A program made the position numbers and the translations under genes. This document shows positions 1-32,000 of a stretch of 32,000 bases of DNA, one piece after another. Within the stretch, counting starts at the first letter, position 1, and every line of letters starts with the position of its first letter. A model generated the notes under the pieces. The model saw nothing but the letters and a program-made list of their open reading frames with translations, had not been told where the DNA came from and did not search any database. This stretch comes from Desulfocapsa sulfexigens DSM 10523. GTDB lineage: Bacteria > Desulfobacterota > Desulfobulbia > Desulfobulbales > Desulfocapsaceae. The stretch is from positions 2,190,001 to 2,222,000 of the forward strand of contig NC_020304.1 of NCBI RefSeq assembly GCF_000341395.1, written 5' to 3'.

Positions 1-290
1 AGGCCCGCGGAATGTATACCTTTGGTGGACATTTGAAATGGGCGCCAGCAATCGCCCTTGGCTATTTTGCCAGCATCGCAGTTCATTTCTTTGTCAACAG
101 TCGCTTTTTCTGATAAGGAGCTATTGAAGAAACGCCTTCACCTTCTACCCGGTTACATCGATGTATTTTCGTGGTCGGGTAGATTAGCGTCGAAAGAGGA
201 GTTCATATTCAGGAACCTCAAAAAAAGTACCTTTAGTTTCACATTGAAACGGAGCAGAATCTTCTGCCCCTCTGATATCATGTGTGAAAA

Positions 291-1703
291 ATGAAGATAG
301 AGTCAGTACTTCAAAGCGTATCCGTATTTGGTGAGTTGCTAAATGGTATTCCACATGGGATTGCTATTTTGGGAACTGATCTCTGCATCTTGACGATGAA
401 TCGCTATCTTGAGGCGATGACAGGGTACAGTACCGATGAAGCCAGGGGTGTTTACGGCGATTTTATCCTGCGAACAAACCTTGGTATCAAAAATCAAATA
501 TGTGCCGAAGTGTTGAAAAGTGGCGAATCAGTTTCAATTGATGGAAATATTATCAATCGTCGTCGTAAGAAAATTCCTGTTCATTTCACTATAAGCCGTC
601 TTCATGATGGTGAAGGTCAGCCCTCCGGAGTGCTTTTTGTTCTGGAAGACAGCTCGGTGGTAAAGGTTGAAGAATTAAGCCATCGGGAGCAATCCATCCG
701 CTCTAAAATTCTCGGCCACAGCTCACAGATGGAAAATGTCTTTGAACTGATGACCGTGCTTGCCCGCACCGATGCTTCGGTATTAATTACCGGTGAAACC
801 GGAACCGGTAAGGATCTGATGGCTGAGGCACTTCACAAGTCGTCGCAACGGGCACGTCAACCTTTTATCAAGGTTAATTGTGGTGCTCTTCCCGAAGCCC
901 TCCTTGAATCAGAACTTTTTGGCCATGTTAAAGGTGCCTTTACTGGCGCTGTCAATGAAACGGCCGGTATGTTTCGTCTGGCTCATCTGGGGACAATATT
1001 CCTCACGGAAATTGGTGATCTCTCCCTGCCTCTGCAGGTCAAACTGCTCTCTGTACTTGATGATAAGGAGTTTTTTCCCGTTGGGGGGAGTAAAAAAGTT
1101 AAGGTGGACGTCCGAATTATTGCCGCAACCCATAGATCGCTCCGAGAAGAAGTGCAGCAGGGACGTTTTCGCGAAGATCTTTTCTATCGTTTGAATGTTT
1201 TGTGTCTTCATTCTCCGCCACTTAGAGAACGTGATGGCGATATTCGACTTCTTTTAGACCATTTTTTACGTCAGTTCAATGCAAAACTTGGCCGGGAGGT
1301 GACAGATTTCAGCCCCGAGGCCATCGACTTTCTGAACCAGTATAGATACCCAGGAAATGTTCGTGAACTACGCAATATTGCCGAATACTCAGCTAATATC
1401 TGTCAGGGTAGGGTGGTTGAGGTAAAAGACCTGCCAGCCTACCTCTTTCGGCCGGCGGTGAATCCTGAAATGAAAAGCAGTTCAGCTATGAGTCATCCGT
1501 TAGTGCAAAGAGAAGAGGCTGTGGCAGCGCGGGTAACAGTGCCGGCAGGTGGAACAACACCCGGAGGCTGGGTAGATGTGGAAAAAGAAATGATACTGGA
1601 TGCTCTGCGTAGCAGTGGTGGTAATAGATCGAAAGCATCTGAAATTTTGGGTTGGGGACGGACGACACTCTGGAGAAAACTAAAAAAGTATAAGATGGCT
1701 TAG
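291..1703 (+). CDS. sigma-54-dependent transcriptional activator (PAS - AAA+ - Fis-type HTH), no receiver domain
   Basis: 470-aa ORF. It has an N-terminal PAS-like segment. The central sigma-54 interaction domain carries Walker A GETGTGK, the bEBP signature GAFTGA and the arginine-finger region RFREDLFYRL. The C-terminal HTH reads NRSKASEILGWGRTTLWRKLKKY. The Walker B region reads TIFLTEIG rather than the usual LFLDEIG. Confidence 0.9.
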   Translation: MKIESVLQSVSVFGELLNGIPHGIAILGTDLCILTMNRYLEAMTGYSTDEARGVYGDFILRTNLGIKNQICAEVLKSGESVSIDGNIINRRRKKIPVHFTISRLHDGEGQPSGVLFVLEDSSVVKVEELSHREQSIRSKILGHSSQMENVFELMTVLARTDASVLITGETGTGKDLMAEALHKSSQRARQPFIKVNCGALPEALLESELFGHVKGAFTGAVNETAGMFRLAHLGTIFLTEIGDLSLPLQVKLLSVLDDKEFFPVGGSKKVKVDVRIIAATHRSLREEVQQGRFREDLFYRLNVLCLHSPPLRERDGDIRLLLDHFLRQFNAKLGREVTDFSPEAIDFLNQYRYPGNVRELRNIAEYSANICQGRVVEVKDLPAYLFRPAVNPEMKSSSAMSHPLVQREEAVAARVTVPAGGTTPGGWVDVEKEMILDALRSSGGNRSKASEILGWGRTTLWRKLKKYKMA

Positions 1704-1720
1704 AGGGGGAGAAGAGGGAT

Positions 1721-2074
1721 ATGAAGATTATGATTACAACCCGTGGCGATTTTGTCTCCCCACGTTTTGATTCGAGTTCAGAGGTGCTGATCGCAAGTTA
1801 TTACGATCAACAATTAATGGAGGAACCGCGCTCTTTACTTCTGAGTAATGTCTCTGCTGAGATACTCTGTGATCTTGCCTTGAAAGAGAATGTTGCCATC
1901 GTTGTGTGTGGGGGGATTGAGGAGGAGCATTACCAGTTTCTAACCTGGAAAAAAATAGTAGTAATCGATTCAGTGATCGGGCCCCATGAAGCAGTACTGG
2001 AGCTTGGTATGAAGAACAGACTGGAACCTGGTATAATATTACCAGGAGTAACCTCAAAGGAGGTGGCCTCATGA
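1721..2074 (+). CDS. NifB-C-terminal/NifX/NafY-family (Nitro_FeMo-Co fold) small protein
   Basis: 117-aa ORF starting 17 nt after the activator stop. Its stop overlaps the next start (ATGA at 2071-2074). The patterns VSPRFDSSSEVLIA and VAIVVCGGIEEEHYQFL..KIVVI match my memory of this family. No search was run. Confidence 0.6.
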   Translation: MKIMITTRGDFVSPRFDSSSEVLIASYYDQQLMEEPRSLLLSNVSAEILCDLALKENVAIVVCGGIEEEHYQFLTWKKIVVIDSVIGPHEAVLELGMKNRLEPGIILPGVTSKEVAS

Positions 2075-3852
2075 CAGAGCGTCATCATTGGTTAAACAAA
2101 ATTCTGCCCTCGCCTCTGGCAGAAGATGGCAATGCTGCTGACAGTGAACAGGTATACACCAAGTTTTCGAGAGGATTATCTGTAATACTGCTGGTACTTG
2201 TGCTTGTACCTTTGACCGTTTTGTCACTCCTGTCACATTATCAGTACAAAGAGCTTCTGGAAGAAGAAGAGATGGACCAGCTAGTTCTCAATTTAGAACA
2301 GGCCCAGAGTACCATTGAGGCCTTTATTACAGAGCTGCAATCGATCATAAAATTCGTGGCCCGTGATGATCGTTACGAGGAACTGCTTAATCCGGACGAG
2401 CTGGAGTCTCTTTTCGTTCGTCTCAAGGATGAGTACCCCGGGTTTGCAGATATTGAAATCATTGACCCCGAGGGTACCCAAAAGGCCTATTTGGGCCCCT
2501 ATGCACTTGGAGGGCATAATTATAGCGAACAAACCTGGTATAAGGAAGTCTTGTTGCGGGGTGTCCATATAAGCAACATTTTTTCCGGTTTTCGTAATGT
2601 TCCTCACTTTGTTATTGCTGTAAGCAGAAAAGACCCACGGAGTCAGGAATACTGGGTTTTACGAGTCACCATTGAAGGGAAAACGCTACAGAATTTTATC
2701 AATACGATCAGCACCAGTTATGCAGACGACATGTTTTTGGTTGATGCAGAAGGAATAACCCAGACGATACCTCAGAAATATGGGAATATAGGGGAAAAAT
2801 GTATCTTACACGACGTGGAAGAGAAAGAAGTGAAGTTCTTTGATGGGGATTATCATAACCAGGATGGTTCAACTGAGAAGACGCAAAGAATACTGATTGT
2901 CAAAAAGACCTTTAAAGGCATGCAGATTAATCATGCAGCCATCGATCTTGTGGAGACGCCATGGAGATTGGTTTTAGTTAAAGAGCAGTACCTGCATGCC
3001 GCTACCTGGGTGCAGTTTAAGGTAAAATTAACAACAATGTTTTTTAGTAGTGTTGTTGTTGCCGTATTCGTAATTCTGGAAATCAGTTCAGCAATTACCA
3101 ATCACATTCGAGAATCGGATAAAAAACGCCAATTCCTCTATCGGGAAGTTGCTAACAGCAACAAACTTGCATCCGTCGGCAGGTTGGCGGCAGGTGTTGC
3201 CCATGAAATCAACAACCCCCTGTCGATTATCAATCAAAAGACAGGTCTCGTTCAGGATTTTATGGAATTTTCCGAGGATTTTCCCCATAAAGAAGCAATG
3301 GCGGAAGCGCTTGATGGAATTCAGAACAGCGTTGAGCGCTGTAAAACAATCACCCATCGTTTACTTGGCTTTGCCCGGCAGACAGATGCAAAAACAGAGG
3401 AGATTGATTTTCATCATACCATCCGGGAGGTTGTTGATTTTCTGGCAAAGGAAGCAACGTATAACCAGATACAAATTGAATTTGATTTGAGCCAGGACAT
3501 AAAAAAAATATGGTGTGATCGTGGTTTGTTACAGCAGATTTTCCTGAATATAACCAACAATGCCATCGATGCCATAGGAAGAGATGGTAAAATCGTTCTT
3601 GCAAGCAGGAAAGTTGGTGAGGACAGCATTGAGGTGACAATCTCGGATAACGGGCCCGGTATGTCTCCAGATGTAAAGCGGAAAATTTTTGAACCATTTT
3701 TTACGACAAAGGAAACGGGTAAGGGGACTGGTCTTGGCTTATCTATAACCTATGGTTTGGTGAAAAAGCTTGGTGGCAGTATTCATGTAACATCTGAAAT
3801 GGGTAAGGGAACCACGTTCGTCATTAGCTTGCCGGTGAAACGAAGTGTGTAA
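2071..3852 (+). CDS. sensor histidine kinase with periplasmic dCache-like domain
   Basis: 593-aa ORF. TM1 is [21 protein letters not shown] ~250-aa extracytoplasmic Cache-like segment follows ([38 protein letters not shown]), then TM2 ([19 protein letters not shown]). The H-box is [10 protein letters not shown]. The N/G1/G2 boxes are [16 protein letters not shown] and [10 protein letters not shown]. Confidence 0.9.
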
Positions 3853-3885
3853 GTAGCTTATAATGCAGAATATCTGGGTGACCAA

Positions 3886-4263
3886 ATGATAAAGTCAAAA
3901 GTGTTGATAATTGATGATGAGATTGAGTTTGCAACAACCTTGTGTCAACGGTTGAAGCTCCGTGGGATGGCCGCTATTGATGTCCATAGTGGAACCGAAG
4001 GCTTGGTAAGTCTGGTGAAAATGAACCCGGGAATTGTCATTCTTGACTTGAAAATGCCAGATATGAGTGGTCTTGATGTATTAGCCAAGGTCAAGCAACA
4101 TGATCCAAGTATCGAAGTCATCATGCTCACCGGTCATGGATCTGCCGAAGCCGGGGCGGAGGCTAAAGAAAAAGGTGCTTTTGATTACATTATGAAGCCG
4201 GTTGACCTTGTGAAACTTGTAGATAAAATGGAACTGGCTGATGAAAAACGCAGCAAAGCATAG
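3886..4263 (+). CDS. stand-alone response-regulator receiver (CheY-like)
   Basis: 125-aa ORF. It has VLIIDDE, the phospho-acceptor context VILDLKMPDMSG, and VIMLTGHGS and KPV. There is no output domain. Confidence 0.9.
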   Translation: MIKSKVLIIDDEIEFATTLCQRLKLRGMAAIDVHSGTEGLVSLVKMNPGIVILDLKMPDMSGLDVLAKVKQHDPSIEVIMLTGHGSAEAGAEAKEKGAFDYIMKPVDLVKLVDKMELADEKRSKA

Positions 4264-4960
4264 GTCTTTTATGGATGCAAATACGGAAAATAGTATTCGA
4301 CAGGAACAGATAGAGTCCTTTGGTCGGCTGATGGCAGGTTTTGCCCACGACATGAAAAACCATCTTGGTATCATACGGGAATCGAATGGGTTAATGGGAG
4401 ATATTCTGGAGATGGGCGTTCTGGGTGGGGACGCTAAAATGTTGGAACGACTTAAGAAATCAATCGATGCCATTGAGCGCAGAGTTGTAATTTCGGCTAA
4501 TATGATGCATCATCTCAGTGGGTTGGCTCATCGACCGGATCACCCCTTTTCTTCCTTTTTGATTAATGATGTAATTAAGGAGGAATATGTGTTTCTTGAA
4601 CGTTTTTCAAGGCTTAAGCAGATCAATATTGTAATGGAGCTTCAGGAAATGCTTCCGGCGGTGTATAATGACCCATCACTGCTGCAACATGTTGTGTATC
4701 GTATATATTCTCAGTGTCTTGAACTGCTTGAAAGTGGGCAGAGCCTGTCCATTGTAACGGAAGTGGAAGGAAATAGGGCTGTACTGGTTTTTCGTTTCCC
4801 TTTCGGGGTGTCTGTTACAGACGGTGAAACACTTTTGCATACAACCCTTCTGTCTGCAGTTGAAAAAATGGAAGGAACTTTAACTATTAAAGACAAAAAT
4901 AAAGATGGTATGGAAATCAGGCTTGGCATTCCCTCGTTATCTGTTGATAGCACATCCTGA
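4241..4960 (+). CDS. HisKA-containing protein with degenerate ATP-binding domain (pseudo-kinase / histidine-phosphotransferase-like)
   Basis: 239-aa ORF. The H-box is present ([15 protein letters not shown]). The C-terminal half ([17 protein letters not shown]...FRFPFGVSV...[10 protein letters not shown]) has no N-box Asn and no G1 (DxGxG) or G2 (GxGxG) boxes. The start is uncertain: the ATG at 4241 overlaps the receiver gene by 23 nt, and an alternative ATG lies at 4271. Confidence 0.6.
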
Positions 4961-4994
4961 TATAAAAAAACTCTGGTACATTAAAAGTAACCTT

Positions 4995-5729
4995 ATGATT
5001 ATAAATGCCATTCTGAAAAAACTTAAAGATGCATGTACTGATCTGCTGCCTATTGTGCTGGTAATTGCTTTTTTTCAGATGGTTGTCATCCGGCAACCTC
5101 TGCCTCAGATGGGAGAGGTTTTATTTGGGACACTCTTGATAGTGCTGGGACTGAGTCTTTTTATTCAGGGTCTGGAAATGGGACTGTTTCCGATTGGCGA
5201 GGCCATGGCCCAGGCATTGGCCAGAAAGGGAAGCCTCTTCTGGCTTCTTGCATTTGCCTTTGCGCTCGGTTTCTCAACTACCGTGGCAGAGCCAGCTCTT
5301 ATCGCTGTAGCAGCTAAAGCAGCCGAGATAGCCGGTGATGGCGGACTTATTGATTCGAGTCCGGAATCGTTGAAACAGTATGCATTTGGCCTTCGCATGT
5401 CCGTTGCCTTTTCCGTAGGGCTTGCAATTCTGATCGGAGTTATGCGTATCCTCCGTGGCTGGCCCATCCATTATTTGATTATTGGTGGTTATGTACTCGT
5501 TATGCTGATGACTATTATTGCTCCCAAGGAAATTATTGGTATAGCCTATGATGCGGGAGGGGTGACGACTTCAACCATAACTGTCCCCCTTGTTGCAGCT
5601 CTCGGCGTGGGGCTGGCCTCCACAATTCGTGGTCGAAGTCCTTTGACGGACGGCTTTGGTCTTATTGCCTTCGCCTCTCTCCTGCCTATGATATTCGTAA
5701 TGGGCTATGGACTTCTGATTTTCAAATAA
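4995..5729 (+). CDS. DUF1538-family polytopic membrane protein (paralog 1)
   Basis: The track ORF begins at 4905. I prefer the in-frame ATG at 4995 ([13 protein letters not shown]...), which parallels the N-terminus of the paralog. The protein has multiple TM segments. It shares the motifs [11 protein letters not shown] and [26 protein letters not shown]...[11 protein letters not shown] with the next gene. Family recall is from memory. Confidence 0.75.
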
Positions 5730-5746
5730 TTGGCGCAGACAATTCT

Positions 5747-6535
5747 ATGGAATTTATTAAAGAGTTCAGTATAATCCTTCTTGCAACCTGCAGGGATGTC
5801 TTACCTATTGTTCTTCTGATTACTGTATTTCAGCTGGTTGTGCTCCGTCAAAAAATTCCCAATTTACCACGCCTTATCGTCGGTGGCGTCTATGTAATTC
5901 TTGGGCTGGCACTTTTTCTGGCCGGATTGGAAAAGGCCCTGTTCCCACTGGGAAAAATAATGGCGGCTCAACTTTCTGATCCTGTTTTTCTCTATGGTAC
6001 AAATGAAGCAATAACTCATGTTGACTGGACTGCATACGGTTGGGTATATCTTTTTGCGGCAATGATCGGATTTGCAACAACCATCGCGGAACCCTCTCTT
6101 ATTGCAGTGGCATACAAGGCAAATGAGGTGTCTGCTGGGACGATCTCCACGTGGGGGTTGCGTATTACCGTGGCCATTGGGGTGGCATTTGGAATAAGTC
6201 TTGGAACCTACAGGATAGTGACTGGTACGCCACTCTATTTATATATTCTTGTTGGTTATGTGGTTGTAATCATACAAACCATATTTGCACCTAAGACAAT
6301 TGTCGCTCTGGCCTATGATTCCGGGGGCGTGACTACGTCCACGGTAACGGTGCCACTTGTTGCTGCGTTGGGCCTTGGGCTTGCTTCCACTGTTCCTGGG
6401 AGAAATCCGGCCCTTGACGGTTTTGGTCTTATTGCTTTTGCCAGCCTTTTCCCAATTATTGCAGTACTGGGGTATGCGCAATTGATGGAGTGGAAAACCA
6501 AACATACTATTAATACTAACACTGGTGAACGGTAA
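5747..6535 (+). CDS. DUF1538-family polytopic membrane protein (paralog 2)
   Basis: 262-aa ORF starting 17 nt after paralog 1. It carries the same motifs (TIAEPSLIAVA; [26 protein letters not shown]...[11 protein letters not shown]). Confidence 0.75.
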   Translation: MEFIKEFSIILLATCRDVLPIVLLITVFQLVVLRQKIPNLPRLIVGGVYVILGLALFLAGLEKALFPLGKIMAAQLSDPVFLYGTNEAITHVDWTAYGWVYLFAAMIGFATTIAEPSLIAVAYKANEVSAGTISTWGLRITVAIGVAFGISLGTYRIVTGTPLYLYILVGYVVVIIQTIFAPKTIVALAYDSGGVTTSTVTVPLVAALGLGLASTVPGRNPALDGFGLIAFASLFPIIAVLGYAQLMEWKTKHTINTNTGER

Positions 6536-6559
6536 GTAAGCCAGTATATGTACCTTCAC

Positions 6560-6592
6560 CAAATTCTTTTTTCAAAACCAAAAAAGAATTTG
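6560..6592 (+). promoter_or_regulatory. perfect 13-bp AT-rich inverted repeat (hairpin) between the DUF1538 genes and the PII-like gene
   Basis: CAAATTCTTTTTT (6560-6572), 7-nt loop CAAAACC, then AAAAAAGAATTTG (6580-6592). The repeat lies in the 89-nt gap, 25 nt after the stop of paralog 2. There is no downstream U-tract, so it is not a canonical intrinsic terminator. Confidence 0.45.
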
Positions 6593-6624
6593 TAGGTTCT
6601 AACGGATAATAATGGAGATATATA

Positions 6625-6972
6625 ATGCGCTTTAAACTCATTCTATCCTCGGTGAAGCCGGGTATCACGGATACAATTGTTGATGCGGCAAAAGCGGCGG
6701 GTGCAACAGGAGCTACTATTATTCCTGCCAGAGGTACCGGAATTCGTGAAGCCAAAACGTTCTTTGGTCTTTCCCTTGAAGCTCAGACAGACATTATTAT
6801 GTTTCTCGTTGAAGAACACTGTGTCGATGGAATTCTTGGTGCGATAAAAGAATCCGGAAAATTTCATGAACCCGGTACAGGTATTGCCTTTGTCCTACCG
6901 GTCGAGCATGTGGTCGGTTTGGAAAGTCAGATGGAAAAGTTTAAAACCGAGGTTCGTGAAAGCTATTTTTGA
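6625..6972 (+). CDS. PII-like signal-transduction protein (GlnB-fold, non-canonical T-loop)
   Basis: 115-aa ORF with a GGAG Shine-Dalgarno 8 nt upstream. The beta-alpha-beta / loop / beta-alpha-beta layout is MRFKLILSSVKPGITDTIVDAAKAAGATGATIIPARGTG...TDIIMFLVEE..VDGILGAIKESG...GTGIAFVLPVE. The T-loop is short, with no GlnB Tyr51-like site. Confidence 0.7.
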   Translation: MRFKLILSSVKPGITDTIVDAAKAAGATGATIIPARGTGIREAKTFFGLSLEAQTDIIMFLVEEHCVDGILGAIKESGKFHEPGTGIAFVLPVEHVVGLESQMEKFKTEVRESYF

Positions 6973-7020
6973 CAGATTTAAAATGTTGGCTATATATTTC
7001 TATTGCTGGAGGTGGGTCTG

Positions 7021-7422
7021 GTGTCTGAAGGAAAAAAAATAATACGAGCAGAAGATGTTCTGGAAAAGAAAGTTGTGTTTATCGATGGAATGGCTACATC
7101 GCGGGATGCTGCTGCAAAAATGCGATCTGAAAAATGCAGGTGTCTTCTCGTTGAAAAACGGCATCCCGATGATGCCTGGGGTATTGTTGTTGTCCAGGAT
7201 TTTATAAAGGGGGTGCTGGTTGCTGGGCGTTCTCCACAGGAAGTGCACATTTATGAAATTATGACGAAACCCGTGATAACCGTGCCTGCGGATATGGATA
7301 TCCGTTATGTAGCCCGTCTGCTCTTTCATGCGGGCATTCGAAGGGCACCGGTGGAAAAAAATGGGGAAATGATTGGTGTGATTTCGCTTTCCTCATTGAT
7401 CCTTGACAATGACCTTTTTTAA
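7021..7422 (+). CDS. CBS-pair (Bateman) domain protein
   Basis: The track ORF starts at a TTG (7003). The GTG at 7021 sits 6 nt after GGAGGTG and is the more likely start. There are two CBS repeats (VVFIDGMATSRDAAAKM..CLLVEK...GIVVVQDFI and ITVPADMDIRYVARLLFHAGIRRAPVEKNGEMIGVISLSSLI). No other domain is present. Confidence 0.8.
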   Translation: MSEGKKIIRAEDVLEKKVVFIDGMATSRDAAAKMRSEKCRCLLVEKRHPDDAWGIVVVQDFIKGVLVAGRSPQEVHIYEIMTKPVITVPADMDIRYVARLLFHAGIRRAPVEKNGEMIGVISLSSLILDNDLF

Positions 7423-7437
7423 TCGAAAACACTCAAA

Positions 7438-7866
7438 ATGACCAAAAGAGATATACCGGTTCCGATCTGTATGACCTGTGGAGAGCATAGAAATGGGCAG
7501 TATGTAAAAGAAGAACCCTTCTATCTATGTAAGAACTGCGGCACCGAGATGAGATATCGGCCGGCTGGAGAATTGTTGAACTCTGGCAGTAAGAAAGCAA
7601 TAGAAAATAACGGCTGGGCTGTGAGTTTTTCCGTTCGCAGTTCGGAACTCTATTCTGCGCAGGCAATGCTTGCGTTAGGGATCGCTCTGATAGTATTGTC
7701 TGTTGTTTTTGTGTGGTTGGGGAAACTCGAAAATGACGCTGCTCTCTGGAGTATCGGCTCGGGAGTTTTTCTGAGTATCCTTGGGAGAAGAAAATCGATT
7801 AAGCAGAAGAAAAAAAGCCAGTTGATCCTCAGCCAATTTCCTTACTGGAAAAAAGAACGGCTGTAG
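7438..7866 (+). CDS. hypothetical zinc-ribbon membrane protein
   Basis: 142-aa ORF with CxxC...CxxC (CMTCGEH...CKNCG) followed by two predicted TM helices and a Lys-rich tail. I do not recognise a family. Confidence 0.45.
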   Translation: MTKRDIPVPICMTCGEHRNGQYVKEEPFYLCKNCGTEMRYRPAGELLNSGSKKAIENNGWAVSFSVRSSELYSAQAMLALGIALIVLSVVFVWLGKLENDAALWSIGSGVFLSILGRRKSIKQKKKSQLILSQFPYWKKERL

Positions 7867-7914
7867 GAAAATTTAAGGAAAAAAAGAGTCTAAAAATGGT
7901 TATGATAAATTGCA

Positions 7915-8865
7915 ATGATACGTTGCAATAATTTGGAATTAAGCAAGAAAACTGTCTATACAACTCTTCTTCGCCTTGGAGTCAGTGCCGCAGTTCTTGT
8001 CTGGCTTTTTTCGCAAACTGATACGGCAACGGTGCTGGAAACATTTGGAAGACTTCCACTTGTAATCTGGGTTGTTTCTGTTTTCTTTTTTCTCACTCTC
8101 TGTCTACTGGCAGCAACCCGTTGGTTTCTTCTTTCCGGAATTTTAGGTCTACCAGGTCAGTGGTTCACCTATGTCGGTTATTATTTTATTGGCCAATTTT
8201 TTAATCTTTTTATGCCAACCAGTGTGGGCGGGGATTTTTTTAAGATTCTGTTTGTCTCTAAAGGACAGCAGAGTGGATTGTTGGTCAGTACCTGTGGTGT
8301 GATAGCTGATAGATTTATCGGTCTCCTGACAATGTTTTTAACGGGGACGATAGCAGTTCTGATGTATCCTGGGGAAATTTTGCCCGGAAAGAATGAATGG
8401 CTTTTGTATTGCGGTGCATTCGTGATTGTCGGATTATTGTTTTTTGTCCCGTTCCTCTATTATTTACTTCGTACTTTTCGATCTAGCATTAGCGAAGAGC
8501 TTGTATTACTGAGAACAATCTGGCAATATCCCGCCGTGTTAATAAAGATTGCTGGTCTCTCAGTTGCCTTGAATTCTATTCTTATCTCAATTATAATTGT
8601 GTTGGCTACAAGTATCGGAATTGATGTACATCCGAGCTATTTTTTTGCGATCTTTCCGTTAACCGCAATTGTCACTGTTTTACCCTTTAGTTTTAATGGC
8701 ATGGGGTTGCGAGAGGGGGCTTTTGTCTATTTACTGTCTCTACAGAATGTACCCTTCGAAAAAGCGTTATCCCTGAGTCTTTGTCTTTTTGTTGTTCAGT
8801 GCAGTGCCGGTTTTGCTGGTGGTATTGCCTATGCCATTGGGCTTCATAAAAAAACAATTGATTGA
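7915..8865 (+). CDS. UPF0104 / lysylphosphatidylglycerol-synthase-TM-region family membrane protein (flippase-like)
   Basis: 316-aa polytopic ORF. It has the family-typical N-terminal arrangement and the motifs PTSVGGDFFK and NGMGLREGAF. Confidence 0.7.
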   Translation: MIRCNNLELSKKTVYTTLLRLGVSAAVLVWLFSQTDTATVLETFGRLPLVIWVVSVFFFLTLCLLAATRWFLLSGILGLPGQWFTYVGYYFIGQFFNLFMPTSVGGDFFKILFVSKGQQSGLLVSTCGVIADRFIGLLTMFLTGTIAVLMYPGEILPGKNEWLLYCGAFVIVGLLFFVPFLYYLLRTFRSSISEELVLLRTIWQYPAVLIKIAGLSVALNSILISIIIVLATSIGIDVHPSYFFAIFPLTAIVTVLPFSFNGMGLREGAFVYLLSLQNVPFEKALSLSLCLFVVQCSAGFAGGIAYAIGLHKKTID

Positions 8866-8913
8866 GAAATATGGATACTCTTTCCCTCTTACACTTATTT
8901 ATTCGAGGGCCAT

Positions 8914-10278
8914 ATGTCACTCCATTTTAAAATTTCAAAGTACCTGCTTCCTTATCGAATTCTTCAATTTAAGAGAAAGTGGAAGGCCCTGGAGCATAGT
9001 GATCCCGAGTCTGTATCCCGATACCAGTTCGAAAAGATCAGACAGGTCCTTAAACACTGCCAGCGGCATGTTCCCTATTATCGCGAGCTATTTCAAGAAC
9101 ACAATATCCACCCGCAGGATATTCAATGCCTTCAGGATCTTCAGAAAATTCCTGAGTTGTCAAAGGATATCCTGAGGCAACAGCAGGAAAGAATGGTCTC
9201 CGAAAAAGGCTGGCACTTTCTGCGCGAGCAACTTCTCACCAGTGGAACCACCGGGGATAAAATCAGTATATGGGTCAACCCTGTTGCCAGGGCTCAGGAG
9301 TTTGTCCGTTACTGGCTTTTCTTTCAGCGAGGAGGCTATCGTATAGGGAAACCCTTTGCTGAATTCTCCAGCGACTTCTTTATTGATCAAGACGATCCTC
9401 TTCAGGTGCTTTTTCACCGCAATCCGATAACTAATCAACTGCTTTTGAACACTTCATATATTTGCCAAGAGAATGCTCTCCAATATCTGGATTTGATGAG
9501 GAAGAATAAAGTACTCTTTATTAAATCGAGACCATCCTCTCTTTATATTTTTTCCCAGTACCTTCAAGAACAGGGGGCAAGAGATCTGGGATTACAGTGT
9601 GTGTTCACCATAGGTGAGCCTTTGCATGTTCACCAGAGGGAAGTCATAGAGAAAATATTTGGTTGTAACGTGTTAGATTTTTATGGCCATATGGAGCGTG
9701 TGGTAGCCCTGTCTGAATGTACACATGGAAGGATGCATGTAGATGAAGGCTACGGGTTTGTAGAGTTTCAAGAAGTGACCGATGCAGCCTCTGGGAATGA
9801 TGATTGCAAAAAATTCCGTCTTTTGGGAACAACTATGCATAATTGCTTGATGCCATTTATCCGCTATGATACCGGTGATCTGGTTGAACCAGATGACAGC
9901 AAAGTACCATGTCCTTGTGGAAACAGGTCACGGATTGTTAAGCAAATTTATGGGCGCACAGAAGATGTTATTACCAGTCAGGACGGGGTCACTTATCCGG
10001 CACTCTTTCTTGTCTTTAATATGATCAACGGAATAAAGATGGGACAGATTATTCAGGATGATCTGATTTCATTTCGGGTGAATGTTTATCCAGAGCGTGA
10101 ACTATTTGATGCCGTGCAGGAGAAAGAACTCCTGTACCATTTAAGAAAATATCTTGGACAGAATGCGAGTATTTCTATTCATATTGTTGATGTAAGAGGG
10201 TTTGAATACGGTAGTTCAGGAAAATTCCGATCTGTTATTTCCTTTGTCAGGAACTCCTGGGCATGTCCGACTGACTGA
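8914..10278 (+). CDS. PaaK/CapK/F390-synthetase-like adenylate-forming enzyme
   Basis: 454-aa ORF. The phosphate-binding loop LLTSGTTGDKISIW resembles the SSGTTGKP loop of phenylacetate-CoA ligase-type enzymes. Further family features are YGHMER and IRYDTGD. The substrate cannot be told from sequence. Confidence 0.75.
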   Translation: MSLHFKISKYLLPYRILQFKRKWKALEHSDPESVSRYQFEKIRQVLKHCQRHVPYYRELFQEHNIHPQDIQCLQDLQKIPELSKDILRQQQERMVSEKGWHFLREQLLTSGTTGDKISIWVNPVARAQEFVRYWLFFQRGGYRIGKPFAEFSSDFFIDQDDPLQVLFHRNPITNQLLLNTSYICQENALQYLDLMRKNKVLFIKSRPSSLYIFSQYLQEQGARDLGLQCVFTIGEPLHVHQREVIEKIFGCNVLDFYGHMERVVALSECTHGRMHVDEGYGFVEFQEVTDAASGNDDCKKFRLLGTTMHNCLMPFIRYDTGDLVEPDDSKVPCPCGNRSRIVKQIYGRTEDVITSQDGVTYPALFLVFNMINGIKMGQIIQDDLISFRVNVYPERELFDAVQEKELLYHLRKYLGQNASISIHIVDVRGFEYGSSGKFRSVISFVRNSWACPTD

Positions 10279-10417
10279 TTTTAGCAGGGTGACATGGCTT
10301 TTACAGTAAATGGTAAATGATTCTTGTATGTCATGAGGATATGTTGTAGTTTTTTTTAATAGTATGCAAAATTAGTGATTTATCTGTGGTTTTACTATTC
10401 TTTAAGGAGGGATGTTC

Positions 10418-11806
10418 ATGAAAGTTCTACTGGTGCAGCATGCGAGTAATAATGGTCTTACGTCATTTCCCATTGGCCTCGGATGTGTTGCCGCTGTACT
10501 TCTGGAAGCGGGGCATCAGGTCGACTTTATAGATTTGGGTCTGGAGGACAAACCTGTCCAGGCGCTTGAGGCACGTATTGGTGAATTTCATGCTGAAGCC
10601 CTCGGTTTTACCCACTGGACAACCAATTACACCGAATATGTTAACCTGATAAAAGAGTGTCCTTCTGCCAGAAAGCTGCCAAAAATTGCGGGGGGGCCAC
10701 ATGCCTGCGCCGTTGCTGAACAGATTTTAAGAGAAGGCTATGTGGATGTCGTTGTTCTCTGTGAAGGTGAATTGATTGCGGACAACCTCTTTTCAACTCT
10801 TGAAAACCATGGGGATCTGAATACCGTAAAGGGGATTGCCTATCTTGATGGCGATCGATTTGTGCAAACTGAGGATGCGGGGCTTATCGACGACCTTGAT
10901 AAGTATCCTTCTCCTCCCTATGAATTGATGAACATCAAAAGTTATTTTGGTCGATTAAAAGGACGGCCATCGGTTGAGTTGATGGTTTCACGAGGGTGTC
11001 CTTTTAATTGCGCATTTTGCTATAGGGGTCCAAGCAGTGGTACAAAAATGCGACGTATGACAACTGATCGGGTCATGGAGGAGTTATCCATAATGAGAGA
11101 ACAATATGGTTTCAGTTCCTTTTTCTTTGTAGATGACACCTTTACTCTGAACCGGGAGTGGGCAATTGATTTTTGCCAGAAAGTCATAGCATCTGGGAAA
11201 AAAATTGCGTGGGCCTGTCAGACACGGGTTGATCGGGTTGATCGTGAACTGCTGACTCTGATGAAAAAATCAGGCTGTGTCTGTGTTCATTTTGGTGTGG
11301 AGTCAGGAAATCAGGAGATTATTAGCCATTTGATGAAAAAGATCACCAAGGATCAGGTGCGTAAGGCCCATGCTGAATGTCAAAGACTCCGTCTTTCCAC
11401 AATCACTTACTTTTTGATAGGTACACCCTGGGAGACCGAGGCGACTGTTCGTGAGACCATTGAGTTTGCTAAGGAACTGAAGCCAACGATAGCTCTATTT
11501 TTTGCAGCAACACCCTATCCCGGTTGTCCAATGCGTGATGTCTATATTGAAAAGGGTATGCCAGTCCCTGAGAGTTGTGATGAGTATGGTAGATTTTGGG
11601 TTGAAGATGCGCCGAAGGACAGTGAAAAGCAGGTGAAACGAGCTGGAAATCTGGATAGTTATCAACTCTGTCTGGATGCCACCAAGGAAATCGTTAGAGC
11701 CCAGGTGCGTGATGTGGGTTCCTATCCACGTTTGATTTCTGAGTTTATTGATCAGTATGGATTTGTCGATTTTGTTAAGAATGCTGCGGCCCGGCTTCGC
11801 CTTTAA
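10418..11806 (+). CDS. B12-binding-domain radical SAM enzyme
   Basis: The track start is 10412. The ATG at 10418 has better spacing to AAGGAGG. The N-terminal flavodoxin-like B12-binding segment reads KVLLVQH...FPIGLGCVAAVLLEAGHQVDFIDL. The radical SAM cluster motif CPFNCAFC lies at 10997-11020. Confidence 0.85.
   Translation: MKVLLVQHASNNGLTSFPIGLGCVAAVLLEAGHQVDFIDLGLEDKPVQALEARIGEFHAEALGFTHWTTNYTEYVNLIKECPSARKLPKIAGGPHACAVAEQILREGYVDVVVLCEGELIADNLFSTLENHGDLNTVKGIAYLDGDRFVQTEDAGLIDDLDKYPSPPYELMNIKSYFGRLKGRPSVELMVSRGCPFNCAFCYRGPSSGTKMRRMTTDRVMEELSIMREQYGFSSFFFVDDTFTLNREWAIDFCQKVIASGKKIAWACQTRVDRVDRELLTLMKKSGCVCVHFGVESGNQEIISHLMKKITKDQVRKAHAECQRLRLSTITYFLIGTPWETEATVRETIEFAKELKPTIALFFAATPYPGCPMRDVYIEKGMPVPESCDEYGRFWVEDAPKDSEKQVKRAGNLDSYQLCLDATKEIVRAQVRDVGSYPRLISEFIDQYGFVDFVKNAAARLRL
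11225..11242 (+). repeat. in-frame 9-bp tandem duplication (CGGGTTGAT x2) inside the radical SAM gene
   Basis: Read directly from the sequence. It encodes RVD-RVD within QTRVDRVDRELL. Confidence 0.9.
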
Positions 11807-11826
11807 AATAGAATTAAGGTTGGGAG

Positions 11827-13098
11827 CTATCTTGTTTTTTTTTGTATTGTAGATTCGTCTGTCTGTTTGATGAGATTTTCTGCGATTACTTGAGCAATAA
11901 TTTTGTTCCCCACTGCTGAATAGTGGCCGCCCTCCATATATAGATTGAAGAGTGATCCTTTCTTGGATTGTTCTGCCAATGTTTGAAGAGGTTTATACAC
12001 TAAATGGTTTTTCTCTATTTCTGACAGCAAGCCACTATACTTAGGCTCCATGGTGAACCGCTTTTTAATGACATCGATTACGTTAGGAATATGGACCACA
12101 ATAAACTGACTTCCATATTGTTCTATCTCAGACTGAAAAGTATCAAGGAGGCTCATCGCCAATTGGGCAGGTTCGTAGCTTAGATTATAGAAGAATGAAT
12201 TTTCTTCAACCGGAAAGAATAGTTCCGTTAACATTGCGATGAGTTTGCTTTTGTAAATAATATGTTCTTCGTAATTTCCAATTGTTAAAAATTGTTCATA
12301 TTGGGCAAGATCCCATTCTGTTAGTGGATTCCTCAGGATATTCATAATCTCTTCAGGAGGAAGGGTAGGGACATTGAGAAGTTGGAGTGAATTATTCTGT
12401 AAAATGTATCTTGGCTTTGAAAATGGAAGGCCACTGGCTGGCATATAAATCGATCTGATAATATTAACATTTCGTTGGATATCCTCAAACTGTAGACCGA
12501 GGAGAACTATATCTGCCGATAGAGTGCGGCCGGAATGTCGCCAACGTAAAAGAGCTTGATCTATTCCGTACCCACCCACCGCAAGATTTATGACTTCAGC
12601 GGGAATGCCCGCAGTGTTTAATAGTTGTTCCAGATAGTATCCGAAAGTATTTTGGAAGGGAACTTCATCACCGTGGCTGTAGGAATCGCCTATTATCAGA
12701 ATACGCAGGATATCCTGAGGTTTTGCGGTTTTGTATTCAATCGGGTTCTTGTCGTCGACCCTCGCTCCTAAAGAATTGTAGCAGTATTGGCCGTTTGCGG
12801 AAATATTTGAAACTCTGGGCGTCCAGCCAAGGTATTCATCGTAAACTACCCTTGAATGAGATGTGTTGCTATAGTCCTGAGCGTGATGCGCAAAAGTGTT
12901 TATTGCCAGGTGATATGGTTTGAGTACTCTGCCAAGAATTCTGTAGTTACCATCTGAGTCTACCTGGCAATAATAACGAACAGTAATTTCAAGAATCAGC
13001 AAACAAAGAGTTAGTACTCCAACAAACAGTAACCCTTTTTGGATATACGTCTTCGCTTTACCATGATGTCGGTCCGATTCTCTTGAGAATAGCTGCAT
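11827..13098 (-). CDS. membrane-anchored SGNH/GDSL-family hydrolase or acyl-esterase
   Basis: 423-aa ORF with AAGGAG 5 nt upstream of the ATG. It has an N-terminal TM anchor (GLLFVGVLTLCLLILEI). Block I is ILIIGDSYSHGDE, a Gly block is VGGYGIDQ, and the C-terminal block is GGHYSAVGNKIIAQVIA. Confidence 0.6.
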   Translation of the reverse strand: MQLFSRESDRHHGKAKTYIQKGLLFVGVLTLCLLILEITVRYYCQVDSDGNYRILGRVLKPYHLAINTFAHHAQDYSNTSHSRVVYDEYLGWTPRVSNISANGQYCYNSLGARVDDKNPIEYKTAKPQDILRILIIGDSYSHGDEVPFQNTFGYYLEQLLNTAGIPAEVINLAVGGYGIDQALLRWRHSGRTLSADIVLLGLQFEDIQRNVNIIRSIYMPASGLPFSKPRYILQNNSLQLLNVPTLPPEEIMNILRNPLTEWDLAQYEQFLTIGNYEEHIIYKSKLIAMLTELFFPVEENSFFYNLSYEPAQLAMSLLDTFQSEIEQYGSQFIVVHIPNVIDVIKKRFTMEPKYSGLLSEIEKNHLVYKPLQTLAEQSKKGSLFNLYMEGGHYSAVGNKIIAQVIAENLIKQTDESTIQKKTR

Positions 13099-13134
13099 GT
13101 CACTCCTTACTTCCCTTTTTAATGGGTAAAAGTC

Positions 13135-14565
13135 TCAGTCTACCACCACATAGTTTGAGAACTCATTACAGAATTCCTCCCATTTGTCCACATCCCATTG
13201 TCCGTTTATGCCCAAACAGTGTGCGGCCCTGTCTGCCATCATCATGGTGTGGTGAATATTGTCATGGGTAAAAAGCCCCTGACGTCCCAGGCTGATCAGG
13301 GTTGGGATTTTTGAAAGGTATTGTTCGATAACCCTGAGTTTCTTTGAATATCCAATGGTGTAAACGGGATAGACGTTTGTCTGACGTTTACTGAAAACTT
13401 TTACGAGATTTTTAGCGGGAATGGCACCTTTTTTCATATCTGCCAGAACCAGACGTTTGAGTTTTTCGTCATCAGCCAACCAGATCTCATCATCGTGTTG
13501 ACAGGGAATCTCACAACAGATAATAGTTTTACCCCTAGGAGTGAGGGTGCCGTTATAGTTTTTTCCCTCTGATATTCGAGAAAAAATATAATCTGTCTCG
13601 GGGAAATAGTGGGCATCAACAACCTGCCACTGGTCACATTCCATAAGCAGATAAAAGAACACCATATTTCTATGTGTTAAGGATTCGGCAGCAGTGAGAG
13701 CCGGACAGCTTCGTTTTGAAGCAAGGAGAGAGACTATTCGGGTAACAGGGATGGTTGAGAAAATAAAGTCGGCCTTGAGTTGCTTGTGCACATCATTGTG
13801 TTTTTTGACAGAGATGGAAAAACCCCGGCTCTTTTCCATCGTTATTCCAGTGACTGTTGTGTCATATATTATCTGCCCATCCATGTCTGTCACTTTTGCA
13901 GCAAGCTTTTCGGAAATCTGCCCAATACCTTCCTCAGGGTAGTAGAAAACATTGGCTTCACTGGAGTTCACCCCGGGTAGAAAACTGAGCATTTTTTTCA
14001 CTATTTTACTGACAGTCCCAGCGGAAACTCTTTTTCTTGCCTGTTCTACATCTATCTGATCGGGTGGACACCCCCATAACTTTTTGGCATAAGGGAAATA
14101 AAATTTTTCACAGATAGTTGGACCAAGGCCATGAAGAAGTTGATCGGCAAAACTTAGAGCTGGCCCTGAAGGTCTGAATGGTTTCTTCAGAATATCCCTG
14201 AAGATTCCAAAGATAAAGGAAACCGGAAGATGAACTAAACAATCCAGTGGCTGGAGGGGGAATTTAAGATAGTGCCCCTGTAGTCGAATTCTGCCGTTTC
14301 GTACTCTTTTTAACAGGGATGGGCCGATAATATTTTTTATATCATTAAGAATATGCTCTGGAGTTGATGGGTGGAGGCGATGGCTGCCATAATCCAGCCA
14401 TATTCCTTCTTGTTGAAACGAAGCAGCAATGCCTCCAGGATGATTCCGTTTCTCAATGATAATTAACTCAATATTGAGCTCTGCGCGCTGCAGCAGTTTG
14501 AAGGCCAGCATCAGCCCTGCTGGTCCGGCACCCAATATGATGATTGTTTGTTTTTCTGAAGACAT
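13135..14565 (-). CDS. FAD-dependent oxidoreductase (amine-oxidase / protoporphyrinogen-oxidase / UGM-like Rossmann class)
   Basis: 476-aa ORF with the dinucleotide-binding motif IIILGAGPAGLMLAFKL...IIIEKRNHPGGIA at the N-terminus. The substrate is not inferable. Confidence 0.8.
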   Translation of the reverse strand: MSSEKQTIIILGAGPAGLMLAFKLLQRAELNIELIIIEKRNHPGGIAASFQQEGIWLDYGSHRLHPSTPEHILNDIKNIIGPSLLKRVRNGRIRLQGHYLKFPLQPLDCLVHLPVSFIFGIFRDILKKPFRPSGPALSFADQLLHGLGPTICEKFYFPYAKKLWGCPPDQIDVEQARKRVSAGTVSKIVKKMLSFLPGVNSSEANVFYYPEEGIGQISEKLAAKVTDMDGQIIYDTTVTGITMEKSRGFSISVKKHNDVHKQLKADFIFSTIPVTRIVSLLASKRSCPALTAAESLTHRNMVFFYLLMECDQWQVVDAHYFPETDYIFSRISEGKNYNGTLTPRGKTIICCEIPCQHDDEIWLADDEKLKRLVLADMKKGAIPAKNLVKVFSKRQTNVYPVYTIGYSKKLRVIEQYLSKIPTLISLGRQGLFTHDNIHHTMMMADRAAHCLGINGQWDVDKWEEFCNEFSNYVVVD

Positions 14566-14611
14566 CGATACGTAATGGCTCTTTTGTTAGAGGTAGCTAT
14601 ACTTGTAGAGG

Positions 14612-15586
14612 TTATGGAGTAGTTTCGTCGGGAGGCTCTTCCTCAACGTGATCTGCAGTTTCTCCCCAGACCTGTTGTTCAATTTTTCTGGAAAGTCCAT
14701 CGGACATCATGCCAATGAGTAGAATCTGTATTCCTGTTAAAAACAGAAGCAGGCTCGATGTGGAGAGAGTGGTGTGGATAAAAATTGAATACTCCTGCCA
14801 TCCGACGCGCCGTATTGCAAAGAAAATGTCAAAGAATGTTTTGACACCACTGAAGAAAAAGAACGTGAAGGCAAGAGGAATAAAAACCTTGAGAGGATTA
14901 AAAAGCATGGATAATCGAAGGATCAGGGCGATAAAATTTATAAAATCCCAGGGTACAATTTTGGATTTCCCTTTCCGGGGCAGATAGTCAATAGTGAAGT
15001 TAGTAATCCTGTAATTGTTGCAGAGCATGGCCAATGTTTGAGTAGTTGTGAAAGAAAATTGATCCGATAGTATTTTAAAGAAAGGCATGACCGATTCTTT
15101 TTTGAAGACACGAAGTCCAGAATTAACATCTGCAATTGGTTGGCCGGCAATATACTGGGCCAGGTGGGATATTACCCATTTGGCTGGCCTACGAAGCAGA
15201 GGGATGTGAACCTTGTCACTGTTTCTGGTACCAATGACCAGACTTACCCGTTGCCGATGCAGAATTCGCACCATTTCCGGCAGTGCCTCACAGGGATAAG
15301 TCCTGTCGGCATCAATAATGGCAATGGTATTATAGATACTTGCAAGTATCCCGCTCTTAAGAGAGGCCCCGTAGCCTCTGTTTCTGTCATGTTTTATTAC
15401 TCTTGCTGGTGTCGATTTTGCCAGATGCAGCGTGTTGTCAGTGGATCCATCATCAACGACGAGGATTTCGAATTGGAAATCAGTATCTTCAAGAATCTGG
15501 AAAAGTTCCTGTACCGTATCGCAAATACTTAACTCTTCGTTGTAAGCAGGAATAATAACTGTAACAGCATGAGGGGGGGTAGACAT
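14612..15586 (-). CDS. family-2 glycosyltransferase, polyprenyl-phosphate sugar synthase type (GtrB/ArnC/DPM1-like)
   Basis: 324-aa ORF. It has VIIPAYNEE, VVDDGSTDNT and IIDADRTY (DxD). Two C-terminal TM helices are typical of the GtrB/ArnC subgroup. Confidence 0.85.
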   Translation of the reverse strand: MSTPPHAVTVIIPAYNEELSICDTVQELFQILEDTDFQFEILVVDDGSTDNTLHLAKSTPARVIKHDRNRGYGASLKSGILASIYNTIAIIDADRTYPCEALPEMVRILHRQRVSLVIGTRNSDKVHIPLLRRPAKWVISHLAQYIAGQPIADVNSGLRVFKKESVMPFFKILSDQFSFTTTQTLAMLCNNYRITNFTIDYLPRKGKSKIVPWDFINFIALILRLSMLFNPLKVFIPLAFTFFFFSGVKTFFDIFFAIRRVGWQEYSIFIHTTLSTSSLLLFLTGIQILLIGMMSDGLSRKIEQQVWGETADHVEEEPPDETTP

Positions 15587-15869
15587 GGATGCGAAGTCCT
15601 ATTGTTTTGGAATGATTGTCAGGTGAATTGAGTAGTGAGGATACTTATCAAGTTCAATCATAAACCGATTTATAGCCGCTTTCCAAGTTTCTTATTGAAA
15701 TCACCATCTTTTTGCGGCAGATTGTTTGTTTCACTTGCAATTTAACTATAATTGCTATGTTTCCGGAGAGGGATACTCTTGAAAAAAGTTGAACTTTACT
15801 GGTCATCACTTTGCTGCTTGAGCATAATTGTAGTGAGACTTTACCCTGGTATGATATTTAAGGACGAGC

Positions 15870-16922
15870 ATGACAAATCGAGTAGTGCATGTGGATATTG
15901 CAAAAGGAATTTCCATCATATTAGTAGCGCTATTTCATAGTAAAATATATCCTTTTGCACCAGATTGCATGAATGCAATGGGGCTTTTTAGAATGCCTCT
16001 CTTCTTTTTTCTGTCGGGAGTGTTTTTTAATGCATCAATGGGTGCGAATGTTTTTTTGTGGAAGAAGTCGGATGCGTTGCTTAAACCATATTTTGCTACA
16101 TTATTAGTTGTTTTTGTTTTTGCAGTTCTCCACAGAGAGGAACATTTGATCAGACAGTTAATCGGTATCTTTTACGGTAATGGGGTAACCATACCGCCAA
16201 GATGGGTGCCAATGTGGTTCTTAACACATCTTTTTTTAATATATGCTTTCACCTATTTTATTTTCCGCATTACAAATGTTCAGAGTAAAAACGTATTTTT
16301 TAAATACATTCTTATCCTTATTCTTATGGTGATTGGAACCCAATGGATTGATGTCTTCTGGAATTTAGAGATAACCTTATTTGGTACGGAGATTATAATG
16401 CCAGGTTTGCCCTTTGGCATTGATATTGTTTTAGTAAGCGCTTCATTTTTTATTTCAGGGGCTTTTTTGAGAGAGAAAGTTATCCATTTTATCCCAAATG
16501 TATACCTTTTAATATGCTCAGTCCTAATGTTTTTACTGGTTACAATGTTTACAGATGCACACATGGACCTGAATAGAAGAGTGTATAGCAATCCTTTCTT
16601 TACCACAGCTGGCTCGATGGCTGGCATTTATGCTGTGATATGCATTGCCTACTATCTTAGTAAGACAAAAAAAATTCGGAATATTTTTCTAACTTTTGGT
16701 CAGGCAAGTCTATTTGTTCTTATATTTCATGTGTTTATTGGTAGTAATGTGTATGGGTATTTGATGGGCCTGGAGACAGAAAGTCGTGAAATGTTGTTTG
16801 CTGTTTTTGCATTTATAATCAGTATATCTGTGCCCCTCCTTATTAAATATTTTGTGTTAAAAAATAGAATAGTATCATTTTTTTATTGTCCGGTGAAAAT
16901 TAAGAATACAACCAGGATGTAA
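15870..16922 (+). CDS. acyltransferase-3 family integral membrane O-acyltransferase
   Basis: 350-aa ORF with about 10 TM segments. The N-terminal signature is VHVDIAKGISIILVALFHS (the family's R/H..D..KG..I..V...H pattern). Confidence 0.8.
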   Translation: MTNRVVHVDIAKGISIILVALFHSKIYPFAPDCMNAMGLFRMPLFFFLSGVFFNASMGANVFLWKKSDALLKPYFATLLVVFVFAVLHREEHLIRQLIGIFYGNGVTIPPRWVPMWFLTHLFLIYAFTYFIFRITNVQSKNVFFKYILILILMVIGTQWIDVFWNLEITLFGTEIIMPGLPFGIDIVLVSASFFISGAFLREKVIHFIPNVYLLICSVLMFLLVTMFTDAHMDLNRRVYSNPFFTTAGSMAGIYAVICIAYYLSKTKKIRNIFLTFGQASLFVLIFHVFIGSNVYGYLMGLETESREMLFAVFAFIISISVPLLIKYFVLKNRIVSFFYCPVKIKNTTRM

Positions 16923-17790
16923 TTATAGAAATTTTCCGTATTATACGTCCTAGGCAGTGGACTAAGAATGTGCTCATCTTTGTACCACTTTTTTTTAGTA
17001 AAAATATTTTTAATACCAGTCTTGTTTTACATGCACTCTTCGCAGCGATAATTTTTTTCTCTGGCAAGTAGTGCTGCATATATTTTTAATGACATCTTAG
17101 ATCGACATGCAGATGTAAATCATAGGAAAAAATGTACTCGCCCTATAGCGGCCGGGACATTAGATATTCGTACGGCTTCCATTCTCTGTGTACTTCTCAT
17201 CGTTTTTTCCTTGTACTTGGCATATCTCCTGAACACAGCATTTTTCCTATTAATATTTGGCTATTTTCTGTTGAATGGTGCCTATTCATTATTTTTAAAA
17301 AAAATACCTGTTTTGGATGTTTGTATTTTGGTGTCTTTTTTTCTGTCCCGATTGTTTGCCGGTTCAGTTGTTACTGGTATTATATTGTCAACGTGGCTTA
17401 TCTTTGTGGCCAGCCTGGTCGCCTTGTTTCTTGGGTTTTGTAAACGTCGTCAAGACCTGCTTCTGTGCTTTACAGAGGAACAGGGGGAGCCTTATGTGCG
17501 AAAATATTCCCCGGGCTTTCTGAATGGGGTGATTTTTGCCATAGCGCCAGTTATCATGGGCAGTTATCCATAGTTACACTATGGATTACAGGACGGTTGC
17601 CCACACAGGATCGTATGGACCTATGGCATCTGTGCCATTTGTTTGTTACGGAGTTTTCAGGTACCTGCAATTACTGTATGGAAAAAGCCCGGAAAGTGAT
17701 GTGTTGCTGGTGATATCTTGTGACAGGCGTTTGCAAATCAATATTACTTTGTATACTCTGATTTGTTTTGCAGTGCTATATTTGAGATAA
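16922..17790 (+). pseudogene. UbiA-family prenyltransferase, decaprenyl-phosphate phosphoribosyltransferase-like, disrupted
   Basis: Family-typical sequence is split over three frames. Frame 2 reads ..IIRPRQWTKNVLIFVPLFF..ALFAAIIFF and stops at 17069. Frame 0 reads LASSAAYIFNDILDRHADVNHRKKCTRPIAAG... and stops at 17571. Frame 1 reads ..SVPFVCYGVFRYLQLLYGKSPESDVLL..DRRLQ.. and ends at 17790. The first shift lies in the T7 run at 17052-17058. There is no ATG, GTG or TTG between the frame-2 stop at 16901 and the RPRQW motif. Confidence 0.7.
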
Positions 17791-17988
17791 AAACGACATG
17801 TTATCCGTCAAACGTCAAAAACATCCTTAAACTCTATTCTGTTATAGTAAAACCAGATATAATAAAAAAATATTGGTATTCTAATCTGTTGTATGGATAC
17901 GGTAACTTTCTGAGTATCTCTCTGTTAGAAGACTTTTGTTGTCCATGTTCTACAAATAAAGAATACATAATCGCAGGGTGGTGAAACT

Positions 17989-19380
17989 ATGGAGCAAAAT
18001 AGATATATTAACTTCCTCATCGCCTCGTTCTTCCTTTTGATCTTCTTTTTTCTGTATGCATCAGCCATAGATTTTTCCGCTCCCGGTATCTTGAATCATA
18101 ATGTCATATTTGATATTGATCCTGAAAGAGTTGTTAATGACATGGCAGGTAGTGAACAGATAGTAGAAGTCCATAAACATCCACTATATGGTTTGTTTTT
18201 TCGCGCCATAATGCCGCCCATTATTGAACTGTGTGAGACTCTAAGGACAGGATTAAATCATCACGAAAGCTATTCTTTTGAGATAATTGAAAAGATCACT
18301 CAACAGCCACTCGAGATAACGGCAGTAACTTTTCTTATCTGTTTTGCTGGAGCGTGCAGTGTCGCTATTTCTTTTTTGATCTTTACTCGATTTCTCAACA
18401 ATCGTTTTGACGCAATATTTTTTACGTTGTTGTTTGGACTCTCTCCACCTGTATGGGTTCTGTCTTCAGTTCCTGAAACGTTTTCCCTGAATCTTCTCTG
18501 TATCGTGTGTGCGTTCTATCTCCAAGCAACCCTGCCTTGTAAAACGTTTTCACAAAGAAATATGGGGCATAGTGTATTTTTCTTACTGGGATTTGTTGCC
18601 ATTGGTATCACATTGCCCAATATTATTTATGTGGCAGTCTGCTATCTTTTGTATCTCAATAGGCAGCAGTTGCAGATATGGCAGTTTGCTGGGACAATGT
18701 TTATTTATTCTATTGCGTTGTATGGTGCAGTTGCCCTGGGATCTTTTATTCAATCCAATATGTATGCAGTCACCTTTACCCATATAAGTCCAATGGATTA
18801 CAGCTCAGTTTTTATCCGAGAAAATACATGGAACCATAATATTCATCTTGGCAAGGATGTACTGGTGGGCTGTGTACAATTGGGACGCAGTTTCTTTCTT
18901 GAAACACTCATAGCGCCTAAGGTTATTTTACACGTATACCACTATGTGGACTCGTGGCGCATTCTTGCATTTTCCTATAAGGTTTCTTGGGTTTTTATAT
19001 TGGGCGTGTTTGGCTATTGCGTTGCTTTGATTTCATGTGTCAGGGTATTATTTCGCCCGGACGTCTGGTCTGGCGAAGTCATTATTGCAATTTTTATAAT
19101 AGGTTTTAATTGTCTGTTTCATACGTTTGTGCATGGGCTTGGTATTCCATTTATTTATTCAATACATGTGGTCTTTCCCTTACTGTTTCTTCTGGCCGTT
19201 GCATATAAGGCCAACGCTTTTCATTTTAAGAAAGTATTTCTTGTGGTGTTTGTCTGTACAGTTATTCTAAATAACTCTCTTTTTATTAGCAGGATCAATA
19301 GTATCATAAAAAATGATGACCCCACTATGCTGGGCCGACTTGAAAATAGTCACGGCCCAACACAACCTAATGCGGAATGA
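17989..19380 (+). CDS. polytopic membrane protein, possible GT-C-fold glycosyltransferase
   Basis: 463-aa ORF with at least 10 hydrophobic segments. An acidic motif (FDIDPERVVNDM) sits in the first loop after TM1, where GT-C enzymes carry their catalytic acidic residues. I do not recognise a specific family. Confidence 0.45.
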   Translation: MEQNRYINFLIASFFLLIFFFLYASAIDFSAPGILNHNVIFDIDPERVVNDMAGSEQIVEVHKHPLYGLFFRAIMPPIIELCETLRTGLNHHESYSFEIIEKITQQPLEITAVTFLICFAGACSVAISFLIFTRFLNNRFDAIFFTLLFGLSPPVWVLSSVPETFSLNLLCIVCAFYLQATLPCKTFSQRNMGHSVFFLLGFVAIGITLPNIIYVAVCYLLYLNRQQLQIWQFAGTMFIYSIALYGAVALGSFIQSNMYAVTFTHISPMDYSSVFIRENTWNHNIHLGKDVLVGCVQLGRSFFLETLIAPKVILHVYHYVDSWRILAFSYKVSWVFILGVFGYCVALISCVRVLFRPDVWSGEVIIAIFIIGFNCLFHTFVHGLGIPFIYSIHVVFPLLFLLAVAYKANAFHFKKVFLVVFVCTVILNNSLFISRINSIIKNDDPTMLGRLENSHGPTQPNAE

Positions 19381-19543
19381 GTGAGGACATGAAAGGATTT
19401 CTAAGGTGCTAATAGCTTCTTTTGGCACCGCTAGTGGTTTTTATATGTCAGTATTGGTTGGGGGGTGTGCGTTAAAAGATGATACGAGCATGTTGTACCT
19501 CCATCCTGGCTGCCGTTGAATGTGTTCTGACAATCATAAAAGC

Positions 19544-20623
19544 TTAGAAGGTTGATCGAGTGGTTATATCCTCAAAGACTTGTTGGACTTGAAGTAACAA
19601 TTCTGAAGGGATTTCTTCAGTATCCGTCTCATAACTTCTTGGCTGACGAAATCTGCTGGCCTGTTCAATAAAAAGCTCGCTCTGCTCTATACCTATTTTC
19701 TCAGCCAATAGTCTGAGCCCTTCTACTGGATTCGCAATTAGCCTGTCATACGAAAGGAACAGAGCATGCGAGGAAGCTGTGGCGGCAAGATAGCCATAGC
19801 ATGCGCACCAATAGGCCAGCCAAAATGACAGTGAATTTGTGGCCTTATACGGAGTGTCATTGAGCCAGTTTGAGAAATTAACAGGTTTTAGGGTGCGACC
19901 GAAGTCGTAATGTCCAATTGCTTGCATATAGGATTTTGCGAATTTGTCGTCAGCATGAATTTTTAGGAAATTCTGGTGCTGTTGCAGCAGTGAGGAAGCA
20001 TGAGCTATCGGGTCACGATATAAAATCACTGTGATGGAGTCGGGGAATATTTTTCTTAAATAATTGACACGGGATATGTTTAAGTTGTTTTTTGAGATAT
20101 AACGTATAGTTGCAATATTGTTTGAGGCAGATAAAACAATAATTTTTCGAATATGATCCCTTAAAAAATGTTCGAAATCTCGATCGCGCTGCCCCGCCCA
20201 CGCCTCTATGTGCCCCTTTTTATAGTTTGATCTCCAGAAAGTGCGCCAAACAATTTCTTCAAATGCCTCCGGGCTGTCTATGCCCACCATCATACCATCA
20301 CCATGCGCCCGCTCTCTTTCTTTATCATTGCTTTGAAATGATTGAGAAAAACGATTCCATAACAGCGGTGTCAACACGAAAGGCATATTTCGGTAACTAT
20401 GACTGGTGAACTCATCAATAGTATTACAAAGCTCCAATAGTAAGGTGGTGCCAGCCCTTGGCAGCGCTGTGATAAATACCGGACGCTTTACGTCTATGCT
20501 CGAGAGTCTTTCAGCAAATAGTGTGTTTTCAAAATCTGATAATGCTGCCTGGGCAGTCCAGGAGAAAAACGCTATTTTGTGCAATACTCGATCAAGAAAG
20601 CCGTAACGATTTTCAAAGGCCAT
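19544..20623 (-). CDS. PAPS-dependent sulfotransferase family protein (cytoplasmic)
   Basis: 359-aa ORF. The 5'-phosphosulfate-binding loop is LPRAGTTLLLEL. A 3'-phosphate-binding-like region is RYISKNN...ILYRDPIAHASSL. There is no signal peptide or TM segment. Confidence 0.75.
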   Translation of the reverse strand: MAFENRYGFLDRVLHKIAFFSWTAQAALSDFENTLFAERLSSIDVKRPVFITALPRAGTTLLLELCNTIDEFTSHSYRNMPFVLTPLLWNRFSQSFQSNDKERERAHGDGMMVGIDSPEAFEEIVWRTFWRSNYKKGHIEAWAGQRDRDFEHFLRDHIRKIIVLSASNNIATIRYISKNNLNISRVNYLRKIFPDSITVILYRDPIAHASSLLQQHQNFLKIHADDKFAKSYMQAIGHYDFGRTLKPVNFSNWLNDTPYKATNSLSFWLAYWCACYGYLAATASSHALFLSYDRLIANPVEGLRLLAEKIGIEQSELFIEQASRFRQPRSYETDTEEIPSELLLQVQQVFEDITTRSTF

Positions 20624-20625
20624 CG

Positions 20626-21003
20626 TTATTTTTTCCTAAACAGCCAAAGGATTACGTACACAAAGACAGTACTAGCGAGAATGAATTGCCAAGTTAATGT
20701 GAAATAGATAACAGCCATCATCGATAAAACCCCTGTTTGCTCCAGCAGCCATATAAGACCAACAGGAAGTCCTATAGCCGCTGCACTGCTGAAGAAAATC
20801 AGGATAAAAAGGCTAAACAGCTTGATGGCATGTTTTTGAAGGGCCTGCTCTTTTTGTCGATCATCCAGAGTGGAGTTTTGCATCACTGAAGCAGCCTCTT
20901 TCGCAATCGCAAGAACCTTGAGACTATTGTCTACCAGCCGCAACCCCTTCAAAAGAATAATAAACCCAACGACCAGTATAATTGCACCGACCAAAGTACT
21001 CAC
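20626..21003 (-). CDS. small membrane protein, hypothetical
   Basis: 125-aa ORF with a GTG start that overlaps the upstream stop (GTGA). It has 3-4 TM segments. Its stop lies 2 nt before the sulfotransferase start. Confidence 0.5.
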   Translation of the reverse strand: MSTLVGAIILVVGFIILLKGLRLVDNSLKVLAIAKEAASVMQNSTLDDRQKEQALQKHAIKLFSLFILIFFSSAAAIGLPVGLIWLLEQTGVLSMMAVIYFTLTWQFILASTVFVYVILWLFRKK

Positions 21004-21317
21004 TGATTTGGCTTATCACTGTTAGATGGATTATCTTCAGCAGCATCTCGATTCATGGGGGCTTGCTCCAACCGTTCTTCCAGGGATTCATTGGCATAGA
21101 CATTTTTCTTTCTCAGTAGTCTTTTTATTGGAAACCACAAGAAACCAAGGATGGCAACAACCACGGCAAAAATTAAAGCTAGTAGTGAACCTATAGCGGA
21201 CAAACCAGTGCCGGGCCCAACGTAAGCGAATGCGGTAGCAGGAATAAAAACGAAGCTAAGGCAAAATAAGCATGTTGAATGGTAAATTTTCATGAACAAA
21301 TCTCTAAATTTGAGCAT
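21000..21317 (-). CDS. small signal-peptide/TM protein with acidic C-terminal tail, hypothetical
   Basis: 105-aa ORF, with an alternative ATG at 21293. The signal-like segment is CLFCLSFVFIPATAFA. It is followed by YVGPGTGLSAIGSLLALIFAVVVAILGFLWF (TM), a basic patch KRLLRKK and then a low-complexity acidic tail. Confidence 0.45.
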   Translation of the reverse strand: MLKFRDLFMKIYHSTCLFCLSFVFIPATAFAYVGPGTGLSAIGSLLALIFAVVVAILGFLWFPIKRLLRKKNVYANESLEERLEQAPMNRDAAEDNPSNSDKPNQ

Positions 21318-21370
21318 TGAGTAATGGTACTAAATTGTACATTCCCTTTCCAGATAAACGTGTACGTTTA

Positions 21371-22711
21371 CTACTGACATGACTCCCTCGCATCAGAAAA
21401 AAATTTCTGATCCATTGCAATGGGCAGGCGCTGAGCATCATCCACTATACCTGCCAGCCCACCAGCAATAATATTCATGTAGTCCCACACTATTTCGTTG
21501 TCTCCTGTAATCTCCACTACACGCCCTTTAGTCGACTCGACCAACAGCATATTGCCATTAGGTAAACGTTGGTGCTTTCCCATAATATGAGTGAAGAATG
21601 GCGTTTCTTGACTGCCCTCAAATACGGTGTTCACAGTATTATCACGAGTATCCCATAAGACTATTCGGCTTGACGGATTTTTGACATCTGGCAATAAATT
21701 ATTGTTATCAAAAATAGTCACTGTATTACCGTCGACGAAATCAGGATCGTGCTGGCGTAATACCTGACCTATGCTGGATGCTTTGAGCTTGTGGGTAGCG
21801 CCATCAAAAACCATAACGGAATTAATGTTTCGTAGTGAAATCATGATGTCACCCGTTTGAAAAATTCCCGACGTCATTTTGTTGGAAAATATCTCAATAT
21901 CGTTAAGGTGTAAGGTATCTCCATGCACTACAGTATCCCAATTATCTATGCTGGACATATATAACAACCCAGACAGTCCATTATTATGAAGAAGATCAAA
22001 AATAGAAATTTCTTCCAGTAGTTTACCACTCGAAGATACTTTGAGAATCGTGAATTCCTGAAATATTGTGTGGTAATTGGGGATTGAGGCCTCTTTGTCG
22101 TAGTGATTAATTTGACCTGGCACCCAGAAATTCCCCTGATCGTCTCGATCTATAGAGTGGTGAGTTCGATGGGGGAAATTCCATACCACATTACCGCAAG
22201 CGTCCATGCGAGTAAGCCCGACCCTTTCCAGATTAAAAACAATATCACCATTTTCTATAACTTTTACACCGTGAACATGAGTGCCAGGGGCTGATTTAGG
22301 TTGGTCTTCTTCAGGTATATGATTAAAGTCAGGCCAAATTTGAAATGGGTCTATAGACCAGCGATGAATCTCATTTCCCTGATCATCGACAACAAGTATT
22401 CGAAAGTCTTTTTGCTGAGTAATTCCACTAATTACAGTCAGACCTTGCTGCATTAAGACGGGGGATCGAGTGAGCACCCGATCAACACGGGCTGTTTCGC
22501 TAAAATAAAATGGCAAAGCAGCTGCCTCATTACCGACCATTTCAAGCAGACCACTTTTTGCAAGGTTAAATCCACTTTTAATATACTCATAAGGAAATAA
22601 TTTGAATTCACTGACAGCCAGACCGCAGGAGAATAGAACCATTGCAATTGACAGGCAAAAGAGCCCAAGAGATAAAGAATCTAGATGTTTACTTAAAGAT
22701 TTTTTGGGCAT
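21371..22711 (-). CDS. arylsulfotransferase (ASST)-like beta-propeller protein, N-terminally membrane anchored
   Basis: 446-aa ORF with a signal anchor (LGLFCLSIAMVLFSCGLAV). Repeated propeller-like blades carry His motifs (HRTHHSIDRDDQGNFWVPG; HGDTLHLNDIEIF...GDIMISLRNINSVMVFD; LRQHDPDF). These resemble the PAPS-independent aryl-sulfate sulfotransferase families. The call is from memory only. Confidence 0.55.
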   Translation of the reverse strand: MPKKSLSKHLDSLSLGLFCLSIAMVLFSCGLAVSEFKLFPYEYIKSGFNLAKSGLLEMVGNEAAALPFYFSETARVDRVLTRSPVLMQQGLTVISGITQQKDFRILVVDDQGNEIHRWSIDPFQIWPDFNHIPEEDQPKSAPGTHVHGVKVIENGDIVFNLERVGLTRMDACGNVVWNFPHRTHHSIDRDDQGNFWVPGQINHYDKEASIPNYHTIFQEFTILKVSSSGKLLEEISIFDLLHNNGLSGLLYMSSIDNWDTVVHGDTLHLNDIEIFSNKMTSGIFQTGDIMISLRNINSVMVFDGATHKLKASSIGQVLRQHDPDFVDGNTVTIFDNNNLLPDVKNPSSRIVLWDTRDNTVNTVFEGSQETPFFTHIMGKHQRLPNGNMLLVESTKGRVVEITGDNEIVWDYMNIIAGGLAGIVDDAQRLPIAMDQKFFSDARESCQ

Positions 22712-22808
22712 GCTTCTTTCTAGCCGAGGTTGTTAGTCTTGGGATATATTGATGAAAAAATGTAATAAAGCCTCTATATTCAAGTGAATCGCTTCCAGAA
22801 CCCATTCA

Positions 22809-23816
22809 CTAAAGCCATCCTGATTTCCGATACCAGGCAACCGTTTTTTTTATCCCATTTTCCAAAGTCCAATGGGGCCGAAATCCAAGCTCAATTTGTA
22901 TGCATTTGGAACTGCAAAGCCAACCAGCCTGTTTGATCTCACACCATTTATCAGGGTTTAAATCCTGCGGACGGTTGCTAAGGCGTCCCAGTAAACCCAT
23001 AATCTGACAAGCAATCCATATAAGAGATAATGGCAGTGTCAGGAGGAAAGCGCGTGGATTTATGTGTGCGGCGATTGCGTTCATCAGAGTGTCCCAGGTA
23101 TAGGACTTGCCGTCTGTTACATAGAACGTTTTTCCATTTGCCGCATCTGTTGTACCAGCCAGAAGAATAGCCCTTACCAGGTCATCCACATAGATAAGAC
23201 TGACAGGGAAATCTCTGAAGCCACTCTTTATCATAATTCCATGGGAAGTTGCTTTAAAGAGTGGCTTCATTCCATGATCTCTGGGACCAAAGACAATGGA
23301 AGGCCTGAGGATAACGACCGGAAATTGATCCGCGATGGAGAGAACCACTTTTTCTGCTTCCTTCTTGGACTGGCCATATGCTGAGACTGGCAGTGAGTTT
23401 GGCGCCGATTCATTCACCCCTGGTTCCTTGGAACATGGTCCCGCGGCGGCCTGGCTGGAAATGTAAACGAGTTTCTGATGGCTCGGGGCATGTTGAGTGA
23501 TGAGTTGTACCAGGTTGCGTGTGGTGTCCAGATTGCCCTTGAAGTATTCGGATTTCCTGACGGCCTTCGTTGTTCCTGCGACATGAAAGACGATATCTGC
23601 TTTTTGTATCTGTGCTCCAAGTGAGGCTGGATTGTTGAGATCTCCTGAAAGCAGTTCAATATCTTTATGTTGTAGATGACGGGCTTTTGTTTCTGAGCGG
23701 ACAAGACAGCTTACTGAGTAGTGACGTTTGATAAGCTCGAAAACCAGATTTGTCCCGATAAATCCAGAGCCTCCGGTGACAAAAGCGTGCAGTTGCTTTG
23801 CTCCTTCGGTAGTCAT
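22809..23816 (-). CDS. NAD(P)-dependent epimerase/dehydratase-family SDR
   Basis: The track ORF extends to 23906. The ATG at 23816 (MTTEGAKQLHAFVTGGSGFIGTNLV) overlaps the upstream stop as ATGA and sits just before the Rossmann motif. The catalytic YxxxK is SAYGQSKKEAE. Confidence 0.85.
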   Translation of the reverse strand: MTTEGAKQLHAFVTGGSGFIGTNLVFELIKRHYSVSCLVRSETKARHLQHKDIELLSGDLNNPASLGAQIQKADIVFHVAGTTKAVRKSEYFKGNLDTTRNLVQLITQHAPSHQKLVYISSQAAAGPCSKEPGVNESAPNSLPVSAYGQSKKEAEKVVLSIADQFPVVILRPSIVFGPRDHGMKPLFKATSHGIMIKSGFRDFPVSLIYVDDLVRAILLAGTTDAANGKTFYVTDGKSYTWDTLMNAIAAHINPRAFLLTLPLSLIWIACQIMGLLGRLSNRPQDLNPDKWCEIKQAGWLCSSKCIQIELGFRPHWTLENGIKKTVAWYRKSGWL

Positions 23817-24895
23817 GGAATTTCTTTTCGTATAATGCTCAAAACTTTGCCGTTTTTCCCCACTCGGTATTGAATGCCTGCCCAGCCAATAACCATCGAA
23901 AACCACGTTCGGATGTGACAGTACGCTGCCATAGTGAGGGCCGCAAGAGATGCGGGGAACCAGGAAAAAAATGATCCTGGAGAAGGATGTTTGGAATAAA
24001 GAAAAATTGTGAACAAGAAAAATAAGAAAATACAGGGAAGACTGTATTGGAGCAGGAACCTGGAATAGGGAAAAAACAGGCTTATTATGGTGATGCCAAG
24101 ACTTGCCAGAACAGAGATTGCAGCAACAATACTCAGAAGACCTGTCACAATCCAGAGTACGGGGAAAATAAATTTAAGATAGGCCCACTGTCTTGTCAGC
24201 CAGATAATCCAGCTGGTAACACTTAAGTCACTGAGATGTGTTTTGAGGTCAGTTTTGTCTGGGATAGCTACTGGGATATTGTTTTTCTGTAACAGTTTGG
24301 CAAGGCTGACATCATCAACAATATTTTCCTTCCAGGTGTCAGCGACGGAGATGTTCTCAAAAACTTCTCGTCTTATTGCCGTTGCACCGCCCCATGGCTG
24401 GCCAAGGAAAGGTAATCTACGGATAAGGCTGAGGGTGAGTACACAAATTGCTCTTCCCTGTGAGCAAGTACAGGAGCCTTTTGAGTAAATTTGATGATAG
24501 CCGGAACTCACCATACATGAAGTATGCGAGAGTAAGGGGTGGAGGAGGCAATCCAACCAATCTGGAGGAGCTGTGTGGCCGGAGTCACAAAATACCAAAA
24601 TATCCGGTTTGTTTCCCACTTGCTGTACCCCTACGAGTAGGTTGTGGTTCTTTTGGCTGCAGCTTATGGCTCTGCCGGAATAGGTGTATGTTGCTCTTTT
24701 GTTTTCCTTTGTGATCGCAGTAATAATAGGTGTTGCAGGGTCGTTTTCGTCCTGAAGAACAAAAATGACATTGAAAGATTGATAATCCTGATTAACCAAG
24801 GTTTTCAGGTTCTCTGCAAGAACCGGTGATGCTCCAGTAACCGGTACAATGAGCGATACAAAAGGAACTGGTTTGACTGTGTTGTTGTCGCTCAT
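23813..24895 (-). CDS. family-2 glycosyltransferase of the ceramide-glucosyltransferase/HpnI-like (GT21-like) type with C-terminal TM helices
   Basis: 360-aa ORF. It has VSLIVPVTGASP, VLQDENDPA, FCDSGH, VDDVSLAKLL and LTRQWAY (a Q/RxxRW-like motif). Several TM helices follow. Confidence 0.75.
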   Translation of the reverse strand: MSDNNTVKPVPFVSLIVPVTGASPVLAENLKTLVNQDYQSFNVIFVLQDENDPATPIITAITKENKRATYTYSGRAISCSQKNHNLLVGVQQVGNKPDILVFCDSGHTAPPDWLDCLLHPLLSHTSCMVSSGYHQIYSKGSCTCSQGRAICVLTLSLIRRLPFLGQPWGGATAIRREVFENISVADTWKENIVDDVSLAKLLQKNNIPVAIPDKTDLKTHLSDLSVTSWIIWLTRQWAYLKFIFPVLWIVTGLLSIVAAISVLASLGITIISLFFPYSRFLLQYSLPCIFLFFLFTIFLYSKHPSPGSFFSWFPASLAALTMAAYCHIRTWFSMVIGWAGIQYRVGKNGKVLSIIRKEIP

Positions 24896-24912
24896 TGTGC
24901 TTTCGCCATTAT

Positions 24913-26058
24913 TTATATAAGATCTTTTTCGTATACTCTGTAACGTTTATCCGGTTTGAGTCCACCATCTTCGTAAAGACGATTCATTGCATCATTATCC
25001 TCCAGAGACCATCCGAGTTCCGCATACTGATATTTCGGTAATTTTTGTATTAAGTCAATGAGGTACTTGAAGGCCAGTAATGGCAAACCCATCTGGCGAT
25101 ATTGTTCTTTGATACCAAAAAGCAGTGCTCGAAACCCGGTTATTTCAGATTCGTAGAGAACCTTTTTGAAAAGAGCGCTAATTCCAAGTTTACCGTTGAA
25201 GCGTTTGAGGAGTGGATTGAAGTCGGGCAAAAAGAGGCAGATTCCGGCTAATTCATTCTTGTAATACATAAAGAAGGCAAATTCCGGTTCCAGGATGGGG
25301 AGAAGGTTTTTAGCAAGTTCTATCTCTTCGTCTTCTGTGGTCGGGACAAACCCCCAATTGTCTTTCCAGCATTCATGGTAAACAGAGCAGAGGAGGTGGA
25401 TATCTTCTTTAGTCCATTTTTTGGGGTAATAAATCGATACGTCTCCTTTTTGATAGAGTTTGTCGGAGAGTGAAAAAACCCATTCCGGAACTTCAATATC
25501 CTTGGTGAAACGGTATGAAAAGAGATCTTTTTCTTTTCTGAACCCTGCAGCATGAATGAGTTCAAGATAATAGGGTGGGTTGTACGACATCATGAGGGCT
25601 GGTGGTTTGTCGAAACCCTGAATTAATAATCCTGTTTCATAATTAGTGGAAGGGTTTAAAGGCCCGCGGAGAAAGGTCATCCCCTCTTCAATAACCCATT
25701 GTTCCACTGCCTGAAACAATGCGAGTGCGGCTTCAGGGTCATTTTCACATTCAAAGAATCCCCAGGCGCCCATTTTTTCGTCATGGTAAGCATTGTAATT
25801 ATTATCAACCAGGGCGATGATTCGGCCAATAGTCTGGCCATTCCTCCTGGCCAGGAAAAATTCTCCTTTAGAGAACTTCCAGAAAGGATGTTTTTTTCGA
25901 TCCAGTAACCCGGCTACTGAGGATTTTAAAGGTGGTACCCACAAAGGGAAGTCCTCGTAAATTCTCCACGGCAGTTCGATAAATTCCGCAAGTTCTTTTC
26001 GTGTTTGAACCGTGGAGATTATAACTCCGGCACTGTAATTTGTATGAGGCTTCCACAT
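24913..26058 (-). CDS. GNAT-fold acyl-CoA N-acyltransferase-like protein (~380-aa family)
   Basis: 381-aa ORF. The region FFLARRNGQTIGRIIALVD...WGFFECENDPEAALALFQAVEQWVIEEGMTFLRGPLNPSTNYETGLL resembles a widespread uncharacterised GNAT-like family. The assignment is from memory and is weak. Confidence 0.45.
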   Translation of the reverse strand: MWKPHTNYSAGVIISTVQTRKELAEFIELPWRIYEDFPLWVPPLKSSVAGLLDRKKHPFWKFSKGEFFLARRNGQTIGRIIALVDNNYNAYHDEKMGAWGFFECENDPEAALALFQAVEQWVIEEGMTFLRGPLNPSTNYETGLLIQGFDKPPALMMSYNPPYYLELIHAAGFRKEKDLFSYRFTKDIEVPEWVFSLSDKLYQKGDVSIYYPKKWTKEDIHLLCSVYHECWKDNWGFVPTTEDEEIELAKNLLPILEPEFAFFMYYKNELAGICLFLPDFNPLLKRFNGKLGISALFKKVLYESEITGFRALLFGIKEQYRQMGLPLLAFKYLIDLIQKLPKYQYAELGWSLEDNDAMNRLYEDGGLKPDKRYRVYEKDLI

Positions 26059-26129
26059 GGTTTCTGTCTGGTGCGAAATAAAAGAAACACCCTTTTTCCT
26101 GTTCTATGGTTGTTGCAAGGGGGTAAAAG

Positions 26130-29100
26130 TTAATCTACCCATTTCATTTGTAGTCCTTTGATTTCCATGATAATGAAGCCGTTGCTGTCCACGCCGTGTA
26201 CATCCCAGACGGTTCCAGTTGCATCCTCCAGGTTTAATTGTCCATTCAGTAGAAGTTCTTCGCCAGCTCGACAGTTTCTTGTGAATGATACAGAGTCAAT
26301 TGCTGCAGGTATCATTATTCGTGGATCGCCATTGTTCCGGATACTGGTGAAAAAGAAGGTTATTTGCATCAGTGCTTCCAGAAGATAGTGGGGGTACTGG
26401 AAGATGGAGGGAAGAGCCTCTGAAAAGTCATTTACATCAGGGTACAGCATTTTGCCCCGGATGGTGTCATGGTGACATGTGATGATTGAGTCAATCACTT
26501 GATAACGGTTTTTCAGCTGAGAGTAATTCTCGTACAGCTCTGCGATTTTCCCGTGTGAAAGAAGAGGGGGGGCGTTTTCAACTGTGATTTTTTCCCGTTC
26601 CGGAGAAAGTCGGGTCGTGCTGGCGAGAACCTGAGCCATGAAGTAGGTGTCCATGAATGTTTCCTGCGTGTCCGCTGATGATTTTCGGGGGCGTTTGAGC
26701 TCAACATTGCAGGTTTGCAAACTGGAATGGGTTGTTTCTCCCTGACAGAACAGATGTATCTCAGTATTCGTATCTAACGGACACTCAATCATTTGTAATA
26801 ATTTAATATTTTGCAGACCGTTCATCTGCAGATGTGGAAAAAGGATACGGCTGCTCTCCAAAAATGCTTCTACTGCCATTATGGCAGACATGATTGGATG
26901 TCTGAGTAATTTCGAAGGCTTGTGGTCTGCCAGCCACTGGTCTCTGTCTGATGAGAGTGTACGGGTGGCATGAATTGTTTTTGTGCGTAGGTCAAGACGT
27001 GCGATAGAATCAATCATCGGCAGTCTTTCCAAATCAAACCAGTGCGTATTTTGGTCAACAGGATCTGACAGGAGTATTTCTGATTGAAGGACTGCTCTAA
27101 GGGGGACGACCCAACAGTCATCAGCCAGACCACAGAGGAGTTCCCGAAGCATAATTTCTGCTGCTTCATGTACCTCAAGAAAAATATCACCGCCCAGGTT
27201 TTGAACGAGAATATCTTTTATCTCCGGTGTGTCTGCCATACCCGTGCCTTCGATTGGTGGGAGCCAGAATACCTTTGTCTGTACCGACTGGTGGCTGTCC
27301 CTGAAAGTGCGACAGTAGGTAGACATTGCCCGATTGGCTATACAGTAATTAGCCTGACCAATACTGCCGCCTGATGCAGCAATTGAAGAAAGAGCCACGA
27401 CAAAACGTAAGCCCTTGTTCTCAGCAGCCTGAAGAAGATTAATAGCTCCAAAAAGTTTAACATCAAGCACTTCTTTGAACATGGCCGGTTTAATGATTGG
27501 GATATAACTGTCTTTGATAATTCCTGCTCCGTGTATGACACCATCAATTTTTCCATGTTCTTTTACGATGGAATCCATGACTTCAGCAACCTGCACTTTG
27601 TCGCTGACGTCACAGGGAATATACTGAGTTGTTGCTCCCAGTTGTTCGAGTTCTGTAATGGTCTGGAGTACTTCTATGTTGTGCAGGACAGCCTTTCGTT
27701 TTGCTTTTAATTCCCGAGGAGACAGGTTGTCATAAGTTTGTTCAAGGTAACTGGAGATGAATTGCTGCTTTTTACCGGGTTCTGCTGGTACGTCTCCCTG
27801 GGAGAGTGAAGGTTCCAGCGATGTGCGCCCGAGGAGGATGAGTCTGCAGCCGAATGGAGCCAGTGAGCGAGCCAGATACGATGTAACTCCCCTGCCTCCG
27901 CCTGAAATAACAATGACATCATCTTTGGCGAGAGTCAGTGCCGGTTCCTCCGCACCAGAGAGAGTATGTCTGGCAGCTTTGTAGGTGTATAGTTGATGGT
28001 CTTCGATAAGCAGATCAATAAGTGGATTGGATAGATTGAGAGCAGTTCGTAGCAGTTCAGGTATATCGACCTTGCCCCGGAATGCAAGTCTCCGTAAACA
28101 AAGGCCCTTGAATTCTTTGGCCGCTGTGAAGAGAAGGCCAAGGATGGATTGGCCAAGGAGAGAGTCGGTCTCGACTGGACTGTTGTTATGGTGGAGATGA
28201 ATGCAAAATTTCCGTTTGTTTGATTTAAGAAAATGTTGAAAGAGTGCGAAGTAGCTGGTCACTAAAGAGACGATTTCAAGAGGAGACAGGTTTTGTTCAG
28301 CCTGGCTGTCACTGATCAGAACAATGCCTGTCAATGGACCTTCTGCCGAAATCTCTTCTACAACCCGCAGTGTTTCTTCAGAGTTGAAGAAATCTATATA
28401 ACCATCTTGGTGATGATCCTTTTTTATTTGTAAGGAAACTGCCTCACAACGATAACTGTCCCTGAAGGTGTTATTGAGTTGTTGAAGGTTGTTTTCAGCA
28501 TCGAGGGAAAGGAGGAGAATGCGACTGTCAGGGGCAATTTGCAGGCTCGTTTCTTTATTTACAGTGATTTTTTCTTCCTGATAAACAAGCCGATTGATGC
28601 CATACTTTGAGGATGAGACGAAGGTGGGCGTATTATGTGTTGAGGCGGAAATGGATTTGTTTATCGAAACCTTTTGGGCGGGGACTTGGAAATCGTCGCC
28701 TTCCATGAGCTCAGCAACACGATTGGCCAGATCCTGAACAGTTTGTACGGACAGGAAATCTTCCAGGGTTGTAGTTATGTTGAATGTTTTTTCAGCGGCA
28801 TCAACGATAATTGGTATACGACTGGATTTAATGGCCAGGTCATCTCTGACATTCATTTCCGCATCGATTTCATCACGCTCATAGCCAGTGGCATCCATAA
28901 TAATCTGGATGACCTGTTCAAGTACGGCATTATTCTCAGGAACGGGTCCAGCGTTGCCGGCACCAGGCGTATCTGGAACGAGTCCTGGAGTGAAATTTTC
29001 CGGCATATACTCAGCCAAAGCTGCTCGATCGAAGTGTGGGTCAATATTCTGTTGAATGGCTTTTATAATTGCGGGTTTGAGATATCTCTCAGCACCATGA

Positions 29101-31937
29101 AGGGCGTAGGAATACACTTCCTGCTGAATGATATTCAAAACAGCTTCCCTGGATATCGTGAGCTCTTTCTGCTGCAGGGAAAGCGTTGATATTGTAGCTG
29201 GTGTTATGCTCCCATTCACAAAAAGGGATGAAACAGATTGGCGTAGTGCCTGTACCTCGTTTTCCGCTGAACAGCTGCTGATACACTGCACATTTTTTGT
29301 GCATTCATGAATAAGGTTGCAGAGGGTGTCCTGTGGGCCGATTTCAAGGAAGCAGCGACAGCCGAAATCATTCACAAGGCTTAAAACGTTATTCTGCCAG
29401 TGAACGGGGGATTCCAAGTGGGAGACGATTATTTTTTTGATTTCATCTGGGTCATTCGGATAGGGCTGACAAGTTGTATTGGAGATTACTGGAATCTCGG
29501 GAGCCTGCATCCGTATGTCGCCGATGTAGTCACCCAGTTCCTCACGAATTATTCGCATTATAGGTGAATGAAAAGCCATTGAAACAGGCAACTGGACGTT
29601 CCAATGGCCATCGCTGTCAAGTATCTGTTTGAAATTTACCAGTTCTTTAGTCCCACCACCAATAACTGTCTGTCTGGGCGAGTTGAAGTTGGTGAAGAAG
29701 AGATTGGTGTTTTCGGCAATCTTTTGGTTGAGATAGTCTTCCGGTGCGTTAACGGCAAGCATGGAACCGGGATCTACATCCATCTTTGAGGCTTTTGCCA
29801 TGCACTGGGCACGTTTGTTGATAATTTTAAAACCGTCCTCATAGGTGAAACACCCGGCAACACAGAGTGCAGTCAATTCTCCCATGGAGTGACCGGCCAT
29901 GGCTGTTGGCTGTAGTCCGAACTCGTTCAACTGTTTGTAGATGGAGTATTCAAGAAGAAAAAGGGCCGGTTGCTGCCACTCCGTATTTTGAAGTTTACTG
30001 CCATCCTCGTTGAAAAGGAGGTGAAGGATGTCAAAGTCGGCAAGCTCTGCCAAGGTATCCATCCAGTGACGAATAACGGGAAAGGTTTTATACAGCTCTT
30101 TTCCCATTTGTGGATAATGCGTTCCCTGACCGGAAAAAACAAGGCTAAGGGGCAAGCTTCCTGTCTCTTCGGCTACTGTTATGCCAAGCTCTGTCAGTTC
30201 TTTTTTCTGTTTGAATGTCAGTTTTGCCAGATTCTGTTTATAGGGCTCCAGTATTTTTTCGAGGGCAGAGTTCTTATTTTTATTATCAATGGCTCCGATC
30301 CTGAATGTCTGGTTGTTGGATTCTGTTTTGAAGAAGGCAACGCCTACAGATGGTGAAGGGGCAATTGTGTCTGTCAGAATGTGCGGTGCCTGGCTGTTGT
30401 CTCTGGTGCTGTTTTCAACCTGAACTACGTAGTTTGCACCACCAAAGCCGAATGCATTTACCTCAAAACGTCTTGCTCTCTCAAGGGGTTGTGGCCATGG
30501 TTCCGCTTCCTTGCAAACATGGAACCCGGCCTCTTCCAGGCCTATGTCAGGATCTGGTGTATGGTAATTGAGCGTGGGAGGAAAGGTTCCGGCATGCATC
30601 GCGCAAATACCACGAATAAGGCTACTGACTCCAGAAGCTCCCAGTGTATGACCGATTTGAGATTTGAAGGAGGAGAGTACAACAGAGCTGTTGGGCGGGT
30701 AGATTTGTTTGAGAGCATTGACTTCTTCCCGATCTCCCATATGAGTACCTGTTGCGTGGCATTCAACCATGTCGACCTGCTCTGGGCCATAGCCAGCATC
30801 TTCAAAGGAAGTGCTGATGGCAATTTTTTGTGTTTCTGCTACAGATTCAACCATCCCAAGGTGATTGTTGCTGGCTCCTACACCGGTAATATAGGCAAGG
30901 ATTGGAGCACCCCTTTTCCGGGCAACGGATTCACGCTCCAAAACAATCATTCCGCCTCCCTCACCAAGAACCATACCACTGCGTTCGCTGTCGAAAGGAC
31001 GGGAATAGGCAGATGGGGATTCGTTGCTATAGCCTTTTCCCGCCAAAGCTCCCAGGGCGGAAAATTCAAGAAATGATCCTTGGCTGAGCAATTCTTCACC
31101 ACCGCCAATGATGGCTGCATCCAGAACCCCAGTCCGCATTAAATGAACAGCATTATAAAGTGCCGTGAGGCTTGAGGCGCAGGCAGAGGTGACAGAGAAA
31201 CTCGGACCATTAAATCCGTATTTGTTACAGATAAAGCCCGCTGCCGCGCAATTGAGACGGCCCAGGAGTGTCGTGTCATCTATTTCAAGATGACCAGTCC
31301 TGATAGTCTGTTCCAGCGAATCACTCTGGTCCGGGGAGAGATCGCACGATTGTCGGATAGTATCAGCAATTGTTTTGGCTGCCGTATATATGGTAAGGTC
31401 TGCAGTGGTGGAGCCAAATTCGCCGGCATTTTGTGAGACGAGTACTCCTATACGGTGGCGGGGGATATCAGAATCCAAAAGCGTTGAGTCGTGAATTGCT
31501 TTGTAGGCAAGCCACAGTGTAAGTTTTGTGGAGGCGGTCATGGTCCGGAAATCATGGGGTGGAATACCCAGTTCTTTTCGCGCAATGTTAAGGGATAAAA
31601 AAGCGCCTACCTTACAGTATGTTTTACCTTTGGTGCTGGAATTTTCTTTAAAAATATCCCTGTGATCCCATTTTTCAGCAGGTATTTCGCTGATGCCGCT
31701 TTTTTTTGCCAGACATGCCTGCCAGATTTCTTCTGGACTGTTACCCAGGGAATTTGCAGCGGCCATTCCAGTGATGGCAATACGCTCCCTGACGTTTTTT
31801 CTATTGCTGGACGGTAGTGATGTTTCCTGTGCGGAAGAATTCTGCAATATTGCTTTGAATTGATTTTCTGCCAATAATTGGTGGATTTTTGCAACGGGGA
31901 GGATCTCCTGCAGATCTCCGGCGATTGAGCCACTCAT
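26130..31937 (-). CDS. type I polyketide/fatty-acid-type synthase, single module KS-AT-ACP-KR-DH (PfaA-like order)
   Basis: 1935-aa ORF with AGGAAGGA 6-8 nt upstream of the ATG at 31937. The domain motifs are listed in the sub-features. The reading frame stays open upstream to the window edge, and 31938-32000 has no stop in any minus-strand frame. An upstream gene may therefore abut or overlap, or the true start may be further upstream. Confidence 0.95.
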   Translation of the reverse strand: MSGSIAGDLQEILPVAKIHQLLAENQFKAILQNSSAQETSLPSSNRKNVRERIAITGMAAANSLGNSPEEIWQACLAKKSGISEIPAEKWDHRDIFKENSSTKGKTYCKVGAFLSLNIARKELGIPPHDFRTMTASTKLTLWLAYKAIHDSTLLDSDIPRHRIGVLVSQNAGEFGSTTADLTIYTAAKTIADTIRQSCDLSPDQSDSLEQTIRTGHLEIDDTTLLGRLNCAAAGFICNKYGFNGPSFSVTSACASSLTALYNAVHLMRTGVLDAAIIGGGEELLSQGSFLEFSALGALAGKGYSNESPSAYSRPFDSERSGMVLGEGGGMIVLERESVARKRGAPILAYITGVGASNNHLGMVESVAETQKIAISTSFEDAGYGPEQVDMVECHATGTHMGDREEVNALKQIYPPNSSVVLSSFKSQIGHTLGASGVSSLIRGICAMHAGTFPPTLNYHTPDPDIGLEEAGFHVCKEAEPWPQPLERARRFEVNAFGFGGANYVVQVENSTRDNSQAPHILTDTIAPSPSVGVAFFKTESNNQTFRIGAIDNKNKNSALEKILEPYKQNLAKLTFKQKKELTELGITVAEETGSLPLSLVFSGQGTHYPQMGKELYKTFPVIRHWMDTLAELADFDILHLLFNEDGSKLQNTEWQQPALFLLEYSIYKQLNEFGLQPTAMAGHSMGELTALCVAGCFTYEDGFKIINKRAQCMAKASKMDVDPGSMLAVNAPEDYLNQKIAENTNLFFTNFNSPRQTVIGGGTKELVNFKQILDSDGHWNVQLPVSMAFHSPIMRIIREELGDYIGDIRMQAPEIPVISNTTCQPYPNDPDEIKKIIVSHLESPVHWQNNVLSLVNDFGCRCFLEIGPQDTLCNLIHECTKNVQCISSCSAENEVQALRQSVSSLFVNGSITPATISTLSLQQKELTISREAVLNIIQQEVYSYALHGAERYLKPAIIKAIQQNIDPHFDRAALAEYMPENFTPGLVPDTPGAGNAGPVPENNAVLEQVIQIIMDATGYERDEIDAEMNVRDDLAIKSSRIPIIVDAAEKTFNITTTLEDFLSVQTVQDLANRVAELMEGDDFQVPAQKVSINKSISASTHNTPTFVSSSKYGINRLVYQEEKITVNKETSLQIAPDSRILLLSLDAENNLQQLNNTFRDSYRCEAVSLQIKKDHHQDGYIDFFNSEETLRVVEEISAEGPLTGIVLISDSQAEQNLSPLEIVSLVTSYFALFQHFLKSNKRKFCIHLHHNNSPVETDSLLGQSILGLLFTAAKEFKGLCLRRLAFRGKVDIPELLRTALNLSNPLIDLLIEDHQLYTYKAARHTLSGAEEPALTLAKDDVIVISGGGRGVTSYLARSLAPFGCRLILLGRTSLEPSLSQGDVPAEPGKKQQFISSYLEQTYDNLSPRELKAKRKAVLHNIEVLQTITELEQLGATTQYIPCDVSDKVQVAEVMDSIVKEHGKIDGVIHGAGIIKDSYIPIIKPAMFKEVLDVKLFGAINLLQAAENKGLRFVVALSSIAASGGSIGQANYCIANRAMSTYCRTFRDSHQSVQTKVFWLPPIEGTGMADTPEIKDILVQNLGGDIFLEVHEAAEIMLRELLCGLADDCWVVPLRAVLQSEILLSDPVDQNTHWFDLERLPMIDSIARLDLRTKTIHATRTLSSDRDQWLADHKPSKLLRHPIMSAIMAVEAFLESSRILFPHLQMNGLQNIKLLQMIECPLDTNTEIHLFCQGETTHSSLQTCNVELKRPRKSSADTQETFMDTYFMAQVLASTTRLSPEREKITVENAPPLLSHGKIAELYENYSQLKNRYQVIDSIITCHHDTIRGKMLYPDVNDFSEALPSIFQYPHYLLEALMQITFFFTSIRNNGDPRIMIPAAIDSVSFTRNCRAGEELLLNGQLNLEDATGTVWDVHGVDSNGFIIMEIKGLQMKWVD
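26133..27020 (-). other. PKS-type dehydratase (double hot-dog) domain
   Basis: LADHKPSKLLRHP is an HxxxGxxxxP-type motif with Lys in the Gly position (His1672, codon 26922-26924). YPHYLLEALMQ corresponds to the DxxxQ motif with Glu in place of Asp. The domain runs to the C-terminus, which leaves no room for a TE or PPTase domain. Confidence 0.65.
27243..27932 (-). other. PKS ketoreductase catalytic subdomain
   Basis: The Rossmann motif is VIVISGGGRGVTSYLARSLA. HGAGIIKDSY keeps the Asp of the LDD-type (B-type) position. The catalytic residues lie in SSIAASGGSIGQANYCIANRA (Tyr1531, codon 27345-27347). A KR structural subdomain probably occupies aa ~1110-1335. Confidence 0.8.
28704..28937 (-). 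other. single acyl carrier protein domain with non-canonical attachment motif
   Basis: DDLAIKSSRIPIIV aligns with the DLGIDSIKRVEI / LGxDSL motif. The predicted phosphopantetheine Ser is Ser1038 (codon 28824-28826). It is preceded by Lys instead of the usual Asp. Confidence 0.6.
29313..30152 (-). other. PKS acyltransferase domain (malonyl-type motifs)
   Basis: FSGQGTHYPQMG; GHSMGE (Ser684, codon 29886-29888); and MAFHS, which corresponds to the HAFH-type malonyl-specificity motif rather than YASH. Confidence 0.85.
30417..31787 (-). other. PKS ketosynthase domain
   Basis: RIAITGMAAANSLG. The active-site Cys is in VTSACASSL (Cys253, codon 31179-31181). The His motifs are ECHATGTHMGD and KSQIGHTLGASG. 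The C-H-H triad is complete. Confidence 0.9.
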
Positions 31938-32000
31938 ATACTGTCCTTCCTGGTAGCAAACATCTGGGGAAAGAGGGTGGCCGCTTTTTGGGTGCTGGTT

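Follow-up and report, generated by a model that had tools for sequence, protein, structure and literature searches.

The two DUF1538 genes of the window (the whole stretch of 32,000 nucleotides analysed here, from Desulfocapsa sulfexigens DSM 10523) and the two genes that follow them are best explained as one operon-like module, umpA-umpB-PII-CBS. This module would encode a cation/proton antiporter that is plugged or gated by a PII-like protein; the CBS protein would contribute an adenylate (AMP) input. We put the probability of this reading as a whole at about 0.55. The transporter itself is already known, and its almost universal association with PII proteins seems to be undescribed; a literature search on DUF1538/UmpAB/PF07556, on PII-like proteins with antiporters and CBS, on the PII superfamily context and on PotN found no paper linking DUF1538 to PII or CBS. 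The features of the locus are listed in Table 1.

Table 1. Genes of the putative module and their neighbours in the window
Feature	Position	Strand	Remarks
Upstream block, outside the conserved module	291..4960	+	also holds a 117-aa Nitro_FeMo-Co-like protein and a 239-aa protein without Pfam match
Sigma-54 activator	291-1703	+	Pfam
dCache histidine kinase	2071-3852	+	Pfam
Receiver	3886-4263	+	Pfam
UmpA-type DUF1538 subunit, 244 aa	4995..5729	+	predicted 7 TM, N-terminus inside; longest ORF from 4905
UmpB-type DUF1538 subunit, 262 aa	5747..6535	+	predicted 7 TM, inverted: N-terminus outside, K/R-rich C-tail inside
PII-like protein, 115 aa	6625..6972	+	non-canonical: short T-loop with KTFFGL, extra C-terminal helix
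Stand-alone CBS pair, 133 aa	7021..7422	+	from GTG 7021; longest ORF from 7003
142-aa protein	7438..7866	+	CxxC...CxxC zinc-ribbon-like N-terminus, hydrophobic segments; no Pfam/NCBIfam match

Profile searches revealed that both membrane proteins belong to Pfam DUF1538 (UmpA 231.5 bits, UmpB 226.3 bits; cut-off 22.6), the 115-aa protein to P-II (38.8 bits; cut-off 25) and the 133-aa protein to CBS (61.7 bits; cut-off 24). All three families had been named in an earlier, sequence-only reading of this DNA, and all scored above their cut-offs. That reading had also described two adjacent DUF1538 paralogues with near-identical motifs. The two proteins are indeed 49% identical (BLASTP 4e-67), and the motifs, T[VI]AEPxLIAVA and two further stretches of 26 and 11 residues, were found in both. 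In NCBIfam, the product of the first gene scored 372.8 bits against UmpA and 214.2 against UmpB (cut-off 490), and that of the second 310.2 bits against UmpB and 210.2 against UmpA (cut-off 500). These matches are end to end and reciprocal, and they lie below the equivalog cut-offs for both proteins. Six gammaproteobacterial homologues also reached just 367-401 bits in this comparison. When homologues were sought with the most UmpA-like of the gammaproteobacterial proteins, that of Gynuella (400.7 bits), the 120 matches listed contained no Halomonas entry.

In Halomonas zhaodongensis, UmpAB forms a heterodimer in the membrane and works as a Na+(Li+,K+)/H+ antiporter (PMC5484666). The one factual error of the earlier reading is its remark that no function of DUF1538 had been assigned by experiment: this assignment has been in print since 2017 (PMC5484666), and curated models for it are available at NCBI. 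The assignment comes from one laboratory, which complemented E. coli KNabc and assayed everted vesicles (PMC5484666). Antiport in KNabc needs two genes only, and the active 4.2-kb clone ends after umpB (WP_030072711) and carries no PII gene (PMC5484666). In the publication umpAB alone was cloned, PII-like and CBS genes are unmentioned and the orientation of the subunits is not addressed. Since Halomonas UmpAB is active without a PII gene, the PII-like protein would be a regulator rather than an essential subunit. The window pair shares with Halomonas UmpAB the adjacency of paralogous DUF1538 genes, A then B (PF07556; NF041627, NF041628), matches over the full length of both models, a prediction of seven TM segments for each subunit and a heteromeric make-up; it differs in lying below the equivalog cut-offs, at an identity of about 56% that is taken from papers on cable bacteria, in which such homologues are read as salinity adaptations. 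The heteromeric transporter proposed earlier thus has a characterised counterpart, to whose subunits the window proteins correspond reciprocally. By analogy with this one homologue, the window pair is most likely a cation/proton antiporter, and its physiological substrate could differ from Na+(Li+,K+)/H+.

The distribution of charged residues suggests that the two subunits have opposite orientations. UmpA is rich in K+R in its N-tail, L4 and L6, and UmpB in L1, L3, L5 and its C-tail, which is the opposite of UmpA. The K+R counts alternated in opposite phase in 80 UmpA and 80 UmpB sequences, as they did between the halves of 73 fused proteins, and the linker between the halves of fused DUF1538 proteins is acidic. 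The opposite charge bias and the natural fusions indicate that UmpA and UmpB form an antiparallel (inverted-topology) 7+7-TM heterodimer. Paired or fused families of inverted-topology membrane proteins, e.g. SMR pairs and DUF606, were reportedly described by Rapp et al. in 2006. Like them, DUF1538 shows adjacent paralogues with opposite K/R bias and natural fusions of the halves. In contrast to them, the UmpAB protomers are much larger (7 TM, two broken helices), and their topology is deduced only from charge bias and the logic of the fusions. For the halves of the fused protein a confident model was obtained (pLDDT 84.7, pTM 0.84). A solved relative of the transporter was found neither by sequence nor by fold, the best Foldseek match (E = 0.05, TM ≤ 0.2) being meaningless; judging from the model, the predicted inverted 7+7-TM fold would have no counterpart among solved structures. 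E99, R151, Y166, D186 and D219 are invariant in every DUF1538 half.

Gene order was surveyed in the best 80 matches, for which 77 loci were readable. The A-then-B order of the DUF1538 paralogues was found in 79 loci, and UmpA-UmpB-PII in all 77 readable ones, with a median gap of 2 nt between umpB and the PII gene. These 77 loci come from Desulfobacterota, Bacteroidota, Gammaproteobacteria, Nitrospirales, Longimicrobiales and Magnetococcales. Cultured carriers of the four-gene form include Colwellia demingiae, Thalassotalea eurytherma, Sedimenticola selenatireducens and Lutimonas vermicola, and the fused form occurs in Cytobacillus firmus. A PII gene also stands directly after DUF1538 in 11 of 12 distant lineages; in Methylocystis and Chelativorans, distant DUF1538 genes (30-33% identity) are followed by a P-II gene. 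In Bacillota, where a fused double DUF1538 precedes a tandem double PII, the PII gene comes after DUF1538 in nine of the ten sampled lineages and the flanking genes differ everywhere. Among the 77 readable loci from the best 80 matches, 69 have the CBS gene after the PII gene; it is missing from eight close loci and from all 12 distant lineages, the Bacillota versions included. The adjacency and co-orientation of PII and transporter genes seen in PII-gated transporter pairs are found here as well. Because the gene order is conserved and tightly spaced, the PII-like and CBS genes are probably functional partners of the transporter, as the sequence-only reading had it; the two do not rank equally, the PII gene being family-wide and the CBS gene a clade-specific addition. 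Taken as a comparison of genomes, this strongly supports the idea that the transporter may be regulated by its neighbours. Two observations speak against a strict module: one lineage, C. botulinum, has a fused transporter without a PII gene, and the eight close loci have no CBS gene.

The 115-aa protein is a member of the PII superfamily, with a Pfam P-II domain and a ferredoxin-like fold with a T-loop. Its best PDB matches are GlnK and GlnB (GlnK1 at 3e-6). The AF2 model of the monomer (pLDDT 70.9) has the order beta-alpha-beta-beta-alpha-beta, and Foldseek matched it to GlnK/GlnB with probability 1.0 and a TM of about 0.6-0.7. No NCBIfam PII model matched the protein at E ≤ 0.01, and it lacks what marks a canonical GlnB/GlnK, namely the ATP/ADP and 2-oxoglutarate residues and a Tyr51/Ser49-type modification site. 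In agreement with what had been read from the letters, alignment to E. coli GlnB showed a T-loop five residues shorter, with Ala53 in place of Tyr51. K58 falls within this five-residue deletion; in the family, K90 is replaced by Ile in 95% and R101 by Gly in 100% of members, and R38, Q39 and R103 are not conserved. G24, T26, G27, T29, G35, G37, G87 and G89 are retained, and the T-loop motif KTFFGL (K44-L49) is conserved, with F46 at 95% and G48 at 96%. On these alignments, the protein is a PII fold with its glycine loops kept and every basic residue that holds ATP/2-oxoglutarate gone. This loss suggests that its signal is not the classical one. The branch of this type comprises about 2,000 clusters at 50% identity and occurs as single, tandem double and single-chain triple PII, of which doubles dominate. 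Tandem doubles are ill-suited to a simple trimer, and the known PII-plugged transporters are trimers, whereas UmpAB is reported as a heterodimer; both observations count against a plug.

The CBS protein was confirmed as a stand-alone pair by Pfam and by alignment to the CBS-CP12 Bateman module of Microcystis aeruginosa (5nmu). Its start at GTG is the one given by gene callers on near-identical contigs, and GGAGG lies just 5' of it. Residues 5-131 align with 5nmu over 127 aa at E = 1.5e-25, and both CBS motifs are present, making one Bateman module. The motifs YEIMxKP, ARL and RRAPV around the two repeats are common to both proteins. The ribose-phosphate motifs are only partly kept and differ at two positions, GIVVVQD and GVISLSS in the window protein versus GIVTETD and GIISVSD. 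The CBS-CP12 module is specific for AMP, with no binding of ADP, ATP or cAMP; its CBS moiety alone is a dimer with one AMP per monomer. By analogy with this AMP-specific module, the window protein looks like an AMP sensor. It differs from CBS-CP12 in its genomic partners, which are a transporter and a PII protein rather than thioredoxin or PRK, and in having no CP12 domain, so that a hexamer is not expected.

The genes on either side do not travel with the module. The cassette lies directly downstream of a sigma-54/phosphorelay block, as had been noted, and Pfam identified the sigma-54 activator, the histidine kinase and the receiver in it. The block was considered as part of the module and set aside, because it recurs in nearest relatives only: it is found in four near-identical contigs and, among the 80 surveyed loci, in two (L014 and L015). 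The 142-aa protein after the CBS gene is likewise confined to nearest relatives (L001-L005, L015) and is probably a lineage-specific neighbour outside the conserved module. A scan for the sigma-54 promoter TGGCAC-N5-TTGCW with up to two mismatches gave 12 matches against 16.9 expected and none upstream of umpA, and scans for sigma-70 promoters and terminators gave counts at chance level.

We infer the docking, the direction of regulation and the ligands of the PII-like and CBS proteins as follows. Each subunit would handle ions at a pair of discontinuous helices, broken where the invariant motifs AEP and (Y/F)D-x-GG lie, and the invariant carboxylates E99, D186 and D219 would be the likely ion/proton ligands. 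The PII-like protein, as a dedicated cytoplasmic regulator, may dock on the cytoplasmic face of the transporter, by analogy with GlnK-AmtB and SbtB-SbtA. Its short, hydrophobic-tipped T-loop (K44-T-F-F-G-L49) may then insert, so that the transporter is closed or throttled. Candidate signals are a low-charge adenine nucleotide, or ion or pH, which could be sensed via conserved acidic residues and a histidine (E52, D56, E63-E64-H65). In this clade only, the CBS pair could provide an energy-charge input to either the transporter or the PII protein.

Other readings of the same evidence were weighed against this gated antiporter. The pair might move something else, such as bicarbonate, another anion or a small metabolite, with the PII-like protein sensing the status of that substrate as SbtB/CPII does for inorganic carbon, and the Na+/H+ exchange of Halomonas UmpAB being a side activity. 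Inorganic-carbon systems are among the known transporter partners of PII-like proteins, and many carriers are chemolithoautotrophs or methanotrophs (Sedimenticola, Thiomicrorhabdus, Gallionellaceae, Methylococcales, tubeworm symbionts, cable bacteria). The scores under the equivalog cut-offs also leave room for it, as does a mechanism that is unreadable from structure because the fold matches no solved transporter. However, the sole experiment on the DUF1538 family shows cation/H+ antiport, the cassette occurs equally in heterotrophs (Colwellia, Thalassotalea, Flavobacteriaceae, Teredinibacter) and halotolerant Bacillaceae, and three invariant carboxylates, two of them at helix breaks, suit binding of a cation and a proton. 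We consider a different substrate rather unlikely. A bolder reading, in which DUF1538 and its PII-like partner are an ancient, near-obligate two-part membrane machine, is doubtful but a little easier to entertain. It would join a large, hitherto unrecognised PII branch without ATP/2-oxoglutarate sensing to a transporter fold without solved counterpart, namely an antiparallel 7+7-TM dimer in which four helices are broken. Its substrate and gating signal would be other than simple Na+/H+ exchange, e.g. a ligand-, ion- or pH-gated conductance, and the antiporter label would cover a side activity only.

Less probable still is a role of the PII-like protein in structure or assembly, as a soluble cap for stability or oligomerisation rather than a ligand-responsive switch. 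Its gene, found in 88 of 89 readable loci, is almost obligatory and overlaps or nearly abuts that of the transporter, the canonical effector-binding residues are gone, and the Bacillota transporter fusion goes with tandem PII domains, which suggests a fixed stoichiometry. On the other hand, in E. coli Halomonas UmpAB inserts into the membrane, forms a heterodimer and is active without PII, the C. botulinum transporter persists without it, and the invariant glycine-rich loops lining the inter-subunit cleft of PII suggest a retained ligand site. Soluble enzymes are known targets of canonical PII proteins and of the related CBS-CP12. Here, too, the targets of the PII-like and CBS proteins could lie elsewhere, among enzymes or transcription factors for instance, the two being merely co-transcribed with the transporter or sequestered by it as a membrane sink; this is improbable, as only the DUF1538 pair or fusion stays beside the PII-like gene across phyla while other neighbours vary. 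A pair of c-di-AMP receptors was set aside. Like DarA/PstA and DarB of Bacillota, the cassette links a PII-like protein and a stand-alone CBS pair to ion homeostasis, but no specific sequence affinity was found, Bacillota DUF1538 versions have no CBS gene, and the cassette is abundant in Gammaproteobacteria. To our knowledge, Gammaproteobacteria generally lack c-di-AMP synthesis.

The gated-antiporter reading can be compared with GlnK-AmtB and SbtB-SbtA. GlnK and SbtB plug their co-encoded transporters with the T-loop. Here, too, the gene of a small PII-fold protein adjoins a co-oriented transporter gene, and a conserved T-loop could serve as the plug. The UmpAB-type transporter differs in its unrelated fold and in being a reported heterodimer, not a homotrimer. 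Compared with GlnK/SbtB, the window PII lacks K58, K90, R101, R103 and Q39 and any Tyr51/Ser49-type modification site, and has a hydrophobic FFG tip on a shorter T-loop; tandem double and triple forms are common in its branch. The PII variant beside DUF1538 would have to follow another ligand logic.

PII proteins count among the most widely distributed signal processors, and few of their transporter targets are understood (AmtB, SbtA, NrtABCD). A PII branch tied almost one-to-one to DUF1538/UmpAB across many phyla would add a new PII-transporter pairing. The predicted inverted 7+7-TM architecture is a structural target without a solved relative. The UmpAB label is used for salinity adaptation, e.g. 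in cable bacteria, and post-translational control of such transporters may escape heterologous assays with two genes.

The four cassette genes (window 4995–7422, +) are tightly spaced, and their Pfam assignments all exceed the curated cut-offs (see table). The start of the CBS gene is that chosen by gene callers in near-identical contigs. These matches bear out the families named in the sequence-only reading, and every point of its sequence description holds. By its near-identical contigs and named homologues, the window belongs with Desulfobulbales-like Desulfobacterota. UmpA and UmpB, the two DUF1538 paralogues, are 49% identical and have in common the long motifs that it had quoted. They matched end to end the NCBIfam equivalog models 'Na,Li,K/H(+) antiporter subunit UmpA' (372.8 bits) and 'UmpB' (310.2 bits), respectively, and each was far weaker on its partner's model. 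The source of these models is a study of Halomonas zhaodongensis, in which E. coli KNabc regained salt and alkali tolerance when two adjacent DUF1538 genes were co-expressed (Meng et al. 2017; PMC5484666). In everted vesicles, Halomonas UmpAB exchanged Na+(Li+,K+) for H+ in a pH-dependent manner, and UmpA and UmpB co-immunoprecipitated as a membrane heterodimer (PMC5484666). UmpAB homologues at 56% identity appear in cable-bacteria genome papers as candidate salinity adaptations. Thus, DUF1538 does have an experimental assignment, and the earlier view that it had none is superseded. A published function exists for the transporter, and we found none for the cassette with PII and CBS; the refuting condition that the earlier reading had set on this point therefore applies only in part.

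Cassette genes and neighbouring features in the window
Feature	Position	Strand	Match or remark
117-aa protein	1721–2074		weak Nitro_FeMo-Co likeness, 21.6 bits, under cut-off
239-aa protein, between receiver and umpA	4241–4960		H-box-like motif; no Pfam match
umpA, DUF1538, 244 aa	4995–5729	+	Pfam DUF1538, 231.5 bits
umpB, DUF1538, 262 aa	5747–6535	+	Pfam DUF1538, 226.3 bits
Hairpin AAAUUCUUUUUU...AAAAAAGAAUUU	6560–6592		perfect, 13 bp, A/T-rich; inside umpB–PII spacer
PII-like, 115 aa	6625–6972	+	Pfam P-II, 38.8 bits
Sigma-70-like site	6969–6998		TTGACA-18-TATATT (11/12)
CBS, 133 aa	7021–7422 (GTG at 7021)	+	Pfam CBS, 61.7 bits
142-aa ORF	7438–7866		CxxC...CxxC zinc-ribbon-like N-terminus, hydrophobic segments; no Pfam/NCBIfam match
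LPG_synthase_TM-family membrane protein, 454-aa protein, B12-binding radical SAM enzyme	7915–11806		directly 3' of cassette
Glycosyltransferase, epimerase/dehydratase, arylsulfotransferase-like protein, sulfotransferase, with KS-AT-KR protein	19544–31937	-	
KS-AT-KR polyketide/fatty-acid-synthase-like protein, 1,935 aa	26130–31937	-	

A survey with one genome per species revealed that the PII gene is a near-constant neighbour of DUF1538. The best 80 loci with UmpA homologues (63–90% identity) span Desulfobacterota, Bacteroidota, many Gammaproteobacteria, Nitrospirales, Longimicrobiales, Magnetococcales and others, and gene order was read by phmmer with the window proteins against all their ORFs. 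The order UmpA-UmpB-PII was found in all 77 loci whose contig continues; the remaining three end before the PII position. Median gaps are 7 nt from A to B, 2 nt from B to PII and 11 nt from PII to CBS, and the genes flanking the cassette vary. A CBS gene follows PII in 69 of the 77, seven clearly do not have it, and one contig ends right after PII. To offset the best-match bias of these 80 loci, distant DUF1538 genes (30–33% identity) were added. Plasmids of Methylocystis and Chelativorans carry two DUF1538 genes with a 'P-II family nitrogen regulator' gene after them and no CBS gene. In Bacillota the DUF1538 halves are fused (~500 aa), and the next gene, overlapping the stop codon of the fusion, encodes a double-length PII (~222 aa), as in Paraclostridium, Vescimonas, Peptoclostridium, Cytobacillus, Thermoanaerobacterium, Faecalicatena, Ureibacillus, Hazenella and Clostridium sartagoforme. 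The sole exception among the readable loci is Clostridium botulinum (L095 3001–5023 and L096), where the fused gene has no PII gene and a 508-nt stretch devoid of ORFs of at least 40 aa separates it from a P-type cation ATPase. In sum, PII accompanies DUF1538 in 88 of 89 readable loci; the CBS gene, for the other sensor of the earlier proposal, is an addition specific to one clade.

In the window, the genes 5' of the cassette encode a sigma-54 activator, a dCache histidine kinase and a receiver (Pfam). Among the 80 loci, this block and the 142-aa zinc-ribbon-like protein, whose ORF lies 3' of the CBS gene, are found in the closest relatives only; both are present in the near-identical contigs as well, and the 239-aa and 117-aa proteins accompany the block in close relatives only. 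CitMHS and Na_sulph_symp transporter genes lie 5' of the regulatory block in the near-identical contigs (L001 1–3447, L002 1024–2625, L003 98–1508). Halomonas has a 'citrate transporter'-like gene two positions 5' of umpA (PMC5484666); the CitMHS parallel may be coincidence. The 454-aa protein had no match in the Pfam scan and is labelled CapK_C in contig records, and L003 carries riboflavin genes in place of the envelope-related block at 7915–11806. The KS-AT-KR gene and its neighbours together resemble a gene cluster that makes a sulfated or glycosylated lipid. The hairpin lies in the 89-nt umpB–PII spacer, which, folded as 92 nt, gives -16.3 kcal/mol (z = -2.2); it is kept in near-identical contigs only, and most other loci have umpB and the PII gene abutting or overlapping. 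The sigma-70-like site lies just 5' of the CBS start, and such matches occur at chance level in the region.

The top PDB sequence matches of the PII-like protein are archaeal GlnK1 proteins (3e-6), and its AF2 model (pLDDT 70.9, T-loop disordered) has Foldseek probability 1.0 to GlnK/GlnB structures. Match and model together show that it has a true PII fold. No NCBIfam model matches it. In an alignment of 83 members with E. coli GlnB as reference, the glycine-rich loops shaping the inter-subunit cleft are retained (G24, T26, G27, T29, G35, G37, G87, G89), and all basic side chains that hold the ATP phosphates and the 2-oxoglutarate complex are lost. K58 falls within a five-residue deletion, Ile replaces K90 in 95% of members and Gly replaces R101 in all of them (100%), and R38, Q39 and R103 show no conservation. 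Tyr51 is Ala in the window's protein, so the short T-loop lacking a Tyr51-type site was described correctly. Conserved instead are R36, the T-loop K44-T-F-F-G-L49, E52, Q54, D56, E63-E64-H65, F80, P83 and Q102, and the branch has an extra C-terminal helix. Even alphaproteobacterial and Bacillota versions retain the T-loop core F-G/A-x-x-I/L-E-x-x-x-D/E. When 1.84 billion representatives were searched exhaustively, 2,023 clusters matched at E <= 0.001, 752 of them at E <= 1e-10. The best 150 of the 2,023 (50%-identity representatives) included 102 tandem doubles, 39 singles and 5 single-chain triples. The cluster counts and tandem forms therefore mark it as a large, distinct PII branch. The triples are P0385, P0406, P0478, P0485 and P0491; doubles have an N-terminal domain more degenerate than their C-terminal one.

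No solved relative of the transporter was found by sequence. A fused Bacillota member, modelled from a 73-sequence alignment, gave a confident all-helical structure (pLDDT 84.7, pTM 0.84), and Foldseek against PDB returned nothing meaningful for it (best E = 0.05, TM <= 0.2). Each modelled half has seven membrane helices, two of which are broken exactly at the AEP and D-x-GG-x-T-T motifs. We counted K+R in equivalent loops of 80 UmpA, 80 UmpB and 73 fused proteins, and the bias was opposite in phase: positive charge falls in the N-tail, L4 and L6 of UmpA and the N-terminal halves, but in L1, L3, L5 and the C-tail of UmpB and the C-terminal halves (L1, 0.6 in UmpA vs 3.2 in UmpB; C-tail, 0.2 vs 4.6). 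The linker between fused halves is acidic. Because the charge phase is opposite and the halves, with an odd TM count each, are fused without an extra TM, these patterns indicate an antiparallel heterodimer, with the UmpA N-terminus inside, and the UmpB N-terminus outside and C-terminus inside. All four kinds of half share a set of invariant residues that includes E99, R151, Y166, D186 and D219; invariant carboxylates, of which two sit at helix breaks, match the expectation for an ion-coupled exchanger. We infer the antiparallel topology and novel fold ourselves; the 2017 paper mentions only '7 TMS' and 'heterodimer' as to architecture (PMC5484666).

The CBS protein was rightly read as a stand-alone CBS pair. 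Among solved structures, the CBS module of cyanobacterial CBS-CP12 is by far its closest relative (5nmu, E = 1.5e-25 over 127 residues). CBS-CP12 binds AMP, not ADP, ATP or cAMP, and its CBS part alone forms a dimer in which each monomer has one AMP site. The common motifs YEIMxKP, DxxxxYxARL and RRAPV are kept across 66 cassette CBS proteins. This specificity and these motifs make the cassette protein a reasonable candidate sensor of AMP or energy charge.

Taken together, these results make a cation/proton antiporter with a dedicated PII-type regulator the most likely reading of the module. In E. coli, a cloned fragment that carries no PII gene suffices for Halomonas UmpAB to work (PMC5484666), and activity therefore does not depend on the PII-like protein. 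A regulatory role explains this protein best, and that it acts as a purely structural subunit seems distinctly unlikely. The bit scores of the window's UmpA and UmpB lie below the equivalog cut-offs (490 and 500); a transporter with a different substrate is unlikely, yet the least so of the alternatives. The least probable is that the PII-like and CBS proteins act on other targets, and the PII gene stays beside DUF1538 throughout the survey outside C. botulinum.

As a regulator, the PII-like protein is probably inhibitory, by analogy: GlnK inhibits AmtB, and SbtB inhibits SbtA. Its constrained, hydrophobic-tipped T-loop would be the obvious candidate plug. Judging from the lost residues, the classical Mg-ATP/2-oxoglutarate signal cannot be the one it reads. 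The retained glycine loops suggest that the cleft is still occupied, perhaps by a low-charge adenine nucleotide, and an ion or pH signal would be compatible with the conserved acidic residues and histidine. In the window's clade, AMP would be a further input through the CBS pair, so that a proton-consuming exchanger might be shut at low energy. The inferred parts of this scheme are the docking, the direction of regulation, the ligands and the stoichiometry. A PII trimer does not fit simply on a UmpAB heterodimer, the mechanism does not account for the prevalence of double PII with fused transporters, and the C. botulinum lineage is a difficulty for it.

The DUF1538/UmpAB family and its activity are already known, as are PII-transporter regulatory pairs as a kind. 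Our literature search found no description of the DUF1538-PII pairing, the non-canonical PII branch, the tandem PII forms, the CBS add-on or the inverted 7+7-TM architecture, and these appear to be undescribed. The cassette is of solid interest for research on PII signalling and ion homeostasis, and is directly testable.

Follow-up and report, generated by a model that had tools for sequence, protein, structure and literature searches.

The window analysed here is a stretch of 32,000 nucleotides from Desulfocapsa sulfexigens DSM 10523. From position 19544 to the end of the window it carries eight open reading frames (ORFs), all on the minus strand and in the same direction. In their reading order, they encode a PKS, a tandem-GNAT-like protein, a GT21/GT2 glycosyltransferase, an extended SDR, an anchored ASST-like beta-propeller, two small membrane proteins and a PAPS-type sulfotransferase (Table 1). 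The gaps between them were read directly in the sequence and are 71, 17, -4 (ATGA), 97, 53, -4 (GTGA) and 2 nt; the ATGA overlap joins the SDR start to the GT21 stop codon. A preliminary description of this DNA had listed the same eight co-directional ORFs and the same gaps, and the sequence and the ORF list agreed with it on both. Its domain calls were also correct: the enzymes gave Pfam matches above the gathering scores except for the GNAT, which was recognized by fold match only. The combination had not been recognized there as a described cluster. We found no account of it in the literature, where searches on each of the modules, on the motif and on Desulfobacterota clusters of the PfaA-like kind returned only generic BGC surveys and a 2011 survey of secondary lipids.

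Rfam and tRNA scans of the whole window were empty. A promoter and terminator consensus scan found no such site inside any intergenic gap, and its totals were not above those of shuffled sequences. The 97-nt gap ahead of the last four genes could hold a promoter outside the consensus used in the scan. We infer that the eight genes are co-transcribed. In terms of conservation, the gene string is a chimera of two independently conserved units, which we describe below in turn: a lipid-type unit headed by the PKS (unit 1) and a four-gene sulfation cassette (unit 2).

Table 1. Features of the locus, with position in the window, strand, and the evidence for each assignment
Feature	Position	Strand	Evidence and remarks
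PKS (unit 1, first gene)	26130..31937, frame open to 32000	-	type I iterative PKS/FAS, KS-AT-ACP-KR-DH (Pfam, NCBIfam)
Tandem-GNAT acyl-CoA/ACP N-acyltransferase-like protein, 381 aa	24913..26058	-	fold match; marker of the PKS-GNAT-SDR core
GT21/GT2 glycosyltransferase	23813..24895	-	PF13506 34.5 bits (cut-off 21.7; GT21 by Pfam only), PF13641 36.2 bits
Extended SDR (3beta-HSD / NAD_binding_4 / HpnA- and OleD-like reductase)	22809..23816	-	Pfam, NCBIfam
Cassette gene 1, N-terminally anchored ASST-like beta-propeller	21371..22711	-	Pfam, AF2 model
Cassette gene 2, small procoat-like membrane protein	21000..21317	-	family alignment from 70 loci
Cassette gene 3, 3-TM membrane anchor of the sulfotransferase	20626..21003	-	homology to fused enzymes, hydropathy
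Cassette gene 4, PAPS-type sulfotransferase, soluble domain	19544..20623	-	PF13469 (Sulfotransfer_3) 53.2 bits (cut-off 27), PF00685 30.9 bits
Polytopic 463-aa membrane protein, no family	17989-19380	+	hydropathy; variable-slot cargo
UbiA-family gene, frameshifted	16928-17784	+	tblastn in three frames; variable-slot cargo
Acyl_transf_3 O-acyltransferase	15870-16922	+	Pfam; variable-slot cargo
Polyprenyl-phosphate-sugar-synthase-like GT2	14612-15586	-	NCBIfam, Pfam
FAD amine-oxidase-like	13135-14565	-	NCBIfam, Pfam
GDSL-like	11827-13098	-	NCBIfam, Pfam
B12-binding radical SAM	10412-11806	+	NCBIfam, Pfam
CapK/PaaK-like adenylating enzyme	8914-10278	+	NCBIfam, Pfam
LPG_synthase_TM flippase-like	7915-8865	+	NCBIfam, Pfam

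The PKS, GNAT, GT21 and SDR genes

The window contains only the 3' 1956 codons of the PKS gene (26130..32000). The 63 bases that precede the ATG at 31937 are in frame and free of stop codons (NQHPKSGHPLSPDVCYQEGQY-M), and they correspond to an internal part of the 2579-aa PKS from a relative, L001 (SQHPKSGEYLSEDTCYQEGQF-M), with which the DNA alignment extends to 31998. Since the frame stays open and matches the interior of the L001 protein, the gene is cut by the window end. Thus the 5' boundary proposed earlier, a PKS start at 31937, is wrong and reflects the edge of the window, and the truncation also accounts for the lack of a match when the window PKS was looked up by exact sequence. In the relatives, the PKS has about 640 additional N-terminal residues that include a FabK/PfaD-type enoyl reductase (ER; residues 336-667 of the L001 PKS), and the full protein reads (~330 aa of unknown function)-ER(NMO/FabK-like)-KS-AT-ACP-KR-DH. 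The preliminary description had pointed beyond 32000 for an ER and for pfaB/C/D-like partners. The former is present in the relatives, fused to the PKS N-terminus. The latter are missing upstream of the PKS in L001 and in a further relative, L002, with no second KS gene within 10 kb: the ER is already fused, and the genes found upstream in both relatives are divergent glycosyltransferases.

Within the window, the KS, AT, PP-binding, KR and PS-DH domains all scored above the Pfam gathering scores, and a single PP-binding stretch was found, at residues 1007-1074 (Pfam). The PKS of L002 possibly has two ACPs. The polypeptide ends with the DH and has neither a TE nor an ST domain (Pfam), unlike PKSs with CurM/Ols-type ST-TE chain release. 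The enzyme is PfaA-like, as stated earlier, yet it is no PfaA: TIGR02813 (PfaA) was the second-best NCBIfam match, but it scored the window fragment at 472.7 bits and the L001 orthologue, taken at full length, at 477.9 bits, against a cut-off of 1010.1 bits. The score for the Pks2 equivalog (mycobacterial sulfolipid-1, Pks2 + Stf0) was 292.1 bits, far below its cut-off of 2400. Searched against the sequences of the PDB, the PKS retrieved generic matches to modular PKSs and FAS, which were of no help in placing the KS. The domain order KS-AT-ACP-KR-DH and the FabK/PfaD-type ER are shared with PfaA/PfaD and with myxobacterial Pfa1/Pfa2; the PKS described here differs from them in its single ACP and in the N-terminal fusion of the ER, and it differs from PUFA synthases in that the relatives have no KS-CLF-DH partner of the PfaC type within 10 kb of it.

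The GNAT-like protein has 2222 homologues (50-86% identity) and no Pfam or NCBIfam match. Sequence searches of the PDB were blank or marginal for three proteins of the string (E 0.04 with the GNAT profile, no phmmer match for the ASST-like protein, and marginal profile matches only for the sulfotransferase), and comparison of folds was therefore needed. With the AlphaFold (AF2) model of the GNAT-like protein (pLDDT 87.5), the best Foldseek matches were the tandem GNATs 2wpw, 5kf1 and 7q3a, together with MshD (E ~1e-13 to 3e-13). Against 2wpw and 5kf1 the TM-score was 0.57-0.61 over the whole chain, with two GNAT folds per chain. The GT21 protein has C-terminal TM segments at residues 238-301 (hydropathy) and, judging from its sequence, appears to be HpnI-like or ceramide-glucosyltransferase-like; its score against the HpnI model TIGR03472 was 70.6 bits, below the cut-off of 310. 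The SDR matched the Pfam families Epimerase, 3Beta_HSD and NAD_binding_4 above the gathering scores.

A scan for the GNAT family placed the PKS-GNAT-SDR core in at least 587 species genomes, mostly of Desulfobacterota; the organisms that carry it include anaerobic Desulfobacterota, Planctomycetota and Acidobacteriota. Among 83 sampled loci, the GNAT gene adjoins the PKS in 66 and the SDR is linked in 39. GT21 accompanies the core in only 13/83, an observation that counts against reading the product as a glycolipid. The commoner layout of the core has a PPTase and an ABC ATPase downstream, and upstream a protein with weak similarity to GTs (TIGR04396, at a score under the cut-off). Bacterial ceramide synthesis (Spt, bCerS, CerR) was considered as an analogue of the PKS-GNAT-SDR set and was dropped, as there is no Spt-like domain or gene.

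On the far side of the cassette, L002 has the genes of 7915-15586 with their order unchanged, and L001 and another relative, L004, have them in part. Between the SDR and the GT2 of that group lies a slot, the cargo of which differs among L001, L002 and L004. The cargo seen here at 15870..19380 is present in L001 and L004 and absent in L002.

Proteins of the sulfation cassette

The first cassette protein exceeded the cut-offs of both ASST models, with 107.7 bits for PF14269 (Arylsulfotran_2; cut-off 27) and 52.7 bits for PF05935 (Arylsulfotrans; cut-off 24.2). Its AF2 model (pLDDT 89.7) begins with a long helix at the N-terminus and continues into a propeller. Hydropathy indicates one N-terminal TM segment, and the propeller is predicted to be extracytoplasmic. 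The best fold match in the PDB was Cpz4 (9kf6/9kf4; E 4e-15, TM-score 0.53), with every other propeller at least five orders of magnitude behind in E-value. Cpz4 belongs to the AST-type enzymes and adds sulfate to a sugar hydroxyl on a liponucleoside; the catalytic His of this class, His436 in the E. coli ASST, takes up the sulfate transiently (PMC13426309). In 43 sequences (42-48% identity), residues H131, H184, H185, H268, R319, H321 and D322 are invariant, and a Cys pair, C172/C445, is nearly so. H321 lies in the motif RQHDP, which aligns with WQHD of Cpz4 (profile, E 0.01), and is a candidate for the sulfated His. With the ASST of E. coli CFT073 (DsbL/DsbI), the protein shares the extracytoplasmic ASST-family beta-propeller, here with the Cys pair. 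However, it is membrane-anchored whereas the E. coli enzyme is soluble, it has no beta-sandwich domain at its N-terminus, and its partner is a PAPS enzyme in place of Dsb proteins.

The second protein probably starts at Met9 (21293), by comparison with the 97-aa orthologue in L084, a relative with ~92% identity. It is composed of a signal-peptide-like leader ending in AFA, the motif YVGPGTG, one TM helix, WFPIKR and a basic tail. Its family comprises 1867 clusters in a representative library. In the best 150 matches, the Tyr that directly follows the signal-peptidase-like AxA site was kept in 150/150 (median position 28), and the AxA itself preceded it in 110/147. The Y-x-G-P-G + TM module may also serve as an N-terminal anchor of larger enzymes, but the best 150 representatives of the family were small proteins only, and we give this possibility no weight. 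Both small proteins of the cassette have TM segments (hydropathy). The third, the anchor, is homologous to the N-terminal 125 aa of sulfotransferases of 485-500 aa in Myxosarcina, Okeania, Hyella, Paracoccus and Tateyamaria. It is a separate gene here, sharing the GTGA overlap with its neighbour and ending 2 nt ahead of the sulfotransferase gene, and is fused to the sulfotransferase in many other bacteria. The sulfotransferase itself has no TM segment (hydropathy) and is predicted to be cytoplasmic. Its motifs PRAGTTLL, a 5'-phosphosulfate-binding-type loop, and RYISKNN are invariant, in the case of PRAGTTLL across 15 sequences with 46-91% identity.

The cassette is a portable unit inserted behind the SDR gene

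In this genome two convergent genes flank the cassette, which occupies precisely the space between their stop codons. Window positions 19352-22808 have no counterpart in L001 and L004, the closest syntenic relatives, while the flanks align on both sides; relative to both, the cassette is an insertion of 3.46 kb whose junction lies directly after the SDR stop codon. L084 has the same layout as the window. When the junctions were aligned with L001, L004 and L084, no direct or inverted repeats and no duplicated target were seen at the cassette borders. At 0.41-0.43, GC and GC3 in the cassette are little lower than the 0.47 of the PKS and lie within the range of the window, and so composition is no mark of a foreign origin.

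A scan with the sulfotransferase yielded 80 metagenome loci, of which 43 had at least 2.6 kb of upstream sequence and could be used for neighbour counts. The small protein was present in 42/43, the anchor in 40/43 and the ASST-like gene in 38/43. No real PKS or GNAT occurred at these 43 cassette loci, nor a PKS at any of the 80 metagenome loci, and conversely the ASST-like gene, the small protein, the anchor and the sulfotransferase were found at 0/83 of the GNAT loci. The 93 cassette neighbours fell into 116 Pfam families, none of which was present in more than five of them. The cassette is spread over many phyla among unrelated neighbours and also occurs in the cultured Myxosarcina sp. GI1, Paracoccus saliphilus DSM 18447 and Tateyamaria omphalii DOK1-4. 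It is surrounded by housekeeping genes in Myxosarcina, by genes for catabolism and sulfur transport on a plasmid of Paracoccus, and by glycan genes on a plasmid of Tateyamaria. The cassette is thus a portable, self-contained four-gene unit apart from the PKS operon. The preliminary description had proposed a single dedicated pathway, and these distributions do not support it: the cassette is absent from 83/83 PKS/GNAT loci of other genomes, it is found at ~80 unrelated loci without a PKS, and it is an insertion relative to the two closest relatives.

Possible roles of the two units

Unit 1 reaches from 22809 to beyond 32000 and would group functionally with the genes of 7915-15586. In the scheme we propose, a fully reducing iterative synthase of the PfaD::PfaA type, with one ACP and no thioesterase, would build a long acyl chain. 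The chain would most likely be passed to the tandem GNAT, which would transfer it onto an amine, and/or to the extended SDR for a reductive step. The membrane GT21 would then glycosylate the chain, giving an envelope glycolipid. With a glycosyltransferase and an SDR linked to the PKS, a lipid glycoside would be a reasonable product. The glycolipid reading of unit 1 is favoured by the GT21, SDR and tandem-GNAT calls, by the weakly GT-like protein, the PPTase and the ABC ATPase of the commoner layout, and by the GT2 and the flippase-like protein in this cluster.

Two known systems bear on this reading. In heterocyst glycolipid (Hgl) synthesis, a PfaA-like synthase, a reductase and a GT are clustered with an exporter and yield a long-chain lipid glycoside. 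By an analogy that the preliminary description had also drawn, the same kinds of genes are clustered here; however, Hgl is cyanobacterial whereas unit 1 belongs to anaerobic Desulfobacterota, Planctomycetota and Acidobacteriota, the GT family here is GT21, the tandem GNAT is an invariable partner, and the reductase stands alone. The hopanoid proteins HpnA, HpnI and HpnJ are the best or near-best NCBIfam matches of the SDR, the GT21 and the radical SAM protein, and a UPF0104 flippase-like protein and a GT2 recall the HpnB/HpnL-like neighbours of that system. However, the scores are three to five times under the equivalog cut-offs, and a PKS stands in place of the squalene-hopene cyclase.

Unit 2 (19544-22711) has been inserted right behind the last stop codon of unit 1 in a Desulfocapsaceae-like lineage. 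Its cytoplasmic PAPS-dependent sulfotransferase would be tethered to the membrane by the 3-TM anchor. At the outer face, there would be an anchored, Cpz4-like, PAPS-independent transferase of the arylsulfate type, and the procoat-like mini-protein would present its invariant tyrosine. The two enzymes may act in series, as in the caprazamycin pathway, where the PAPS-dependent Cpz8 is described as supplying Cpz4 via a phenolic sulfate (Tang et al. 2013, cited in PMC4257720): sulfate would move from PAPS to a phenolic intermediate and from there to an acceptor outside the cytoplasm. The most plausible acceptor in this genome would be a hydroxyl on a sugar, either of the glycolipid or of a different envelope glycan that the surrounding cluster makes. 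The analogy with caprazamycin (Cpz8/Cpz6/Cpz4) is drawn from a PAPS-type sulfotransferase gene next to an ASST-type gene, a pairing kept in 38/43 cassette loci, and from an ASST-like fold that is nearest to Cpz4. The differences are that the type III PKS Cpz6, which makes the phenolic carrier, has no equivalent in the cassette; that the two cassette enzymes are membrane-tethered, on opposite faces; that the cassette has an additional mini-protein with an invariant Tyr; and that it spans many phyla and is unbound to one natural-product cluster. Gene content, folds, the insertion and the independence of the units are shown by the data. Beyond them, we tentatively read the cassette as an autonomous serial sulfation relay across the membrane, captured by a glycolipid or envelope-glycan cluster, and give this reading as a whole a little under an even chance. 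The relay and the identities assigned to its carrier and acceptor are drawn by analogy. A sulfated PKS glycolipid is possible, although nothing here argues for it specifically. Sulfation of one lipid on both sides of the membrane, as proposed earlier, could still hold, but the Cpz8/Cpz4 precedent suggests that the two enzymes act serially on one sulfate.

The first alternative is that the cassette serves itself, placing sulfotyrosine on its own mini-protein or sulfating a common surface molecule, and that the PKS neighbourhood is accidental. This would fit the small protein being the tightest partner of the sulfotransferase, the invariance of the Tyr that follows the AxA site, the genomes in which no lipid or glycan genes lie near the cassette, and the changing cargo of the SDR-GT2 slot in the relatives. 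However, the sulfotransferase and the Tyr would lie on opposite sides of the membrane, in cytoplasm and periplasm, and an ASST-like enzyme would be needless if the Tyr were the final acceptor of the PAPS enzyme. Moreover, the insertion is co-directional and begins right after the SDR stop, which favours read-through expression with the operon. We consider a self-serving cassette rather unlikely.

A related proposal specifies the carrier: the cassette would be a widespread, self-contained system that sulfates extracytoplasmic molecules without export of PAPS, recruited here by the PKS glycolipid cluster. The tethered PAPS enzyme would charge a phenolic carrier, and the Cpz4-like enzyme at the outer face would hand the sulfate on to glycans or glycolipids of the envelope. 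The best candidate carrier would be the invariant Tyr, N-terminal in the mini-protein once signal peptidase has cut; a quinol or another phenol of the membrane could take its place. We regard this proposal as unlikely. Several points also count against the relay that we favour. Neither the cassette nor its surroundings contain a type III PKS or any other evident origin for a phenolic carrier, and none of the 93 flanking proteins is a recurrent neighbour. The predicted position of the Tyr opposite the PAPS enzyme means that, as a carrier, it must be sulfated before export, and the scheme is costly, at one sulfate per protein. As the ASST-like gene is missing in 4/43 loci, the PAPS enzyme can presumably act alone.

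We find it improbable that all eight genes form one pathway, with the aglycone from the PKS, the head group from GT21 and SDR, N-acylation by the GNAT, and cytoplasmic as well as periplasmic sulfates. The close spacing in one direction with two 4-nt overlaps, the same gene order in L084, the lack of an intergenic terminator-like site in the consensus scan, and the ability of Cpz4-type enzymes to sulfate sugars of lipid-linked molecules all suit such a pathway, but outside one closely related lineage the two units never co-occur (0/83 PKS loci; 0/80 cassette loci), the cassette is cleanly inserted relative to L001 and L004, and the model supplies no aryl sulfate donor, which ASST-type enzymes need. 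Finally, it is very improbable that the propeller is no sulfotransferase (a binding protein or a hydrolase) and that the PAPS enzyme alone sulfates a product that is then exported: the low similarity to characterized ASSTs in phmmer and profile searches, the modest TM-score to Cpz4 and the loci lacking the gene would agree with this, but both ASST Pfam models exceed their gathering scores, Cpz4 stands well ahead of the other propellers, and a number of its His, Arg and Asp positions do not vary.

In annotation and genome mining, the apparent cluster is to be divided into its two units. Among the lipid gene sets of anaerobic sediment bacteria that have gone unstudied, the PKS, tandem-GNAT and SDR core is one of the more common, and the product of unit 1 could serve as a lipid biomarker. 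Sulfated envelope molecules are well known in eukaryotes; in bacteria they are rare and poorly explained, one reason being that the donor PAPS is confined to the cytoplasm. The cassette offers a testable answer to how extracytoplasmic sulfation could be fed.

The eight-gene string and its polyketide synthase

Eight minus-strand open reading frames were present where the preliminary description had placed them, and its gaps were borne out: those of 71, 17, 97 and 53 nt by the ORF coordinates, and the remainder by reading the sequence. The GT21 stop and the SDR start share ATGA, the mini-protein stop and the anchor start share GTGA, and two bases separate the anchor from the sulfotransferase. 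Its domain calls also held, all on Pfam matches above gathering scores except the GNAT, for which the call came from an AlphaFold model. A scan of the intergenic gaps for promoter and terminator consensus sequences returned nothing, its totals equalling those of shuffles. The only part of this gene description that failed was the 5' boundary. The proposed PKS start at 31937 is preceded by 63 bases that remain in frame; they code for NQHPKSGHPLSPDVCYQEGQY, which matches residues well inside the 2579-aa orthologue of the syntenic locus L001, and the DNA alignment with relatives extends to base 31998. The gene is thus cut by the window edge, and the 12.4 kb given for the string is a lower bound.

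The large protein contains KS, AT, one PP-binding site, KR and PS-DH (Pfam, above gathering scores). Its orthologues span 2417 aa (cut by a locus end) to 2698 aa and carry, N-terminal to the KS, an NMO/FabK-type enoyl reductase (residues 336–667), itself preceded by about 330 residues without a family. By its predicted domains, the enzyme fuses PfaD-like and PfaA-like parts (PfaD::PfaA-like) and is fully reducing; it has a single ACP and lacks a thioesterase. It differs from PfaA proper, whose NCBIfam model gives 473–478 bits against a cut-off of 1010. Upstream of the PKS, the relatives have divergent glycosyltransferases in place of pfaB/C/D. In the syntenic relative L002 the PKS is about 120 aa longer and is matched twice by the window's ACP stretch, which suggests a tandem ACP duplication. 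In L084, the relative of about 92% protein identity, a 61-aa ORF was called in the PKS–GNAT gap of about 430 nt, as compared to 71 nt in the window.

The second protein has no match in Pfam or NCBIfam, and its model (pLDDT 87.5) is a tandem GNAT. The best solved structures were the clavulanate tandem GNAT, glucosamine N-acetyltransferase, MAB_4324 and mycothiol synthase (E about 1e-13, TM 0.57–0.61). The third protein is a GT21/GT2 enzyme and the fourth matches Epimerase/3Beta_HSD/NAD_binding_4, both above gathering scores. Judging from folds and family hits, the GNAT would transfer the chain to an amine, and the SDR would perform reduction or reductive release.

Distribution and neighbours of the PKS core

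The tandem GNAT has 2222 homologues (50–86% identity), and at least 587 genomes encoded it in a pattern scan that took a single genome for each species. The nearest was a Desulfocapsa MAG (83%), which points to a Desulfocapsaceae-like source for the window. The family occurs in Desulfobulbales, Desulfobacterales, Syntrophobacterales, Syntrophales, Desulfomonile, Desulfarculales and Desulfovibrionaceae, and also in Phycisphaerae/Sedimentisphaerales, Terriglobia, Aminicenantes and Riflebacteria. All window proteins were compared by tblastn with 83 loci, comprising L001–L003 and 80 loci from the GNAT scan. The PKS adjoined the GNAT in 66 of these, with counts of 39 for the SDR and 13 for the GT21; contig ends account for many of the misses. 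The core has two layouts. That of the window is PKS-GNAT-GT21-SDR, with no phosphopantetheinyl transferase (PPTase) or ABC gene within reach; the commoner one consists of a weakly GT-like protein (TIGR04396, below cut-off), SDR, GNAT, PKS, PPTase and ABC ATPase. The latter was seen among the GNAT-scan loci L015–L076, with an Sfp-type PPTase and a DrrA-like ATPase 3' of the PKS; its 5' protein, of about 320 aa, faintly matches proteins of surface-carbohydrate biosynthesis and nothing else.

The genes of window 7915–15586 also follow the predicted operon in the nearest relatives. For several genes of the cluster, the best NCBIfam matches are the hopanoid side-chain enzymes HpnA, HpnI, HpnJ and, faintly, HpnE, all far under cut-offs. 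The cluster looks like a toolkit parallel to the hopanoid side-chain genes, tied to a PKS and not to a hopene cyclase; on sequence grounds it resembles the PfaA and Hpn systems and is a member of neither. In the literature we found only generic BGC censuses and a survey from 2011 on "secondary lipid" clusters of pfa-like type, among them uncharacterised ones in sulfate reducers (PMC3098273). Elsewhere in the window, a UbiA-family prenyltransferase gene is split over three reading frames (shifts near 17056 and 17575–17594), and its L001 orthologue is intact (292 aa); it is either a pseudogene or the product of sequencing or assembly errors. The block at 291–7866 is regulatory and transport-related, and unrelated to the cluster.

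Coordinates of features in the window and in related loci
Feature	Locus	Coordinates	Strand	Remark
ASST-like protein	window	21371-22711	-	cassette
Mini-protein	window	21000-21317	-	cassette
Anchor	window	20626-21003	-	cassette
Sulfotransferase	window	19544-20623	-	cassette
Mini-protein family member	L169	6765-7004		
Mini-protein family member	L171	6342-6581		
Mini-protein family member	L172	6342-6599		
ACP stretch	window	28700-28923	-	
Match to ACP stretch	L002	~7089-7419		matched twice
Called 61-aa ORF	L084	4264-4449		PKS-GNAT gap
Commoner core layout	L026	19334-21076		example
Commoner core layout	L039	18882-20641		example
Polyprenyl-phosphate-sugar-synthase-like GT2	window	within 7915-15586		common to nearest relatives
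FAD amine-oxidase-like protein	window	within 7915-15586		common to nearest relatives
B12 radical SAM enzyme	window	within 7915-15586		common to nearest relatives
CapK/PaaK-like adenylating enzyme	window	within 7915-15586		common to nearest relatives
UPF0104 flippase-like protein	window	within 7915-15586		common to nearest relatives
UbiA-family prenyltransferase gene	window	16928-17784	+	three reading frames
Sigma-54 activator, small Nitro_FeMo-Co-like protein, histidine kinase, receiver protein	window	within 291-7866	+	
UmpA/UmpB-like antiporter subunits, P-II-like protein, CBS-domain protein	window	within 291-7866	+	

The sulfotransferase cassette as a separate unit

The preliminary description joined all eight genes into a single pathway for a sulfated polyketide glycolipid. 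This was partly supported. A glycolipid with a PKS-made chain is a reasonable product, and the cluster has no match among described ones; the link to sulfation is doubtful. Homologues of the ASST-like protein, both small proteins and the sulfotransferase were found by tblastn in none of the 83 PKS/GNAT loci. L001 and L004 align at the DNA level with window 22809–31998 and 17983–19351, and the intervening 3.46 kb (19352–22808) has no counterpart in either. In relatives, a convergent membrane-protein gene ends within about 50–120 nt of the SDR stop codon; in the window, the extra DNA begins immediately after this codon. This slot is variable: it is empty in L002, and in L001 and L004 it holds a UbiA gene, an acyltransferase and a polytopic membrane protein. 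The window shares its layout with one lineage (L084, GCA_975001335.1), and composition gives no sign of a foreign origin for the cassette.

The cassette is portable and also occurs without the PKS. The sulfotransferase has 3603 homologues, and a scan of metagenome contigs yielded 80 loci, 43 of which extended 2.6 kb or more upstream. The mini-protein accompanied it in 42 of the 43, the anchor in 40 and the ASST-like gene, missing from four cassette loci, in 38, usually in the order of the window; no real PKS or GNAT was nearby. In 25 long loci, the 93 proteins nearest to the cassette fell into 116 Pfam families, each recurring in at most five. The cassette is flanked by argininosuccinate synthase and a peptidase in Myxosarcina sp. 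GI1, lies amid genes for TRAP transporters, CoA transferases and sulfur transport on a plasmid of Paracoccus saliphilus, and is surrounded by surface-glycan genes on a Tateyamaria omphalii plasmid. RefSeq labels its genes only "hypothetical protein", "sulfotransferase" or "arylsulfotransferase family protein". For the link to sulfation, adjacency in one lineage stands against strong evidence that the PKS and sulfotransferase halves are independent units.

A proposed trans-membrane sulfate relay

The eighth protein matches Sulfotransfer_3 above gathering score and has an invariant PRAGTTLL loop. The 125-aa anchor is homologous to the N-terminal extension of 485–500-aa cyanobacterial and alphaproteobacterial sulfotransferases, and is therefore the membrane anchor of the enzyme, carried on a gene of its own in the window; its three hydrophobic segments and C-terminal RKK place the catalytic domain, by prediction, in the cytoplasm, on the PAPS side. 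The fifth protein matches both ASST families above gathering scores. Its basic N-terminus and single TM helix precede a propeller that is therefore predicted to face outward. For its model (pLDDT 89.7) the best match is Cpz4 (E 4e-15), ahead of every other propeller by five orders of magnitude; the family has several invariant His, Arg and Asp residues, and RQHDP aligns to WQHD of Cpz4.

The mini-protein belongs to a family of 1867 clusters in a representative library, without a family name. Among the best 150 clusters, all members are 60–165 aa, and all 150 have a Tyr that fits Y-[VILM]-G-P-G exactly or with one residue changed. AxA, a site of signal-peptidase type, directly precedes this Tyr in 110 of 147 (median Tyr position 28); after the Tyr come GPGxG, one TM helix and, in 141 of 150, W[YF]PxKR. 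We found no mention of the motif in the literature. The pattern suggests a signal peptide that is cleaved off, by which the Tyr would become the N-terminal residue at the outer face of the membrane.

Caprazamycin biosynthesis offers a precedent for PAPS-type and ASST-type enzymes encoded together. As reported by Tang et al. 2013 (cited in PMC4257720), Cpz8 performs PAPS-dependent sulfation of a phenolic pyrone from a type III PKS, and Cpz4 moves the sulfate from the pyrone to the antibiotic; the preferred Cpz4 acceptor is a glycoside sugar hydroxyl (PMC13426309). Because of this analogy and the opposite topology of the two enzymes, we propose that the cassette works as a relay of sulfate across the membrane. 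The inner PAPS enzyme would load sulfate on a phenolic carrier, and the outer ASST-like enzyme would hand it to an extracytoplasmic acceptor. The preliminary description had two independent sulfations by pathway-specific enzymes; the relay would instead use one sulfate in two steps, within an autonomous module. The mini-protein Tyr, the sole conserved phenol encoded in the cassette, is a candidate carrier; given its predicted position on the outer face, its sulfation would need to come before export. Alternatively, the carrier may be a membrane phenol able to flip. In the marine metagenome loci L087 and L089, the cassette is clustered with two more sulfotransferases (Sulfotransfer_3 and Sulfotransfer_2), two adenylating enzymes, an Rv2949c-like chorismate-pyruvate-lyase-type protein, YdjC, a GMC oxidoreductase and GT2 enzymes. 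The Rv2949c-like enzyme could supply a p-hydroxybenzoate-type phenol, a candidate natural carrier or acceptor.

The two halves are variants of systems already known, PfaA-like lipid synthases and PAPS/ASST two-step sulfation; as far as we found, the membrane organisation of the cassette and its Tyr-bearing mini-protein have no description in the literature. Since the cassette works amid such varied genes, its acceptor probably depends on context. The cluster here probably makes a glycolipid, along with polyprenol-linked sugars, and the most plausible target of the relay is therefore a sugar of that product.
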